IMG/VR virus record: IMGVR_UViG_3300009031_000221
Coordinates: 96,001 to 160,000 of that record
From: a virus
Taxonomy: Duplodnaviria > Caudoviricetes
Length of the DNA: 64,000 nucleotides
Strand: one strand, 5' to 3'
A program made the translations under genes and the position numbers. Positions 1 through 64,000 of the stretch are shown here, piece after piece (within the stretch, counting starts at the first letter, position 1; each line of letters opens with the position of its first letter). Below the pieces are notes generated by a model. That model was not told the DNA's origin and did no database searches. It saw only the letters and a program-made list of their open reading frames with translations.

Positions 1-264
1 AGGTTCCGTAACACCCGGCACCAACTCAGCAACCTGATCGCCAAATCCAATACCACGGATATTGTCAATGGTACGGCTCTGTGTCGGGTTGAAGCTGGAT
101 ACCACACCCATCTGATGCAACGCCTGACTGTTGCCATAGTGAGGCGTCAACAGACGCACCTTTTGGCTAACCGCAGTACGAGTGTTCGGAGACGTACCGT
201 AATCATACAGATACGAGGTTCCGCCCACGCCACCCTGTGGGTTGTTGTCCATATTTGTTGCCAT
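1..264 (-). CDS. Tail tube protein (5' part; runs off the window)
   Basis: Not in the ORF track. My translation: MATNMDNNPQGGVGGTSYLYDYGTSPNTRTAVSQKVRLL...QMGVVSSFNPTQSRTIDNIRGIGFGDQVAELVPGVTEP. It has a GGAGG RBS and lies directly downstream of the sheath gene. Confidence 0.8.
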   Translation of the reverse strand, partial: MATNMDNNPQGGVGGTSYLYDYGTSPNTRTAVSQKVRLLTPHYGNSQALHQMGVVSSFNPTQSRTIDNIRGIGFGDQVAELVPGVTEP

Positions 265-331
265 CTTGGGATCCTCCTAACGTTTCCATGCTGCATAGAG
301 CAAGTCACGACACCTTACCTGAATGGCGGCG

Positions 332-346
332 TATTGGATCACTATT
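332..346 (-). promoter_or_regulatory. Putative late promoter, near-consensus (AATAG-tgat-CCAATA)
   Basis: Variant of the RRTWG-N4-YYTAT motif, between the sheath terminator and the tube gene. Confidence 0.4.
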
Positions 347-357
347 GAGGCAAGAAC

Positions 358-395
358 TCCAAATGGGGGCCAATTCGAATTGGCCCCCATTTGGA
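358..395. terminator. Perfect 38-bp palindrome; probable terminator after the sheath gene
   Basis: tccaaatgggggccaattcgaattggcccccatttgga is its own reverse complement and starts 6 nt after the sheath stop. Confidence 0.7.
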
Positions 396-400
396 TTGCA

Positions 401-3400
401 TTACATGCTGGAGCGAACGTGGAACGTCAGCACGATGTACAGCAATGGGAATACGGGGGAATACCACGCTTCCACTTCTGCAACCGTAGGATCGTCAGCC
501 GACACGCTAGCCTTGACGCCAGCATATGCAGTGATGATTTGTGCTGCGACCATCGCCTTGAGCATCATTGACAAGCGACCTTCAATCTGGCTCATGATGC
601 CAGGAAGGAACTTGATCCCGATGAAGTTCTCCAGGACGATACGGGACTGACGCTGAATCTCATCCGCAATCATAGTGATTGTGGGGAGCTTGGACAAGAG
701 GCTAGTCATGTCCGTGGTCAAACCGTGGCGAACCTTGATGAAGGGCGCCTGATCCTGTAGAACCGTTACACCCTTGACAGCAATCTGGTTCTGCTGAACC
801 GCATCCAGTTGGCGAGCCAACTGCGTGAATCCAACCAGACGGCGACCCGTCCAAGGTGTTGCAACGTCAACGTTGGGGGATACAATCGATCCCGACAACG
901 CCGCCGCCAAGTACGGCCCGTCTACCAGGTATTCCTTGATGTTCCCTTGAGCATCCTGGATATCCAAGGTTGCCATGTCAGGGTATACCAACCGCATGCG
1001 GGTGTGGCTAATGGCCTGAGCCAAGGTCTGGACACTTTCGGGAGTCGTACCCGCAGTTGCACCAAGGATTGCCGTCCGCTCGGCCTTGTAGCGCATGCTC
1101 GACTGAATCTCACATGAACGCCTCAAGTACTGGTACAAATCAGTGCTATCGCCACGCATCAATGTGATGATGTCGGGCTGCACCTGACCTGCCAAGGGGC
1201 CTTCAAGCTCATCAATAGCATTCCGGTAAGTCGTGATGGAGGCCTGATTCTGGTCTACCTCACGAGCAACCTGCTTGATCCCGACGATGACCGCACCATT
1301 GAGGATTGCCAAGTACGCCGCCAATGACACCGGGTTGTCCGGTGTAGAAGCTCCGTAGGCCTTCTCGATGGATGACATCTTCGAGTAGAATGCCGTTGAG
1401 TAATCCTGCTTGGTGTAAACGTAGGAGACATAGTATTCATCCCCAACGCCCGGCTCCTGTCCGCCACGCTCAAATGTCTGAACAAGGCCGGTATCCCCAA
1501 CTGCCGCACCGTAAGTGTTCGCCACAACCAGTTCAACGCCAGGGATGGCATTGTGTGGCAAGTTGGCGTCCGTTACAAACGTCTTGGACACGCTAACGGT
1601 GAATGTAGCATTGGTACCAGTTGGGTAAGCGACCCAAGGCCCGTTTGGATTCGAGTGCCACCCACGCGGAAGAACCGTGAAGGTCAATCCCGTCACAAGG
1701 TCGGTGTAGGTCTGACCCACAATGCCATCCTGTCCGCCAACGCCAAATGCCGATAGCATGGACGTATTGGCAGAACCGGAACCATTTGCCATGTTAGACT
1801 TGACGTAGAATCCAGTGAGTGCTGCATCCCCAACGCCGCCCTCACCATCGAGTGCCCCAAGGCCAGTCGTGTAACGCAAAGCGTTGGCTACATCGCTAGT
1901 CGTGTCATGCACCGTGATGCTGGAAGATGTACCCAATCCCGTCTGAAGGGCAGGCAAATCCTGGATGTAGAGGTATTCAGCCCCCGTGTCATCTACCACC
2001 GTGGTTGCAACGGCATACTTGCCGAAGTGGTTAGCATCGGAAGAAGTCGGATCAAGTGCCCACGAACCAAATGCCGTTTCCACGTCTGACATCAATGCGG
2101 CAGCCAACTGTGCAGCACTTGTTGTTGCACGAAGAGCAGTTTGACCTTCCGCAAACCCAAGAAGGCTTTGTGCCGAACCCGCCATGATGGTTACGCGAGA
2201 AAGCGTATCGGTACGGCTCGACATAAGTCGAATACCAACGCCTTCCTGACGAACCAACTTAGCAGCAATGACTGCGGCAACATTCCCAAACGGGGCCCCA
2301 GGGACTCCCGCCACTGCCGCAACGATGAACCCTAGAATCGAGGTTACATCCGTTACTGGACCCAGGCTATAAGCAGTACCGGCACCGGCATTCGTGTCCA
2401 AGAAGTCCACAGCAACCGCATAACCATCCAACTCAAAGTTGAACTTGTTGTTTGCAGCCCGTGCCCCCGTTCCGTCGTAGAACGTAACGAGGGGTTCCTT
2501 GGTTACTGCATCCTGCCCGCCCATCAATGTGATAGCACCCGCCAAGGTTGCAGCATGTGCCGCCGCAGACGATCCAGAAGGACTCGTCATGCCTACGGTC
2601 AAACCAGCATGTGTATTGCTGGACTTCACCGTTACTCCGCCTTGAGCAACGAACGTATCAGGAGCCATCGAACCGCTATTTCCGCCAGGGAGGATACGGT
2701 TACGGATGAGCAAACGATCGTACAACTGATCCCCGGCGCCCGTGCATACCTTCGTCCAAGCTACCGTGCCTTGGATGAGGGCTGCCTGCCCGCGACCTAC
2801 TCCAGTAGGTCCAGCATCGATACCTGCCAGGATAGCGAAGTCTGCGGTTGCCGCTACAACACCGCTAATGAACTGCAAGTACCCTACGGATGACACACCG
2901 GGCAACTGGAGTTGGAACTGAAGATGCCCGTCCCCATTTGCCGTGCACTCGATGACCAAACCCTTGTAGGTAACTGCCAAGGTCGCAACCTGTGTTGCCA
3001 AAGCCGCGCTAACCGCAGTCGCCAAGGAGGCGGCATCCGCGTAAGTTGCCGGTGCAATGGTTGCGGTCAACACAGCCGTAACGCCCGGGGTATTGCCCTG
3101 GTACATGAATACCAATTGGTCAAACTTACCGGCAGCAATAGTTACAGGGCCGTCAAATACGGCTGTAGCTACCAATGCGGCGCGTGCAGCCGGATTGTAA
3201 ACGTAGTAAGCATCCCCAGCTACAGGCAATGCCAGTGCGTCCCAATCCCCCACCAAACTTGCAGTTTGCGTTGCCGCATCATATGCAGAAATGGTATAGG
3301 CCTTGCCTTCCGTAACCGTAGAAGCCGCATTATGACCCGTCACAAGGATCCAATCCTTGTAGTAATCATCATGGTCATGTGCCCCAGCTACAAGCACTGC

Positions 3401-5713
3401 TTTCGCGGGCACGGCGCCTGCGATGAGGGAGGATCCCGCCTGGAATGTACCTTGGCTACCGCCTGCGGCCTCATTGATTGCGCTAGCGAAGTCCGCAATG
3501 GTGGCACTTGGAACCGTACGGGTCTTGACAGGAACATCAACTCCATCGAGTTCAAGGTTGAACTGCTCCCCGTCAATGTCATAACCCAAACCAGGGTCTA
3601 CAGCAGCACCACCCTCGTAAACGATTTCATCGCTAACAAGGCATCCGAAGAATGATCCAACTTGCAATGCCACACCGGAGGGGGACGACAAATTAATACC
3701 AACACCGCTTGGCAAGGCTACAGCATGTGCCGTGATAGCCAAGTGGTCGGACTTGCCCACGATGAATTCGTAAGGGCCGGCGCCAGGGAATGTAAAGCGT
3801 GCAGGGCTTGCAACACGATTCTCAAACCGAATCGTTGCGATTTCCTCGACCGGGCCAAGGAAATTATCGGTGTTGCTAGGAGCCTCAAATCGCAGATCAG
3901 GAGTCAACTCCGAACCTGAAGGGAACTCCAGGGTCACGCCGGTCAAAGACACACCCTTTGATGCCGTTGCATACTTCGGAACCAGGACATCTTCCTGACC
4001 CGAGTTCTGCATCGTGTAGGTGCCGGTACCAGACACACCTGAATTCTGAACCGTCAACGTGTACGTTTCATCCGTCAAGGTGTTGTAGTACAACGTCGCA
4101 TAGACCTTCGCTCCCACAGGGACAGGCTCTGCCAAGGTAATGACCAAGCCATCAACCTTGAGTACTTCAACCTTGCCACGAGACAACGCATCATTGACAT
4201 CGAAGCCCCAATATGCCCAGATAACATCGGGACGATTGACAGGCAAGTCGATACGGCCATTGGATACCGTTTGGAACAATGACTGTCCAAGGGGGGTATT
4301 GCGCCCATTACCTAGCGTGGGCTGAACAGGCAAAATGAAATCATAGTGCGTCTCGGTTGCAATGCCGCCGGACTGCGATACGAAGGGAGCACAATCAGCC
4401 AGGAACATCTGATTGTCTACCAGAGTCGTGGTGATTTGCGTATCCCCGAACTTGGTCGAACCCAGAGTCGTAACCCCGTTTTCAACGGTTGCCGCGGTAC
4501 CCCACAGAATCTTGTCGTTCTGGAGAATGAAATCCGCGCCCTGAACAAAGCTGTTACCCCCGGGAACTTCGCCACAGCGAGTCACCGAAGTGACGCCAAT
4601 GTGTGCAAGGTAATCGAACGTGTCCTGCCAAGTATTGAAGTAGTACTGAATCGTGACCTTTGCACCAGCCTTAGGGGCCTGTGCCAACGTCACTGCCCGA
4701 GTAGCACCATTCACACTGACCGGGATAACCTGCTTGTTGTTGACCTTCACCGTGACGTGTGCAGGATCGGTGGTTTGAACACCGCCATTGCTTCCGTCTA
4801 CAATCGGGCCGTTGAACGTGTAGAATGTCACCGTGCGGGTATCCGCCTGTCCCGACAACAATCCCAGCAATCCGTTTGCCGTAGCATCCTTGACAGCCAA
4901 GCTATTATCAGAACGCAACATCAATGCCGACATTCCGTATTGGTTGACAAACGTGCTAGCCGTAAGGGTGCCAATATTGAGTGCCGTGATAGCGGCAGCC
5001 AACTGTGCCATCGTGTAATCCGCCTTCGGGCGAATAGCGGTCACATATTCCGTGCCGTCCACAACAAGATACAACCCATTGTTTGCCGGAACCGACACTA
5101 CTCCGCTCAGGAGGATATCGCCATGCAAATCAATGGTTGCCGTCCCGCCTACAGCAAGGTCATTCAAACCGGATACGGCATGAACGGTAGCTTGACGGTT
5201 TGGAACCTGTGCGGATACGTCATCCGTGATTAGATTGTCCGTACGCTTGAAGAAGTAGGTGCAACGAACTACATCCGTTGCCAAAGGTGCCTGAGCCAAC
5301 TGAACAATGCCCGTTGAACCCGTCACAGCACGCACAACAATGGGTTGACCATTAATTGTGATTGCTACGTCCGTGCGATTGGTTGTGACCGTGCCATTGC
5401 CTTGGCCATTTGTGATAGGGAACTGACGAACCCGAATCTTGTCCAGGACACCATCAAAGTTCCCAAGGGTCACAACACCGGTTTGCGATACTGATACAAC
5501 GGCACGACCAGTTTCGTCCTCATCCACAATCCGCTGATCCTCAATCGTGCTGGATCCACGTACCATGTGAAGGTCCGTTTGGACCAAGGACTCGCTGCCT
5601 TCCCCAACAATTACAGGAAGCTTGAATGTATCCAACCCCCCATTAACAGGGGATTCAAATTGCGTTTGGGTATAAACGCTAGGGGGAGCATAGGTGCTGC
5701 CTGGGAATGCCAT
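401..5713 (-). CDS. Contractile tail sheath protein with very large insertion domains (1770 aa)
   Basis: C-terminal sheath-type core (ERTAILG...RMRLVYPD...YLAAALSG...GVTVL...VRHGLTTD...VEAWYSPVFPLLYIVLTF), N-terminal PSVYTQT motif, and adjacent to the tube gene. Confidence 0.9.
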   Translation of the reverse strand: MAFPGSTYAPPSVYTQTQFESPVNGGLDTFKLPVIVGEGSESLVQTDLHMVRGSSTIEDQRIVDEDETGRAVVSVSQTGVVTLGNFDGVLDKIRVRQFPITNGQGNGTVTTNRTDVAITINGQPIVVRAVTGSTGIVQLAQAPLATDVVRCTYFFKRTDNLITDDVSAQVPNRQATVHAVSGLNDLAVGGTATIDLHGDILLSGVVSVPANNGLYLVVDGTEYVTAIRPKADYTMAQLAAAITALNIGTLTASTFVNQYGMSALMLRSDNSLAVKDATANGLLGLLSGQADTRTVTFYTFNGPIVDGSNGGVQTTDPAHVTVKVNNKQVIPVSVNGATRAVTLAQAPKAGAKVTIQYYFNTWQDTFDYLAHIGVTSVTRCGEVPGGNSFVQGADFILQNDKILWGTAATVENGVTTLGSTKFGDTQITTTLVDNQMFLADCAPFVSQSGGIATETHYDFILPVQPTLGNGRNTPLGQSLFQTVSNGRIDLPVNRPDVIWAYWGFDVNDALSRGKVEVLKVDGLVITLAEPVPVGAKVYATLYYNTLTDETYTLTVQNSGVSGTGTYTMQNSGQEDVLVPKYATASKGVSLTGVTLEFPSGSELTPDLRFEAPSNTDNFLGPVEEIATIRFENRVASPARFTFPGAGPYEFIVGKSDHLAITAHAVALPSGVGINLSSPSGVALQVGSFFGCLVSDEIVYEGGAAVDPGLGYDIDGEQFNLELDGVDVPVKTRTVPSATIADFASAINEAAGGSQGTFQAGSSLIAGAVPAKAVLVAGAHDHDDYYKDWILVTGHNAASTVTEGKAYTISAYDAATQTASLVGDWDALALPVAGDAYYVYNPAARAALVATAVFDGPVTIAAGKFDQLVFMYQGNTPGVTAVLTATIAPATYADAASLATAVSAALATQVATLAVTYKGLVIECTANGDGHLQFQLQLPGVSSVGYLQFISGVVAATADFAILAGIDAGPTGVGRGQAALIQGTVAWTKVCTGAGDQLYDRLLIRNRILPGGNSGSMAPDTFVAQGGVTVKSSNTHAGLTVGMTSPSGSSAAAHAATLAGAITLMGGQDAVTKEPLVTFYDGTGARAANNKFNFELDGYAVAVDFLDTNAGAGTAYSLGPVTDVTSILGFIVAAVAGVPGAPFGNVAAVIAAKLVRQEGVGIRLMSSRTDTLSRVTIMAGSAQSLLGFAEGQTALRATTSAAQLAAALMSDVETAFGSWALDPTSSDANHFGKYAVATTVVDDTGAEYLYIQDLPALQTGLGTSSSITVHDTTSDVANALRYTTGLGALDGEGGVGDAALTGFYVKSNMANGSGSANTSMLSAFGVGGQDGIVGQTYTDLVTGLTFTVLPRGWHSNPNGPWVAYPTGTNATFTVSVSKTFVTDANLPHNAIPGVELVVANTYGAAVGDTGLVQTFERGGQEPGVGDEYYVSYVYTKQDYSTAFYSKMSSIEKAYGASTPDNPVSLAAYLAILNGAVIVGIKQVAREVDQNQASITTYRNAIDELEGPLAGQVQPDIITLMRGDSTDLYQYLRRSCEIQSSMRYKAERTAILGATAGTTPESVQTLAQAISHTRMRLVYPDMATLDIQDAQGNIKEYLVDGPYLAAALSGSIVSPNVDVATPWTGRRLVGFTQLARQLDAVQQNQIAVKGVTVLQDQAPFIKVRHGLTTDMTSLLSKLPTITMIADEIQRQSRIVLENFIGIKFLPGIMSQIEGRLSMMLKAMVAAQIITAYAGVKASVSADDPTVAEVEAWYSPVFPLLYIVLTFHVRSSM

Positions 5714-5868
5714 TGGATACCTCTTCTAATCGAACCACGCATAATCGCGGATGTTTAGCCCAAAAGATGATGTATCCGTATATCTATCCAGCCTCCTAAG
5801 AGGTGGGATGGTGCTGTAGCACCACCATTGATGAGACAATATCAAACCTCTACCGAGCCCCCGGCAAT

Positions 5869-6321
5869 TCAGGGTGCCGTATTTTGCTTCTTACGTGCTT
5901 TCTCTTGGGCATCCATTGCCAATGCATTGATGGTAAATGCCCTTGCATGAATCTGCTTCTCCTCAGGCTTCATCACCCTGTAGGAACCGTCAGGATTCAA
6001 TGACAGATCATAGGAGGAAGCCCCGGGATTTGATCGGAGTTCCTTTTCCTTAATTGCATTCCGGTCATCGATAGCCTTCCAACCCTTATGGGCATCGGCT
6101 CCAATGACACGATCAATATTCGCATCAATCTCGGATACGCCCGTATTCTGTGGTCCCATACCATCCGTGGTCAATGCGAACACCCCACTTACACCGGCAG
6201 GAAGGTGCCGAGGAGCATCATGGCCACAATCCGGACACTTCTTGGGCTTGTTGTGATCCGTCATAGACGCGAAAGCCTCGAACCTAACCCCACAATCACA
6301 TTGAAAATCGTAGCTTGGCAT
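5869..6321 (-). CDS. FmdB-family zinc-ribbon protein
   Basis: N-terminus MPSYDFQCDCGVRFE...CPDCG matches the FmdB MPxYxYxCxxC...CPxCG pattern. Confidence 0.75.
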   Translation of the reverse strand: MPSYDFQCDCGVRFEAFASMTDHNKPKKCPDCGHDAPRHLPAGVSGVFALTTDGMGPQNTGVSEIDANIDRVIGADAHKGWKAIDDRNAIKEKELRSNPGASSYDLSLNPDGSYRVMKPEEKQIHARAFTINALAMDAQEKARKKQNTAP

Positions 6322-6332
6322 GCGTATAACCT

Positions 6333-7532
6333 CTACTTGATAGTCTCGAAGGTGTCCGTTCTACCGGAAAAGAATGGATCTACCAGTGTATCCAATCCAA
6401 GGGATTCTAGATTCTGAATGTTGTTCTTTTGCTGCGCTACTTCCTCATCCGTCATTCCCGCCGCTAATTTGGCCTGATCCAAACTCAATGGCGAGGCTTG
6501 CCGCAAGAAAATACCCAGAGGCACATGGACAGACCAAGCTGTAGAAACAGTCAATGAAAAGGATGAATTGAAGAAGTAATCATCTCCGTTCTCATCGTAG
6601 ATTTCCTCGGATTCCCCACCCATCGTAAGGTCGGTCATTTCCAACCCCTCAGTGGAAAGATACGGGCGGAGAACACCCCACAAGTAAACAACCGTCTGAT
6701 CCTGAATTTCCTGTTGTGCGTATACGTCACGGGACAACACATCGAAGTCCATCGAGATGTCCCAGGCCCCGCCATATTCCAGCGCTGCAGGACGCCGAAT
6801 ATCCTGCACTACAACCGACATACGGTCACCCTTAGCATTCCGTTTCCCGAAGGCGACGACGCATCCAGGGATGACCATATGATTCGCCCTGCCAGGATAT
6901 AGAACGTGTGGGCCAGTGGATTCACCCGGATAGCGATAATCCGCCGACAACCAACGCCCATTATCTACAGGTTGGACTAGTTCAATTTCCCCCGTGGGTT
7001 TTCCATCAGGCCCGCGAATGACCGTGTAATTTGTTCCTTCGTACAACTGATATCGTGCCGGCATTTCATATAGCCGCAGCGTGCCATCGTGGAATGCATG
7101 CGTTGTCATCGCTTCCGTAGTGGATGGCATCATTACCTGTTCATGGTACACATCATAGAGTGGGTCAACGTAGAATTCCTCATCCTCCGTTAACTCAATG
7201 AAGTAGATTCCTGGAGGGGAAGGGAACTGTCCGCCATTATTCTGAATGGCTACCTCATCCTCCCGAACCCATTCAACGGCTACGCCCGGGAAATTCTTTA
7301 CCTTGGTCAGGTAAACGTAGGAGTTCACCACACCGATGAAGTTATCCGCCGCAAAGTCTACACGGCTACCACCACTAGTCTTGACGATGATGCCAAATGA
7401 AGGACGTTCCTTGTACGAATATTTCCCCTGAATGTGATCCGAAAGATCAGGATATCGAGGATGGTACTGCCAATACCGTCTCAACTCCTCAATAAATCTA
7501 CGTTTTAGCGCCTCGGTCAATCTGAAGTAAAT
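6333..7532 (-). CDS. Virion structural protein (tail completion/terminator-like); probable ATT start at 7532 (track start TTG 7520)
   Basis: Long ORF in the neck/tail cluster just upstream of the sheath. The GGAAGG RBS lies 6 nt before ATT-TAC-TTC-AGA-TTG. The function is inferred from position. Confidence 0.5.
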   Translation of the reverse strand: MYFRLTEALKRRFIEELRRYWQYHPRYPDLSDHIQGKYSYKERPSFGIIVKTSGGSRVDFAADNFIGVVNSYVYLTKVKNFPGVAVEWVREDEVAIQNNGGQFPSPPGIYFIELTEDEEFYVDPLYDVYHEQVMMPSTTEAMTTHAFHDGTLRLYEMPARYQLYEGTNYTVIRGPDGKPTGEIELVQPVDNGRWLSADYRYPGESTGPHVLYPGRANHMVIPGCVVAFGKRNAKGDRMSVVVQDIRRPAALEYGGAWDISMDFDVLSRDVYAQQEIQDQTVVYLWGVLRPYLSTEGLEMTDLTMGGESEEIYDENGDDYFFNSSFSLTVSTAWSVHVPLGIFLRQASPLSLDQAKLAAGMTDEEVAQQKNNIQNLESLGLDTLVDPFFSGRTDTFETIK

Positions 7533-7544
7533 GGCACACCTTCC

Positions 7545-7703
7545 TTAGTAGCTGAAAACTCGCCATCCCCATCCTTGGGTCTTGGCAAAATCTTCCCCCA
7601 CTTTGACTTTGGCAAGCAGCTTTCCTTGCCATTTGCTGTACTTTGTCAACAACGCCAAAGGTTTGATCTCCTCCAGCACTTTCGAACCATCGCCATAAGT
7701 AAT
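7545..7703 (-). CDS. Small hypothetical protein (52 aa, probable ATT start)
   Basis: Fills the gap between two genes: ITYGDGSKVLEEIKPLALLTKYSKWQGKLLAKVKVGEDFAKTQGWGWRVFSY. GAGGA lies 7 nt upstream of ATT and there is no in-frame ATG. Confidence 0.45.
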   Translation of the reverse strand: MTYGDGSKVLEEIKPLALLTKYSKWQGKLLAKVKVGEDFAKTQGWGWRVFSY

Positions 7704-7706
7704 CAG

Positions 7707-8132
7707 TTAATCCTCGATCGTCCGATTGGCACGTTTGGATTTGGGCTTCGGTTTCGTATCTACTTCGTCGAAGATTTCATCAATCTTCGAATCGATATCC
7801 ATTTCAGGTTCTACCGTCACGGGTGCCGGAACAAATGACCGTGGGGCAACGACAGGGGTCACATGAACCGTGGGAAGTATCTCAGGCGCTACGGGTCGCG
7901 GCACCACAACGATAGGCCCGCGACGGGGTTTCCCTACAGCGGGGTTTCGTACCTCGCGAGCACGCTGAACATACTGGACGGCTACACCATTGACTCGAGC
8001 AACCCGAATCAAATCCTGAGACTTCCGGGCCGTGTCCTCATCAAGGTAGACGATATCGCCCCGGGTCAAATTCAAACCCAGATCCGCAATGATGATATGC
8101 GGGCATGTACATGTGATTCTAGCTTCAACCAT
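7707..8132 (-). CDS. Hypothetical protein
   Basis: ORF packed in the operon, overlapping the upstream gene end; Pro-rich C-terminal half. Confidence 0.65.
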   Translation of the reverse strand: MVEARITCTCPHIIIADLGLNLTRGDIVYLDEDTARKSQDLIRVARVNGVAVQYVQRAREVRNPAVGKPRRGPIVVVPRPVAPEILPTVHVTPVVAPRSFVPAPVTVEPEMDIDSKIDEIFDEVDTKPKPKSKRANRTIED

Positions 8133-8742
8133 TTTGAATCATCCCCTTGACCAAATTGACACACGCCTTTCGTCCATTCCGAATTGCTGTCTCAAAGAAT
8201 GTGAACTTCGCAATACCAGGGTGAATCCAAGCATCCGCCACCTTCAATGGCGCCGTGCGAAACTCTACATTTCCCCCCACCTGAATAGGAACAATAAGTG
8301 GCATCCGCTTCCTACTTGCCCGGTTCATCCCCAACTTCTTCTCTCTTGGCGTCAAAGGAAAGTCCGCAGGTTTCATTGTCTTGCGACTTTGTGTCAACCA
8401 AGTCATACGCCGACTTGGAATATTCCCGTGTGCCAGTTCCTTCATCCCATAAAAGGATGACCGGATTTCAATGTCCTTTCCCATTATTTTGAATGAAAAT
8501 GAATCCCAAATATCAGGCCCACCCATCGGGTCATGCCCGTTCCATCCGCGTTTCGAGAAATACTTCTTGGATTCCCTTGACAACGTATCTACCATACACT
8601 TGCCCAAGGCGTTCATCATCTTTGGGTTCAACTTAGTCCCTGCCATAATGGACCACAACTGCCCTCGAATTACATGAATGCGGACAGGAACTAGTTTGTT
8701 CTTCGGTGCTCCTCCCGGAGGTTTGATTCCGCCTATTGCCAT
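8125..8742 (-). CDS. Basic virion morphogenesis protein (possibly neck/tail-completion)
   Basis: Operon-packed ORF between the neck gene and the tail genes. The function is inferred from synteny only. Confidence 0.55.
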   Translation of the reverse strand: MAIGGIKPPGGAPKNKLVPVRIHVIRGQLWSIMAGTKLNPKMMNALGKCMVDTLSRESKKYFSKRGWNGHDPMGGPDIWDSFSFKIMGKDIEIRSSFYGMKELAHGNIPSRRMTWLTQSRKTMKPADFPLTPREKKLGMNRASRKRMPLIVPIQVGGNVEFRTAPLKVADAWIHPGIAKFTFFETAIRNGRKACVNLVKGMIQNG

Positions 8743-8751
8743 AGATTACGC

Positions 8752-10176
8752 CTACTTGTTGATGTTATCCCATACTGGCGTGCGGCCTCTAGGCTCTTGT
8801 TCCTTGGGCCATCCTGCCTTGTCCGTAATCATTGGAAGCTGATTATCAGGCCCCTCAGGATAAGGATTCGTGATAGGCTGTTCACCACTAATGAACGGGG
8901 GCGCAATCGGAAGGGAACCGTCCTGTGGAACAGGGGGCATGTAAGCATTCCCATATCGAGTCTGGGGCACGGTGTACTGATCCGTACCATCAATCGGAAC
9001 ACGATATCGAATGTCCACCTCATCCAGGTAGGCGATATTGAAATGCTGCTGAAGGACATTGCCTCGATTGGAAGGCCTGCGAACCGCCCCGATGCTGAAT
9101 CGTTCATTGTTCTGTTTGACGATGAAATCCCGCATGGTCACAATCGGGCTAGGAATCGTCCATACCTCATAGGTATGCTCCCGACGCCGACCCGTTGGCG
9201 TTTGCGATATCCTTTGTTCTGCATCATCCGGGGCAATCAAACAGTCATAGGGACCTTCATAACCCCCCACAAACCCTGTCCCGTAGCATGTCGTGCATCG
9301 GTTTGATGGTTGGTTGCTGTACTCCCGTGTCCGATCATCCAACTTGCAGGTGCAAGCAACACCGGATTGCTTACGGACAAATACCTTTACCGCCTCTCCA
9401 CCCTGTTGCAGAATCCAGTGGTTCCTTCGCACCGCTTCCCGCCAGATATAATCCAAGGTCTCGGTAGCGGCGGGCGTGATGGGCTGGCAGTAAACGAGAT
9501 CCGTTTCCCGATAGCCACTAGGAGTGGACGGATCCAATACCACGGTCGCCAATCGATAATGCAGTACCGTGCCTAGTCCAGTACGCACATGATTCCGATT
9601 GGCATAGTAGGAAACCTCTACTACGGTGTTCTCGTCCGGTATAGCGGCGCCCTCGAACTTCTCCGTTGCCTGATTCCACGTCGCCTGATTGATCAGCGTA
9701 ATTTCCCCAGACGGGCCAAATACATCGTGAACAGGTGTTTCCACCCCGTCAATGTACAATGTCACATCCGAAACGGCGTTGGCAGCCGTTGGGGTTTGGT
9801 ACGGTGCGTGTGCGATCTTCTTGACAATAGGGTGCTGTGTACGAAACTTCCAACGCCTATTATTTGGGAGGTGCCCCTTGGAATCCCATGCGGTATTCCA
9901 ATCCACCACTTCCCGTTCAATGAATAAATTCGCCGTGAAGTCCCGATAGAATGTGCCGCCTACAGGGAACTCATTGAGCCGGAAATAGGGGCCTCGATCG
10001 GACGCATCCGATCGATATACATTGACCCCTACTATCGTAAACAATGAGTTCCCTGCCAGCAATGCAGGATTATCCCAACGGATATCCAGGACACCCTGTA
10101 TGAAGGGCGATACCGCTTGCCCGTTTATTGGGGATAGCGGTTGACTTCCCGTCCCTGGATCCCATCCTTGACTCAT
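8752..10176 (-). CDS. Neck / head-closure protein
   Basis: WILQQGGEAVKVFVRK...CTC...CTTCYGTGFVGGY zinc-binding motif typical of large myovirus neck proteins, plus an N-terminal Ig/FN3-like part. Confidence 0.6.
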   Translation of the reverse strand: MSQGWDPGTGSQPLSPINGQAVSPFIQGVLDIRWDNPALLAGNSLFTIVGVNVYRSDASDRGPYFRLNEFPVGGTFYRDFTANLFIEREVVDWNTAWDSKGHLPNNRRWKFRTQHPIVKKIAHAPYQTPTAANAVSDVTLYIDGVETPVHDVFGPSGEITLINQATWNQATEKFEGAAIPDENTVVEVSYYANRNHVRTGLGTVLHYRLATVVLDPSTPSGYRETDLVYCQPITPAATETLDYIWREAVRRNHWILQQGGEAVKVFVRKQSGVACTCKLDDRTREYSNQPSNRCTTCYGTGFVGGYEGPYDCLIAPDDAEQRISQTPTGRRREHTYEVWTIPSPIVTMRDFIVKQNNERFSIGAVRRPSNRGNVLQQHFNIAYLDEVDIRYRVPIDGTDQYTVPQTRYGNAYMPPVPQDGSLPIAPPFISGEQPITNPYPEGPDNQLPMITDKAGWPKEQEPRGRTPVWDNINK

Positions 10177-10182
10177 ACTTCC

Positions 10183-10500
10183 TCACATACCAGGAGGAAT
10201 CCCCTGGCCCGGCACCAACCGAATGGTGCCATCAGGATTGACATGCCAAGGCTGGCCATCGGGAATCCCCAACCGCTTTCCGGCCTCCATCAGAATGGCC
10301 TGAGCCTGTTCTTCCAATGCGGACATACTGCTCAAGAGCCGTGCCTTCCGAATCTCCAGATTTCCAATCTCCATCGTGACTTGCGAACCACGCTGCCGCA
10401 AAGTGTTGATGGCCTGAACTTCTTGAGGAGTCAATGATTCGGCAGCCGAATCAAGTTCTTCATTTACTTCCGGAGGGGTATCCAAATTCGTATCTTCCAT
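10183..10500 (-). CDS. Hypothetical coiled-coil protein
   Basis: Operon-packed ORF with a heptad-like central region. Confidence 0.65.
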   Translation of the reverse strand: MEDTNLDTPPEVNEELDSAAESLTPQEVQAINTLRQRGSQVTMEIGNLEIRKARLLSSMSALEEQAQAILMEAGKRLGIPDGQPWHVNPDGTIRLVPGQGIPPGM

Positions 10501-10508
10501 GTGTAGAC

Positions 10509-10706
10509 CTATTTTGCATAGAGTTTGATCAACGCCATTCCTTGTTGCCTAATTTGCACAAGGAACTGACCTAGCATTGTACCCTTGCGACTTTGCAAAA
10601 CGAGTCTTTTCGGCAATGAAATAGTACTTGGATGCTGAGTAAATGACCAATAGGTCGTGCCCTCATCATCAACATATTCGTAAACTCTAATGATTGGTCT
10701 TGTCAT
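10509..10706 (-). CDS. Hypothetical protein (start corrected to MTRPII)
   Basis: ATGA overlap with the stop of the upstream gene at 10703-10706. Confidence 0.55.
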   Translation of the reverse strand: MTRPIIRVYEYVDDEGTTYWSFTQHPSTISLPKRLVLQSRKGTMLGQFLVQIRQQGMALIKLYAK

Positions 10707-11239
10707 TGTGCCCACTCCGGTTTGGATTCCACGGAAGCTTTCAAAGGCCCGCGTAAAAGGGCATCCCGGTTGTGTACCAGGTATTGCCATTCCCGATGAT
10801 CCTTCTCCTCAGATGTCCCTGCATCCGGAGGGCGCTTCATCCAGTTCCGCTCCTCCGCAACTTGATCCAGGGTCTCTAGACGCCGAAGGATAACGATCTT
10901 CCGTATAGCTGCGACTTCCTTTACGGCATCATTCACCTGGGCCTGTTGCTCCTTTACATGGGCTGCCTGCTTGACAATGATATTTCGATCAGCATTTAAG
11001 GCTTGTTCAACTTCTACACGAGTTGTAGCGGTGACATCCTTGGGAATCAAAGGCACCTCCGGTTCTGTGACCGGAACTACCACCTCTCCGTAAATGGTCT
11101 TGTTTGATCCATCTACAGGCACTAGCCCCAAAGAGATCTCCGTAAATGCTTCCCGCTGTACTCTAGTTTCACTCGCGGGCTTGCCACACGCTAAACTGAT
11201 AAGAAGGATTGCAAGAAGTAATTCACTTCGATGCGCCAT
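10703..11239 (-). CDS. Predicted lipoprotein (start corrected to MAHRSE)
   Basis: Signal peptide with lipobox LLLAILLISLA-C, followed by a coiled coil. Confidence 0.6.
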   Translation of the reverse strand: MAHRSELLLAILLISLACGKPASETRVQREAFTEISLGLVPVDGSNKTIYGEVVVPVTEPEVPLIPKDVTATTRVEVEQALNADRNIIVKQAAHVKEQQAQVNDAVKEVAAIRKIVILRRLETLDQVAEERNWMKRPPDAGTSEEKDHREWQYLVHNRDALLRGPLKASVESKPEWAQ

Positions 11240-11483
11240 TGAGAAGCCTCCTGATTTCGCTGAGGTTGTCATTGGTAGCATTGAGAGTTGCCTCAAGCTT
11301 CGCCGTTGCCAAACCATTTGTATTGATGACATCCTTGAGGGCTAATGCATCCTTCACGTCTGTCTTAAGGCGCGAAATCTCCGTAGCTTGAACGGCTACC
11401 TGGGTTTGCATATTTGCACCCCAAATAACTAGAGGGATCACCATCACCGATAGAATCTTCCAACCCCACTCCAAGTACTTCAT
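11223..11483 (-). CDS. Small membrane protein, holin/XhlA-like topology
   Basis: One N-terminal hydrophobic helix (WKILSVMVIPLVIWG) followed by a coiled coil; first gene after a late-type promoter. Confidence 0.5.
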   Translation of the reverse strand: MKYLEWGWKILSVMVIPLVIWGANMQTQVAVQATEISRLKTDVKDALALKDVINTNGLATAKLEATLNATNDNLSEIRRLLNGASK

Positions 11484-11524
11484 CCTATACCTCGCACAAG
11501 CGATCCGCTCTGTGAGAGAGTGGG

Positions 11525-11539
11525 TATAAGGAACCTACC
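11525..11539 (-). promoter_or_regulatory. Putative late promoter GGTAG-gttc-CTTATA
   Basis: Matches the recurring intergenic motif and points into the 11483 operon. Confidence 0.55.
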
Positions 11540-11577
11540 CGATGAAAATAGGGGTACAGTTTCCCCGGAGGTCACAT

Positions 11578-12570
11578 ATGCTACCAGCCCGCCTGAAGAA
11601 GTTCGCCAACAAACCAATCAAAGTCCTGGATGACGGGCATGTTCAACTCATTTCCGTAATGGATGATGAACAAGGCATTATCGATGCGGCTCGAGTTAGC
11701 TACGGGGCGGGAACCAAACGAGCGATGGAAGACCGGGCACTTCTCCGATATTTACTCCGTCACGGGCATACGTCGCCATTTGAGATGATCGAAATCAAGT
11801 TCCGCGTCCGCGTCCCTATGGATTGTTGGCGACAATGGATTCGGCATCGGACTGCCAATGTGAATGAATATTCCACCCGATATTCAGAAGCGATCGATTC
11901 CACGTCTACCACGGAACCCTATGCTTGGCGCCTTCAGGCCAAGGACAACAAGCAAGGGTCAGCGGGGTTCATGGACACCTGGGTAGACGGGTTTGCCCGC
12001 CCCCCGACTGAAGCCGAAACGGGAGGCATCGATTTCCCCTTCGGTGGTTGGGTTGGCCAGGATTTCTACATCAGCCCTGGTAGCTACCTGAGCGAACGGG
12101 AAGCCGAACTTCACCGGATGGCACGAGAAGTCTACGATGAACGATTGAAGTTCGGCATCGCCCGCGAACAGGCACGCAAAGACCTCCCATTGTCAACCTA
12201 CACAGAGGCATATTGGAAATGCGATTTACATAATCTCCTCCACTTCCTGAAGCTTCGGCTTGACCCACACGCACAGCTAGAAATTCGGGTATACGCGGAA
12301 GCTATGGCTACTATCGTCAAGGCCTGGGTTCCTACTGTATGGGAGGCCTTCGAGGATTACTCCCTCAATGCAATGCAATTCTCCCGAATGGAATTGGAAG
12401 GGTTGGCGTGGATTCTCAGGGACAGCATTGCGGGATTTGACCCCCATTGTGTCCCATCCGATAAAGCGGTAGAATCCATGTTGACTGGCGCTATAAAATC
12501 ATCCGGTATCCCCAAAGGTCGGGAACAAACCGAATTCAAGGACAAGCTAATCAAGATCCTCAGGAAATAA
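11578..12570 (+). CDS. thyX: FAD-dependent thymidylate synthase
   Basis: ThyX signature RHRTANVNEYSTRY, plus AARVSY, HTSPFEM, REQARKDLP and HAQLEIR. GGAGG RBS before ATG 11578. Confidence 0.96.
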   Translation: MLPARLKKFANKPIKVLDDGHVQLISVMDDEQGIIDAARVSYGAGTKRAMEDRALLRYLLRHGHTSPFEMIEIKFRVRVPMDCWRQWIRHRTANVNEYSTRYSEAIDSTSTTEPYAWRLQAKDNKQGSAGFMDTWVDGFARPPTEAETGGIDFPFGGWVGQDFYISPGSYLSEREAELHRMAREVYDERLKFGIAREQARKDLPLSTYTEAYWKCDLHNLLHFLKLRLDPHAQLEIRVYAEAMATIVKAWVPTVWEAFEDYSLNAMQFSRMELEGLAWILRDSIAGFDPHCVPSDKAVESMLTGAIKSSGIPKGREQTEFKDKLIKILRK

Positions 12571-12572
12571 TT

Positions 12573-12908
12573 ATGGAAATCGAACTCTACTACTATCGAA
12601 ACAATTCAGGTATGGTCGCGGTATCCGCCGACGAAGGGGACACTATCATCGTCCCTACAGGGAATGTTTTACCCCCTTCAGCAGCCTGGGAGGAAGTTCA
12701 GGAGGATTTGCGATCGGAATTGAATGCCGTGCAAGAAGCCTCCGTGAAACGATTCATAGAAAACTATGATGATTCCCCAGTGGCGGGTGTCGTTCGGAAA
12801 TTCGCCCGCAATCGTGCTATTCAAGAACGGCTCGATGGGATTGAACATGAACGGGTCTACCGCAAGTTGCCCGCAGATGTTCTTGTTGTCGTCGCAGAAT
12901 TCGACTAG
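12573..12908 (+). CDS. Hypothetical protein
   Basis: Starts 2 nt after the thyX stop; typical composition. Confidence 0.65.
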   Translation: MEIELYYYRNNSGMVAVSADEGDTIIVPTGNVLPPSAAWEEVQEDLRSELNAVQEASVKRFIENYDDSPVAGVVRKFARNRAIQERLDGIEHERVYRKLPADVLVVVAEFD

Positions 12909-12916
12909 GAGTTTCC

Positions 12917-13138
12917 GTGGAAAACGTAAATCTGAAAGATCTGATGGGAGACGTGCCCTATCACACAGTTTCCCGCTTTGAACGGGAAGTGGAAGTGTAC
13001 AAGCAAAACCAGTATCCGAAATCCGAAGTAATACTCCACAACGAACATGTTCTCATTGAACGGATTGACATGGGTCCAAGCCACGTGTGGTCCGTCATGA
13101 ACATGAAGGGCTTGGATAAGCTTCGTTTGGGAAATTGA
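12917..13138 (+). CDS. Hypothetical protein
   Basis: AGGAG RBS with GTG start; operon-packed. Confidence 0.6.
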   Translation: MENVNLKDLMGDVPYHTVSRFEREVEVYKQNQYPKSEVILHNEHVLIERIDMGPSHVWSVMNMKGLDKLRLGN

Positions 13139-13313
13139 CGGGCGGGCTAGCTATCATCGGGGCTTGCCACCAGGGCGTACCCCTCAACCGTCCCCACTCA
13201 CGCTACCGTCATCGCGAGCCCAATCCAGGGCCTGGGAGTGTTGTTTCCAGGTGACTAGCCTGATTCATCGTCGGGGTACCACCCCCAGACTAGGCGGTGT
13301 CACCCGCCGCCTC
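13137..13313 (-). ncRNA. Structured ncRNA candidate, 6S RNA-like (~175 nt)
   Basis: Intergenic, directly downstream of a class-1 promoter. The 5' and 3' ends pair (GGCGG/CCGUC, CGGGU/GCCCG) and GUACCCC/GGGGUAC is a perfect long-range helix. The segments resemble the conserved 6S central-domain flanks as I recall them. Confidence 0.45.
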
Positions 13314-13317
13314 TCTA

Positions 13318-13343
13318 TCTACGCACTTGACAGGAGAAGTAAG
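13318..13343 (-). promoter_or_regulatory. Class-1 promoter motif CTTACTT-N12-GCGTAGA
   Basis: One of five copies with identical 12-nt spacing; points into the ncRNA candidate. Confidence 0.65.
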
Positions 13344-13345
13344 TC

Positions 13346-13921
13346 ATGCCTGTTCGTGTTATTGGCCCCAAGGATGCCACCACCGAAGATGAACTGGTCA
13401 TCAACACCACGTCCAGATCAAAGAACTGGTCGCAAGGTTTGAGCCCCTTCTTCCTCGGGCCTATCCCTCTATATGTTGGTGCCGTCGTACCTACCGCTAC
13501 CAATATGGAGAACGCTTGGCAATATGCCAAGGTCTATCCAGAGCAACTTACATGGGAAGGATTGCCAACAGAATCCTACTTCGCCTGGGCCAAAGCTGGA
13601 TGGTCAGACCCTCGAGCACAACGGTATCCGAAAGGCAAAGGCCGTGTCCCTGCATTCACATGGTGGGCGGGTGAAAAGTTGGATTACGTCACGGCACGGA
13701 AACGAATCTACTTCCCCCTGTACGCCCACGCCGTCGCATCTACGCCTGCATTTGCTCAACTGCGGGCGCTCTACCGACAAACCGGTCAAGTGACCCTGTG
13801 GGACTTCGACGGGTATGATCATACGGCATTAGGGATGACCATGAAGGATGTCCTGAATGAACCCAAACGAAAGATGGGTCATGCCTTTGTAATCGCACAC
13901 CTGTTGGAGTCGTTGAAATGA
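13346..13921 (+). CDS. NADAR-like (DUF6939-like) protein
   Basis: LSPFFLGP...MENAWQYAKVY...RYPKGKG...LDYVTARKRIYFPLY...LWDFD pattern, recalled as a NADAR-related family (needs an HMM check). Translationally coupled to the ADP-ribosylglycohydrolase gene. Confidence 0.5.
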   Translation: MPVRVIGPKDATTEDELVINTTSRSKNWSQGLSPFFLGPIPLYVGAVVPTATNMENAWQYAKVYPEQLTWEGLPTESYFAWAKAGWSDPRAQRYPKGKGRVPAFTWWAGEKLDYVTARKRIYFPLYAHAVASTPAFAQLRALYRQTGQVTLWDFDGYDHTALGMTMKDVLNEPKRKMGHAFVIAHLLESLK

Positions 13922-14880
13922 CTTATACCATTGATCAGAAATCGCGCCGCTGGGGAGCATTGTTTGGACAAGCCATTGGAGATTCTTTAGGAATCCGGGA
14001 TGAATTCCTGCACCCATCTGTCATCGCGAAGGCAGGCCGGGATCGCCTTCAATATGTACCGTCATCTCGAAATGGAGATTCGGAATTCCAAGCCGGAGAA
14101 TGGTCAGATGACACCGAGCAAGCATTGTGCCTATTGCAAAGTTACGTCGATGACCGTGAAATAGTCCCCACCACTGTTGCCAAACACCTATTGGACTGGC
14201 TAGAACGAGATGGTCGTGGATGTGGGTCGCACACCCTGATGATGCTGAATGACCCCGTGTTTTCCCTAAATCCCATTGCTTGTTCCCAGGACGCTTGGGA
14301 GAGATCAGGGCAACACTCCGCAGCTAATGGTGCGGTCATGCGTGTTAGTGTCATCGGCACCCTGCGACCAAATGACTTGGATTGGACTGAAAAAGCCGCT
14401 GCCACATCAGCCCGGATCACGCACTACGATCCTCGTTGTGTTGCATCATCCGTCGCAGTAGCTATTGCTATCGCAATGTTGATTCAAGGGCATACCATTC
14501 AAGATGCGATCAAAGAAGCAGGGATTCGGGCATCTGCCATTCACCCCGAATCTATCAAATACATGAATATGTCATTAGAAGAAATGAATTTGTCTGAAGG
14601 GTTGATCCCTGGTAAATGGAACATGAAGTCCAAGATTGGCTATACCTACAAGACCTTGGGTGCGGGTTTCTGGGCATTGCGTAATCTAACGGAAACCAAG
14701 GATTTCGGCAAAAGCCTTGACCCCATTCTTGCCGCCGGCGGCGATGTGGATACCAATGCGGCGGTTGCTGGCGCACTACTTGGGGCGGCATTAGGGTTGA
14801 CTCAGATGCCTCCATACCTCATCCAGGGTATCCGGGAGCATGATAAACTCATGACATTGGCAAAACAGGCTTGGGCATGA
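13918..14880 (+). CDS. ADP-ribosylglycohydrolase (DraG/ARH family)
   Basis: Motifs GQAIGDSLG, GEWSDDTEQ, SAANGAVMR, THYDP and GGDVDTNAAVAGALLGA. Confidence 0.92.
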   Translation: MTYTIDQKSRRWGALFGQAIGDSLGIRDEFLHPSVIAKAGRDRLQYVPSSRNGDSEFQAGEWSDDTEQALCLLQSYVDDREIVPTTVAKHLLDWLERDGRGCGSHTLMMLNDPVFSLNPIACSQDAWERSGQHSAANGAVMRVSVIGTLRPNDLDWTEKAAATSARITHYDPRCVASSVAVAIAIAMLIQGHTIQDAIKEAGIRASAIHPESIKYMNMSLEEMNLSEGLIPGKWNMKSKIGYTYKTLGAGFWALRNLTETKDFGKSLDPILAAGGDVDTNAAVAGALLGAALGLTQMPPYLIQGIREHDKLMTLAKQAWA

Positions 14881-15281
14881 ATCGGCGATACCGCAAACCT
14901 CGGGATCCTAACAAACCCCCGGATCTTCGAGTTTGGTGGGTGTACGTTATACAGTCCCTTGAAACCCGATTCGGAAAACGTGGGAATCAACTACCAGGAT
15001 TCCACTATGTCGGGTGCACTACAGAACCTTCACGCCGCATTCGAATGCACAACGGGGAGATTGCAGGCGGAGGGCGCTATACCTCCATGCATCAACCCTG
15101 GGTGCCCCGGGCGCTATTCGGACCCTACACCGGGCAATCGGAAGCATTGAAGGCTGAGCGGGCATTGAAGCACGGCAAACGGGGAACTGACCGAGTCCAG
15201 TGGAAGCCGGAAGATTCCCCCTGGTGCCGTGGGGAAGGCCCGAATCATCCGTGGGTTTTAGACCCTACGTGGAAAGCCTAG
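14877..15281 (+). CDS. GIY-YIG nuclease, SLX1/UPF0213-like
   Basis: WVYVIQS...HYVGCTTEPSRRIRMHNGEIAGGGRYT...PW...EALKAE; ATGA overlap with the ARH stop. Confidence 0.85.
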   Translation: MNRRYRKPRDPNKPPDLRVWWVYVIQSLETRFGKRGNQLPGFHYVGCTTEPSRRIRMHNGEIAGGGRYTSMHQPWVPRALFGPYTGQSEALKAERALKHGKRGTDRVQWKPEDSPWCRGEGPNHPWVLDPTWKA

Positions 15282-17077
15282 TCCTTCGGGACTTCCTGAA
15301 ACACCCGTGCGGCTGCTTGCTTCTTGGCTTCCTTCTTATTCGCCACGGGCATAGAAGTCAACCACTGGCGCTTCCCCTGAATTTGAACCGTGCATGTGCA
15401 TGAGAACAATGGCGCATGTTCAGGCCCGCCCTCACGAGAAAACGTGTACTCCGGCAAAGGGATGGACATCTTCTGGGTGTACTCCTGCAACATGACTACC
15501 GGATCCCCCTTAGGGACGGATGGTTGCAACCCTACATCCACGGGCAAATCCTCTTCATACTCCGCGAACCACGGAATTGGGGATGCTACGTTCGCAATAC
15601 GAGACAAAAGGACAACGACAGCCTTCTGCCGAACTTCCTTGATTGCATTTGCCTGAACCCATCCCCCTTTGACTTCCACCCCACCCTTCAACGTGACCTT
15701 CGCCTGGGTAGAAAATACGGGGGCATGATCCGGCCCTGACCGGTGGGTCTTGTAGGTCACTTCAGACCACCCTGCCAAATTCATTGCCACGGATGCAATA
15801 CTGGTTGCCTTGTACAGGTTGTTGGCCACATTATGGACAATTGCCTCCTGAACCCACCGCCATGCCAGGGAATCATGAGGCGTTTCCAACAACAAGTAGT
15901 ACATGTCCAACAATGTTAACCGATCATCACGGATCCGTTCCCGCAATGATTGTCCCAACTTGTCGGACAACTGATTGGATCGAACACTTGTCTTGATGAC
16001 GCGCTCGAATTGAATGGGGCTCAGCTTGTTCAGGTTGCCGGAATCCAAAGCTTGCGTTGCTTCCTTGACTGCACGTTCCTTGAAGAAGTCCGTGGTATCT
16101 TCTTTGTCCGCAGCAATCTTGGCATTGATGTGTTCGGCAATCGCGACAATATCTTCCCGTGTGTGCGGCAATTTATCGCCCTTGAAGAATGCTTTGATTT
16201 GGCGTTGATTCACCAAGTCCGCATATCGACGAATAGGCGAAGTGGCATGCATGTAGGCAGGAAGATTGAGCCCGTAATGCCCTTCCAAAGTTGCCCCATA
16301 CTCTGCCTGCCGCATCGTCATACCCAGGCGCTGACGCAATGCGTCGATTCCGGCGTCAGGGTACTTGAGTGCCATTTCCAGTTGCGACAGCACCTCCATA
16401 CGAGGTGGGGCATGTGCCTTTACCGTATGGTTGCGAAACAGGATAGGGATCTCATAATGAGAGCATAGCCGTGCCAACTCCGCATTGGCGAGAACCATCA
16501 ATTCCTGAACGATGACATATCCAATAGTTTCCTGGATATCCGGCAGATGCCGAAGTTGCCCTTCCTCAGTCGTCACCCAACCATTGGTTAGGTCATAAAG
16601 AGCAAGCGCACCCGCTGACCGCCGGCGTGCCATCAACCCATCAGCCAACCGTGCCATGTTGGATAACCCCACATGGAGGTCATGTCCCGGGCTATTCAGA
16701 ATGCCCGGGACATCGCCAAAGGACAGCCTAGCTGCACTGCTAAATGGTTCAAACGTGACAATGGGAAAAGTGACAGGTTCCAAGTTTCCGTTCAGTACGG
16801 TGCGGATGACCATTCCTTGCCGAGGCTGACCCTCGTGCAAGGATAGCAATTCATCGGACAACTTCCTGGGAAGCATGGGAGCGTTGCCGGATGCAAAGTA
16901 CCTGGTAGCAATCCGATTGGACGCCATATCGTCAAGGAAACTGCCCTTAGGGACGTCGTTCGTGACGTTGGCTATGACTATGGTAACCGCCCATCCAACG
17001 CCATTGCGTTCGACCCAGATAGCGTCATCGAGGTCTTGCGAATGTGCTGCGTCAATGGTGATTGCATGTATAGTCAT
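15278..17077 (-). CDS. RNase II/R (RNB) exoribonuclease with two C-terminal dsRBDs
   Basis: Catalytic TIDAAHSQDLDDA, HYGL and YMHATSPIRRYADL. C-terminal SGPDHAPVFS...KEVRQKA and DPVVMLQEY...GGPEHAPLFS...KKEAKKQAA are dsRBD motifs. Confidence 0.88.
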   Translation of the reverse strand: MTIHAITIDAAHSQDLDDAIWVERNGVGWAVTIVIANVTNDVPKGSFLDDMASNRIATRYFASGNAPMLPRKLSDELLSLHEGQPRQGMVIRTVLNGNLEPVTFPIVTFEPFSSAARLSFGDVPGILNSPGHDLHVGLSNMARLADGLMARRRSAGALALYDLTNGWVTTEEGQLRHLPDIQETIGYVIVQELMVLANAELARLCSHYEIPILFRNHTVKAHAPPRMEVLSQLEMALKYPDAGIDALRQRLGMTMRQAEYGATLEGHYGLNLPAYMHATSPIRRYADLVNQRQIKAFFKGDKLPHTREDIVAIAEHINAKIAADKEDTTDFFKERAVKEATQALDSGNLNKLSPIQFERVIKTSVRSNQLSDKLGQSLRERIRDDRLTLLDMYYLLLETPHDSLAWRWVQEAIVHNVANNLYKATSIASVAMNLAGWSEVTYKTHRSGPDHAPVFSTQAKVTLKGGVEVKGGWVQANAIKEVRQKAVVVLLSRIANVASPIPWFAEYEEDLPVDVGLQPSVPKGDPVVMLQEYTQKMSIPLPEYTFSREGGPEHAPLFSCTCTVQIQGKRQWLTSMPVANKKEAKKQAAARVFQEVPKD

Positions 17078-17089
17078 ATCCCGGCACTC

Positions 17090-17449
17090 CTAGATGAACT
17101 GGTGCCAGATATACCCAATTCCGACGAGTGCCAGCGATGCCAAGATGCTCGCCAGGATTGCGCCGCAGGAATCGCCCATCTGCTCCAGGAAGGTACGAGT
17201 CTCCTTCTCCTCCCCCTTGACGAGCTTCTTGATCTTCTCAAGCCCGAAGAAAATGCCCATGAGGAACGGACCACTGGCCAGGATGAGCCCGATCCCCTGC
17301 ATCGGGGAAATCGCAGGGACGGCGGGGAATGCCGTGATGACGAACCAGCACCACATCTTCGCCAACGCCCAGCCGTTGACCACGGACGACAGCACGCCAA
17401 AGGCCATAGTGAAAACAAACGCCGCCAAACCAACGAAAAACTTGTTCAT
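17090..17449 (-). CDS. Membrane protein
   Basis: Three to four hydrophobic segments; AGGAG RBS. Confidence 0.7.
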   Translation of the reverse strand: MNKFFVGLAAFVFTMAFGVLSSVVNGWALAKMWCWFVITAFPAVPAISPMQGIGLILASGPFLMGIFFGLEKIKKLVKGEEKETRTFLEQMGDSCGAILASILASLALVGIGYIWHQFI

Positions 17450-17724
17450 GTATCGCTCCTTGCTTTGTAAGCAGCGTACGCTGCCGTTGCCTCAGGGCTG
17501 AGGGACTGTTCAATGTAGTCACATAGAGCGTCCCGCAACCCTCTCTCACACGGATGCATCTGGATAACGGTGGTCACCCCACCCGCAACCATCACCCCGT
17601 CATCGCCTTTGCGAATGTCTTGCACAATCTCCGCAATCTCAACCGGGTCTTCAAGCTGCGTCACATCCGAGAAGATGTTGATCAATGACTCCAGGATAGG
17701 TCCTTTGTATGCTTGAAGTCTCAT
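17446..17724 (-). CDS. Hypothetical protein
   Basis: GAGGA RBS; first gene after a class-1 promoter. Confidence 0.7.
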   Translation of the reverse strand: MRLQAYKGPILESLINIFSDVTQLEDPVEIAEIVQDIRKGDDGVMVAGGVTTVIQMHPCERGLRDALCDYIEQSLSPEATAAYAAYKARSDT

Positions 17725-17758
17725 CGTATCCTCGTTTCACCCGTCAGGGTTCGTGCTG

Positions 17759-17784
17759 TCTACGCCTACCTTGCGGAAAGTAAG
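17759..17784 (-). promoter_or_regulatory. Class-1 promoter motif CTTACTT-N12-GCGTAGA
   Basis: Upstream of the 17724-17449-RNB operon. Confidence 0.65.
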
Positions 17785-17797
17785 TCACACAAAAGCA

Positions 17798-17831
17798 CAA
17801 CACCCCCGGTTGGGCCCAACCGGGGGTGTTG
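17798..17831. terminator. Perfect 34-bp palindrome; intrinsic terminator
   Basis: caacacccccggttgggcccaaccgggggtgttg, followed by tgcttttg on the minus strand. Confidence 0.7.
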
Positions 17832-17866
17832 CATTCACCTTTTTTATATACTCATTAGGTATTAAA

Positions 17867-17935
17867 TCAACAACCCCCGTTAGGGGTTAGGGCCGGGGGT
17901 GCCCGGGCAGACCTCTTTCGCCGTCTATTTTTCAT
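17867..17935 (-). CDS. Micro-ORF MKNRRRKRSARAPPALTPNGGC (RAPP-motif peptide, copy 2)
   Basis: AGAGGT RBS 6 nt upstream. All differences from copy 1 across RRKRSARAPP are synonymous. Confidence 0.65.
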   Translation of the reverse strand: MKNRRRKRSARAPPALTPNGGC

Positions 17936-17995
17936 ACTTATACCTCTATGATTTATGCGTGATTTAGGCTTACATCAACAACTCCCGTTAGGGAG

Positions 17996-18046
17996 TCACG
18001 TCGGCGGCGCTCTGGCAGACCTTTTACGTCGTGTGCGGCTTCTCAT
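17996..18046 (-). CDS. Micro-ORF MRSRTRRKRSARAPPT (RAPP-motif peptide, copy 1; alternative start 18058)
   Basis: First ORF after a class-1 promoter; paralog of 17867-17935. Confidence 0.6.
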   Translation of the reverse strand: MRSRTRRKRSARAPPT

Positions 18047-18095
18047 GATGGTGTCCATTCATCGGGGAAGTTAGGGTGCCCCGGTTCACATACCA

Positions 18096-18121
18096 TCTAC
18101 GCCGATGTCTGGGAAAGTAAG
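18096..18121 (-). promoter_or_regulatory. Class-1 promoter motif CTTACTT-N12-GCGTAGA
   Basis: Upstream of the RAPP micro-ORFs. Confidence 0.65.
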
Positions 18122-18122
18122 T

Positions 18123-18467
18123 CTACGAATCAACTTTTAGTGATGCCCTCAAGAACTCTAGGAATTCTTCCCATTCCTCTAGGTCACACGCACCCTTCGC
18201 AGCGTTCGCACCCCAACAAGCTAGCACTACATTCGACCTAACGTACCCACGGCTATTGTCCGTCCGGTCAATGGTAGGGATCATCGGATGCCTAGGGCCT
18301 ACATCATCCTTCCACTGCATAGGAACCTTGAACCAGTAGCATAGGCCCGATTGTTCGTCCCAAATCTCTACTATGTCTTGGGCAGTCAGATCGAACGGCA
18401 TGCCCCGTTCAAGGGCACGTCTACGGGCATTGCCTATGAGGATGTTGACCCAAGCAGGATGACTCAT
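18123..18467 (-). CDS. HNH-type (His-Me finger) endonuclease-like protein
   Basis: CYWFKVPM...PTIDRTDNSRGYVRSNVVLACWGANAAKG resembles the phage SxDRxDNxxGYxxxNV..C...N..K family. Confidence 0.7.
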   Translation of the reverse strand: MSHPAWVNILIGNARRRALERGMPFDLTAQDIVEIWDEQSGLCYWFKVPMQWKDDVGPRHPMIPTIDRTDNSRGYVRSNVVLACWGANAAKGACDLEEWEEFLEFLRASLKVDS

Positions 18468-18486
18468 ATTACTTCTACGCGATTGG

Positions 18487-18512
18487 CTTACTTCTCATGC
18501 TGCCAGCGTAGT
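18487..18512 (+). promoter_or_regulatory. Class-1 promoter motif CTTACTT-N12-GCGTAGT
   Basis: Directly upstream of the 18530 gene. Confidence 0.6.
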
Positions 18513-18529
18513 AGATGTAGGAGGACACC

Positions 18530-18730
18530 ATGGATACCCGCTTCGAGTGCCTGATTGATTTCACCAAGGGATGCACCATCATCGTGGATGACCACAAGTG
18601 GGAGCCCATTGCTCATGGCGTGGTCAATTACACGTACCGGGATCGAGCGCCCGTGGAGATCGACATCATCGAGGCCGCGATTTCGGCGGGCAAGATCAAG
18701 GATAGTCGCAAGGGCTGGTTCGCGATGTAG
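18530..18730 (+). CDS. Small hypothetical protein (66 aa)
   Basis: GGAGGA RBS and its own class-1 promoter. Confidence 0.7.
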   Translation: MDTRFECLIDFTKGCTIIVDDHKWEPIAHGVVNYTYRDRAPVEIDIIEAAISAGKIKDSRKGWFAM

Positions 18731-18743
18731 TAAAGGCGGGGTG

Positions 18744-19304
18744 CTACTCGCCCCACCTTTGCTTCTCGTATTCCTTCCAATTCTTTGTCGTGGGCTTGGA
18801 AGGCTTCTTCTGTCCGCCAGGGCCACCATTCTCAGTGACGTAACAACGGTCAGCGGGGTCACCCGTCTCATAGTAGCATTGACCCTTAGCCTCGGGTTCC
18901 CACTTGCCGGGGTCACGGGAAGGCGAATCGCCATATCCCTTGCCCTTCTCCCCATGCTCACGACCCGCCTCTACACCTTCGGCAGCATTAATACCATAGG
19001 CGGCTTCGGATTCATCAAATTCACGGGCTTCACTGCGAAAGCGGCTCAATAGACGGTCAACCAGGACGGCTTCTTCCGTAGCCTGAATGGTATCCAACAG
19101 AGCTACGCAGAATGCAAATGCCGTTGTTTGGTCCCACTTGATGAACGTCGCAACCTTGCTAAGCAATACCCGGTAGGACATCGGAAGGCGATTAACGTAC
19201 GCCGCCTTCTTTTCCTGGGATGCACGAATAAGCGGCACTAGGTGAGGCCGCAACTCAGGATTGGCTTGTGCAAGCTTGATTATTTCTTTCCGTAGATCCC
19301 TCAT
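18744..19304 (-). CDS. Putative internal head protein with N-terminal LRxx..LAxANPELR motif
   Basis: The N-terminus is shared with 62035-62490; contains KKA; has a late-type promoter upstream. Confidence 0.6.
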   Translation of the reverse strand: MRDLRKEIIKLAQANPELRPHLVPLIRASQEKKAAYVNRLPMSYRVLLSKVATFIKWDQTTAFAFCVALLDTIQATEEAVLVDRLLSRFRSEAREFDESEAAYGINAAEGVEAGREHGEKGKGYGDSPSRDPGKWEPEAKGQCYYETGDPADRCYVTENGGPGGQKKPSKPTTKNWKEYEKQRWGE

Positions 19305-19343
19305 ATGCGTTCCTCCGGCCTAAGTGCCTACCAGGAGAATACG

Positions 19344-19358
19344 TATAGAATGCCTACC
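19344..19358 (-). promoter_or_regulatory. Putative late promoter GGTAG-gcat-TCTATA
   Basis: Matches the recurring motif; upstream of 19304. Confidence 0.5.
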
Positions 19359-19363
19359 GAGAT

Positions 19364-19810
19364 TCATTCATCTGAATGGAGTACCGTAGATTGGAATTTT
19401 GGTGCAAACGTTGTGGCCCCTGGATCCCATATATCCTCGTCCCCATTCATATTCCCCTCGTACACAAGGGTTTCAGTCTGGTCTACCGCGATACTCGGGG
19501 GAGCGTCCCAGGCCTGTCCTTCCGACAACATGTACATTGCACGTCGAACTTCAGGGATTTTGTCCTCCGGAATCAATCCTTTGTCCCACAACCGTTTCAG
19601 ATTCATGAACCCATGCTTCATGTAGGGGTTCGGAGGATGCTCCAAAGGATGTGTTGGATCTCCCGGCATCGTCGCCACATACAAATGCTCATCGGGATGG
19701 TTATCTGGGTGTAGATTCGCCCGTAGATAGTTTTGCATCCCCTCGAGTGCTGCTGCCTGTTCATCTGGATGGATGAGGAGGTCACGAATATTCTTGATAG
19801 GTCGAGTCAT
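19364..19810 (-). CDS. Hypothetical protein
   Basis: ATGA overlap with the upstream endonuclease gene. Confidence 0.6.
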   Translation of the reverse strand: MTRPIKNIRDLLIHPDEQAAALEGMQNYLRANLHPDNHPDEHLYVATMPGDPTHPLEHPPNPYMKHGFMNLKRLWDKGLIPEDKIPEVRRAMYMLSEGQAWDAPPSIAVDQTETLVYEGNMNGDEDIWDPGATTFAPKFQSTVLHSDE

Positions 19811-21132
19811 GGTTCAAGCACCTCAAGGAATGCTTGCAATCGAACATTTACCGCCTCGGGGTCTGACTTGACCTCGGATTCCCACAGAACCAAGCAATCG
19901 ATGCCAATTTCCTTGAAAGCATCTATCAGTTCTTGTTCATGGTCAAAGTTGGCTTTCCCCGTGAATATTCTGGAGTGCCAAAAATCCCCGAATACCTCCA
20001 CCACCTTGGTAACCCCTCGCTTGGGGTGATCAGGATCGGGGCCTGGAATAATGAAATCGGGGTTCTTGTAAACCCCGATATTATTCAAGCGCTTCCAATA
20101 AGCCCCATCACCCGTGAATATCATGTTGGATGCCATAGAAGCCACTTTGGCCTCTAATAGATTTGGACCTATTAGAGGCCTGCCCGGAAACGGAGTCCCG
20201 TATTTCCGAATACATGTTGCAAATCGTTTTTCGTTGAAAAATTCCAATTGAAGCGGATGATCAACCCCATATCGAGATTGAAATGTAGCTTTAGCTTTAT
20301 CCCAGAAACCTTCGATCTGACTTGGGAACTCGACTCCATAGCGTTCCATCAAGACATCACGTACCTCCGCCTTCCCTTGATCTGATGCAAAGTAGTGGGC
20401 TCCGTACTTGGCTTCCATCGCGTCTAGCTGCTTGCGGCGAACTTCCGGATCCATAGCCGTCCAAGGAACTCCGTACCGGGTCATGTTGGTCGCTTGGATG
20501 CGTCCCTTGACCTCGGGGCTGCACGAAGGTTCCACGAACCCATAGCGTTCAATATTCGTTTGATCAATCCGTTCCCGCAATGTAGGAGAACCCCGAAGCT
20601 CCCCGCCATACCTAGAAATGACAGTAGCACGAGTTGCTTCCCGAATATTGGGGACTTGCTGTGGGTTGTCCACGCCATGTTTAGCTTGCCAATGATGGAG
20701 AATTTTCGCTTTCACTTCGGGTTTGTGAAACGCATTGGTATCACCATGGGCACCTCGCTTCCCCATGGATGATTCTTGGACTTTAGAAAACAAAGATGAT
20801 TCCCGTTGAAATGTGTTGCCCGCCCCATACCGAGCACGGTTCGTTGCCTTGGTGCGTTCTTGAACTTCAGGGACAAGTGCAACAGTAGGAACACCATAGC
20901 GTCCAATGTTAGTTTGGGCCGTCCGTTGCCCTTGCACCAACCCACGGTCGCGTCCAAGCCATGTTGTGCATCCTTGCCGATGCCGCTTCATTTGTGTCAA
21001 CGACCTAGCGACGTGACCACAAAGACACGGTGGAACAGGTGGTGATATCGTTGGATTACACTTGGCTAAATGCCGAGAATTCAGTTTAACACCAGGAAAT
21101 TCACGATAGCAAAGGGGGCATTGAATGGGCAT
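19807..21132 (-). CDS. Free-standing endonuclease: Zn fingers + repeated TxxxRYG units + Vsr/DUF559-like PD-(D/E)XK domain
   Basis: C-terminal NPDFII...VVEVFGDFWH...IDCLVLWESE; several TN(I/M)xRYGV repeats; GGAGG RBS before MPIQCPLC. Confidence 0.75.
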   Translation of the reverse strand: MPIQCPLCYREFPGVKLNSRHLAKCNPTISPPVPPCLCGHVARSLTQMKRHRQGCTTWLGRDRGLVQGQRTAQTNIGRYGVPTVALVPEVQERTKATNRARYGAGNTFQRESSLFSKVQESSMGKRGAHGDTNAFHKPEVKAKILHHWQAKHGVDNPQQVPNIREATRATVISRYGGELRGSPTLRERIDQTNIERYGFVEPSCSPEVKGRIQATNMTRYGVPWTAMDPEVRRKQLDAMEAKYGAHYFASDQGKAEVRDVLMERYGVEFPSQIEGFWDKAKATFQSRYGVDHPLQLEFFNEKRFATCIRKYGTPFPGRPLIGPNLLEAKVASMASNMIFTGDGAYWKRLNNIGVYKNPDFIIPGPDPDHPKRGVTKVVEVFGDFWHSRIFTGKANFDHEQELIDAFKEIGIDCLVLWESEVKSDPEAVNVRLQAFLEVLEP

Positions 21133-22075
21133 GCTGGAGTACCTCCACCAGCAATGTACCACAAAATAAAACCCATGGCAAGACCAGAAACGATCTTGGG
21201 CTCAGTACGCCCTTGCCTGTGAATGGACCGAAGGCGGAACGAATACCAATACCGAATCGGGGTTGCTGCAAACCGCGGATGAACTTGACGGTTCGTGCCT
21301 TGGCCTCTGTGGCCTTATCGAACTGCGCCTCAGAGTTGGATTTGAGGGATTCGTATTTGGAGGATTTCTCAAGAGTCAGACTTACGCCCCCAATGGAGTA
21401 ATCGAACTCATCAGCTACCCAGTTGATGGCGAGGGCGAAACATGCGTGTGATATAGCGCCCCACAGAATCGCGGTTCGCCACGCAGGCATGTCCTTCACA
21501 AGACGGTCTAGATTGGGTACATTCTTGCCTGTGAATGGTGGGAACATGTTGAACCAGTCCAACGCCCGTTCACAATATTCCAATAGCTCATCGTCCTGCC
21601 AAATCTGCCCGAACACCCTATCGTACCTTCCAATGTTCCCCTCAAACTCTGGGGGACGGAAGTGGTAAAACTTGTCCGGGTTCTGGTCACGGAGGAGCAT
21701 TCGGAGCTTCGTGATCATTTCCAGTCGGGCCCCGCTATAGGTCAATGGATTGATTGCCCCCTGGGCTTCAACCGTGAATTCTATAACAACTTGCTGTGCG
21801 GGGGAAGACACCAATTGCTTGAATGTCCAACGCACTCGATAGGTGCCAAGTGTTGCTGAAGGCGGAATCATCAATGCCGCGTAGTATTCGCCAACGGAAG
21901 GATTGACAGGGATACGATTAGGATCGCCTATCAAAACTTCAGGGTTGGGAAATACGGGGTCTACCCAGTAGAGGGCGTAGGTAATCTCAGCAGCATTCGT
22001 CGGTTGGTTGTTATTATCAACAAGGAATATGTTGATATCCCCGCGACCTAATGTTTGACCTGGATAATATGCCAT
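21101..22075 (-). CDS. Head-tail adaptor / neck protein
   Basis: Ig-like N-terminal domain, then a helical adaptor-like domain (LRMLLRD...DDELLEY...FDYSIGGVSLTLEKSSKYESLK). The function is inferred from resemblance and context. Confidence 0.55.
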   Translation of the reverse strand: MAYYPGQTLGRGDINIFLVDNNNQPTNAAEITYALYWVDPVFPNPEVLIGDPNRIPVNPSVGEYYAALMIPPSATLGTYRVRWTFKQLVSSPAQQVVIEFTVEAQGAINPLTYSGARLEMITKLRMLLRDQNPDKFYHFRPPEFEGNIGRYDRVFGQIWQDDELLEYCERALDWFNMFPPFTGKNVPNLDRLVKDMPAWRTAILWGAISHACFALAINWVADEFDYSIGGVSLTLEKSSKYESLKSNSEAQFDKATEAKARTVKFIRGLQQPRFGIGIRSAFGPFTGKGVLSPRSFLVLPWVLFCGTLLVEVLQHAHSMPPLLS

Positions 22076-22084
22076 CGCATCACC

Positions 22085-22381
22085 TCAGTTGATCACTTCT
22101 TGCCCGTCGGCATCCAATATGGTAATTGGAAATCCACGGGATCGTTTCTCATTAATGCTCATCATGGTGTCAATGAGCCTATTTTGAATGGAATCCAGGA
22201 AAGGTTCCTGCACACGAATACGGGCTACCACCTTAGCCGTATGTTCGCTCTCAGAGAACGCTAGGAAATCCAGGAACCATTCCGCGCCTTGATCATGAAC
22301 CACTCGAAAAGCGTTGGCATATTCCCCAACCGCAATACCCGGAGGAACCGTCACAAGACATTCAACCCTTCGGTCCTCCAT
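22085..22381 (-). CDS. DUF3467-like small protein
   Basis: GEYANAFRVVH...EWFLDFL motif. Confidence 0.55.
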   Translation of the reverse strand: MEDRRVECLVTVPPGIAVGEYANAFRVVHDQGAEWFLDFLAFSESEHTAKVVARIRVQEPFLDSIQNRLIDTMMSINEKRSRGFPITILDADGQEVIN

Positions 22382-22703
22382 AGGAATTCTCCGTGCCGGA
22401 TCCCATCCGTGCGATAGCAACATCCATGATGTAACAGAAACCTGATGCCGCTATGGCCCATATTGCCCCGCCTACCAATATTGGTAATGGGTGAATAGAA
22501 ACCATTGGGTTTATTTCCAAAGATGCTATCCACGTTACCCACCCCATCCAGAACCCCAAACAATAGGGGCACTCAATGAGTTCCTGCATCCCTCGCCGCC
22601 ATACAGAATCTTTGCGGTATGCGATGACTTGAAGGGACGGCATCTTGTATTGGATGCCAAATACAAGACCATACGATGCAACCATGAAAATCCAAGTAGG
22701 CAT
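22362..22703 (-). CDS. DUF1360-like membrane protein
   Basis: LIECPYCLGFWMGW motif with flanking hydrophobic helices. Confidence 0.6.
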   Translation of the reverse strand: MPTWIFMVASYGLVFGIQYKMPSLQVIAYRKDSVWRRGMQELIECPYCLGFWMGWVTWIASLEINPMVSIHPLPILVGGAIWAIAASGFCYIMDVAIARMGSGTENSYGGPKG

Positions 22704-22706
22704 TTG

Positions 22707-22949
22707 TTACTCGCTCATGTGGGTCATGGCCTTCATGGCCTTGATTTCGTCGGCATACGTAAGAGCCGGTACTTTGGCTACCCGATTGAAGTATTGGTTT
22801 TTCAGATCTCGCATCCCTTCCCCGTCTTCAAACAGGAAGAACACACGCCCACCTTCCCGTTCAGTGCCGATGTATGAAACACCCGCAACCTTTAGGTAGG
22901 CAGCATAGTAGAGATCCGAAGTTCGGTAGCTATTTGAATTCGTTATCAT
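22707..22949 (-). CDS. DUF5659-like small phage protein
   Basis: YRTSDLYYAAYLK...VFFLF motif; GAGAGG RBS. Confidence 0.6.
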   Translation of the reverse strand: MITNSNSYRTSDLYYAAYLKVAGVSYIGTEREGGRVFFLFEDGEGMRDLKNQYFNRVAKVPALTYADEIKAMKAMTHMSE

Positions 22950-22957
22950 ATTGCCTC

Positions 22958-23635
22958 TCAGTAGATCCCATTTTTGTATGTTTCCATCCAGGTAGAATCC
23001 CGTCCACAGGATTTTTGATTGCTTAATGTGTCCGCAACCAAAGAGCACAAGTCATACAACTCAGCATCAGATAGATTTCCTCGAATTCGATTTACACGAG
23101 TATGCACCCATCGATAGTTTTCGATAGAATCCTCGCCCCCTAATGATTTTGGAATAATGTGATCAATACTTGCATTCAACCCCAAACGGAGTTGCACCCC
23201 TGACAAAGCACATCGGTAACTTTGTCGGGTCATTAGAGCCTTCAATTCATCTCCTCTACGTCGAGATTTTAGGAACCTCCATGAAACCTCTTTCAACCAG
23301 CATGTTTCGCAATAAAGGGATGTGACTAACTCGGCGCTGTGGCAATAGAAACATATATTGGGATCCCTATCTACATAACGATATTTAGCTTTGGTCAAAC
23401 ATTCGGGACAGCAAACCCCATCGCCATCATGAGGTTTGCGACATTGCGAGCAAACCCCATTTGACAGATAACGAGCATGCCTCAACCGAGCACTCGCGGC
23501 ATCACAATCACGACAAATACCACGCTTTTGATCCTTTGATTTGGGGTTATTCGAAAATGATTCCAAAGCCTTTGTTTCTCGACATCGAGAACAAGTTTTG
23601 GCATCTTCAATGAGATTGAGATTTCTTGTGCCCAT
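22958..23635 (-). CDS. HNH homing-type endonuclease with Zn fingers
   Basis: CALSG...SIDHIIPKSLGGEDSIENYRWVHTRVN plus several CxxC pairs. Confidence 0.85.
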   Translation of the reverse strand: MGTRNLNLIEDAKTCSRCRETKALESFSNNPKSKDQKRGICRDCDAASARLRHARYLSNGVCSQCRKPHDGDGVCCPECLTKAKYRYVDRDPNICFYCHSAELVTSLYCETCWLKEVSWRFLKSRRRGDELKALMTRQSYRCALSGVQLRLGLNASIDHIIPKSLGGEDSIENYRWVHTRVNRIRGNLSDAELYDLCSLVADTLSNQKSCGRDSTWMETYKNGIY

Positions 23636-23713
23636 GATAACTCCCATCTAGCCACTCGCATAATACCGCGAGGGTCACTTGATGGAGTCTATAGGCAGAG
23701 CAACGAACCTAAA

Positions 23714-24607
23714 TTACCAGGCAATGCCGGTGCTGTCATAGACCCGCAGAACTGGAGCGCTGCCGGATGCAGGAATGTTCACACCTGCAAGGGTGTAGGC
23801 ATTGCCGGCGGCGCCGTAAGTGAACGCAGGGTTCAGGATCACATGAGCCGACTTGAATCCATGGATTTGGCCCGCACCATTTGATGCCGCTACAATTCCA
23901 GTACGTGCCAATACAGGGCGACCCTGGAAACCGTGGTCAAGAGATGTTAGGAAAGCGCCTTCCCCAACAAACACCTTCCCAGTCGTAGACGAAAGCTGTG
24001 CATCTACAAGAGCTGCACGGCTAGCCTGATTCAGAAACGTAGGGCCAACGTCGGTCAGAATCGTGTAACGAGGGCTACGGTAAATCTCACCGGACAGAAT
24101 ACGGAGGATGTCCGTCACTGAACCGAAGGATGTTCCCGTTGCCAATCCTGTACCAGCATCAACTGCCGCCAACAGGACATTGATTGATGCCAACGTCAAT
24201 GACGCGCCTGCATCAGCTGCAGCTTCAATCGCCGAGGCAGCAGCAATAGCATTTGCGGTTGTTAGGAATGATCCCGTAGTAGCCTTCTGAACACGCTCCT
24301 GCAAGTAGGCAGCAAGCCCAAAGCGAGCAACCGTCGTTGCCCAGCTATCCGCTCCACCACCCGTTGTATCGGATGCTGCAGGAGCATTAGCAGCGGTCAA
24401 CAAGGTGTTCAATGAACCCGACACGAAGTCGTTTCCATTGACCTTAGTTGCACCTGGAGCGGCGACACCGGAGCCCACATAATGGGTTTGGCCCGCACCA
24501 TCATAGATGCCGTTCTTCTGTGACGTGTTAGGCCACAGGTCGGTCAACTGAACGCCCATCCCTTCTAGGTCATTACGCCGTGGGATGATAAATATTTGGC
24601 TGGCCAT
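23714..24607 (-). CDS. Virion structural protein, paralog family A
   Basis: Shares N-terminal DLWPNTSQ..GQT.Y and C-terminal VYDxxG with 25387, 26632 and 40054. Confidence 0.7.
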   Translation of the reverse strand: MASQIFIIPRRNDLEGMGVQLTDLWPNTSQKNGIYDGAGQTHYVGSGVAAPGATKVNGNDFVSGSLNTLLTAANAPAASDTTGGGADSWATTVARFGLAAYLQERVQKATTGSFLTTANAIAAASAIEAAADAGASLTLASINVLLAAVDAGTGLATGTSFGSVTDILRILSGEIYRSPRYTILTDVGPTFLNQASRAALVDAQLSSTTGKVFVGEGAFLTSLDHGFQGRPVLARTGIVAASNGAGQIHGFKSAHVILNPAFTYGAAGNAYTLAGVNIPASGSAPVLRVYDSTGIAW

Positions 24608-24625
24608 CGTTGTCCCCCTATCCTG

Positions 24626-25387
24626 TTAGATAACGCCACCGGCATTGTCATAGATCGTTACTGCCCGGTGCGTACCACTCGTTAGATTGACGCCCGCGAT
24701 ATCCTTTGCCGTTCCCGTTGCCGAATAGGTGAACGCAGGATTGACCCAGGTGTAGAACGGGGCCTTGAGTTGTGCCATCGTGCCCGTCAATGCCGAAGCA
24801 TGAAGGGAACCGGTATCCGCAATCTTGCGAATATCCCGATAATCCGTCCCAGGCCCCGCAAACACACCCATGTTGGCGCTGTTCCATGCGTGGTTATCAA
24901 GCGAAATGAAGGCGCCCGCCGGAACCCTGTAGACCTCGCCCGCCAGGATGCTAAGCACTTCTTCAAGCGACCCCGTGGAACCACCCGCATTCAAAGTGCT
25001 GGCTGCACCACCGCCCGTTGCGGCGCCAATGATCGCATTCACATCAGTGATGCTCAAGCTCAACCCTGCAGCTACTCGAGCCAAAATGGCATCCTGAATA
25101 GTCGCAATGCGTGCCGGAGTCAATACGATATTAGCGTTATCGATGTCCTTGACATTGTCTGCCAAATAGGCACCCAATCCATAGAACGTCGATGCTGCCG
25201 TATCCTTGTTGACCGCCACAACCGTATAGGTCACGGTGTCATGCTGAGGCTCCCACGTAATGTATCCCGTTTGGCCTTGAGGGGTCAAAGAGGGAATCCT
25301 CTGTGAAGAGTTGGGATGCAAATCTAGAACCTGAAGGAGGTTGTCCGCCAAGTCGTTACGAGCCAAACAAATGTAAGCGCGTGCCAT
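24626..25387 (-). CDS. Virion structural protein, paralog family A
   Basis: YICLARND...LQVLDLHPNSSQR...GQTGY ... IYDNAG. Confidence 0.7.
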   Translation of the reverse strand: MARAYICLARNDLADNLLQVLDLHPNSSQRIPSLTPQGQTGYITWEPQHDTVTYTVVAVNKDTAASTFYGLGAYLADNVKDIDNANIVLTPARIATIQDAILARVAAGLSLSITDVNAIIGAATGGGAASTLNAGGSTGSLEEVLSILAGEVYRVPAGAFISLDNHAWNSANMGVFAGPGTDYRDIRKIADTGSLHASALTGTMAQLKAPFYTWVNPAFTYSATGTAKDIAGVNLTSGTHRAVTIYDNAGGVI

Positions 25388-25402
25388 ATTTCCTCCGTCA
25401 GA

Positions 25403-26632
25403 TCAGGACAGGACAGTGCCGTCGTCGTCATAGACCGTCACTAGACGGGATGCCGTTGTCGTATCAAAAGACGTGAACCCACTCAGATTGTAGGGGAAGT
25501 GAGGAATTACGTTGCTTGTAGGCCACATGGTCACAGGCCCCGTAAGTACATCCAGTTGCCCACTAACCAAAGAGGCCACAACCGCATCAATGTTGTATGT
25601 GTGACGAATGCCTGCTACTTCACGATTCTCAATCCCACCGCCAATGGCGCTAGGCTTGACCTCGCCGTACTGCATCGTATCACCACCAACCAATACAGGT
25701 TGCGTAAACCCACCAAAGGGCCCAGCCGTGCCTGCCCACTTGAACGTAGGGTAGGTAGAATCCATGTAATAATTCAACGTGCCCGTCAGGGTCGTTTGCG
25801 GAATGCGGTAAGTACGTCCTGCAAGGATTGCAAGAATATCGGCTACCGACCCACGCGATCCAGAAGTGTCCGTTGTGCCCGTGAGGTCTGCCCCTACAAG
25901 GGCTGCCAATTCGCCATTGGCGTCTGACAACGTAAACGTCAAGCCTGTGTCTACACGTGCCAGAAATGCCGCGCATAATGCGGTCTGAAGTGCCTTCGTC
26001 CAGGTCTCATGTGTACGAGTCATCCGGGTACCCGACAACGTGACGTGGGCTGCCAAAGAATTAGCCAAAGCCATATTCCCAGCCCAACCCGTCAACGTAA
26101 GCCCTGCACCATAACGAGCAACCAAAGTCACTGTAGGCGAAGCCCCTGCAGCAAATGCATAGGATCCGGAAATCGTACCCAATTCCATCAATCCGACGGA
26201 TACGGGATCATTAATGGTTGCAATCAATGATGCATGCGTAGCAGCAATGCTACCACCAGGGCTAGTAACCGAAGAGAATGTCTGAGCAGCGGCGACTTCC
26301 GCACCAAAGTTTACTGCAGAGAACACGACACCATTAATGGTTACGGTTTCGCCCGTTGCAAGCCCTGCCAGAATCGTAATCGACCCTGCAGCCTGCTCAA
26401 TGCCGCCAATTTCTACGTTGTCGATCAGGTAGCTCGCAAGCCCGTCGTGATACGTGGCATCTAACGTTCCTACCGAGTTGACCATCACAGGAGTCGTCTT
26501 GGCACGGTTGACATACCGTGTTTCGCCAGGAGGGCTCAATGATGGAATCCTCTGTGAAGAATTGGGGAGAAGATCCAGAATCTGGAGGACGCCGTCGGGA
26601 ACGTCACTACGTGCTAGACAGATGTACGGCAT
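25403..26632 (-). CDS. Virion structural protein, paralog family A (with insertion)
   Basis: MPYICLARSDVPDGVLQILDLLPNSSQR ... VYDDDG. Confidence 0.7.
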   Translation of the reverse strand: MPYICLARSDVPDGVLQILDLLPNSSQRIPSLSPPGETRYVNRAKTTPVMVNSVGTLDATYHDGLASYLIDNVEIGGIEQAAGSITILAGLATGETVTINGVVFSAVNFGAEVAAAQTFSSVTSPGGSIAATHASLIATINDPVSVGLMELGTISGSYAFAAGASPTVTLVARYGAGLTLTGWAGNMALANSLAAHVTLSGTRMTRTHETWTKALQTALCAAFLARVDTGLTFTLSDANGELAALVGADLTGTTDTSGSRGSVADILAILAGRTYRIPQTTLTGTLNYYMDSTYPTFKWAGTAGPFGGFTQPVLVGGDTMQYGEVKPSAIGGGIENREVAGIRHTYNIDAVVASLVSGQLDVLTGPVTMWPTSNVIPHFPYNLSGFTSFDTTTASRLVTVYDDDGTVLS

Positions 26633-26692
26633 TGCCAACCTCGCTATTGCATGGGCGGATGATTCAGCATCCTCTACTCACATTAGGCTACG

Positions 26693-26707
26693 TATAAGGG
26701 AACTATT
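26693..26707 (-). promoter_or_regulatory. Putative late promoter AATAG-ttcc-CTTATA
   Basis: Recurring motif, upstream of the family-A triplet. Confidence 0.55.
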
Positions 26708-26712
26708 CAGCC

Positions 26713-27546
26713 TTAGGCCTCCCGGCCCACAACCCCATCGATGGAGAAGCTGCATCCTACACCAGCACCACTCATTGCCACGATGAACTCATTCACACCC
26801 GGCAAAGAATAACCGCCACCGGTCGGAATAACCTCACCCCCCAAAGCCGCCACAGGAATCATAGGCATCCCCATACCAAAACTAACTAGAAGGGTCTTGT
26901 CGGCGCTTGTGTTGCGGACAGTTACGGATGCCATTGGAAACGGCATTGTAATATGCATTGGCAAGGGCTTCTGCATTGTAGTATCGAATACAGGAGCAAA
27001 CCCTGCCTCGCAATCCGATCCCGCAGGAGCTAATCCTGCTAGAGATATAACACCCGCGGCACGCCCATAAAATGTTGGCGGCGGCACCACCAGAATTGGC
27101 CCCATGTAAGGCATGTCAGCATTGTTCGGCGCCAGAGGCGGCACAGCCAACCAGCCGCTAGGCCCACGTTGTTCCTGAATACGGGCGAATAGGTATTCCT
27201 CATCCGAAGGAACCTCGGGTAGGTTAGGCGGGATGGGAACGATATAGTCATTCACATCAAACATGAAGCTAGTTTGATCCCGACGAACTTCCGCGATACC
27301 CGCCCAACCTTTGCGAATAATAGTAGGAGATGCCACCAATTTCTTGGATTTTGCATCCATGATGTTCAATCCACCACTACCTGTCAACCCGCTACCTGTC
27401 ATTGTCCCATAGGCATCATTGAGTGTACGAGACACCCACAACCGATAAGCCGAAGCCGAAGGGTCATTGCGTACAATGAGATCGATGAGATGTGTCGAAC
27501 GTTGCAATATGCCCGGTCGAATGCTGAATGGTCCGTAAATACTCAT
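26713..27546 (-). CDS. Hypothetical protein, probably structural
   Basis: Long operon-packed ORF with beta-rich composition. Confidence 0.65.
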   Translation of the reverse strand: MSIYGPFSIRPGILQRSTHLIDLIVRNDPSASAYRLWVSRTLNDAYGTMTGSGLTGSGGLNIMDAKSKKLVASPTIIRKGWAGIAEVRRDQTSFMFDVNDYIVPIPPNLPEVPSDEEYLFARIQEQRGPSGWLAVPPLAPNNADMPYMGPILVVPPPTFYGRAAGVISLAGLAPAGSDCEAGFAPVFDTTMQKPLPMHITMPFPMASVTVRNTSADKTLLVSFGMGMPMIPVAALGGEVIPTGGGYSLPGVNEFIVAMSGAGVGCSFSIDGVVGREA

Positions 27547-27914
27547 GATGATCCCTCTTGCCGTATCTGCGATTCGTAGCTTGACGTGTCTTTGCCCTTG
27601 CTAGCCGCCAGTCTCTGTGCTTCCGCCCAACTATCGACTTCTTCCCCACCCACATTAGGCACCATACGTTGCCCTACGGGGATATCACGGGACTTGGCAT
27701 CCAGGCGGCGATTCTTATCCGCCATTTGACCCTGAATCCGAATATTCTTCCCAGGCCAACCATCCCCAGCCAGGACAAAACTTGGGGATGCCATTGTTCG
27801 CTTGGTTCCCCCCTGACACTCAGGGCATACCTGGGGATTTGTATAATCAGTCAAACGGAGCACCCGTTCAAATTCGTGGTGGCAAGAATCGCACTTGAAC
27901 CCATATGTAGGCAT
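27543..27914 (-). CDS. FmdB-family zinc-ribbon protein
   Basis: MPTYGFKCDSCHHEFE...CPECQG...F..GDGW pattern. Confidence 0.8.
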   Translation of the reverse strand: MPTYGFKCDSCHHEFERVLRLTDYTNPQVCPECQGGTKRTMASPSFVLAGDGWPGKNIRIQGQMADKNRRLDAKSRDIPVGQRMVPNVGGEEVDSWAEAQRLAASKGKDTSSYESQIRQEGSS

Positions 27915-27916
27915 AG

Positions 27917-29761
27917 TCAGAACCTCCGGCCTTCAAGATACCGCGATGCCACCCGAACCGACATGCCCAACTCAGGGATTACTTCTCCCCCCGACAATAA
28001 TGTATCAGCCAGAAAATGGAGCGATGCTGTCTTGGGATTACTCCGATCAGGCGTCACAAATGTCCGTACCTTCTGCAGCACCGCAACAACATGTTTGCAT
28101 GCCCAGTGTTTCCCATTCGGATCCTTGCTATCGGGTTTTGATGCCGTGCCCGCAGGGCGCCCATACAGATAACCGTTTTTCTGTGCCCAGTGTTCCGCAC
28201 CCTGCCACTTCCAGAACGGGCATGAACATGAAACCTGCACATCCATCTTGTCTAGATTGCTTACCTTGCCTTGTGCTACTGCCTTGACCCGCACCTTGTA
28301 AGTCCCCTCGGAACCCGGCACGTCAAACATCCACATCATATTTGCGGCATCTACACGGCGCATCTTGATGGATATACTGCGAGCTTTATCGTGAATATCC
28401 TGCGATGTTTTCTCCAGGATTTCCGAAATACGGGCGGCTTCCTTGAAAGTCCTATCATTCTTGTTCTCAAAATCATGCCCTTCAGGAATGACCTTCGCGG
28501 AACCGGGGTTGTCCCATACATAACCTAGATCCTGATCAGGCCCGTGCTCATGCCGGGGAGCCGTAGGAAGCTTCATACCACGGTCATACCGTTGACTAGG
28601 TTCCATCTGTGGGGGCTGCTTGTCATAAAGCATTTCCGCCCAACGATCCGCAACCCGGACGCTGGCCTCCTTTTGTTCCTCCCGCCATTCCTTCTGCCTC
28701 TCACCGGGCTGTCGATAACCCGCAGGCTGTCGTTCAAACCGCTTTGGGCTATCATCCCGACGATCCTTATCCTTGGCATATGCAGGATTATGCTGATATT
28801 TCCTTTGCCACCGCTTGACCTTCTTAAGGATCTGTCCGTGATGCTTTCGATAATACTTCTGATAATAGCGCTTCACAACCCCCGCTTGTTCCTTCTGCTT
28901 GGGATACGGATATGTCGGGCCTTTTACAGCGCCCTTGAGACTTCGAGGCCCCTCATGGTGATATCCAGTGCTATTGTCTATCCAAGGATGTTCATCCCCG
29001 CCAGGAATCCCTAACGTTCGTTGACGATCAATGGATAGGCTTTTACCATCCAATGCGTCCTCCGATCCAGGCGGGGTATTGAATTCATTTTTCCCTGATG
29101 GTTTGCTACGTTCCCACGGAGGAGATGGGAGTACTTGTTGCTTCTCAGAATCCCCCATCTTTTCGTCGGAAGGCATGCTAGGGAATGATGAAGGTGTGGG
29201 GTCTTTGACGAATGTCTGATAACCTGCTAGGTCATCGGTTTGGTAACCCGCTACAACGCAAGTGCCGGGCTTCGCCTTTGGATCAGGCTTCCCCTTGTAA
29301 TACGTTGTGATTAATTTCACTTGCCAAGGCCCGTCACTCCTAAAGATAACCGTCAGCCCTGTCTTACGGTCAAACCATTCGATAGGTTCCCCACGGGCTA
29401 GCATGTTGGCGTGATCTTGGTATTCGAAATCCTTCTGTGACTTCCAGTCATTCAATTGCTTCAAGAAAGCTGCCATCGCCATTCGCAATTTGTCTACCGT
29501 AACAGATCGGAAATCCATTCGATAAGATGCATGCGGCCCGATGATTATTTGTTTGAATGGCCCTACACCCTGTTCTACATCAATATCGTAAACCTTGGAC
29601 GCATCTGGGTTACTCAATTCCTTATTGCGTTCTACCAAATCAACAAGCAAATCCTCTTCACGCTGATTATCAACCTCATCCCGAATACGGCGAATCACAT
29701 GACAAGGCCCGCCCGGTTGCCCAAGAGGAGGATTCAAATCCGATTTCCTTGTCGTATTCAT
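27917..29761 (-). CDS. Multidomain head-associated protein: DUF4258/BECR-like domain + basic region + SWIM zinc finger
   Basis: HASYRMDFRSVT...LTVIF...KLITTY (DUF4258-like) and VSCSCPFW...WACKHVVAVL (SWIM); KEA/KTA and RVAxR motifs. Confidence 0.6.
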   Translation of the reverse strand: MNTTRKSDLNPPLGQPGGPCHVIRRIRDEVDNQREEDLLVDLVERNKELSNPDASKVYDIDVEQGVGPFKQIIIGPHASYRMDFRSVTVDKLRMAMAAFLKQLNDWKSQKDFEYQDHANMLARGEPIEWFDRKTGLTVIFRSDGPWQVKLITTYYKGKPDPKAKPGTCVVAGYQTDDLAGYQTFVKDPTPSSFPSMPSDEKMGDSEKQQVLPSPPWERSKPSGKNEFNTPPGSEDALDGKSLSIDRQRTLGIPGGDEHPWIDNSTGYHHEGPRSLKGAVKGPTYPYPKQKEQAGVVKRYYQKYYRKHHGQILKKVKRWQRKYQHNPAYAKDKDRRDDSPKRFERQPAGYRQPGERQKEWREEQKEASVRVADRWAEMLYDKQPPQMEPSQRYDRGMKLPTAPRHEHGPDQDLGYVWDNPGSAKVIPEGHDFENKNDRTFKEAARISEILEKTSQDIHDKARSISIKMRRVDAANMMWMFDVPGSEGTYKVRVKAVAQGKVSNLDKMDVQVSCSCPFWKWQGAEHWAQKNGYLYGRPAGTASKPDSKDPNGKHWACKHVVAVLQKVRTFVTPDRSNPKTASLHFLADTLLSGGEVIPELGMSVRVASRYLEGRRF

Positions 29762-30163
29762 TCAGATCCCCTTTGGAGGGTTTTTCGCCATGTACCGAGT
29801 AGCTACTCGTTGTGTCATAGACGAATGCTTCACCTGTGAAGTGCCAAATGCAGACTCGACTGCCTCATCAACCAATGTTTTCTCGGATAGAGGAAGGCGT
29901 GCCTCCAGGAACTCGACACCCATCTTGGACAGTGCCAAACCTGTTCGATCTAATGCAATTTCTAAAGCATCCATTCGCCGTGGAAGTGCTTCTACTACAT
30001 CCCCCGCAATCTGATAGATGTGTTCCTTGTGCTCTGAAGCCTCGACCAGCTTCATAACCCGTGCAACCAAATGCTGAATACGGTGTGTTTCAAGCCGGGC
30101 TCGGGTCACCCCTTCAGTTAGGAGTGCCCAAGCCGCTTGACTACTTGCATTCTTGGATTGCAT
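29762..30163 (-). CDS. Helical hypothetical protein with a C-terminal RVATRY motif
   Basis: GAGGAG RBS; operon-packed. Confidence 0.65.
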   Translation of the reverse strand: MQSKNASSQAAWALLTEGVTRARLETHRIQHLVARVMKLVEASEHKEHIYQIAGDVVEALPRRMDALEIALDRTGLALSKMGVEFLEARLPLSEKTLVDEAVESAFGTSQVKHSSMTQRVATRYMAKNPPKGI

Positions 30164-30244
30164 CAACAACTCCTCTAGGGGAAGCCGAAATAGCGACTAT
30201 CCTATTGGAGAACCGTCAATCAAAGAACTATCGGAAAGACGGGA

Positions 30245-31291
30245 TTACTTCTTGGCGAGGGATGCCCGAATGTGACTTACGACACCAGGGTCTTCTACCT
30301 CGATGATCTGACGAAGAGCATTAGGATCATTGCCATACTCGTCCATAGCGCGCTTGGCCCGGACACGCCAATGATCAGATTTATCCCATGCGATCCGTGC
30401 TACGCCATGTGCGTCTTCCTTCACAAGACCTGCACGGGGCTTACTTGGAGATACAGCATCCGGCAGAAGGTCTGCCAAGTCATCCCCGGTGATGGTTTCA
30501 TTCACGTCCCCAGTCGCCCCAGAACGATGATTCTGGTTGATAGGCGTGCCACCCTCGGCATCCTCATTTGCACGCGACAGCGCGGCAACCTTGATGACCT
30601 TGAGCCCGCCACCCTTCTGTGAATCCAGATTCTGGATTTCACGAGCTACGCTATCGACGCTATCCTTGATAATGACCGTCTTCTTGGTCGCAGATGAAAG
30701 GCGTGCTACAGGACGCCCGCCCTGTTCATGGCTGTCATCAGCTACGATAGGCTCTTGCTTACCCTGCTTCTTAGGAGGACCAACCTGCGATCCTTCCTTG
30801 GAACCCCGGAATTCATACTCCGTTGGCATTTCATCATGCACAACTTCATACTTCCGCTTCGCAGGTTCCGCAACCTCTACTCGTGCCTGAGGACGAGGTG
30901 TGGACTGCTGAACTGCAGGGTTCTGTTCCTCGAGCGCTGCGGCACGCTTTGCATTCGATCCCGCCAACGTTCCAACCTCATGCTCATCATCCTGAGCCGC
31001 TTCAATGGTCATTGCCTGACCACGTTCCTGATGTGCAGAAGTGGAAGGTCGGACCTGAACGCCCGCAGGCTTCGGGATGTATTGACTGATATTGTCCGCA
31101 ATCGGGACAAGCCAACCTAGTTTGATGGCCCCCGCAATAGACGGAATGTTGTGCGTCTGTCCGCCTATCTTGACATTCGAACCGTCATACTCGACAACGG
31201 ATCCCTTGACAATGTCTTGATTAATGCTCCCCAAATGAACTTTGGTTGTGGCACGAAACTGCTGAAACTGTCCTGGTACAAATTCTTCCAT
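30245..31291 (-). CDS. Hypothetical protein
   Basis: GGAGGG RBS before MEEFVPG. Confidence 0.7.
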   Translation of the reverse strand: MEEFVPGQFQQFRATTKVHLGSINQDIVKGSVVEYDGSNVKIGGQTHNIPSIAGAIKLGWLVPIADNISQYIPKPAGVQVRPSTSAHQERGQAMTIEAAQDDEHEVGTLAGSNAKRAAALEEQNPAVQQSTPRPQARVEVAEPAKRKYEVVHDEMPTEYEFRGSKEGSQVGPPKKQGKQEPIVADDSHEQGGRPVARLSSATKKTVIIKDSVDSVAREIQNLDSQKGGGLKVIKVAALSRANEDAEGGTPINQNHRSGATGDVNETITGDDLADLLPDAVSPSKPRAGLVKEDAHGVARIAWDKSDHWRVRAKRAMDEYGNDPNALRQIIEVEDPGVVSHIRASLAKK

Positions 31292-31354
31292 AATCCCTCC
31301 GCGCTCAGCGCGTTCTTGTTCGCTATACGTTACCAACTAGATAACGAATTGTTG

Positions 31355-31738
31355 TCACGATGGCTTTGTGGGTTCGCCCCACAGGATTGCACCCCATTTC
31401 GGGGTGTCTCCGGGAACCTCTATGATGCATAGTTCCTTGAATATAACCCCTTCATTTGGGCCAGGATTCCAATGCAAAGTTCCTGGAGTCGCATGACTAG
31501 TCATTACCCCGGCATTCGGAGGGTCTAGCACTTCCGATGCCAAAACCTGCACGGATGGATATCCATCCCGAATTGGAACCTCTACCCGATTCCCATCAAC
31601 TCCACACTTACGGCCACTCAAATAAGTTACCCTACTACCGTGTGGAACCGTCACCCAATTATCGCTACCTGATCGGTAGGATACGGTAACACCTGAGTTA
31701 GACAGCTTTTCGCGTAATTTGTCAACAATTGTTTGCAT
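31355..31738 (-). CDS. Hypothetical protein
   Basis: GGGAGG RBS before MQTIVDK. Confidence 0.55.
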   Translation of the reverse strand: MQTIVDKLREKLSNSGVTVSYRSGSDNWVTVPHGSRVTYLSGRKCGVDGNRVEVPIRDGYPSVQVLASEVLDPPNAGVMTSHATPGTLHWNPGPNEGVIFKELCIIEVPGDTPKWGAILWGEPTKPS

Positions 31739-31772
31739 ACGGGCCTCCCATTTGGGAAATACTATACCCGTA

Positions 31773-32300
31773 TCACAATGATGTCTGAACACCCAGGTAA
31801 TAATTGTTTGATGCCTTGGGAACCTGAGCTACGAATCCTGTAAAGAAATCCGGCGCATATGGTGCAAGTGTGATGGATGCTTCATCTTCATTTGTCCACC
31901 ACCCCCGTAGAGAAAAGTACAAGATCTGATTGGGGTTATAGACGATAGGAACTAACGGTCCCATTTGCCGACTCGCATAGGTGTACCGTTCATAGGTTCG
32001 TGTGGAGAACAGACTTCCACCAAGCAACATGGTTGCATAACGTGCTAACTGTTGCCCGCCTGATAACCCCGTATGCATGTCCGCCACTTCATCGGATCCA
32101 TACATCATCACGCCGCCATAGTTCCCGTTGGAGAACGTGACAGTTCGTTCGTCATTGACACCGGGAGACCACATGACACCCTGACCACCAGGCCAACCTT
32201 GATCAATCATGTCCTGACTAGGCGTAACAGTGTAGCAATCTCCTTTGAAGAAGACGATAAGATCCCGAGTCCGTTCAATTTCTGTCATATTCATTGACAT
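31773..32300 (-). CDS. Paralog family B protein 3 (decoration-like)
   Basis: Shares FKGD.Y, GWPGGQGV.W, GSDE and PIVY..S.RGW.T.EDE with its two neighbours. Confidence 0.75.
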   Translation of the reverse strand: MSMNMTEIERTRDLIVFFKGDCYTVTPSQDMIDQGWPGGQGVMWSPGVNDERTVTFSNGNYGGVMMYGSDEVADMHTGLSGGQQLARYATMLLGGSLFSTRTYERYTYASRQMGPLVPIVYNPNQILYFSLRGWWTNEDEASITLAPYAPDFFTGFVAQVPKASNNYYLGVQTSL

Positions 32301-32301
32301 G

Positions 32302-32829
32302 TCAGATACTCGTTTGCAGGACAAGCCTGAATTCGTTCTCGGGCCTGGGGACTTGTACTACGTAGGCTACATAGAATGTGTTGTTCCCTCGAGGGTCTAG
32401 AATCTTAGGCCACTCATCCTCGTTGGTGAACCATCCGCGATTGCTGAATACCAAGCGCTCCCCTACGGTGTAGACAATAGGAACATTTGGGGGTCCAATG
32501 CCATGGCGACTATCCCATGTATAGCGTTCATAGGTGTCAAATGATGCTAGCCACCCCCCAGCACAGAATATGGCATAGCCGTAGACAAGTTGATTTGCGG
32601 ATGCCCCAATGAGTTTGTCCGATACCTCATCGGATCCCCATAGCAGGAATCCCCCGTAAATGCCGTCTGAGAACGTCACACGGAATTCATCTAGGGGTGA
32701 ATCATCCCACTTGACTCCCTGGCCTCCAGGCCACCCTGCAGCCATCATATCGGGATGAACAGCCACAGGGTACGCATCCCCTTTGAAGTGGACAGTTACA
32801 TCGCGTGTTCTGAAAATCTCAGCCATCAT
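32302..32829 (-). CDS. Paralog family B protein 2 (decoration-like)
   Basis: Same motifs as the neighbouring paralogs. Confidence 0.75.
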   Translation of the reverse strand: MMAEIFRTRDVTVHFKGDAYPVAVHPDMMAAGWPGGQGVKWDDSPLDEFRVTFSDGIYGGFLLWGSDEVSDKLIGASANQLVYGYAIFCAGGWLASFDTYERYTWDSRHGIGPPNVPIVYTVGERLVFSNRGWFTNEDEWPKILDPRGNNTFYVAYVVQVPRPENEFRLVLQTSI

Positions 32830-33350
32830 ATACTCGTTTGAATGGTCATGTAGTAATTGTTATCTACCGAAGGGACTTGAATTACAAATCCGATGAAATA
32901 GCTATTTGGTGCCCGTGGGTCTCCAGATAGGGACCATTCATCCTCAGTAGTCCATAAACCGCGATTGCTAAACACTAAACGATCACTCTCCTGATAGACG
33001 ATGGGGACGTTTGGAGGTCCAATACCGTGGCGACTATTCCAGGTATACTGCTCGAATGAGGTGGTCATGATGAGCCACCCCCCAGCGCATAAAGTCGCGA
33101 ACTTGTAATAGGGCTGATTCTCTGTTACGCCTGTGAACATGTCCCCGGATTCATTTGAACCATTCAGCAGGAAACCCGCGTAGTAACCATCGGATCGGGT
33201 GACGAAGAATCCATCCTTAGGATCATCATACCACTTGACTCCTTGACCACCGGGCCAACCTTCTTCTGCCAATGAATCGGAAATCTCGCAAAAGTATGCG
33301 TCTCCCTTGAACAGGACTACAACGTCACGAAATCGAGGGGTATCAGACAT
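32826..33350 (-). CDS. Paralog family B protein 1 (decoration-like)
   Basis: Same motifs as the neighbouring paralogs. Confidence 0.75.
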   Translation of the reverse strand: MSDTPRFRDVVVLFKGDAYFCEISDSLAEEGWPGGQGVKWYDDPKDGFFVTRSDGYYAGFLLNGSNESGDMFTGVTENQPYYKFATLCAGGWLIMTTSFEQYTWNSRHGIGPPNVPIVYQESDRLVFSNRGLWTTEDEWSLSGDPRAPNSYFIGFVIQVPSVDNNYYMTIQTSI

Positions 33351-33427
33351 GGGTGTCCCTGGATAGATACATCCTGATTAGGGTCAAGCCATAATCGGAA
33401 TACCGAAGGACACCCATGCCCTAGAAC

Positions 33428-34648
33428 CTACTTCTTCTTCCGGATGCCGCGACCGGGCTTCTTTGCCGGGGGGGACTCAAGATGATTGTCTACCGCCTTC
33501 ATATGGCGCTTCAACTTCGCGACAACGGTATCCAGGTCATCCAGGTCAGTATCGTCCGGATGACGCCATATTGCCGAAAGATCATCGTCCAGTTTCTCTC
33601 CCTTCGCATTCGCCTTTCCGAACAACTCTTCCAACAGGGCATCCCCCGTCTTCACGTTATTACCCCAACCTTCAATGGCAGGGTTGTCAACACGGCTGAC
33701 AACGGTCTCCTCCTGAAACACATTCCCTGCCTCCGGAATGACGGACATACGAGGGTATTTGCTATTAGCAGGAGTGGTATTCGGGATCAAGCACAAGCCA
33801 TGCTTGGACTTGTCCGCAATACCGGAAGCCGGGGTCACATATGCCCATACATACTTACCGGAACGAACCAATTCCTGTGCCCCCGCCTTATCCGTTGCCG
33901 GTGCGTAATTCATGGGCCAATTGAAATCCTTGCCTTGCGCCGTGGAAAACTCGGAAGGCTGAGAAAGGTATGCGTCCCCCCTTGACATTCCATTCGGCAT
34001 ACTAGAACCGCCATTGAAAATCTTGGACACATCAGGTGCCGATTCCCACATGCCCGCAAGGGTTTCGAGTTCCAACGTACGATACTTCGCGGGCATGCTA
34101 CGCCGGTCTTTTCCGTCACTGTTGAGATCCCCAAAGGATTCCCACTTATCGTGACGCAGGGATTGCATTACAGCAAAGAACATTGCCCGTTGCGAAAGAT
34201 CCCCGTAAACCAGGATATCGTATCCAGCATCCCACAAATGCAGGTTCACTACATTCCCGTCATTCAACATGTACATGGACAGAACGGATCCCAACTCCTT
34301 GGTCTGATCCGTAATCGATTTGTCCATATCCAATGCGGCACGTAACCGATTCTTAAATGCTTCGACTTCAATTTCAATTTCAATTGGGGTGCAAACCGCT
34401 ACTTCGGATTGGGGTTCATCAACCTCAGGCGGAGAATCTTCCACAACCGGTGCTTGAACCGGGACGATTGCCGCAATCGTTTGCTTGATGACTAGTGCGT
34501 CCTCATGGAACGTATCTCTTGAGAATTGTCCGTTATTCCACCAGGCTACTTCAACTTGGTGACGACTTTGAATCAGGTCTGTTACAGTCACAACAGGAAT
34601 GGGGGTACCCGCAAGGTATACCAAATCACCAATCTTGAACTTGCTCAT
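33428..34648 (-). CDS. Mosaic protein: YodC/DUF2158-like N-terminus plus an internal copy of the scaffold C-terminal motif
   Basis: FKIGDLVYL...VTV...EVAWW N-terminus; internal WESAPDVSKIFNG. Confidence 0.7.
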   Translation of the reverse strand: MSKFKIGDLVYLAGTPIPVVTVTDLIQSRHQVEVAWWNNGQFSRDTFHEDALVIKQTIAAIVPVQAPVVEDSPPEVDEPQSEVAVCTPIEIEIEVEAFKNRLRAALDMDKSITDQTKELGSVLSMYMLNDGNVVNLHLWDAGYDILVYGDLSQRAMFFAVMQSLRHDKWESFGDLNSDGKDRRSMPAKYRTLELETLAGMWESAPDVSKIFNGGSSMPNGMSRGDAYLSQPSEFSTAQGKDFNWPMNYAPATDKAGAQELVRSGKYVWAYVTPASGIADKSKHGLCLIPNTTPANSKYPRMSVIPEAGNVFQEETVVSRVDNPAIEGWGNNVKTGDALLEELFGKANAKGEKLDDDLSAIWRHPDDTDLDDLDTVVAKLKRHMKAVDNHLESPPAKKPGRGIRKKK

Positions 34649-34749
34649 ATTGCCTCGTGTGCGAAATACCCCGCACGTTAGGGCGATACTCTACCAAAGA
34701 ATCCATGTTCGGTAATCATTGAAATGCCAGATGCCTATTGGAGGCACGC

Positions 34750-34983
34750 ATGAAGCGATTTGTATTGATCCTGGTTACCCTAACTGGATGCTGCACAGCC
34801 AAGTTTTATGACCTGGATACGTGTGGGACACCAAACATCAGCCGGTGCGGTGTCACCGGGAACGTAGAACTATGTGGTCCAAACGGGCACTGGATGACCG
34901 TAATGAAATGCGCGGACCTCGGACCCGATTGGGCCTGCCGATATTCAGGAACACAACATGAATGCCATAGGAATGTACAATGA
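34750..34983 (+). CDS. Small Cys-rich lipoprotein
   Basis: MKRFVLILVTLTG-C lipobox; GGAGG RBS. Confidence 0.65.
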   Translation: MKRFVLILVTLTGCCTAKFYDLDTCGTPNISRCGVTGNVELCGPNGHWMTVMKCADLGPDWACRYSGTQHECHRNVQ

Positions 34984-35555
34984 ACATCACACCTAAACTA
35001 GTTCAAGACTTCTGGGCATTCATGCATAATAAGTACGGCACGACCGCGAAGTCCAAAGCCGATGCCGTTGAGATGAAAGTCATATCCCATATTCTAGATG
35101 TCCTCAAAGTCACGGACAAAGATGCCTTCTTGTCTCATTTCGTAACTACCATTGGCAAAACCATCTACATCCCCTTCACCGTGGGCGTGCCTAATGATAC
35201 ATGGAGCTTGGAAGGGCAAATTCATGTTTGCATGCATGAGCATCAACATGTCATCCAATCTCAAGATGTTGGGGAAACCATGTTTGCCCTCCGTTACCTG
35301 CTAGACTCAACGTGGCGAGCTACCTATGAGGGAGAAGGATACCGATGTAATATGACATTGAACTTCTGGGACACAGGGATGCCCCCGGATGTAGAACCCT
35401 ACTTGAAATCCATTACCAATTATGGGCTAGATGCAGCAAGCTTGGCCTTCTTCGAGCAATATATGAGGATGTCCGTTTCATCAATTGCCGAGGGTGCCAT
35501 CCCAGATGAAGCAACACGAGTCACGATAGCGTGGTTGAAAAGCCATCCCGCCTGA
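34980..35555 (+). CDS. Putative zincin metallopeptidase
   Basis: HEHQH (HExxH) motif followed by RATYEGEGY. Confidence 0.55.
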   Translation: MNITPKLVQDFWAFMHNKYGTTAKSKADAVEMKVISHILDVLKVTDKDAFLSHFVTTIGKTIYIPFTVGVPNDTWSLEGQIHVCMHEHQHVIQSQDVGETMFALRYLLDSTWRATYEGEGYRCNMTLNFWDTGMPPDVEPYLKSITNYGLDAASLAFFEQYMRMSVSSIAEGAIPDEATRVTIAWLKSHPA

Positions 35556-35559
35556 TAGA

Positions 35560-35585
35560 CTTACTTCCGACCCTATGAGCGTAGA
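35560..35585 (+). promoter_or_regulatory. Class-1 promoter motif CTTACTT-N12-GCGTAGA
   Basis: Upstream of the 35623 ORF and the nucleotidase gene. Confidence 0.65.
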
Positions 35586-35622
35586 TATGATGTGGGCACA
35601 AACGATGCTCTAGGGACATATC

Positions 35623-35775
35623 ATGCGTATTGGTTCAAAGGCACAAGGGCAAGATCAAGCAGCCAAAGAGGCGAGCCATACACATACCTTCTCCCGGGCT
35701 ACTGCCCGCCGGTGCGAACGGGCAATCGAATCCCGTGTTCGCCAAGCCGGTCAACGACAGTGCCGCGAGGGGTAG
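35623..35775 (+). CDS. Small basic protein (50 aa), missed by the track
   Basis: MRIGSKAQGQDQAAKEASHTHTFSRATARRCERAIESRVRQAGQRQCREG; follows the promoter and ends 11 nt before the next start. Confidence 0.55.
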   Translation: MRIGSKAQGQDQAAKEASHTHTFSRATARRCERAIESRVRQAGQRQCREG

Positions 35776-35786
35776 AAAGGAACATC

Positions 35787-36368
35787 ATGAAACCATCGGA
35801 AAGAATAGCTCTCATCGACATGGACGGCACGATTGCGGATCTCGATGGTCAGATGCAACAAGACCTGGAAAAGATGCGTTCCCCTGGGGAACCCCCTTTC
35901 GTTCCTGGCCCACAAGATGACCCGCCGCATATCGAAGCACGCAAGAATGCCATCAAACGGCAACCCGGTTGGTGGCGGCACTTGCCCACCCTCAGGGACG
36001 GATTTCGCATCGTCCATGCTCTACAGGAAGCAGGGTTCAGCCTGATGATCCTGACCAAAGGCCCTTACAAGACCACATCGGCTTGGACAGAGAAAGTGGA
36101 TTGGTGTCGAGAACACATTCCCGATGCACAAGTCACCATTGGCGAGGACAAAGGCCTTGTCTACGGGGCGGTGCTCGTCGATGATTGGCCTTTGTATATC
36201 CAAGGTTGGCTTGCACATCGTCCACGCGGGTTAGTGATCATGCCGGATCAACCGTGGAATAAAGATTTCCATCATCCTAATGTGTTTCGTTATCGAGGCC
36301 CGGAAGATGATTTGGGCATGGAACAACGAATTCAGGATCGGGTTGATTTAATGCGGATTCATTCGTAG
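35787..36368 (+). CDS. 5'(3')-deoxyribonucleotidase (NT5C-like HAD)
   Basis: IDMDGTIAD (HAD motif I), LTKGP, EKVDWC, K..VYG..LVDD; AAGGA RBS. Confidence 0.88.
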   Translation: MKPSERIALIDMDGTIADLDGQMQQDLEKMRSPGEPPFVPGPQDDPPHIEARKNAIKRQPGWWRHLPTLRDGFRIVHALQEAGFSLMILTKGPYKTTSAWTEKVDWCREHIPDAQVTIGEDKGLVYGAVLVDDWPLYIQGWLAHRPRGLVIMPDQPWNKDFHHPNVFRYRGPEDDLGMEQRIQDRVDLMRIHS

Positions 36369-37092
36369 ATTTTCGCCGTGCCCAAATGTTTTGCATAGAT
36401 ACCCTTCGTTTTTCCCGAGTTTCGGCACTGACGGGTCTACCCCGCACTGCATCCCCCATCTTAGCTCGACTTTCAGCACTGAAAACTTGATGTGATCGTG
36501 CCTCCCGAATTTTGGCACGAGTTTCTTGGGATGCATTAATCCCCAAATGGGATTTTGCTATCTTAGCCTTGGTTTCATCCGTGTGTTTCTTTTCCCGAAA
36601 CTTGGCTTTAGTTTCTTCCGTGTGTGTCCTGCCGGTTTGGCCCTTTGACATATTCACACGGGCTTCAGGGCTAGCTTTCGTCCCAAGTCGGGCTTCCCGA
36701 ATTCTTGCCCTGGTTTCAAGGGTCCGGATTTTGCCTTTGTTAGACGCACTGATTTTGGCACGGGTGGCATCAGAAACAATCCTGCAACCCGCCACAACAG
36801 GATCCAGGTTGTATCCCTTAGCACGTTCATCCGACATCATGTGTCGAATGTGGTGTTCTTCCCACATCGACAATTGTTCCACGGAACACAGTTGGAGGAC
36901 CCTAAATTCAAAAGCACCTTCACCGTATTTGTCCCATGACCGCTGTAGGTAGGAATTGTCATGCACCCCACGACGCAAATTCGATCGATGGTTGTACCAC
37001 CTGCCCCGAAATCCCTTTGTGGATCCTACATAGCACTTACCATTGATTGTGTTGAAAATGCCATAAACACCTGACGCATGTGCATATTCCAT
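36277..37092 (-). CDS. GIY-YIG homing endonuclease with NUMOD3-type repeats
   Basis: SGVYGIFNTINGKCYVGS...RW..H...HDNSYLQRSWDKYG plus repeated (H/S)xETKAKI motifs. Confidence 0.9.
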   Translation of the reverse strand: MEYAHASGVYGIFNTINGKCYVGSTKGFRGRWYNHRSNLRRGVHDNSYLQRSWDKYGEGAFEFRVLQLCSVEQLSMWEEHHIRHMMSDERAKGYNLDPVVAGCRIVSDATRAKISASNKGKIRTLETRARIREARLGTKASPEARVNMSKGQTGRTHTEETKAKFREKKHTDETKAKIAKSHLGINASQETRAKIREARSHQVFSAESRAKMGDAVRGRPVSAETREKRRVSMQNIWARRKSTNESALNQPDPEFVVPCPNHLPGLDNETH

Positions 37093-37116
37093 TGAGCACC
37101 TCCATCAGATTGCCTC

Positions 37117-37131
37117 TATAGGGAATCTATT
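37117..37131 (-). promoter_or_regulatory. Putative late promoter AATAG-attc-CCTATA at the endonuclease cassette boundary
   Basis: Recurring motif, 25 nt upstream of the GIY-YIG start. Confidence 0.5.
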
Positions 37132-37134
37132 TGG

Positions 37135-37311
37135 AAGATCCTCGTAGACGACTGGCCTCCGTATGTTACACGATGGTTGGAATGGCGTCCCCGTGGATTG
37201 GTCATCATGCCTGACCGCCCGTGGAATCAGGGATTCAATCACCCCAACGTATTCCGCTACACAGGCACGGAAGAAAATCACGCCGATATGCTGCTAAGGT
37301 TGCCGAATTAA
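37135..37311 (+). pseudogene. Displaced 3' fragment of the nucleotidase gene
   Basis: No start codon. Translates to KILVDDWPPYVTRWLEWRPRGLVIMPDRPWNQGFNHPNVFRY..., a paralog of the C-terminus of 35787-36368. Confidence 0.8.
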
Positions 37312-38318
37312 CCCGCCAACTGAACTAATGCAATGGTACCGTTGCCCCCATCACCGCCGTTATTCCCGGGCACAATACTAGTACCTGCACCCCCAAGACC
37401 GTGGGCGCCCCCAACAGCTGCCGATGCCCCCAACCATCCAGAAGAGTCATCAGTCACAACAATGACATATCCAGCGCCGCCGCCGCCGCCACCGCCGCCA
37501 CCATCACCGCCGCCAATACCTTCCCCACCGTTGCCGCCTGCGCCACCATAAGAAGTAATTTCCCCATCTCCGGCGATCCTTCGGGCGCATATAATGACAG
37601 GGCCCCCGCTACTACCGGAACCACCACCACCACCACCGGTACCAGCATTGTCAGCGCCCCCACCGCCGCCTGATCCACCAGCACCCCCATATACCAAAGT
37701 ACCGTCTAATTTCCTACCCGTATTCAGAATAGGAAATCCAACCCACAAACCTGGAATCCCTAAGAACCCTTCTGCGGCAGTTAGAGAAGTTACTGAAGAT
37801 GCCCCTATATCAGGAACAAGATTAGATCCGCCGCCAAGCCCTCCGAAATTCCCCAGGCTTGCAGTAGCCGCCGTGCCTATATCCCCTACCCCCACATTAT
37901 GATCCTTCCCATCTTTACCAACAGCGCCCCCTGCCAAAGTTCCTGCCGGAGGTGCGGCGCCTCCAATACCTGCAACACCCGCAACCGCATTTGCCCCTGC
38001 GATTCCGTCATTGTTAATGGAGCCATAATTCGTAAGCGTGCCTGTAGCAAACAACCGGAATCCAGCCATATTCAATATGGCTCCTAATTCAACAACCCCA
38101 TTGATCAAATGGATATCCCTAGTAGCGACCCATTTGACTCCGTCCCAAACAGCACCACAATTTGGTGTGTTTGCCCCCAATGCATCAAACATATTCCAAG
38201 CATCTGTGTGGTTTCCATCCCCTCCAGTCCCATAAAGAGACATCCAGGATCCCATGCCTAGCTTATCATTCGTAATTGCAGCGTTTGCAATCTGGGTAGC
38301 CTTGATTTCACCAGACAT
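37308..38318 (-). CDS. Glycine-rich virion fibre/appendage protein
   Basis: Extensive G-rich runs (GGGGGSG, GGAGGNGG) of the type seen in phage fibre proteins. Confidence 0.7.
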   Translation of the reverse strand: MSGEIKATQIANAAITNDKLGMGSWMSLYGTGGDGNHTDAWNMFDALGANTPNCGAVWDGVKWVATRDIHLINGVVELGAILNMAGFRLFATGTLTNYGSINNDGIAGANAVAGVAGIGGAAPPAGTLAGGAVGKDGKDHNVGVGDIGTAATASLGNFGGLGGGSNLVPDIGASSVTSLTAAEGFLGIPGLWVGFPILNTGRKLDGTLVYGGAGGSGGGGGADNAGTGGGGGGSGSSGGPVIICARRIAGDGEITSYGGAGGNGGEGIGGGDGGGGGGGGGAGYVIVVTDDSSGWLGASAAVGGAHGLGGAGTSIVPGNNGGDGGNGTIALVQLAG

Positions 38319-38320
38319 AT

Positions 38321-39358
38321 TTACGCCTCCATCTGGAACAATATGTAATCACCATTAGCTACTACAGCACCTGGATCGGTAAGCACGAGAGAATAGAACC
38401 CCGTGTCAATTTGCACTGCGGTCACACCCAACGTAGCAACACTCTTGAATACCCCGGATGATAAAAGCTGAACCCCATAGAACGTGGGGTTGACAATTGA
38501 CGGAAAACTCGCCACAACGACTTTCCCTGCCGCCGCTAACATCGTTATGTCATTGACTGTTACCAAGTAAGCTCCGGCAGACCTTTGCTTGACTGCGGGT
38601 AACGCTGACAACTGAGTATTCGCGGCAGATACAATAACATTGCCGCCACCAGTTACAGCGGAAGTTACGGGGTTTCCCCCTACAACAACCTTCAGCACGG
38701 CACCCATGCAGGCACCGCCCAGATCATGAACGTTGAATCCCCCAAGGGCATCCGCATTAATGGTAGCTACAGCGGCTGTAATCGAAGCTGCGGCTGTCCA
38801 GGGGGCTGGAGGTGCGCCTGACATGTCAATGTCAGTAGCAGTAAACGGCCCCACAGCCCTAAACGTATACGTGCGAGTACCCAAAGTTAGGGCATCCCCA
38901 TCTATAATGTCATTGGCCCCAAAGTAAAATGTTACAACACCCGGAATGCCGTTGGTCTTGTAAATCTTGGAAACCAACGCAGTATCTGGAATGGAACCCG
39001 CCGCCACAGAACCGTCATGCCAGAAAATACCGTTGTGAGTAGTGATACCACTCACAACAAAACCCCCTACCCCCACAACATCATCAGGCAATACCGCGAT
39101 CGTCGCCACCGGACCCGCTGAATTGTAGGATAATGCAGGCAAAGTCAAAACCCGAGGATCCGCACTACGGATTAGGATAGTGATTTCCTGGTCGACTTGA
39201 TTGACAGGACGTACCACTGTCAATATGCCATCTCCAGTCATATCCGCCACGAACCGCTGTGCGTGGGATAGATCAATGGTGAAGTCTGTAACACTTCCCA
39301 AATAAATAGTCTTGGACTCCTCAAAGGGAGTTTGAGTTACCAGCGTTGTTTCAGGCAT
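38321..39358 (-). CDS. Virion structural protein (fibre-associated)
   Basis: Beta-rich V/T/G composition; operon with the Gly-rich gene. Confidence 0.6.
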   Translation of the reverse strand: MPETTLVTQTPFEESKTIYLGSVTDFTIDLSHAQRFVADMTGDGILTVVRPVNQVDQEITILIRSADPRVLTLPALSYNSAGPVATIAVLPDDVVGVGGFVVSGITTHNGIFWHDGSVAAGSIPDTALVSKIYKTNGIPGVVTFYFGANDIIDGDALTLGTRTYTFRAVGPFTATDIDMSGAPPAPWTAAASITAAVATINADALGGFNVHDLGGACMGAVLKVVVGGNPVTSAVTGGGNVIVSAANTQLSALPAVKQRSAGAYLVTVNDITMLAAAGKVVVASFPSIVNPTFYGVQLLSSGVFKSVATLGVTAVQIDTGFYSLVLTDPGAVVANGDYILFQMEA

Positions 39359-39391
39359 TGAGGCCCCCTAACCGTTGAATCGTGTTGACAA

Positions 39392-40054
39392 TCACAGTAC
39401 TATTCCCGTATCGCTGTATACGACCAGGGCGGCACCTGTAATATCGAGATACTCGAATGTTGCGCTCTTGAAGACGGACAACTTGCCCTCTTCATTTGAT
39501 GCTTCAAACGCCATGCCGTTATACGTCCTACGTACACGTAGAGGGGTCACAAAGGCGCCCAGAGCGGCGGTCTTAATACCACCCGCCTCCATGTCCGATC
39601 CTACAGGCAATCGATACCGTTCCCCTGTTAGAATGGCCAGGAGGTCTTGTACCACTCCTGTAGAACCGCCAGTTGCGAATCCCGTGCCTGCTACGACCGC
39701 TGATAGATATGTGTCCAAGGCGAACTCAGTCATCGGATCGCCCGCCGTCAAATGTGCAGCAATGGATAGGGCTGCAGCATTTGCATTTGCATCCGACAAT
39801 GCACCTGTCCCTAATGCCAACCCACCACTAACGATGTGATCCAATAGGTATGCAGCAATGCCATAATAGTCCGAAGTGATCGTAACGCGACCGCCATTCG
39901 TGACTACTGTGTCATTGGCAGGGTGAAACGATACGTACTTGGTTTGACCAGGAGGATCAACAGCAGCATTCCGAAGTGACGTGTTTGGCCACAAGTCCAG
40001 AATCTGAAGCACACCCTCAGGAATATCAGTACGACGAAAGCAAATGTATGGCAT
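39392..40054 (-). CDS. Virion structural protein, paralog family A
   Basis: MPYICFRRTDIPEGVLQILDLWPNTS...PGQTKY ... VYSDTG. Confidence 0.7.
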   Translation of the reverse strand: MPYICFRRTDIPEGVLQILDLWPNTSLRNAAVDPPGQTKYVSFHPANDTVVTNGGRVTITSDYYGIAAYLLDHIVSGGLALGTGALSDANANAAALSIAAHLTAGDPMTEFALDTYLSAVVAGTGFATGGSTGVVQDLLAILTGERYRLPVGSDMEAGGIKTAALGAFVTPLRVRRTYNGMAFEASNEEGKLSVFKSATFEYLDITGAALVVYSDTGIVL

Positions 40055-40103
40055 GGGGAGCCCCTTCAAACGAAGCCTCAGCCTCGTGCTATTAGGAGTT
40101 CCG

Positions 40104-40118
40104 TATAAGGAAGCTAAC
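40104..40118 (-). promoter_or_regulatory. Putative late promoter GTTAG-cttc-CTTATA
   Basis: Recurring motif; upstream of 40054. Confidence 0.55.
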
Positions 40119-41061
40119 GAGCCTCTACAATTGACGGGCGCCCCACCTTCCGTTCATGCTTGATATCCAATTTGACCATCCACCGATCTATCGTAGCTTG
40201 TCCGACACCCAATCGTTCAGCCATTGTACGGATAGGCATGTTATCCGCCGCCATTTTCGCCAATACCTCAGGCGTTACTTTCTGCCGAATATCATAATGA
40301 GGCCCTTGGAACCCAAAAGGCCCAAGCTTGTATGCCATGCACTCGGGGACATGCGGCTTGATCAATTCGATGAATCTATCCGCCGTGTCCTCCCGTTCCA
40401 TATGAAACTGTCCAGTGTTCCTGACCTTCAATTGCCAACGAGGTTTCAAACCGAACTTCTCAAATATCGACCACGCTACTTCCCTACTAGCATCATCAGC
40501 CCCAAATGTAATCCCAGGCCACCACCCGGCATAACCGTCATCCAAATACCATATAGCCAATGCGAACTCGTCAACCTTGTCCACAATCTGGGGAACCAAC
40601 CGTTTCCAACCCTTGTGTTGGTCGACATAGAACATTTCTTGCCATTCATTTAGGGAATCATGAGCACAAGTGAACATGCCCACTTGAGTGAATCCGCGTT
40701 GATCTGGGACATCCACCACGGGATTCGCCCAAGGCCCCCACAAGGCAGCCTTCCATTCCAGATAGGGGCGTTGTGCCCCGCAATGTCTTTCTGAGTAATG
40801 AGTGGCATTGACTCGACGTACTAGCCTGCCGTCCCCTAACATAGAACCGACCAATAATGATTGGAGCCGCCCTTCTATCGGAGTGACCTCATTCCTTGCC
40901 CATCGGGGCAATGTTTCAATGCCATAACGCTTCCGCCATGACATCACCCGTTTGGGTGACCCCTCTAATACACGGGATGCGATTTCGGCATCCGTCAATT
41001 TGAGGTCGTGTACCAAGTGCCGAAGTTCAATTGCTGTCATGGGACATGGAATCGTTTTCAT
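40114..41061 (-). CDS. Free-standing LAGLIDADG-type endonuclease with flanking HTH domains
   Basis: LLVGSMLGDGRL and LAIWYLDDG motifs of LAGLIDADG_2-type proteins. Confidence 0.85.
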   Translation of the reverse strand: MKTIPCPMTAIELRHLVHDLKLTDAEIASRVLEGSPKRVMSWRKRYGIETLPRWARNEVTPIEGRLQSLLVGSMLGDGRLVRRVNATHYSERHCGAQRPYLEWKAALWGPWANPVVDVPDQRGFTQVGMFTCAHDSLNEWQEMFYVDQHKGWKRLVPQIVDKVDEFALAIWYLDDGYAGWWPGITFGADDASREVAWSIFEKFGLKPRWQLKVRNTGQFHMEREDTADRFIELIKPHVPECMAYKLGPFGFQGPHYDIRQKVTPEVLAKMAADNMPIRTMAERLGVGQATIDRWMVKLDIKHERKVGRPSIVEAR

Positions 41062-41110
41062 AGGAATCAGTGTATTCGATAATTCCCCGAAATGCAAGCA
41101 TCCAAAACGC

Positions 41111-41144
41111 CAAAGGCCCCGGAAGTTTCCTTCCGGGGCCTTTG
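41111..41144 (-). terminator. Intrinsic terminator after the capsid gene
   Basis: 15-bp stem with a GAAA loop on the minus strand, followed by gcgttttg. Confidence 0.85.
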
Positions 41145-41186
41145 GGATTATTGCTCAGTTTGTTGAAAACTCAGCGATTACTCGGA

Positions 41187-42062
41187 TTAGCGAGTGATCG
41201 TCAGACGTGCCAAACCACGAGGGTTGAACGCGCCAATACCCAAATTTTCGAATACTGAGAAGCCAATGGTACGTGCCTTGGGATCGTCAGCCGAAAGAAC
41301 CGTCAACTCAGTACGTACCGGAATACGTCCAAAGTGCTCAGGCTCGCAGCAAACGTACACCGTGCCAACAGGAACCAAACGGCTCGTGATGACAGATGCG
41401 CCCCACAGGGTGGCCATCAAGCCCGTCTTCAGCAAGGTTGCCTGAGACTCGATATCCAAGATATCGCGTCCAAACTTCCTCAAGTCCGCATAATCGCGGG
41501 CGTTCATGTAAATACGTGCTACACGCAAGTCATGACGCTCGATCAATGCGAATGCATCAGCGAGAACCGCACCCGAGATGGGGGCGACTACCGGGATGTC
41601 CGGGTTCAACTGCGCCGAGAGGGAGTCGAAGCCCGCCGTGGCGATAGAGTCCAGGATTGCGAACACACGCTCGTCTTCAGCTGCCTGAATCTGAGCACGG
41701 GCCAAGTCCTGGGCACGTTCGATCAAGTCGAACCTACGTTCCTTGATTTGCGTCAAAGGAATTTCGGGATTCGATGCGATCTCGAACAACGGAAAAATGA
41801 CACGCCTTGGCTTCGTGATAGCCAAGATGTTCTGACCTTCTTCACCGACCACGTACGCCGTAACGTCCGGGTCTTTATCGTAAATCGGGAGAGCGCCGTC
41901 AGGAAGCTGCTCTACCAAAAAGGTTTTCCGCCCAACAGCGGCATAATCGCGACGGGTACGCAGGGGCTGCGTCATGCTGGCTGCCAGCTTGACACGACCT
42001 GCAGGCGTCTTGATGTATTCGCCGATGATCTTCTGCTTGATTGCGTTGTTTACAGTACTCAT
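41187..42062 (-). CDS. Major capsid protein (HK97-fold)
   Basis: Last gene of the protease-scaffold-decoration-MCP block, with a strong terminator; IPLFEI...AQIQAAEDERVF...RIYMNARDYADLRK...LWGASVITS pattern. Confidence 0.88.
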   Translation of the reverse strand: MSTVNNAIKQKIIGEYIKTPAGRVKLAASMTQPLRTRRDYAAVGRKTFLVEQLPDGALPIYDKDPDVTAYVVGEEGQNILAITKPRRVIFPLFEIASNPEIPLTQIKERRFDLIERAQDLARAQIQAAEDERVFAILDSIATAGFDSLSAQLNPDIPVVAPISGAVLADAFALIERHDLRVARIYMNARDYADLRKFGRDILDIESQATLLKTGLMATLWGASVITSRLVPVGTVYVCCEPEHFGRIPVRTELTVLSADDPKARTIGFSVFENLGIGAFNPRGLARLTITR

Positions 42063-42073
42063 GATGCTCCTCC

Positions 42074-42778
42074 TTAGATCCGCTGGTCGTAGACCAACTC
42101 GGTCTGGACTGCGTCAGGCGACATCTTGAGGACGCCGATGAGGGTTGAAGTTCCGGCGCCACCACCGCCAACGCCATTGCTGACGTAAGCTTCAGCCGAA
42201 ACCGAAATGACATCCTGTGTCACCATATCGGCATCAGCAGTGTTGTGGACCCACATGGGCGTCAAGTAGCCGTTCAGGGATGCGATGAGCCGGGCTCCCG
42301 CATAGTACCGAATGGCAGTTCCCTGTACCGGGTTACCGACCGTGCCGATGATCTGCGTCTCATACAATGCGTTCCCGTAGGTACCCATGGCAGAAACGTA
42401 GGGGCCAACGCCTGAAGCAACACCGGGGGTGTTCTCGAATGCGTTACCAACAGCGCTATTGATGAAACATCCAAGGGCCTTGAAACCAGCCTTCTCTTCA
42501 AATGACATCAGGGCGAGTTCGGTAGCGGTCACGGGACCACCAACGTAGTTCTCGCCATCACGAGCGCGGGAAAATGCAACAGACCCGGACAGAACGCCCG
42601 ACTTGGTCTGATTGACGCGAGTTGAAATTGTACCTACCGTCGTAATGACCGGCGGGTTGCTCTGGGTAAACGAATCGTCCGTGAGCACGCCGATGCTGTT
42701 GCGGATACCCACATTCAGCAAACGCAATGCGCTTGAGCTCTCCGTCCAACCGCCCGATGCCTGTCCAAGCAGTGGCAT
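42074..42778 (-). CDS. Capsid decoration/cement protein
   Basis: Immediately upstream of MCP; Y..G.RL..S.NG.LT beta-tulip-like motif. Confidence 0.65.
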   Translation of the reverse strand: MPLLGQASGGWTESSSALRLLNVGIRNSIGVLTDDSFTQSNPPVITTVGTISTRVNQTKSGVLSGSVAFSRARDGENYVGGPVTATELALMSFEEKAGFKALGCFINSAVGNAFENTPGVASGVGPYVSAMGTYGNALYETQIIGTVGNPVQGTAIRYYAGARLIASLNGYLTPMWVHNTADADMVTQDVISVSAEAYVSNGVGGGGAGTSTLIGVLKMSPDAVQTELVYDQRI

Positions 42779-42905
42779 TTGATGCCTCCTATTGGCTGCT
42801 CCCTGTTTACAGGGGGCGGAGGATGTCCTCCGATTAAGCCCCCGCTGTCACCATGACTTTGGGGTTGTCTGGGGTTTTCACCCCGTTCAGTACTAATAGG
42901 GGTCT

Positions 42906-42920
42906 CATAAGCAAACAACC
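42906..42920 (-). promoter_or_regulatory. Putative late promoter GGTTG-tttg-CTTATG for the decoration-MCP operon
   Basis: Recurring motif, just after the scaffold terminators. Confidence 0.5.
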
Positions 42921-42942
42921 GAAACAAAATGCCCAAAAACGA

Positions 42943-42974
42943 ACGACCCGGATAAGTTTCCTTATCCGGGTCGT
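42943..42974 (-). terminator. Terminator hairpin (14-bp stem, GAAA loop)
   Basis: acgacccggataag-tttc-cttatccgggtcgt, followed by a U-rich tract on the minus strand. Confidence 0.8.
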
Positions 42975-42988
42975 CGTTTAGGTTCACA

Positions 42989-43018
42989 CCTATTTAGGGG
43001 AGTTTACCCCTAAATAGG
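42989..43018. terminator. Second hairpin directly after the scaffold stop
   Basis: cctatttagggg-agttta-cccctaaatagg. Confidence 0.55.
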
Positions 43019-43021
43019 GCC

Positions 43022-44776
43022 TTAGCCGTTGAAAACCTTGGAGACATCAGGTGCCGATTCCCACAAACGGGAGAGTTCGTCAACTTCACCGCCAGCCGAA
43101 GCCGTACGGGTCAATCCACCCACAGTGCGAACGCCGGTCGAAGCCTTGCGGGGCTGCGGACGCTGCGATGCAAGGCGCATGGCCTTCTTTGCAGCAGGGG
43201 AAGCATCCTCGTCTTCGCCTTCATCCTCATCCTCAGACTTCTTGGCCTTCTTGGATGCAACAGGAGCTTCCTCCTCTTCATCCTCATCCTCAGCCTCATC
43301 TTCCTCGGCGCCATCATCCTCATCCTCGTCCTCAGACTTCTTGGCCTTCTTGGATGCAACAGGAGCTTCCTCCTCTTCATCCTCATCCTCAGCCTTAGCG
43401 GACTTGCCGCCGAAGATCGATGCCAACAGCGCTTCGTCATCGTCGCCGAGAACGTCATCGCTACCGTCCGCGAGGCCCATCGGGTCTCCCGTCATGCCGA
43501 ACATACCGGCATCATCACCGCAAGCCTTCTTGCCTGCAGTAGGAGCATCCTCCTCATCTTCTTCATCCTCGGCCTCTGCCTTCTTCGCCTTCTTTCCGCC
43601 CTTCTTAGCTGCAACGGGAGCTTCCTCCTCATCTTCTTCAGCCTCAGCCTTCTTGGACGCAACAGGAGCTTCCTCTTCAGGTTCCGCCTTCTTGGCCTTG
43701 AGTGCCTTGAGCTTGGCAGCCTTCATGAAGGTAGCTTCCATCTCGGAAAGCATTGCAGCCTCAGCGGGATCAAGTCCAGCTACGGTTGTAACAGCCGCTA
43801 CGACAGGCTCAGGGGACAACGCATCAATAACTTCTTCCGAAGCCAGGATACCATCACGGTCAGTATCCAGGGCAGCGAACAGATCCTGCGATCCAACCCA
43901 CTCCGCCTGCATTACAAATCCGTCATTGTCCGTATCCATCGAAGCGAAGAACTTGCGTGCAGCCTTGCGAGCGGCAGCTTCCTTCTTTTCCTCGGGCTTG
44001 TCTTCGGGCTTGACTTCGGGTTCATCCTCGCCTTCGGCCTTCTTGGCTTCCTTGCGGGCTGCATCCTCATCCTTGGCCTTGGGGGCCAACGTCGGACCCT
44101 TGGGGTCATTCTGGTCAGCCTTCTTGAGGCTTTGTACCTTCTCGGTCAAAGCCGAAAGGGCACCCAGAACCTCGTCCATTTCAGACTTCTTTCCAGCATC
44201 AGGGGCTTCCTCAGCCAACATCATGTCCAGATCGTCATCATCCATATCGCCAAAGTCATTGGCAGGACCACCGAAATCATCAAAGTCGGGTTCGCCAAAA
44301 TCAGCCTGAGGAGCCATTTCCTCAGCCAAGAATCCTCCACCGATACGCTCCAATGTTGCATTGATGCGGGAATCCGACCAATCCATCATATCGAGCGCTT
44401 GATTTTCAACTGTATCGGATGAAGCCTTCTTGCCAAGCATGGCGCGAGCAATGCGAATGCACTTCTGTGCCTTGCGCTCCACGGCTGCACGCAAACTACG
44501 TGCTTCCTTGGGGACGCGGGGCTGCTCCTTGTGGGCAGGGTGATCCTGATCTTCCGTATCGTAGCCAGGAATGGCCGGGGGGTTACCCTGGGCATACGGG
44601 GGCTTCCGAACGTCCTCAGCCCATGCTGAAGGATCGCCTTTCTTGTAGGCCTCATAGGCAGGATCTGCCTGATGGGCGGGGTGGTCTTGATCCTCAGTAC
44701 CGTAACCGGGGATCTGGGGGGCGGCAGACGCCGAACGTCCTGCCGCCCACGTCATGCGATTCCTATTGGTGCTCAT
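43022..44776 (-). CDS. Capsid scaffolding protein (acidic, low-complexity, EF-hand pair)
   Basis: Between protease and decoration/MCP; very rich in E/D/K/A; TGATG coupling to the protease stop. Confidence 0.75.
   Translation of the reverse strand: MSTNRNRMTWAAGRSASAAPQIPGYGTEDQDHPAHQADPAYEAYKKGDPSAWAEDVRKPPYAQGNPPAIPGYDTEDQDHPAHKEQPRVPKEARSLRAAVERKAQKCIRIARAMLGKKASSDTVENQALDMMDWSDSRINATLERIGGGFLAEEMAPQADFGEPDFDDFGGPANDFGDMDDDDLDMMLAEEAPDAGKKSEMDEVLGALSALTEKVQSLKKADQNDPKGPTLAPKAKDEDAARKEAKKAEGEDEPEVKPEDKPEEKKEAAARKAARKFFASMDTDNDGFVMQAEWVGSQDLFAALDTDRDGILASEEVIDALSPEPVVAAVTTVAGLDPAEAAMLSEMEATFMKAAKLKALKAKKAEPEEEAPVASKKAEAEEDEEEAPVAAKKGGKKAKKAEAEDEEDEEDAPTAGKKACGDDAGMFGMTGDPMGLADGSDDVLGDDDEALLASIFGGKSAKAEDEDEEEEAPVASKKAKKSEDEDEDDGAEEDEAEDEDEEEEAPVASKKAKKSEDEDEGEDEDASPAAKKAMRLASQRPQPRKASTGVRTVGGLTRTASAGGEVDELSRLWESAPDVSKVFNG
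43231..43394. repeat. Perfect 65-bp direct repeat (43231-43295, 43330-43394) in the scaffold gene
   Basis: Encodes a duplicated AEDEDEEEEAPVASKKAKKSE unit. Confidence 0.85.
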
Positions 44777-46299
44777 CACTTTTCTCCTCGCTGTGGCGAC
44801 TGCCTGGTATTTCCAGCCTTTCCCGAAGTACATCCCCGTGAAAGAAGTTTGCCAAGACGAATTAACGTCTTAGCCTCATCCATGTTGGGTTCGCGTCCCA
44901 TTGCCAGGCGGCAGGCATGAATGAAGGAATTAGCAGAACCATACCTATTGGAACCACCGACCTGCAGTGCAGTGCGATAAATTCCAACGGGGACAGTAAT
45001 GCCGATTTGCTGATTGAACACCGCCACGCGGTTGATCAGGTCAGCGTCAGATGATGCAGTACGGACAATATCGTCCAATCCTGCCTGATATGCTTTGCGT
45101 GCCATTGAGGCTTGCTTATTGAGCGTCTCGTTGGTGCTGCTATTTCCAGGGGCTGGCGGGGCCAAATCCTTCTGGAGACGATCCTGCACTCGAGTAATAA
45201 GATGGTTGTAAACCGCGTCCTCTACATCCTTGAATGGAGTGGGCGGCGCTACAGGTGCTGCCGGGGCTACTGGAGCCGGGGCCTCAGGGGCTCCGTCCTC
45301 ATCTTCCCATCCAGCAAAGAAATCATCGGATGCATCCACATTGATTCTGCCCGTACGTGCCGGGGGTCCAACACGGGATACTATCACCGCATCAACAGGG
45401 GTAGATGCCGCCTTGAGGCGATCATCCTTCGTCCACTGAGGAGGAGGAGTTGACAAAACCTTCTTAGCCTTCTTCGCAGTCTCAGGGCTAAACTCTAGAA
45501 CGTTCCGAAGCACTGCCCCAGTAAATGCAGGCGTGCCAACCCAGGATGCTTCAATAAACTGTACGCCGCCTGTTGGTCCTAATGACTCATGGCCACACAG
45601 TTCCGCAATACGATGCTTGTTGCCATTCTCGTCAAAGAACGTGTTACCCTTGGCATATTTGATGTGAGGGCACATCTCCGTTTCATCAGCAGCCCAATGT
45701 CCACACTTGGTGCAAATAGTCCCGTCAACAGTGCAGCCCATTGATAGGGTGCCCATTTTTCCGGACTCAATAGCCTTGACCAAATCTTCATGCTTGCGAT
45801 CCGTGGCAATCAGGATATCCACATAGATGGAATCCCCAATGTCACGTGCCACGGCATCAATGATTCTGCCCTTGGACAATTCTTCTACTTGGACGTGTTC
45901 AACGAAATTATGCCCGCCAACGAATGTTTGGTAGGAAGACATCAATACAGGGCGATTCCAACAATCCATGTTGTTATTGATGAATTGATCACTCGCAGGC
46001 TTAACACGGAAATCGCTAAACTTCCGATTAACCCGGAACCCATCCTCCATTACGGAGCCCGTTTTGATTCCCTGGGGTGAATAGGTATCTACCGACGCAA
46101 TAATTGTGGCATGCGTTAGGAGATAATTATTCGGATTGAATGTCTCACCGAAAAATTCAGATGCCCGATCTACAAGGGATCCGCTTAGATCCCCTTCAAC
46201 CTTGGCGTCTTTGCTTCCAGCTGTCCGGATGTTACTCCATTCAGTTTGGGAAACGTGTGGGCGAACTACCTGAGCACAGGCGTACTTCATGAATGCCAT
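44776..46299 (-). CDS. Prohead maturation protease
   Basis: NFVEHVQ...KGRIIDAV...LSMGC.V...CTKCGH...FIEASWVGTPAF, typical of large-phage prohead proteases; lies upstream of the scaffold. Confidence 0.82.
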   Translation of the reverse strand: MAFMKYACAQVVRPHVSQTEWSNIRTAGSKDAKVEGDLSGSLVDRASEFFGETFNPNNYLLTHATIIASVDTYSPQGIKTGSVMEDGFRVNRKFSDFRVKPASDQFINNNMDCWNRPVLMSSYQTFVGGHNFVEHVQVEELSKGRIIDAVARDIGDSIYVDILIATDRKHEDLVKAIESGKMGTLSMGCTVDGTICTKCGHWAADETEMCPHIKYAKGNTFFDENGNKHRIAELCGHESLGPTGGVQFIEASWVGTPAFTGAVLRNVLEFSPETAKKAKKVLSTPPPQWTKDDRLKAASTPVDAVIVSRVGPPARTGRINVDASDDFFAGWEDEDGAPEAPAPVAPAAPVAPPTPFKDVEDAVYNHLITRVQDRLQKDLAPPAPGNSSTNETLNKQASMARKAYQAGLDDIVRTASSDADLINRVAVFNQQIGITVPVGIYRTALQVGGSNRYGSANSFIHACRLAMGREPNMDEAKTLIRLGKLLSRGCTSGKAGNTRQSPQRGEK

Positions 46300-46302
46300 G
46301 AT

Positions 46303-46923
46303 TCAGCCCTCCAATCCGATTTCATCGGTCTCAGGTTCCGAGTAATCTGAGTGCCCTATGATGTCACAGGGCTTGATCAAGAACAGGCACTCAGGGCAAG
46401 CTAGAAGCCGAACGTTTGCCCCGCCCTCTCGTTTGTACGAAGCAGGGCGCAGAAAAACAGTCTTGCAACGAGGGCAATTGAAATTGCCGCTATCGACTTC
46501 TTCCTGTGTTGCCTTGTGCTTCCGATCACGGGCTGCCCAGTACATCGCCTGTTTGACGAATGCCTGGGCAACCCGGTCGGAAGAACCTCTTTTAGGAAGC
46601 GGAGCTTGTGGGTAGGGGTCATTAGGCCCGCCATCTACAGGAACCGTTCCCGCACCACCAGGAATATTGTCATGGCCCATATTGGAAGGATTGTAATCGC
46701 CTGCTTGGTTGAAGTACTGCTGTACATCCTCAACAGGAACTCGTTCCGATCCATGGGGCCACTCAACATCAATCATGCCAATTGCGGGATAGACAGCCAT
46801 TACACGGCCGTTCAACCCTTCATTCCCGAGAACAAATGGATATACGATATCGCCAACAGCAAACTCGGAAGCCCGCTGCTGGTAATCGACGTACGCCGCT
46901 ATTTTGTTCCGTGAATTGGTCAT
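46303..46923 (-). CDS. Head-associated protein (SH3-like barrel + C-terminal Zn ribbon)
   Basis: FAVGDIVY...GRVMAV...IDVEW; CPRC...CPEC; RVAQAFVKQA motif. Confidence 0.65.
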   Translation of the reverse strand: MTNSRNKIAAYVDYQQRASEFAVGDIVYPFVLGNEGLNGRVMAVYPAIGMIDVEWPHGSERVPVEDVQQYFNQAGDYNPSNMGHDNIPGGAGTVPVDGGPNDPYPQAPLPKRGSSDRVAQAFVKQAMYWAARDRKHKATQEEVDSGNFNCPRCKTVFLRPASYKREGGANVRLLACPECLFLIKPCDIIGHSDYSEPETDEIGLEG

Positions 46924-46938
46924 GTATAATTGCCTCAA

Positions 46939-47844
46939 TTAAGCCAACAGATCAAATCCGTGGGCCTTCTTGCCGCCTTCCTTGGCATCTTCCTTCTTCT
47001 TATCTACGTTCTTCTGGAACTGCGGAGGAACAACACCCTTCTTCGGGGGTTCTGCCTTGGGCTTGTCCTCGCCCTTATCCTCTTCACCCTTATCCTCGCC
47101 CTTGTCATCTTCCTTGCCCTTGAGGAAATCCGGCTTCTCGTCCTCGGACTTCTTTGCCACGATCTTGTTGGCAAGGGCTACCATCGAAGCAACCTTCGTT
47201 ACATCGTTGACATTGGCAAGGTGTGGCAGAATCGTAGCTACAGCCTTCAAGGTGCGATCAGCCTGATCCAAGCTAACGGTTCCCGTCTGCACGCCCATCT
47301 GCACGTCCATGACGCTATGTGCCAACTTGGCGACGGCCATCGGCAGATTGCCCTTGCCGCCCAAGTGTGCTACTGCGTTCTGAAGACGGCCACATGCCGT
47401 TGCAAGACGGGCATCAACTGCCTTCTTGCCAACTGCTGCATACTCGGCCTGCTTACCAACCTGAGGAGTCTGCTCCTCGAGGTTTGTCGTCATGCCAAGG
47501 TCTCCGTCCTGAACACGCTCGCGAAGCTCGCGATGCTCCTGCTGCGTAAATTCTGCCTTCATGTAGGGCTCGTCACTGTCACCCTCCAAAGGTCCGCCAT
47601 CCTCTTCACCGATGGTCTCTGGATCAAAACCTTGCTCTTGGTTCACATCCAATTCGGTAAGTGCCTTGCGATCCAATCCAGCCTGACGCTCTACAGCATC
47701 ACTGATTAGGTCACAACGATAAGCGAAGTCCATTGCGATTCGTTCCGGAACCCCAAGGGTGGTGAACTCTTCCTGCATAAGACTCGCGATACGGTCGAGG
47801 GCTGCCGTGACGGTCCTTGCGCCCTTTTTGGTCATATTTGCCAT
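46939..47844 (-). CDS. Head-associated protein
   Basis: AGGAG RBS, late-type promoter, KQA motif, acidic/basic tail. Confidence 0.7.
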   Translation of the reverse strand: MANMTKKGARTVTAALDRIASLMQEEFTTLGVPERIAMDFAYRCDLISDAVERQAGLDRKALTELDVNQEQGFDPETIGEEDGGPLEGDSDEPYMKAEFTQQEHRELRERVQDGDLGMTTNLEEQTPQVGKQAEYAAVGKKAVDARLATACGRLQNAVAHLGGKGNLPMAVAKLAHSVMDVQMGVQTGTVSLDQADRTLKAVATILPHLANVNDVTKVASMVALANKIVAKKSEDEKPDFLKGKEDDKGEDKGEEDKGEDKPKAEPPKKGVVPPQFQKNVDKKKEDAKEGGKKAHGFDLLA

Positions 47845-47918
47845 TTGATTGCTCCTGCGATATTGGCTAGGCCGACACGTCTGGGCGCAACAAGGCCCCA
47901 CGCTCTCTATGCCTGCAT

Positions 47919-47933
47919 TATAAGGACACTATC
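47919..47933 (-). promoter_or_regulatory. Putative late promoter GATAG-tgtc-CTTATA
   Basis: Recurring motif; upstream of 47844. Confidence 0.55.
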
Positions 47934-47970
47934 GAGGGAGATTATGGGGGTTAGCCATTATTTCCCTATT

Positions 47971-50900
47971 TCACCTCTGTTGTCTCATCCAGGTCATTCG
48001 TACTCGACCTTGATATTGTGAGGTTTTACCTGGAGAAGACCCTGAGGAATCTGCACCCCCCATTATCGCCCCCATACTCTCCATAAACTCATCTGGAGTC
48101 ATGTCCTTCATGCGCTCCCGAGTTTCTGGCTTTGCGTGCTCAAGAAAGTCCCTCATCAACTCGGCGGGGGATTTATCCTTGATTTTGTCTTTGTTGGCAG
48201 CGTGGAATTCCTCAATAGCGGATTTGTCTGCCGGGTGTACCTTCGGTATGGCAGGAGGCTCATCATCTTCAGGTGCTTCCTCAGGTTCTGCCTTCACGTA
48301 CTTCTTATCCAGTTCCCCAACATCCCCGGTTTCAATAACACGCCGCATCTGTACTACCGATGGGTCATCATCCGGTGGATCCCAACCTTCTGCTTTCATC
48401 GCTTCCATCTGGGCTTTCAGATATGCTACACGGGCTATTGGCCCCTTTGTATCCTTGCACGCCTGCATAGCGGCAACGTCACTTCCTGAATCCCTTAGGC
48501 ACTTCGTCATCTCATCGGCAGCCTTGATATATTCAGGGGAACTAGATGCCTTGTCATGAACACGGGCGTTCAATGCTTCCATCTCTTTGGGGCTAATCTT
48601 CTTGCGAGCCTTGGCACCGGATTCGGGCTTCGCTTCTTCACCCTTGTCCTCACCCTCTCCCCCTTCCGATATATCAAATCCGGCTTGTAGGGACGCATGA
48701 CTGGTAGTCATATTGTCAACAGCCATGTCGTTGAGGAAATTCTTGAGGACTTCCTTTGCTTCCTTGGACACGTCCCCACTATTGAGTGCCCGAAACATCG
48801 GATCTTCCTTGGCGAACCCGTGTACAACAGCGATGTCCTTATCCTTCATTGAATCAAGGGCTTTCCTAATGCGTTCTCGTGAATCTGGGCTATAAAAGTT
48901 GTCAGGACTGCCCAACAATAAATCGGCTGAACCCTTGTCTATCATAGCCTTGGCTAATGCTACGTACTGCCGGGAAGGGCTAGGCTGTAGGGGTTTCCCA
49001 TCAACCATAATGGGTTTATCCCCATTGGCAATTGCCGCTAGATTCAATCCACTTAGGACACTTTTCAATTCCGAATGTAGAGGGGAACCCGGTTTGGCCT
49101 TGGCTATCTCCGCTACAACATGCTGTGTTGCCGCATCCCGTTCCTTTGAATCTATATCACCACTCATGTATTGCTTGTATGCAGTGGTAGCACGGGCATT
49201 CAACTGATCTGGACTCTTCGGTTCATTATTCGCATCCTGTCCCCCAATGTTCACGGGACCAGAACGAACTACGGGAGGCTTCTTATCTTTGGGGGCCTTT
49301 TCCGCCGGCGTTGCTGGAGGCGTAGCCGCAGGAGGCGTTGGCGCCGCTGGCGCTGCCGCAGGAGGCGTTGGCGCTGCCGCAGGAGGCGTTGGCGCCGCTG
49401 GCGCTGCTGCAGGCGGGGCGGGAACCTCAGGGGCGGGAGTTGCCGCCGGTGCTTCTGTAGATCCTGGCGCCTTCGCAAGATCCCGGATGCCGGAAAGGGA
49501 ATCGTTGCGAAGTTTTTCAGCCGCATCCATCATAGTTTGTGATTCAGCCTTCGCCTTGTCACTCTTAGAGTTTTCCATTGCCTTAGATGCGAGCCGCAAA
49601 TCCGTAGTAGATTTGTTGAAATCCTTTACGGCTTTATCCAATGCGGGCTTATGCTTAGCGAGTTCGGGATCGGACTCATACATAGCATCAAGATCCTTCA
49701 TGATGCCCCGTATATTCTTGCTATTCCCTTCCTCTAAAGCCTTTGCCAAATTGTCAATATGCTCCCCATGCTTCTTAGCAGGATCCTCTGTGGGTGCCTT
49801 CGCACCGCCCTCGCCTTTGTCCTCGCCGGTACCCTCAGCAGTCTCACCCTTGGCATAAGCCTCTGCCTGTTCCTTTTCCTCAAATGTCTCCCGGTCACCA
49901 TCGGGGTTCTTAGCAGCCCAACCTTTATCGGTTTGCCACACTTCCCCAGGTTTATGTTCAGGTTCATCAGTCTTGGGCGTATCAGGGCCTTCTGGACCCT
50001 TTGGACCTTCTGGCCCCTTTGGACCTGTGGGTCCAGGAGGTGCTGGGGGCACTGCAGACCCTTTACTCAACACCCACTGATATGCTACACGCTTGTAATT
50101 CAAAGATAGATCAGGATCATCCTCAGCCCCACCATCAGCTACGGATGGTTTATCCGGGTCTACTCGGTGATTCCGAAGATCCTGACGTGGGGGCTTCGAC
50201 TTTGGGGCGGGACGGATATTGGCATTCGCCGCATCATCCTCCCTCTCCGCATGCGTCTTGGTAGCTACACGTGCCATCCCCGTTGCAGGATCCAGTGATT
50301 CTAAGCACTGATCACATACACCCGTCACAGACAATCGATCCGAATGCAACCACTTAGGGCATCGGCACTGAATCACATTCCCACAGTAATGACATTCCAA
50401 TCGGAAATGGCCAATACCCGACGCATGAATAGCCTTCAGCGTATGCCCTTTACGAATGAATTGAGCCAACAAGGCCCTGTTAATATCAAATGCGGCTTTG
50501 GAGAAACCCTTCTTTTCAAAGGACTCCGATACATTTCCATCCTTGAGGTATTCATCCTCAAGCCCCGGCACAAGATATTGGCTTCGCAACGTGGCAGATT
50601 CGTGTCCTACAGCTTCAGCCGTTTCATCCAATGCCGTCTTAAACTCACCCTTGAGTTTCTTTTCACGTTCCTTCTTATCGGTTGGGAGCTTTCCCCCCTT
50701 GGAACGGACGGCCTTGAGGCGTTCCTGCATTTCCGTATTAGCGTGAAACCCTCGAATGTCCTTGGCGGATATATCGAAAGGCTTCAGGTAAACGTTCACA
50801 TCCTCCGCAGTGATACGGCAATCCTCACCCTCACATAGTGGGGAGTCCTCGCCCTTACCCTTCGTGGCATCCTTCAAGGCTTTGACTAATACTGCGTCTT

Positions 50901-53367
50901 TCACTTCCTTAACATGATCCACACCCGACTTGCCAACATACTTAACGGTTGCCTTGCCCCCAGAAAACGTAACATGCTTCTTACGCCAACCGGTAACCCC
51001 GAAATGCCCTTCCTTGGCGGATTCATCATTGCCAACACGCTCGAAGGTTTCATCCATCAACCCGACAGCCAATGCCGTGTACCGAATCTTTTCATCATCA
51101 GACTTCAGGTCTTTGCGATACTGCGCCCGTAGTTTATCGATATGCCCTCGGAGCTTTTCAATTTGCCCCGCCTTGTCCTTGTTACGATCCGCAATCTGAC
51201 GGTCACTATACTCATAGACGATCATATCTTCGCCGTCTTTGGTCTTGACCTTCTTCTTGTCCTGGTATTTGGCAGCTACTCGACGTGCAGCCATCAATCG
51301 AATGTATTCCGGAGTGTGCCCCACCAAACCTTCCTTACCATCAGCTAATAGCTCAATATCCCCCGCAATTGGGGGCTTTGGGGGTGCCTTGTCTTCCCGA
51401 ATCTTGAATAGGTTGACAACTTGTTTCTTTCCGGTAGGAGTTTCGATTAGAACTGTTGGGTCGCCCTTCTCGCTAACCCCGAAGTCCCTGATTAGCCCAT
51501 GCTTATTCTTGTATTTTCCGAACAGAACAGGATCCCCTTCGTTGACATTGAATACTTTTGCGATATGCACAGGCTGTTCCATGTATCGATTCGCAACTCG
51601 AACTTCTATGGACAATGCAGTCTTCCCCCTACGAGCCATCTCCACATGAATTCGGTTTTCCCACCTTGAAGCGGAAGTAGCCAGTACGGGGTCATCAAGC
51701 AATACCGTCCGTGCGGTATCCATTAATGTACGAATCTCCGCACCCTTGAGTTCGTATTTACGAATCTGTCCGGGCATATCGATAACTTTGCCCGGTTGCT
51801 CCAGGACATCTACAAATGCCTCGCCCTCTTCAGCACCCATCTGAACCGTGATTTCCCGAACGCGATCCTTCTGGGCGGGTGTCAAGAACCCCAAGCGCCT
51901 GCCCACGGGCATACCCAAATCCATCAAGTCAAACAGGAATGCCAAATCCCCCTTTCGTTCCGCCCAGTTTGCCAATGCCTCACGGAAGGGTTTATCCGAC
52001 TGTGCAATGGACTTGACAACATCCAGCAATCCTAGTTTGTCCATTTCCAACAATGCACGTTTGCCAACCCCTGTTTCATAGAACAAGGTGATGATCATAT
52101 TAGACAAATGCCCGCCAGGAATATTGCGGAGCTTGTCCTTGTTCTTCTTGATGGATGCTTCAACCTCGGGATCGATCTTGAATCCATATTTCAACAGGAA
52201 CTTGATAGCCCGAATCATCCGGCTGGGGTCATCCGAGAATGTCTGGTCGGGGCTAGAAGGGCAACGCATTACCCCTTCCTGAAGATCCTTCAGGCCACAA
52301 CCCGTCAAGTCCAGGATTTCCGCTTTATCCGGCCCATCCGCCAAGTCATGCATTCTCCACAATAGAGTGTTGAATGTGAATTCACGACGAAATGTGTCAT
52401 CCTTGATATTGGCTGGGGCGACTGCATCAGGCTTATAGCCTCCCGCATAGGATTCAGTACGGGCATTTGCAATCTCAATGACCTCACCCGATAGATTCTG
52501 TCCCCCGACTTCCCAATCACCTTTGATGGTGAGGATTGCCACCCCATAGTTATTGGTTGTCAAGTTCGTGTCAGTTGGGATTGCCCGCTGCAACTGCTTG
52601 GCAAACCATTCCGAATCCTTACCCTTTAGTGCTACCGAATCAATGACGACATCGATGTCCTTGATAGGTTCCTTGATGATGAAATTACGTACAGCCCCAC
52701 CAACAACGTAGACATGCTTGGATACGCCCAGCTTTGTAGCCACGTTGGACAGGAACTTCATTAGTTCTACAGATACCTGATGTTGCATGGCGTCTACAAT
52801 ACGGGAGGCCATTCGGGTAGGATTCCCAAATTCCACTACATGAACCTTGGGCAAACCCCATATCTCGATGCCATCGAACGTCCAATCCCCCTGCGGAAGG
52901 ATCCCATCAAATTCGGTTTCCAGGCCGTCTAGGTATGCCAAGGTGACGTGCGGGGAGTAGACCAGGGGAAAGTAGTCATCTACATCAAATCCGGCGCCCA
53001 TGAGGGCATCCCGGAGTTTCCACCGCAATGCAGCCAAGTCATGGCTGTACCGAACTCGCATAATCGCGACTCGCCGTTCCTTGTCGGGTTGTGCAAAATA
53101 GTCTGGCCCATATACATGGGCTTTCACACCACCCCGAATTTCAGCCAATACACGAGATGAAATATCCAGGAATTCGGATTCCCGTTCCTTGGATACGGTG
53201 CCTACATACAGGAATGTTGTATGTGGGACGGATTGATCCTCGGACCCAAGATCAGGAAACTGATCCCCCAATTCTTTGGATAGAGGGATGAAGAACCCTA
53301 CACCTGTGCCGTCACCGGTTTTCTTACCGTCAGACGCACCCGCGTATTTATTCCAAGCTGTGATCAC
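47971..53367 (-). CDS. Multi-enzyme polyprotein: 2H phosphoesterase + class II tRNA nucleotidyltransferase/poly(A) polymerase + KOW/SH3 + DNA topoisomerase IB + Zn finger + low-complexity tail
   Basis: PHTT/PHVT (two HxT motifs); VVGGAVRN..KDIDVV..RREFTFN..DDPSRMIRAIKF; ERVGN..YVGKSG..KDIR..VGH..SQY (the five TopIB catalytic residues). Confidence 0.9.
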   Translation of the reverse strand: MITAWNKYAGASDGKKTGDGTGVGFFIPLSKELGDQFPDLGSEDQSVPHTTFLYVGTVSKERESEFLDISSRVLAEIRGGVKAHVYGPDYFAQPDKERRVAIMRVRYSHDLAALRWKLRDALMGAGFDVDDYFPLVYSPHVTLAYLDGLETEFDGILPQGDWTFDGIEIWGLPKVHVVEFGNPTRMASRIVDAMQHQVSVELMKFLSNVATKLGVSKHVYVVGGAVRNFIIKEPIKDIDVVIDSVALKGKDSEWFAKQLQRAIPTDTNLTTNNYGVAILTIKGDWEVGGQNLSGEVIEIANARTESYAGGYKPDAVAPANIKDDTFRREFTFNTLLWRMHDLADGPDKAEILDLTGCGLKDLQEGVMRCPSSPDQTFSDDPSRMIRAIKFLLKYGFKIDPEVEASIKKNKDKLRNIPGGHLSNMIITLFYETGVGKRALLEMDKLGLLDVVKSIAQSDKPFREALANWAERKGDLAFLFDLMDLGMPVGRRLGFLTPAQKDRVREITVQMGAEEGEAFVDVLEQPGKVIDMPGQIRKYELKGAEIRTLMDTARTVLLDDPVLATSASRWENRIHVEMARRGKTALSIEVRVANRYMEQPVHIAKVFNVNEGDPVLFGKYKNKHGLIRDFGVSEKGDPTVLIETPTGKKQVVNLFKIREDKAPPKPPIAGDIELLADGKEGLVGHTPEYIRLMAARRVAAKYQDKKKVKTKDGEDMIVYEYSDRQIADRNKDKAGQIEKLRGHIDKLRAQYRKDLKSDDEKIRYTALAVGLMDETFERVGNDESAKEGHFGVTGWRKKHVTFSGGKATVKYVGKSGVDHVKEVKDAVLVKALKDATKGKGEDSPLCEGEDCRITAEDVNVYLKPFDISAKDIRGFHANTEMQERLKAVRSKGGKLPTDKKEREKKLKGEFKTALDETAEAVGHESATLRSQYLVPGLEDEYLKDGNVSESFEKKGFSKAAFDINRALLAQFIRKGHTLKAIHASGIGHFRLECHYCGNVIQCRCPKWLHSDRLSVTGVCDQCLESLDPATGMARVATKTHAEREDDAANANIRPAPKSKPPRQDLRNHRVDPDKPSVADGGAEDDPDLSLNYKRVAYQWVLSKGSAVPPAPPGPTGPKGPEGPKGPEGPDTPKTDEPEHKPGEVWQTDKGWAAKNPDGDRETFEEKEQAEAYAKGETAEGTGEDKGEGGAKAPTEDPAKKHGEHIDNLAKALEEGNSKNIRGIMKDLDAMYESDPELAKHKPALDKAVKDFNKSTTDLRLASKAMENSKSDKAKAESQTMMDAAEKLRNDSLSGIRDLAKAPGSTEAPAATPAPEVPAPPAAAPAAPTPPAAAPTPPAAAPAAPTPPAATPPATPAEKAPKDKKPPVVRSGPVNIGGQDANNEPKSPDQLNARATTAYKQYMSGDIDSKERDAATQHVVAEIAKAKPGSPLHSELKSVLSGLNLAAIANGDKPIMVDGKPLQPSPSRQYVALAKAMIDKGSADLLLGSPDNFYSPDSRERIRKALDSMKDKDIAVVHGFAKEDPMFRALNSGDVSKEAKEVLKNFLNDMAVDNMTTSHASLQAGFDISEGGEGEDKGEEAKPESGAKARKKISPKEMEALNARVHDKASSSPEYIKAADEMTKCLRDSGSDVAAMQACKDTKGPIARVAYLKAQMEAMKAEGWDPPDDDPSVVQMRRVIETGDVGELDKKYVKAEPEEAPEDDEPPAIPKVHPADKSAIEEFHAANKDKIKDKSPAELMRDFLEHAKPETRERMKDMTPDEFMESMGAIMGGADSSGSSPGKTSQYQGRVRMTWMRQQR

Positions 53368-53411
53368 AGGAGACCTCCCTAGGGGAGTCCAATAGACTTA
53401 GAACCGAAGTT

Positions 53412-55106
53412 CTAGAACCGTTCCGTGCCCTCGGCAGGCGGCTTCTTGTACTTCAGGCCCAAGTTCCCCGCGACCTTCTCTGTGATCTCGGTCGATTCAA
53501 CCAGAGCTTCACCAACACGGCTGTATGCCGCACGGACAACTTCATTCATCGAGGAGTCACTCAATGTAAACAAGTCGTTCTTCAACCCTTCGGCTGCCGT
53601 CACAGGATCGATGTTCAGCAGATCCAAAATGACATCGATTGGAATCGAACCCTTCTGGTACAGGCTGAATAGTGCATCATAGGTGTCCGCCGTATCCCGA
53701 AGCGCCAACCGTGTAAACGTCAGCTTCGGAACAATGACCTCAAGGATCCCATCTTCATCTTCTTCAACGAACCCCATGCGAGCGCACATTGGTTTGAAGA
53801 AGTATTCCTCAACTAGATCCTGCAGCATTTCGCGAAGTAGCATAAATCTAGTGTTGATAACCTCGAGGTGAATACGATCGCCGGAGTATGATGATTCACC
53901 GGATAGCAAACTCTCCGTCACACCTAGACCGGCATACAACTGCCTATCCGTCAAGTCATAAACCCATGACCAGTCAGGCAACCGTTGATCCGCACCCATT
54001 TCCTCCCAGTTGACCTGGAAGTTGGTGATGATCGAGTAATCAGGGTCTTGCAATGCAAGGTCAACCTGTTCACGCAAAGCGTCCGTCTGCTCATCAGACA
54101 TGTCCTCAGCATAGATCAATCGATAGGGCGTCATGTGACGCGACGCAATGCTAGTCAAAGACTGGCGAACCTTGTCCCGGAATACCAATGTCCGGAGGCA
54201 TCGCTGAAGGATGGACTTGCCACGCGGCTCATAAGGGCTCCGCTTGCGAGCCATGAAGTGACAGAAACTGCCTGCTTCGGGATCAGTATTCAGTGGGACA
54301 TTCCGCCCTTCAGCTACAGCCTCCACAATTTCAATCGGCATCGAGTTGGCAATACGCTGTGCTTGAGCATCCCCTTGACGGGCGCGCTCAATAATAGCCT
54401 TGGTCTTGGAGTCGGGCACTAGCTCAATGAGCTTCTCGTCCGTGAATGGGAATGACTCAACACGCACTTGCTCAGGGGGCAAGCATCGAATAGCTGTCCA
54501 ACCCTTGTAATTCTGATTGAGCCACTTGATCTCGCGTTCATCTGCATCCTCGAAGGGTTCCCAACGCTCGAGGAATTTCCCGTCAGCTGTGATTTCCCGA
54601 ATGGCTTGTTCCCGTACTTCACGGGGCATATCAGGATTGGTGTCCTCGATGAACAGCGCAACCTCACCAATCAGGTTCCACTCGTGAGTGACTTCCATGA
54701 GGCGACGTAGGAGCCCTACCTTCTTTGCCCACTTGGTGCAGAATCGCATTGACTTCTCAGCCAATTCCCGATTCCGTGCATCAGGCATGCCAACCCGAAC
54801 CTTGGACAACGGAAGCTCTGTGTGCAAGTCAATCGCCTGCCCAACAAAGGGTTCGTAGTCATAGAAGAATCGGTAGTAGTTATGTTGTTCGTCAACAGAC
54901 TGCGGTAGCTCGAGGAAGTCCGTCGATAGTTCAGGTGAGTAGAAATTACCGCCTGAACCAGCCTGGACACCGCCTGCCATCGGGAATGCGACTTTTGCCC
55001 GCATCGCTGTGGTGATGACTTTGCCGGGTTTGCCGACTGAAACACCAGGGCGTTGAGGGACAACCGCTACTTTGACGGTTTCATCAGGATTATTCTTGCG
55101 AGCCAT
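53412..55106 (-). CDS. Portal protein
   Basis: Downstream of TerL; FVGQAIDLHTELP...PPEQV...RGKSILQRCL...GVTESLLSG pattern of large-phage portals. Confidence 0.85.
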   Translation of the reverse strand: MARKNNPDETVKVAVVPQRPGVSVGKPGKVITTAMRAKVAFPMAGGVQAGSGGNFYSPELSTDFLELPQSVDEQHNYYRFFYDYEPFVGQAIDLHTELPLSKVRVGMPDARNRELAEKSMRFCTKWAKKVGLLRRLMEVTHEWNLIGEVALFIEDTNPDMPREVREQAIREITADGKFLERWEPFEDADEREIKWLNQNYKGWTAIRCLPPEQVRVESFPFTDEKLIELVPDSKTKAIIERARQGDAQAQRIANSMPIEIVEAVAEGRNVPLNTDPEAGSFCHFMARKRSPYEPRGKSILQRCLRTLVFRDKVRQSLTSIASRHMTPYRLIYAEDMSDEQTDALREQVDLALQDPDYSIITNFQVNWEEMGADQRLPDWSWVYDLTDRQLYAGLGVTESLLSGESSYSGDRIHLEVINTRFMLLREMLQDLVEEYFFKPMCARMGFVEEDEDGILEVIVPKLTFTRLALRDTADTYDALFSLYQKGSIPIDVILDLLNIDPVTAAEGLKNDLFTLSDSSMNEVVRAAYSRVGEALVESTEITEKVAGNLGLKYKKPPAEGTERF

Positions 55107-55524
55107 AAATGCCTCTTGCTGCAATCAGCTTCTTCTTAGCTTCATCGGCAGTTCGTTTTGCTTCCCGCGATGCACGGAATGCTTTCAATCGATCGGAGTC
55201 CGAATATTCGGAACCCACACGTTCATTCAAAGGAACCACAGGTCTAATAGATGCAATCCTACCTAGGCATTGATCAATGATCCCCTGCGTATCCTTAGCA
55301 CGGCGCAATCCCGATGATTCCGATCCATTACGGCGCCCTTCCGAAGCCATTTTCGAACATATATCCGCAGCGTGGCGAAGGGACTTTTCGGCATCCCGCA
55401 AATGCTTTCGCATTTCGATTTCTGCCAACCGAATCTGGTTCTCGTGTTGTTCCTGCTGCCTAGTCTGTTGATCAGCTTTCGCTTTATCTTGTGCTTCTTG
55501 ACGTGATGTCACTTTGCACCCCAT
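55090..55524 (-). CDS. Hypothetical coiled-coil protein
   Basis: Operon-packed between TerL and portal. Confidence 0.6.
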   Translation of the reverse strand: MGCKVTSRQEAQDKAKADQQTRQQEQHENQIRLAEIEMRKHLRDAEKSLRHAADICSKMASEGRRNGSESSGLRRAKDTQGIIDQCLGRIASIRPVVPLNERVGSEYSDSDRLKAFRASREAKRTADEAKKKLIAARGIYGSQE

Positions 55525-55769
55525 TCATAATGTTTGGTGAGCTTCCCAATATTGTTTGCTCTACGGACGATACGTTTGATCAAACCAATGTCATCAGGGG
55601 ATCCATTGAACAGCCTCTGCCAGGATCCGCCCGCCTTGGAAAACACACGGCTTATGAGGTTAAATTCCTCAGGCACGTCCTCTACCTTACCACCCAAAAG
55701 AGATGACATGACCCGTTTGATGAATCGATGATCTGCACGGACAGGGGATTGTGGATCGGGTGTTGCCAT
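55509..55769 (-). CDS. Hypothetical protein
   Basis: GAGGT RBS; starts just after the TerL stop. Confidence 0.6.
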   Translation of the reverse strand: MATPDPQSPVRADHRFIKRVMSSLLGGKVEDVPEEFNLISRVFSKAGGSWQRLFNGSPDDIGLIKRIVRRANNIGKLTKHYEWGAK

Positions 55770-55770
55770 G

Positions 55771-57732
55771 TTACCTACCTCGGGTATGCCCTCTTAGGCT
55801 TCGTGATTGTTGCCGGTCAGGGCTACTACCTGACCTTCGTGCTTGCATGGCCAATCTAACATTGTCACGAGATGAACCTTGAACACCACCCGCAGAACCT
55901 CGATGAGTTCCTGTCCGAACACCGGAAATCAATTTCGGTTTGGTCATATGATCCGAAGCCAACCAAATCATACGAACTAATGCGTCAGGGCGGTCGTCAT
56001 GTTTACCTTCAATATTGGGGGCTTCTACCTTGATGACATACTTGGATTTCTTTTCTTCTTGAAGCTCCATCATTTCCTCAATGTAAGCACAATGTTCCTT
56101 CCCATCCTCAATAGGCCAATCGTAAAGGACAAGGCGCTTGTCCCACATCATATCCTTGAAATTCTTGTAGACTTCCGAGTTGATGACATCCGTAAAATGC
56201 GTCCGCTGGATCTGATGCAATCCTCGCTTTGCCAATGCCTGCTCGAATGGAATTCCGGCGTGCTGGTCAATTACTCCATGGGCAATAAAGTACTTCTTGG
56301 ACAACCGTTGAATCCAATCCGCTACTTCCTCAAAATTGAGGGTGTCCACATTTTCATATTTGCCCTCGCCCGCCTTCATCTGGTCAATGAGGTCCAAAAC
56401 GATAACAGGCCCCCGTTCCGAGGATTCCAAATGTCCAATAGCAACAGCCGTCGCGTCCCCCTTTAGGGCCAAGTCGATTGCGATGAAGTGCGGACGGCGA
56501 GCGGGGATTGCTTGTCCAGGCCTGTGTGTCGGATCAATACAATCAAACAGGTCTTGTGGACGATCCAGATAGCCTCGAGTACGGTCGGTGAACCTACCTC
56601 CAAACTCCGTGAAGAATGACGTGGCATCCTTCATATATTCACTTTCAAAAGCCGAAGCCGGAAGGGTTGGGTTCACTTCCCAGGTTGGCGCCTCGATACA
56701 CAACATATTTCCAGACCCACGGCCACCCTTCATGCCCTGCTGAAAGAGCTTGTAGAACATCCCCTGCTTGCCCAAGGGGGATGAAATGGCAATGATACGG
56801 GCTTCTACGTCCCCAATAGGTCGTTTGTAGTTCTTGGGATCCTTATGCGAGAAGGTCGCCATAGACGGCGTAACCGCCTTGTAAACAGATTCAGCGGAAC
56901 TAGATCCCGATTCCTCTGTAAAGTGCGCCATCTCGTCAAGGATAACCACGATGTTACCAGCACCACGAAGGCCTTGGGCAATACATGACATGAAGGTAAC
57001 CTTGAGGGTCGCCTTTGCCGTCGCATCGTCAACATATCTGCCATACCGTTCCACATCTTTAGGCGTCTGGAATCGGGCGTATGTCTGTGTATTATTCGCG
57101 GTATAGGGGGAGAAGAATCCGCAATTACGGAAGTGGCTCGATACCTCCTGGTAAAGAAGTCCTGCCTGATCCTTTCCCGTTGCGACAGAAATGATCTGGA
57201 TGTTGTTACCAGGGGGCAACCCGTAGTACTCCTGAGGGTTCCCCTTCAGAATCAACTTGTACGTTTCATAGCCCGCGATAATAGCCGCGATGTAGGTTTT
57301 GCCGGAACGACGTCCAATGGACAGAACCAATTCTCGTCGCTCGTGGTCTACCTCAGCGATGTTCGCCCGACCTTCTGAATACAGAAACCGTAGATATCCG
57401 GCCTCCGTCATATACCTAGGATTGGATCGATCCCAATCCGTTATGGGCACGCGATTCTTGTAATGAAGGTAATCTAGACTGTTTTCGTCTAGATCCGTAA
57501 TAATATCATAATCAGGATGATCTAGTGGAATAGGATCATCCAATGAAACCCCATAAGAGTTGTCATCTAGCTTAAGACCGTAATGGGCCTTGAGGATGAT
57601 TTTCTGTACGGGGAAAAGGGATAGCCCTAGCCCCCAATCAGGAGACTCCGCAAACTCAATTACGTTGGCAGGTTCCCGCTTGACATTGTTAGTCGCTTGG
57701 CTGACGCCAAGAATAAGCTCGGAGAAACTCAA
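55771..57732 (-). CDS. terL: Terminase large subunit
   Basis: Walker A GRRSGKT, Walker B VILDEMAH, coupling motif ISS, nuclease IAIDLA...HDDRPDAL. Confidence 0.93.
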   Translation of the reverse strand: MSFSELILGVSQATNNVKREPANVIEFAESPDWGLGLSLFPVQKIILKAHYGLKLDDNSYGVSLDDPIPLDHPDYDIITDLDENSLDYLHYKNRVPITDWDRSNPRYMTEAGYLRFLYSEGRANIAEVDHERRELVLSIGRRSGKTYIAAIIAGYETYKLILKGNPQEYYGLPPGNNIQIISVATGKDQAGLLYQEVSSHFRNCGFFSPYTANNTQTYARFQTPKDVERYGRYVDDATAKATLKVTFMSCIAQGLRGAGNIVVILDEMAHFTEESGSSSAESVYKAVTPSMATFSHKDPKNYKRPIGDVEARIIAISSPLGKQGMFYKLFQQGMKGGRGSGNMLCIEAPTWEVNPTLPASAFESEYMKDATSFFTEFGGRFTDRTRGYLDRPQDLFDCIDPTHRPGQAIPARRPHFIAIDLALKGDATAVAIGHLESSERGPVIVLDLIDQMKAGEGKYENVDTLNFEEVADWIQRLSKKYFIAHGVIDQHAGIPFEQALAKRGLHQIQRTHFTDVINSEVYKNFKDMMWDKRLVLYDWPIEDGKEHCAYIEEMMELQEEKKSKYVIKVEAPNIEGKHDDRPDALVRMIWLASDHMTKPKLISGVRTGTHRGSAGGVQGSSRDNVRLAMQARRSGSSPDRQQSRSLRGHTRGR

Positions 57733-57740
57733 ACACCCTC

Positions 57741-58421
57741 CTAGACCACATGCTTCATGCGGTTACGGGCTTCCGCTTCCCATTCATCTCCCATCATCTT
57801 AGCGAGCTTCGCGAAAACGGTTTCCACCATTTCAGGGCGTGCCCCCGAGCTAGACATGGATTCTTGAAATGTTTCCATGATGAATTTGAGAAGCACCCGA
57901 AACGCGGGAGAATTCATATCAATGCCGCGTGATGAAATCTGGTCCTTTCGCTTAAGCCACGTATCGGCAATCGCCTTCAACGCCCCAATACGACGTACAG
58001 ACAATTCACTAGTTTTTTCCCCATTTTGTTCAGCTCTTGTCCGCTCAAACCCAATACTGGCGGCTTCCTCGCCTAGAGCCATGATAATCTGATGAAGAAC
58101 ATCAGGATCCTCAGGCTTCTCGCGGGCAATCTTCAATACAGGATCGTTCAGCATAGCGTCACTTTTGAGTTGAATGACGGCGGCTGCAACACGATTAACG
58201 GGTTCCATGACTACAGTCTTAGGACGCCCAGGGTTCCCCTTCATAGATACCGGGACACCTTCCTTGTTGACCTGAATCTCATCCTTATCGGTAACTTCGT
58301 CGAGGGGCTTGTACTTACACTTGCCCATTTCATTCTTGACCTGAATGTACTTTGTGCCCTTGGGCACTTTAGCCATAAGATCATCGAATCGGTCAGTTGC
58401 CTTTGTCCTCTTGGTTGGCAT
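57741..58421 (-). CDS. Probable terminase small subunit
   Basis: Helical protein immediately upstream of TerL; assigned by position only. Confidence 0.45.
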   Translation of the reverse strand: MPTKRTKATDRFDDLMAKVPKGTKYIQVKNEMGKCKYKPLDEVTDKDEIQVNKEGVPVSMKGNPGRPKTVVMEPVNRVAAAVIQLKSDAMLNDPVLKIAREKPEDPDVLHQIIMALGEEAASIGFERTRAEQNGEKTSELSVRRIGALKAIADTWLKRKDQISSRGIDMNSPAFRVLLKFIMETFQESMSSSGARPEMVETVFAKLAKMMGDEWEAEARNRMKHVV

Positions 58422-58429
58422 GGTTTCAC

Positions 58430-58966
58430 CTAGTGCGTGAACACCGGAGGCCCTGCTACAGGGACACCCTTTGTTAGGTAGCCATTCCCCGTAAACAGGG
58501 TGAATGACAATACGGTGCTATGTTGAATTGCCCTGAATTCTGTGTCATCAGCGGCATGGATATAATTTACGGTTACTACGTCAACAAGAGCTGTCGCAGA
58601 AAACCCCGGAACTCGAGATATTGCGGCCGCAATATTTGTAGCGGTATCCGCCGCCGCCGCCCCGATTAGATAATCGAAGTTGTTGATGAGGCGGTAATCC
58701 CCCATAATCAATTCCGCAGTTCCAGGAAATGTATTGTCGGCAACCTTGAATGACCCAGTGGCCTGGACAGGCCCCGTATTCGGGGTGATCATCATGCCAT
58801 TACCAAGGGCTCCAGCATCACTCAAAATCGGGCCTTGTGTAACCGTCTTCCTATTTGGACGAGGGCGCCCCAGGACGCCCGGTACTGCGGGATCCGTTCC
58901 GTAGGGATACGTATTGAGGAGCATCTTAAACCCCCCAGCTGATTTGACGCCCTTGTTATTCATCAC
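58430..58966 (-). CDS. Hypothetical structural protein
   Basis: Operon-packed; beta-rich composition. Confidence 0.6.
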   Translation of the reverse strand: MMNNKGVKSAGGFKMLLNTYPYGTDPAVPGVLGRPRPNRKTVTQGPILSDAGALGNGMMITPNTGPVQATGSFKVADNTFPGTAELIMGDYRLINNFDYLIGAAAADTATNIAAAISRVPGFSATALVDVVTVNYIHAADDTEFRAIQHSTVLSFTLFTGNGYLTKGVPVAGPPVFTH

Positions 58967-61329
58967 TCCACCTCCATCCCACCAAACGTCAAGTCCCCAA
59001 GAATCTCGATGTGGTGTTCATCCGCAACCCGAACGTCTTCGATACCCTCATTACGAAGGTCGAATTCCTTAGGGTTGAACAAGGAAGCAGTGACTTCCGA
59101 TTCATCCGCATTAGCCAGTTCAATGGCACGTGCCTGATACTTCTTGATGTTCTTTACAGGAAGCTCCTCCCTAGTAGCGAGCTTCTTGTTGTACTGCGAA
59201 CACACACCATCCGCATTGGCGAATGTGCATCCCGCACAACGGGACATTGCCAGGACATGCTTGATACCATTGGCACGATGCTTCAATGCGCCTTCTTCGC
59301 ATCCCGTGGTCCCATTCTTGGAAGCGTATGCCGCAGCATCTACATACAAATGCCCCGACAACCCCTCATGCGTTGCCCGAAGATCCTTAATGTCCTCTCG
59401 TGCGGCCTTACGGATTGGTAGAGGGAACTTGACCTTGAGCATTTCGCTCAATTCCTGCCCCATAGAACCTTCAGCCATCTTCTGCCGCGCCCAACGGCGT
59501 AATGCACGGAATTCATGCTCCGTAATATTGGGAGTAACCTTGGACACCTGTTGGATTGCCGTATACTGAGTATCAGCATACTTCTTAGCCGGAACGGCCT
59601 CAGGCATCTTCTTCCGATTGTCAGGCAACTTATCCAGGCTATTTGCGGCCTTCTTTGCTGCCACCCGCTGCTCAATGGCATCATCACTATTGGCAGCTTC
59701 TTGCGCCGCCGCCCGTTGCTTGATAGATGCAATACTAGCCTTGGAGAACTCGGCCTGAGCCACAGGGCGATATGCAGTATAGGCATGACCCATGTACGAC
59801 TTGATATCCGGGACTTCAACCGAAGCCTGACGATGTTGTCGTGCCATCTGGACAGCCGCAGCAATCAAGCGCTCCAATTCTGCCACAGGACGATTCATAG
59901 ACTCAATCCGCCCACGTTCCTCGGCAGTCAAAAGCCCTGACTTCACAACCCGTCCCAGGTAAGCGCTGAACTTCCGCTTGATGTTCGCCTCAACCCCCGC
60001 CTGTAGCTCATCCAACGAACGCAATGCCGCCTTGCGGGCGTGCATCGCTGTATCGGGCAATGTCGTACCGTCTCCATCGTAAACGCGATATTCGCCCGTT
60101 GCCGTAACCAGGGCGGCACCTACTTCTAACAGTTCTTCTGCAGAAGCTCCGGAAGCATTCAGCTGAATAGCATCGGACTGTGTGATTTTCCCCGCCTGAA
60201 CCCACCGTGCAATCCGAACCAATGCAGCCTTTCGCTTGGTTTCCAAAGATTGCTCTTCCGCTGTCTTCGGCAAAGGCGCCTTGATTACGGGAGCCTTGAG
60301 CGCAGCTTGTGCCTCGGCGTGGGATGCAATGACAGGCTTAACGACTGGCTGGAATTGTTCTGGGACAGAAGCCTTGGTCGGGCCGACCCGGAATGCTCGA
60401 CGCAGAATGTCCTTAGCATTACCTACGGATGCAACCTTATATCCCGATGCGGTCAATCGTGGTGCGTAATATTCTAGAGCTTCCTTCCACGGAATCTCGG
60501 ATACCATCACCATTCCGAGTTTATCGGCTACAGCTTGATCCTCCGTAATAACGTAATGTGCATCATGTGCAGACTTATGGATCTTGTCCAACCACTTGCC
60601 ATTCTTGATACCCGGAAATGCATTGGCACGAATGAATACCTTGCCAATCAACCCATGCTCTTCCTTGATGATCCGCATAGCCGAAGCCGCACGGTAGGAT
60701 TCATGCCCTAATGTTTCCACCAATTCAGCATGGATGCTATTAATGCTTTCCCCGTAATGTGCTCGACGCAAGGCCCGAAGAACCGCGTGTTTTACTTCCT
60801 CCGCAGTCTTCCCACTTTTCGCAGGAGCCTTCAAGGAGGCTTCGTAATCCGCCCTTTCCTTGTCAGTATTAGGAACAATGGTCAAACCATTGGTAGGGCG
60901 ATTCCGACCCCAGGCTTTCTCCAATTGTGGGATAGAATTGAGCTTCTTCTTGTTGTTGGGGAGACGCTCGTGATCGGGCTCCTGAGTTGGATCCATCCAT
61001 TGAAGATCGATAATCGAGGAATCCCTATCCAAGCCGCCTTCTTCCGCTGATAGCATGGCGGTCATGTTAATGCCCAAGCCACTTTCGCTATCATCTGTCA
61101 AGTCCTGAAAACTGAGGTCTTGGCCCGCATCTACAACTAGACCATCCGGCAATCCGGACAACCCTCGAGTAGTAGGTAGACGACCTCCATCCTCAGGCCC
61201 TTGATTATCGGGTTCATCAAACTGAAACCCATCCAATCCAAAATTGTTGCCTGTCGTGAATGTAAACTCATCAGCAGGGAGTGCCGATTCGCCCAGAAAT
61301 TCAGTCCAGTCATTAGTTTTCTTCATCAT
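58963..61329 (-). CDS. Large head-associated protein with an internal duplication and a Cys cluster
   Basis: EHGLIGKVFIRANAF and HEGLSGHLYVDAAAY look like related modules; C-terminal RCAGC..GVC. Confidence 0.7.
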   Translation of the reverse strand: MMKKTNDWTEFLGESALPADEFTFTTGNNFGLDGFQFDEPDNQGPEDGGRLPTTRGLSGLPDGLVVDAGQDLSFQDLTDDSESGLGINMTAMLSAEEGGLDRDSSIIDLQWMDPTQEPDHERLPNNKKKLNSIPQLEKAWGRNRPTNGLTIVPNTDKERADYEASLKAPAKSGKTAEEVKHAVLRALRRAHYGESINSIHAELVETLGHESYRAASAMRIIKEEHGLIGKVFIRANAFPGIKNGKWLDKIHKSAHDAHYVITEDQAVADKLGMVMVSEIPWKEALEYYAPRLTASGYKVASVGNAKDILRRAFRVGPTKASVPEQFQPVVKPVIASHAEAQAALKAPVIKAPLPKTAEEQSLETKRKAALVRIARWVQAGKITQSDAIQLNASGASAEELLEVGAALVTATGEYRVYDGDGTTLPDTAMHARKAALRSLDELQAGVEANIKRKFSAYLGRVVKSGLLTAEERGRIESMNRPVAELERLIAAAVQMARQHRQASVEVPDIKSYMGHAYTAYRPVAQAEFSKASIASIKQRAAAQEAANSDDAIEQRVAAKKAANSLDKLPDNRKKMPEAVPAKKYADTQYTAIQQVSKVTPNITEHEFRALRRWARQKMAEGSMGQELSEMLKVKFPLPIRKAAREDIKDLRATHEGLSGHLYVDAAAYASKNGTTGCEEGALKHRANGIKHVLAMSRCAGCTFANADGVCSQYNKKLATREELPVKNIKKYQARAIELANADESEVTASLFNPKEFDLRNEGIEDVRVADEHHIEILGDLTFGGMEVE

Positions 61330-61985
61330 TATTGATCCCTCTCCTGGAGAAGATACCGACTGGCGACACGCAAAGCACCAAGATCGGAGGATCTCTTATG
61401 GCGAGCCTGCTTCCGACCTGCTCCGGACGGGCCTTGGGGTTCCTCATCGTCGGCATCCATTTCGGATTCTTCCTTCTCCGCATATCCTTCAGGGTCAGCC
61501 CGAATTTCATCCACATCCATCATGATATTCTTCACATCAAGACGTTCACGAGGGCTCTGTTCAGTTATCGAGGGATTCCAGTGGGGCGCTTTGATTTCAT
61601 CGTGAATAGTATCTGTAAATGCAGACAAAGCTTCTACAACATTCATCAACTGCCGACGCATTTCAGCGATCTTCTGAATATAGCCTTTCCCGCCCAGGCT
61701 TCCATCAGGGCTAACTTGCGAGGACTTGATACGGGCAAAATCATCATGTGCAGATAGAGCGTGCCCCATTGCCAATAATGCAGCACGAAGAATCTTGGCT
61801 AACGGCTTGAGATTCTTCGAATCATACTTGAAATCCTCGGAAATAAGCCGTTCTGAAGGGCCAGGAGATCCCCAACCCCACTCATTTTTATCGCCGCCAC
61901 GATCCTTAACGAATCGGACTTCGCCGGCGGTCTTCATCCGTCGCATGTGGCGTGCTGCAACTTGTTCTACTATCCGGTCACTCAT
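61329..61985 (-). CDS. Head-associated protein with QVAARH/KTA/RVASRY motifs
   Basis: GGAGGAG RBS; a late-type promoter variant (GGTTA-tctt-CCTATG) at 62018-62032. Confidence 0.7.
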   Translation of the reverse strand: MSDRIVEQVAARHMRRMKTAGEVRFVKDRGGDKNEWGWGSPGPSERLISEDFKYDSKNLKPLAKILRAALLAMGHALSAHDDFARIKSSQVSPDGSLGGKGYIQKIAEMRRQLMNVVEALSAFTDTIHDEIKAPHWNPSITEQSPRERLDVKNIMMDVDEIRADPEGYAEKEESEMDADDEEPQGPSGAGRKQARHKRSSDLGALRVASRYLLQERDQ

Positions 61986-62034
61986 AGCACTCCTCCACAC
62001 CTCTCAAGATGGGTAGGCATAGGAAGATAACCAA

Positions 62035-62490
62035 TCAGATAATCCCTAGCACCAACATCCAACTTGGACTGCCATCTGGACCATAGCCATCCGGCTCCAC
62101 TCGTTTCCCGGTCGGCGTCAATGCAATGGCATCGTTGGACCATTTCTCCATAGTCTTTACACTAGGCGCCTTGAATCCAGAAACCTGATCTGGCAATCGG
62201 GAAATCGAAGTCTTCATTGCATCCCGAAAATAATCTCGTCCCGAGGGGCCATTGAAGTTCATTACCAATTGGCACAAACGGGCGCCATCAGGATGATGTT
62301 CCCCTAGAAACACAACCGTTACCTTCGTCCCTCGTGGAATCACGTCACCACTCTTCAACCGGAGATCCTTCTTGATGGTGCGATCCGCTGCCGCATCCTT
62401 CAGCAATGGGACAATATGTGCCCGTAGCTCAGGATTGGCATGCGCCAGCCGCATTAGGTCTTCCCGCAATTTGTCATTCGAATTACTCAT
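62035..62490 (-). CDS. Putative internal head protein with N-terminal LRxx..LAxANPELR motif
   Basis: The N-terminus is shared with 18744-19304. Confidence 0.7.
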   Translation of the reverse strand: MSNSNDKLREDLMRLAHANPELRAHIVPLLKDAAADRTIKKDLRLKSGDVIPRGTKVTVVFLGEHHPDGARLCQLVMNFNGPSGRDYFRDAMKTSISRLPDQVSGFKAPSVKTMEKWSNDAIALTPTGKRVEPDGYGPDGSPSWMLVLGII

Positions 62491-62504
62491 ATTGCCCTCG
62501 CAGG

Positions 62505-63206
62505 TTAGACCTTCAATGGTTTGCCCGTATCATCGAATAACCGGTTAATGATGTAATTATCGCCCTTCTGGCTAACAGACCAAAGATCCTTCGTGGCCTT
62601 GTGTACTAATTCCTCGCCACGTCCTGCTACGACAGAGAACAAGGAAGAAATATCGCCGAGGCTCGAGACCACCATTCGCACATTGTTAGCGTGCCTATGA
62701 CTCGGCCCTGCCAAACGAAGATGCTCCGCCATGATTGGAATAAATTGCCCGTCATCCCATGACACGAACACTCGACCGTCCAAGTCTGTTCGGGGGCCAT
62801 CAGCCGTCTTAACCGTGACGATGGTTCCCCCAAAGTTAGGATCGGGGACGCTGGCGTAGGTCAAAACCGAACCCAGGTTAGCAATGAACCGAACTCGGGT
62901 TCCGGCATTCTGTGGGAGCATGAGGGCGGAAGCTGCCCGACCCTGATCCGTCAAGGATTGCATCGAAGTAAATGCAGATCCACCCAAGGCCTTCGCCATC
63001 TTGGGTTCCCCATTCAGAACCAAGTCTAGAACCGTGCCTTCCTTGAGGAACATCTCGTTCGTCCAAGCGAAGTCATCCCCATCATCGGGACCGTAGCCCC
63101 CATTCTTGATGTTATCATAGACTTCATCAATCAAGCTAGGATCATCGACAAGGTTATTCAATGCAGCCTTCAACGATTCGCGTATTTTCTTTGTACGATC
63201 CGACAT
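62505..63206 (-). CDS. Hypothetical protein (SH3-like central domain)
   Basis: AAGGAG RBS; GTRVRF...GTIVTV...VFVSWDDG. Confidence 0.7.
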   Translation of the reverse strand: MSDRTKKIRESLKAALNNLVDDPSLIDEVYDNIKNGGYGPDDGDDFAWTNEMFLKEGTVLDLVLNGEPKMAKALGGSAFTSMQSLTDQGRAASALMLPQNAGTRVRFIANLGSVLTYASVPDPNFGGTIVTVKTADGPRTDLDGRVFVSWDDGQFIPIMAEHLRLAGPSHRHANNVRMVVSSLGDISSLFSVVAGRGEELVHKATKDLWSVSQKGDNYIINRLFDDTGKPLKV

Positions 63207-63215
63207 GGTACTCCT

Positions 63216-63998
63216 TTAGAACCTCGTAACCACCCAACCAGCATCCAAGGACACTGGAGCGGCTAGATTAATCGTGAATCCGGCAACGGTCTTATTTGTG
63301 ACCCACCATGCGCCACCGGGATCCCCATTGAATTCCACGGATATTGCGTAATTGGTATCAGGGTGTGCCGAAACAAATGTCACTGCCTTGGTAGCTTCAG
63401 CAACAAACGTCACCGTACCTGTTTGCCGATTCTCTGATAATACGGTGCCTATAGCGGCTGTTATCACGCTGTGGCGGACATTGACTAGCTCCACTTGCAC
63501 TGTATTTTCAAGGGCTAGGTCGGCGATATTTGCCCCAATGAAATAAACCGTTTGATCCCCTGCCACTACGACATTGCCCTTAGTTCCGCCACCTGTGAAC
63601 ACGAAGTCTCCTACTATGCCCGTCAGTGTTGCACGCAACACTGGATTCAGGGATGAACCCGTACCTACAAGGCATGACACCAAGCTTGTATCCGTCAAGG
63701 CCTGAACGGGCATAACCCCCGTGGAATCCAATATGACTTGAAGTGCCGGAATGGTGCAATTGGTCATCAACACCTGGGCACAGTTTGTAAGGTCAAACAA
63801 GGACAATCCTGTATCGCCTGTCTGATTACAATCGGTCAATGTGAGTACATTGATAGACGTTGCCCAAACGCCTCTATTTCCCCCAGGGGATACAGGAGCC
63901 AATTGGCAGTTGACTATTTCAATGCCCGCCGCACCAACAAGAGATCCGGCGCCGCCAATGATACGAACGCATGCATAGGCGTCATGTGCATTAGATAT
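63216..63998 (-). CDS. Fibre/appendage-type protein (5' end outside the window)
   Basis: The frame stays open to the window edge; beta-helix-like repeats, and a C-terminal Y..SVE.NG...WWVTNKTVAGFTI H-type-lectin/gp53-like tip. Confidence 0.6.
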   Translation of the reverse strand: MSNAHDAYACVRIIGGAGSLVGAAGIEIVNCQLAPVSPGGNRGVWATSINVLTLTDCNQTGDTGLSLFDLTNCAQVLMTNCTIPALQVILDSTGVMPVQALTDTSLVSCLVGTGSSLNPVLRATLTGIVGDFVFTGGGTKGNVVVAGDQTVYFIGANIADLALENTVQVELVNVRHSVITAAIGTVLSENRQTGTVTFVAEATKAVTFVSAHPDTNYAISVEFNGDPGGAWWVTNKTVAGFTINLAAPVSLDAGWVVTRF

Positions 63999-64000
63999 GT

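Follow-up and report, generated by a model that had tools for sequence, protein, structure and literature searches.

A single gene in the head-morphogenesis operon that encodes several unrelated enzymes in one polypeptide raises the question of where these enzymes work: in the cytoplasm of the cell in which they are made, or in the next cell, after delivery by the virion. Such a gene is present in a 64-kb stretch of DNA (the window; positions 96,001 to 160,000 of IMG/VR record IMGVR_UViG_3300009031_000221) from the 536-kb genome of a huge phage related to Bacillus phage G. Our analysis suggests that its product, P0001, probably serves as a kit of enzymes carried in the capsid.

Genomic context

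The sequence-only reading had described a 1798-aa ORF between the portal gene and the protease block, and this ORF turned out to be real and intact, with no internal stop codon over 5.4 kb in a whole-genome check of the frame. The gene and its recognizable head-module neighbors are:

41187..42062, minus strand, major capsid protein (MCP; phrog_2522, E 1e-48)
44776..46299, minus strand, prohead protease (phrog_18299 and phrog_2774), three genes downstream of P0001
47971..53367, minus strand, P0001, the whole ORF of 1798 aa, a single open frame with a GTG start
53374..53379, minus strand, Shine-Dalgarno sequence GGGAGG, 6 nt ahead of the GTG of P0001
53412..55124, minus strand, portal protein (phrog_16240, E 1e-28), directly upstream of P0001

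TerL is at 55771-57732, the MCP is 39% identical to that of phage G, and two ORFs of 320 and 211 aa, with no function assigned, lie between P0001 and the prohead protease. The P0001 gene is intact, lies in the head-morphogenesis operon of a phage of the phage-G lineage and encodes several enzymes strung together like "beads on a string". Folded modules and flexible linkers alternate along the protein, the modules in the order LigT-type 2H phosphoesterase, class II tRNA nucleotidyltransferase, small beta module, type IB topoisomerase (TopIB), Cys-rich ribbon and all-alpha C-terminal domain. Only 44 nt separate P0001 from the stop codon of the portal gene, the Shine-Dalgarno sequence is strong, and the spacing is like that of translationally coupled genes. 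The late-type promoter of its own that had been claimed for P0001 was not borne out: this 44-nt gap contains no sigma-70-like site, no motif that recurs elsewhere within the 64-kb window and none of the upstream k-mers enriched in the genome.

Enzyme modules

The three enzyme modules of P0001 are:

52822..53310, minus strand, LigT-type 2H phosphoesterase domain, aa 20-182, with motifs H49xT51 and H140xT142
51619..52791, minus strand, class II tRNA nucleotidyltransferase (CCA-adding/poly(A) polymerase family), aa 193-583, full-length from head to tail
50512..51267, minus strand, type IB topoisomerase of the poxvirus/bacterial type, aa 701-952, with the pentad R777, K813, R872, H922, Y931

The catalytic motifs that the sequence-only reading had picked out for these enzymes lie where it placed them and are invariant or nearly so in relatives, and all three identities hold.

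The 2H domain forms a folded block in the AF2 model, and by its sequence it resembles the LigT/ThpR cyclic phosphodiesterases. Residues 46-151 match Pfam 2_5_RNA_ligase2 (PF13563) with 24.9 bits, just below the gathering score of 27, and a family profile of 28 homologs (A2) retrieved from the PDB only LigT-type 2H enzymes (2fyh, 1vdx, 5h7e and 1iuh, E 5e-4 to 8e-3). Both motifs that define the 2H superfamily are present: the alignment with 5h7e pairs H49-T-T51 and H140-V-T142 with the motifs of that enzyme, and their His and Thr residues are invariant in 28 sequences. The nearest NCBIfam model is TIGR02258 (RNA 2',3'-cyclic phosphodiesterase), matched with E 2.5e-6, far under its equivalog cut-off. 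T4 Acb1 is also a 2H enzyme, and the module could be an Acb1-like degrader of the cyclic nucleotides of CBASS, Thoeris or type III CRISPR systems instead of a healer of RNA ends. No Acb1 chain was found among the PDB matches at E up to 1-10, a result still compatible with activity on cyclic oligonucleotides. Iyer et al. (2017, PMC5512222) proposed that the 2H domains of polyvalent proteins hit nucleotide signals or act as RNases, a proposal that rested on 2H never being seen with RNA ligases. In the family of P0001, however, 2H and a tRNA nucleotidyltransferase share one polypeptide, and relatives combine 2H with RNA ligase, HAD_SAK_1, PAP2 and cREC RNA-repair modules; given also that the profile points to LigT/ThpR-type cyclic phosphodiesterases and the nearest NCBIfam model to RNA 2',3'-cyclic phosphodiesterase, we regard an Acb1-like function as quite unlikely.

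The nucleotidyltransferase shows three motifs of its class: motif A (GGAVRN, 223-228, followed by D237-I-D239), motif B (RREFTFN, 327-333) and motif D (DDPSR, 379-383). G223-R227, D237 and D239 are invariant in 19 sequences and N228 is nearly so; R327, R328, D380 and R383 are likewise invariant in relatives, and in the PDB alignment DDPxR is also found in the Thermotoga maritima CCA enzyme 3h37. Pfam PolyA_pol (PF01743) matches aa 219-368 with 57.4 bits, the module matches phrog_2244, and Foldseek aligned the AF2 block 193-583 with full-length 3h37/3h38, including neck, body and tail (E 3e-9, about 460 columns). The NCBIfam CCA and PcnB models gave similar scores (about 81 bits), both far under their cut-offs. 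Whether the enzyme adds CCA, only CC or A, or poly(A) cannot be read from the sequence, and the same holds for the substrate of the 2H domain.

Pfam Topoisom_I (PF01028) matches aa 727-926 of the TopIB module with 90.6 bits. The pentad aligns with the active site of Deinococcus radiodurans TopIB (2f4q) and is invariant in 29 sequences except for H922, which is at least 90% conserved. Foldseek recovered the fold of the catalytic domain, with variola TopIB (2h7f, E 4e-10, TM 0.60 on the target) followed by 3m4a and 2f4q (E about 5e-9 to 5e-8). The N-terminal beta-sheet DNA-binding domain of about 80 residues was not found. The N-terminal element is reduced: only about 27 residues, made up of helix 686-698 and hairpin 701-720, lie ahead of the position that corresponds in the alignment to residue 76 of the D. 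radiodurans enzyme. The cultured TopIB-encoding phages phiRSL1, Lu11 and PaBG, named in a 2021 review, were not detectable by tblastn with the TopIB of P0001, and therefore their virion proteomes are not transferable to it.

Other modules

The remaining parts of P0001 are:

51406..51504, minus strand, small three-stranded beta module, aa 622-654, "GDPVLFGKYKN...", pLDDT 57-67
50293..50406, minus strand, Cys-rich putative zinc ribbon, aa ~988-1025, CHYC...CRC...CDQC, read from the translation
49273..50070, minus strand, low-complexity spacer, aa ~1100-1365, with collagen-like GPxGPx, K/E-rich and PAAAP repeats
48058..49260, minus strand, module Z, a conserved all-alpha C-terminal domain, aa ~1370-1770, AF2 pLDDT 82.5

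The small beta module is conserved in about 45 of 120 homologs. One homolog carries PF13240 (zinc_ribbon_2) as its ribbon, for which AF2 confidence is low in P0001. Weak Pfam matches to DUF7440, STPPase_N and HEPN-like_int come from low-complexity sequence, as do weak tail-fiber/collar PHROG matches, which arise from the repeats only; all were disregarded. Module Z is C-terminal in every homolog that bears it and defines a family of 183 proteins among 1.84 billion representatives, some of them without any recognizable enzyme domain. Foldseek searches with module Z against PDB and BFVD gave no match at E <= 0.001, the best VIA-align Z of 7.6 falls in the noise range for helical proteins, and a feature search of the ESM Atlas returned nothing usable. 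As modeled, module Z is a predicted new all-alpha domain that matches no known fold or family. P0001 contains no MuF domain (Pfam, E up to 1), in agreement with the sequence-only reading, and Pfam revealed no other known head-anchoring domain, an observation that speaks against the packaging model.

A family that exchanges modules in a conserved slot

P0001 is one of more than 150 related giant proteins that uncultured huge phages, on contigs of up to 619 kb, encode in one and the same genomic slot, and that often end in module Z; we found no description of this family in the literature searched. The order of the slot is portal, giant protein, two small ORFs, protease, acidic scaffold-like protein and MCP, and this synteny holds in most of 80 IMG/VR loci. 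The same fusion occurs in other phages: the closest full-length homolog has the same order of modules over 87% of its length and conserved synteny on 16 contigs, and the 2H-nucleotidyltransferase-TopIB order recurs in dozens of further relatives. With 16 independent contigs, dozens of relatives and an uninterrupted 5.4-kb frame behind a good Shine-Dalgarno sequence, the chance that the fusion is an artefact of assembly or gene calling is practically nil.

Relatives carry additional modules, including ART-PolyVal, InPase, GNAT, NUDIX, GGACT/ChaC, RNA ligase, HAD_SAK_1, cREC and PAP2. The MCP is 83-90% identical among relatives while the domains of the giant protein turn over, and insertions in homologs cluster at linkers; sequence comparison indicates that the family swaps modules around TopIB at these linkers. 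In the nearest GenBank relative (MCP 87.6% identical) the slot holds only a 528-aa TopIB protein without the junction motif described below, so a phage can do without the large kit. Among cultured phages the head module has only two relatives, phage G and Tunturi_5; neither encodes a protein of the P0001 type, hence no virion proteome applies. In some relatives the portal has grown to about 1,090-1,150 aa and the protease to 900-1,470 aa. We also considered whether these are effector fusions, which would have proved a location in the capsid, but Pfam identified the extra sequence as inteins (Hint and LAGLIDADG) and the argument was dropped.

TopIB, present in about 108 of 120 homologs, is much the most constant of the modules, also in the coverage profile, although this is partly a bias of a homolog set seeded with a TopIB-containing query. 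Its constancy, its persistence as the only module in the nearest GenBank relative, and the combination of a long collagen-like, PA-rich spacer with an all-alpha terminal domain would fit a packaged protein that is mainly structural or DNA-handling, in which TopIB acts on the genome during packaging or ejection, the low-complexity region perhaps serves as inner body or spacer, and the RNA enzymes are secondary and not directed against host defense. We consider this improbable: besides the search bias, there are module Z proteins with no recognizable enzyme domain, the RNA-repair modules are diverse and recurrent, and eight homologs have inteins placed exactly in motif B of the nucleotidyltransferase, as expected of a functionally important site.

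A peptide shared by linkers and protein termini

What is new here is that, at the level of sequence, the linkers of P0001 carry a motif, RVA-x-R-[YW], that recurs at the ends of naturally split modules as well as of small, otherwise unrelated proteins. Linkers of the RVANRY/RRVAAKY type had been pointed out previously, and they are real and statistically enriched. The instances in P0001 and in other genes of the window are:

51583..51600, minus strand, RVANRY, aa 590-595, inside the disordered linker 584-613
51265..51282, minus strand, RVAAKY, aa 696-701, in the isolated helix 686-698, leading into the basic KKKVK hairpin of TopIB
50074..50091, minus strand, RVAYQW, aa 1093-1098, in a conserved "DxDLSLNYKRVA" block, predicted isolated helix 1088-1099
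61329..62000, minus strand, head-module protein p223, with C-terminal tag RVASRYLLQERDQ and an N-terminal variant QVAARHM
27917..30169, minus strand, two adjacent ORFs of 614 aa and 135 aa, each closed by the tag: RVASRYLEGRRF; RVATRYMAKNPPKGI

P0001 has six RVA tripeptides where 0.67 are expected. The strict motif occurs 16 times genome-wide against 0.67 expected (about 24-fold), 10 of these at protein termini against 0.09 expected, and 97 times across the 80 loci against 2 expected. In AF2 models it falls in linkers of low pLDDT and is twice predicted as a short helix standing by itself; where modules are naturally split it marks their N- or C-terminus, as it does the termini of at least ten unrelated small proteins of the 536-kb genome. 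The tagged proteins include a Dps/ferritin-like one (L010), and the orthologs of p223 in loci L038 and L080 are tagged too. A short peptide common to unrelated proteins and preferentially terminal is what characterizes both the T4 capsid-targeting sequences and the cargo-loading peptides of encapsulins. LR745208.1, phage G and Tunturi_5 show no enrichment of the exact codon pattern for R-V-A-x-R-Y, so either the motif is restricted to the lineage or variants such as K[IL][AST]xRY are used. A test of late expression of the tagged genes by promoter class failed, because both enriched upstream k-mers come from a single bipartite element, one from each half; the element lies mostly outside the structural block and is uninformative on late genes.

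In T4, the capsid-targeting sequences serve as targeting signals and are also the sites at which gp21 cleaves. With this precedent, RVA-x-R-[YW] could be what the prohead protease, or some other protease of the phage, recognizes when it cuts the polyprotein into free enzymes; the motif lies at module boundaries within flexible linkers, insertions and natural gene splits coincide with it, and the prohead protease is encoded three genes downstream. That protease has no match in PDB or NCBIfam, and therefore there is no cleavage specificity to borrow. We find the protease-site explanation unlikely, as the motif is missing from the usual substrates (no instance in 21.6 kaa of portals, 25.8 kaa of proteases, MCPs or scaffold-position proteins) and is conserved at the extreme termini of free-standing proteins, where a cut separates nothing. 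It also precedes standalone TopIBs: in related phages TopIB occurs as a small free-standing gene outside head modules and still has an RVAARYKxKK element, so that this instance of the motif is a part of the TopIB module and not head-specific.

Absence from core head proteins and retention at free protein termini are easier to explain by a peptide for docking or targeting than by a generic protease site, and RVA-x-R-[YW] is most likely a shared peptide of this kind, which recruits the modules and other cargo to a common partner. As to the partner, a complex prediction for the MCP (9-row alignment) and the tagged C-terminus of p223 scored 0.00 ("no answer") and counts neither for nor against binding. 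Module Z as the receptor is unsupported, because the motif is present independently of it, with up to six copies in loci without module Z. A more specific and rather speculative proposal is that RVA-x-R-[YW] may be a portable cargo-loading peptide that brings each module of the giant protein, the Dps/ferritin-like protein and about ten ORFans into the heads of phage-G-lineage huge phages, so that the virion would deliver a kit for DNA relaxation and tRNA repair. If true, this would be encapsulin-like loading in a DNA-filled capsid, and the giant gene would evolve by swapping tagged modules at the tag.

Packaging and delivery

Packaging of P0001, its cleavage by the prohead protease and its ejection, the chain put forward in the sequence-only reading, are inferences. 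In the model that we prefer, P0001 would be made late, together with the head proteins, and loaded into the prohead as a MuF-less polyvalent protein, with RVA-x-R-[YW] recruiting each module and other cargo to a shared partner, and would then enter the cell along with the phage DNA. There TopIB would relax the incoming 536-kb genome, as is thought for the virion TopIB of poxviruses, while the 2H and nucleotidyltransferase pair would open 2',3'-cyclic phosphate ends and rebuild the 3' CCA ends of damaged host tRNAs and of the approximately 48 CCA-less phage tRNAs, before phage genes are expressed. We put the probability of this model as a whole (a modular head-operon protein, packaged without MuF, ejected with the DNA, its enzymes acting early) at about 0.5. 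Effector domains fused to head proteins, 2H included, are predicted to be packaged and injected (PMC5512222, PMC9503650). The likeness to polyvalent proteins and the head-operon position to which the sequence-only reading had appealed gain weight from relatives in the same slot, whose ART-PolyVal and InPase domains and wide RNA-repair repertoire strengthen the interpretation as an effector kit.

The enzymes could also serve the phage as a late cytoplasmic multi-enzyme for housekeeping that is not delivered by the virion, with the nucleotidyltransferase adding CCA and TopIB relieving torsional stress in replication, recombination or packaging; the operon position would then reflect timing, or a need for TopIB near the packaging machinery. 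P0001 contains the only PF01743 domain and CCA-type enzyme of the genome as well as its only PF01028 domain, and the genome has 68 tRNA genes, about 20 ending in CCA and about 48 without encoded CCA; a housekeeping role therefore competes with counter-defense. Standalone TopIB genes in non-structural contexts of related phages, standalone CCA enzymes in phage G, Lak phages and others, and the lack of a MuF anchor point the same way. However, for an enzyme that matures phage tRNAs one would expect early expression and not a head-operon gene, except where the enzyme is brought in by the virion, and the slot between portal and protease is conserved across dozens of divergent loci. Moreover, its occupants in relatives bear ART-PolyVal and InPase, which were defined from proteins predicted to be injected, and a conserved non-enzymatic C-terminal domain with a long low-complexity spacer is hard to square with a soluble enzyme. 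On balance we find the housekeeping explanation doubtful.

If P0001 is packaged as we propose, huge phages would carry a topoisomerase and the means of tRNA 3'-end repair and maturation into the cell ahead of gene expression, in parallel to the virion topoisomerase of poxviruses, and the idea of polyvalent proteins would widen from effectors that modify signals and proteins to DNA topology and RNA repair. The junction/terminal peptide offers a testable handle on cargo selection for phage heads and, because insertions, natural gene splits and the motif coincide, on the evolution of modular genes; if the peptide by itself suffices for loading, foreign proteins could be packed into phage capsids with it as a simple tag. 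Even if P0001 is not packaged, the finding is of use: a 536-kb phage with 68 tRNA genes would have its sole CCA enzyme and its sole TopIB fused in a late operon.

Comparison with known systems

One close parallel is that with the polyvalent proteins (Iyer, Burroughs, Anand, de Souza and Aravind 2017, PMC5512222). Both systems consist of giant polypeptides with numerous unrelated effector domains, their genes next to packaging and head genes; in both, domains are shuffled rapidly between relatives and action is predicted right at the beginning of infection, and they have a common repertoire, represented by 2H in P0001 and by ART-PolyVal, InPase, GNAT and NUDIX in same-locus relatives (ART-PolyVal and InPase are absent from P0001 itself). 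P0001 has at least two unrelated effector domains in variable architectures and linkage to head and packaging genes, whereas the anchors or signatures of polyvalent proteins (MuF, portal fusion, DarA, SNF2/methylase core) were not found in it by Pfam at E up to 1. The core of P0001 is different, a TopIB with a class II tRNA nucleotidyltransferase; a term search of PMC5512222 found nothing on TopIB and no CCA-type enzyme. The 2H domains of the P0001 family co-occur with RNA ligases and other RNA-repair modules, an association that the 2017 study reports as never seen. The family also has its own all-alpha C-terminal domain and recurring junction peptide, and is restricted to huge phages of the phage-G lineage.

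The internal proteins and Alt of T4, with their capsid-targeting sequence, are enzymes encoded for delivery inside the head, as P0001 probably is; in both cases a short peptide common to unrelated proteins would direct them to the assembling core, and a prohead protease gene lies in the same module. The T4 signal, however, is exclusively N-terminal and is removed at LxE/IxE sites, whereas RVA-x-R-[YW] is basic-aromatic, stands at either terminus or internally and is absent from core head proteins. Encapsulins share the HK97-fold shell and a short terminal peptide common to unrelated cargo, and the tagged ferritin/Dps-like protein belongs to a classic class of encapsulin cargo; the differences are another sequence motif, a DNA-filled tailed-phage head and a peptide whose role in the phage is putative.

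The TopIB of poxviruses (vaccinia/variola), which is a virion component, is structurally the nearest match of the P0001 module and has an identical pentad, R-K-R-H-Y, but at about 20% sequence identity, and in P0001 TopIB is one module of 1798 aa with its N-terminal domain reduced to a basic hairpin after the RVAAKY helix. The free-standing CCA enzymes of phages (gp522 of phage G, Lak phages, mycobacteriophages) belong to the same nucleotidyltransferase family, with 27-35% identity, and relatives of P0001 share HAD_SAK_1, RNA ligase and cREC with the RNA-repair "Swiss Army Knife" proteins (Burroughs and Aravind 2016). Those enzymes are soluble and encoded away from head genes, whereas the nucleotidyltransferase of P0001, the only copy in its genome, is embedded in a giant protein of the head operon.

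The giant gene and its neighbourhood

The window covers positions 96,001-160,000 of its source virus record, which is 536,053 bp long and was judged complete. Within the window, the segment 47971-53367 on the minus strand forms a single uninterrupted frame of 1798 codons, whose product we call the giant protein. A GGGAGG sequence lies before its GTG start codon at a spacing of 6 nt, and only 44 nt separate the ORF from the stop codon of the portal gene upstream. The gene order is as follows:

TerL, before the portal gene
Portal, minus strand, directly upstream of the giant ORF (phrog_16240, E 1e-28)
47971-53367, minus strand, giant ORF
ORFs of 320 and 211 aa, downstream of the giant ORF, assigned to no family
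Prohead protease, after these two ORFs (phrog_18299/2774)
43022-44833, minus strand, p603 (603 aa), in the scaffold position after the protease, very acidic and repetitive, with EF-hand motifs
ORF of 234 aa and then the major capsid protein (MCP), after p603
401-5713, minus strand, further down, protein of 1770 aa with a tail-sheath domain

With TerL and the portal upstream, and the protease, p603, the MCP and the sheath protein downstream, the giant ORF therefore sits inside a long block of structural genes. The sheath protein is greatly extended, since its sheath domain is confined to the C-terminus (aa 1388-1766). The p603 protein is extremely acidic and has repeats of EEAPVASKKAKKSEDEDE units, and its two EF-hand calcium-binding motifs are adjacent, which is unusual in a phage scaffold. 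Homing endonucleases adjoin the MCP gene in the window (coordinates 40114-41097 and 19807-21162, both on the minus strand).

The sequence-only reading of this locus was confirmed in what it had observed, apart from a late-type promoter that it had ascribed to the giant gene: the 44-nt gap contains no sigma-70-like site, shares no sequence with the rest of the window and includes none of the k-mers enriched upstream of genes in this genome. A bipartite promoter-like element, GACTTACTTtc-N8-caGCGTAGATag, precedes about 45 genes in the whole genome, nearly all of them outside the structural block, and probably serves this phage as its own type of early or middle promoter. Its copies in the window lie upstream of:

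17446-17724, minus strand
18123-18467, minus strand
35592-36368, plus strand

Enzyme domains

A 2H phosphoesterase, a class II nucleotidyltransferase (NTase) and a type IB topoisomerase (TopIB) had been proposed from the sequence, and all three assignments were borne out by Pfam, by alignment of catalytic residues and by structure prediction. Pfam identified Topoisom_I at aa 727-926 (90.6 bits), PolyA_pol at aa 219-368 (57.4 bits) and 2_5_RNA_ligase2 at aa 46-151 (24.9 bits, just below the gathering score). In an alignment to TopIB of D. radiodurans, residues R777, K813, R872, H922 and Y931 fall on the catalytic pentad; among 29 family members, conservation of H922 is 90% or more and the other four positions do not vary. 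The NTase motifs GGAVRN223, D237xD239, RREFTFN327 and DDPSR379 correspond to motifs A, B and D in class II enzymes of solved structure, and the CCA enzyme of T. maritima shares the DDPxR variant. The key residues do not vary in 19 sequences of the NTase, nor do H49xT51 and H140xT142 in 28 sequences of the 2H domain.

Residues 1-1100 were modelled with AlphaFold2 (19-row alignment, mean pLDDT 70). Four stretches are well folded, namely 20-182, 193-583, a small beta module at 622-654, and 701-952; they are separated by segments with pLDDT below 50 (183-192, 584-613 and 655-705) and followed, beyond residue 953, by mostly low-confidence structure. Foldseek searches with this model retrieved variola TopIB (2h7f, E 4e-10) as well as full-length CCA-adding enzymes (3h37, about 460 columns aligned, E 3e-9).

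As to substrate, the CCA-adding and PcnB models of NCBIfam score equally for the NTase, both far under their cut-offs, so that CCA and poly(A) addition are not decidable from this comparison. The profile of the 28 2H sequences matched only four PDB chains, all of the LigT/ThpR type (E 5e-4 to 8e-3), and the nearest NCBIfam model is that of RNA 2',3'-cyclic phosphodiesterase; neither comparison returned an Acb1-like match. An Acb1-like role of the 2H domain is not favoured by these profile matches or by the domains that accompany it.

The C-terminal half of the protein is organized as follows:

aa about 988-1025, after TopIB, putative Cys-rich zinc ribbon
After the zinc ribbon, conserved DxDLSLNYKRVA block
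Long spacer of low complexity, its repeats being collagen-like (GPx), K/E-rich and PAAAP
aa about 1370-1770, module Z, the conserved last region

Module Z is confidently predicted as an all-alpha fold (pLDDT 82.5), with no significant Foldseek match in PDB or BFVD and with noise-level scores only in VIA (best Z 7.6). A profile search of 1.84 billion representatives retrieved only 183 proteins, and the shorter ones carry no Pfam domain whatever. In homologues module Z nearly always forms the C-terminal end, regardless of the upstream content. The Pfam scan agreed with the sequence-only reading that there is no MuF domain; if another anchor takes its place, module Z is the obvious candidate.

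A reshuffled family in a conserved slot

A search of 5.8 billion proteins identified 123 giant proteins of 1,000-3,100 aa, about half of which combine PolyA_pol with Topoisom_I. In varying combinations they also contain 2H domains (PF13563, PF02834, PF08302, PF10469), RNA ligase (PF09414), HAD_SAK_1 (PF10307), the cyclic-phosphate-processing cREC domain (PF20274), PAP2 phosphatase, NUDIX, GNAT, GGACT/ChaC, PARP, ART-PolyVal, InPase, DUF5661 and inteins, one of which lies exactly at NTase motif B (residues 333-335) in eight family members. At 55% identity over 87% of the query, the closest relative of full length, found on 16 contigs, has an identical neighbourhood of TerL, portal, giant gene, two small ORFs, protease and MCP.

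Most of the 80 IMG/VR loci collected with a TopIB-module profile, on contigs of up to 619 kb, show the same gene order; in several, two to four ORFs take the place of the single giant gene, and in others TopIB is small and free-standing in a non-structural neighbourhood. The MCPs of related loci are 83-90% identical, while the architectures of their giant proteins differ. An intact, modular and rapidly reshuffled multi-enzyme gene is fixed in the slot between portal and protease in a clade of huge phages. For practical purposes, an assembly artefact can be dismissed.

Among GenBank phages only LR745208.1 (uncultured, 485 kb), the nearest relative there, has a related TopIB. In its region 392,426-417,205 the MCP is 87.6% identical, and the slot after the portal holds a TopIB protein of 528 aa only, which shows how fast the kit can be gained or lost; the 25 kb contain no RVA-type motif of the kind described below. 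The head module is also related to those of Tunturiibacter phage Tunturi_5 (MCP 49.5%) and Bacillus phage G (MCP 39%), neither of which has a comparable gene after the portal. In the relatives L012, L031, L032, L059, L063 and L066, inteins (Hint plus LAGLIDADG) interrupt portal and protease; TerL ORFs of relatives are similarly enlarged (about 1,080-1,120 aa). Another set of loci (L029, L050, L061, L070, L083 and L091) encodes a TopIB of about 350 aa between TerL and portal.

A peptide motif at module junctions and protein termini

The linkers of the giant protein proved its most informative feature. They had been described from the sequence as of RVANRY/RRVAAKY type, and they are real and enriched: RVA occurs six times in the giant protein against 0.67 expected, and 352 times in 121 family proteins against 93 expected, with an extended consensus A-x-R-V-A-[AS]-[RK]-[YWF]-L. 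The copies fall in low-confidence linkers of the AlphaFold2 model, namely in coil (590) or in isolated helices (696 in helix 686-698, 1093 in helix 1088-1099). Insertions longer than 80 aa in homologues (n=84) are grouped at the junctions 185-191, 572-625, 660-700 (35 insertions, up to 1,559 aa), 953-1021 and 1300-1350, and three homologues have their breakpoint precisely at 697/698, within RVA. In natural splits of the gene, the motif or close variants, K[IL][AST]xRYL, stand at the termini of the individual pieces; for example, in the related locus L013 the 2H (197 aa), NTase (615 aa), 755-aa and TopIB (1809 aa) proteins all start or finish with it. RVAARYKxKKxVK, directly before TopIB, is present too in free-standing TopIBs outside head modules, so this copy belongs to the TopIB module.

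The whole genome, taken as a crude set of 619 ORFs, contains RVA.[RKQ][YWF] 16 times, compared with 0.67 in shuffled sequences (maximum 4 in 300 shuffles), and 10 copies lie within 15 residues of a terminus (0.09 expected). Among its carriers are p223 of the head module, with a copy at either end, a pair of neighbouring ORFs (27917-30169) and a trio of neighbouring ORFs at 506-508 kb of the genome, one of the trio being Dps/ferritin-like. This last ORF (genome 506,984-507,478; phrog_3636, DUF5856) ends in ...RVASRYMK, and its neighbours carry the motif near the N-terminus in one case and mid-protein in the other. Across 1,094 unique ORFs of the 80 related loci there are 97 motifs, against 2 after shuffling. 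Giant-gene ORFs contain 6.4 motifs per 10,000 residues, and portals, proteases, MCPs and the p603 and p234 families contain none. LR745208.1, phage G and Tunturi_5 show no enrichment of the exact motif.

The motif is best read as a docking or targeting peptide that each module would share with other proteins. A plain cleavage site is disfavoured because the motif is terminal on free-standing proteins and absent from the usual protease substrates; the cleavage by the prohead protease that the sequence-only reading proposed is possible but, for this motif, not favoured.

Between the p788 gene and TerL, the same loci that have the 350-aa TopIB (L029, L050, L061, L070, L083 and L091) encode a conserved family of about 130 aa that opens with the motif and continues in a fixed sequence (RVAARFLxADQPPGQR). 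A second C-terminal motif, HG[FY][DENS]L[LST]A, ends p320 (...KKAHGFDLLA; 46939-47901, minus strand) and is found at or near the ends of some giant-gene products and neighbours (L051, L054, L082).

A proposed role in RNA repair and proposed delivery with the DNA

Outside the window, at 208,343-259,393 and 483,473-483,562 of the genome, lie clusters with 68 tRNA genes, only about 20 of which encode the CCA end. ARAGORN also calls a tRNA whose anticodon, tta, reads the UAA stop, and another whose anticodon has four bases (tgaa). The giant gene encodes the only CCA-type enzyme and the only TopIB of the genome, which elsewhere contains two PF09414 RNA ligases and two RtcB genes, one RtcB gene adjoining a tRNA cluster.

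The pairing of 2H domain and NTase is mechanistically coherent: where a metal-independent RNase has left a 2',3'-cyclic phosphate, a LigT-type 2H enzyme would open it and a CCA-type NTase could next rebuild the RNA 3' end. Relatives add phosphatases (HAD_SAK_1, PAP2) and ligases such as would complete these repair pathways.

We infer from position and comparison that the giant protein is a polyvalent protein lacking MuF that is packed in the head and enters the cell along with the DNA; the sequence-only interpretation as a whole is partly supported. Such delivery is suggested by the conserved slot, by domain types defined from predicted-injected proteins found in the same slot, and by the non-enzymatic conserved terminus with its long spacer. 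It is also suggested by the placing of the only CCA-type enzyme and the only TopIB in a late structural operon despite the many tRNA genes; for the CCA-type enzyme, this placing is most easily understood if the phage enzyme is brought in or if that of the host suffices. A serious alternative is a late cytoplasmic housekeeping enzyme for maturation of the phage tRNAs and for DNA relaxation in replication or packaging, which we regard as distinctly less probable. A mainly DNA-handling internal head protein seems to us rather improbable.

Comparison with known polyvalent proteins

Polyvalent proteins were defined by Iyer et al. 2017 (PMC5512222), who list the domains 2H, InPase, ART and GNAT. In the passages of that paper retrieved by term, the nucleotidyltransferases are protein-modifying Pol-beta enzymes and not of the CCA type, the 2H versions are reported never to occur with RNA ligases, and "topoisomerase" occurs in the reference list only. 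A 2021 survey of jumbo phages (PMC7824862) reports CCA enzymes and topoisomerase I of the tyrosine-recombinase fold as separate genes in some of them, and a 2026 jumbo-phage review does not mention proteins of the present kind. We found no description of the TopIB/NTase/module Z family or of its junction peptide in open-access papers and bioRxiv. The giant protein is a variant of the polyvalent proteins with a junction and terminal peptide so far undescribed in that literature, and this peptide renders the packaging hypothesis directly testable.
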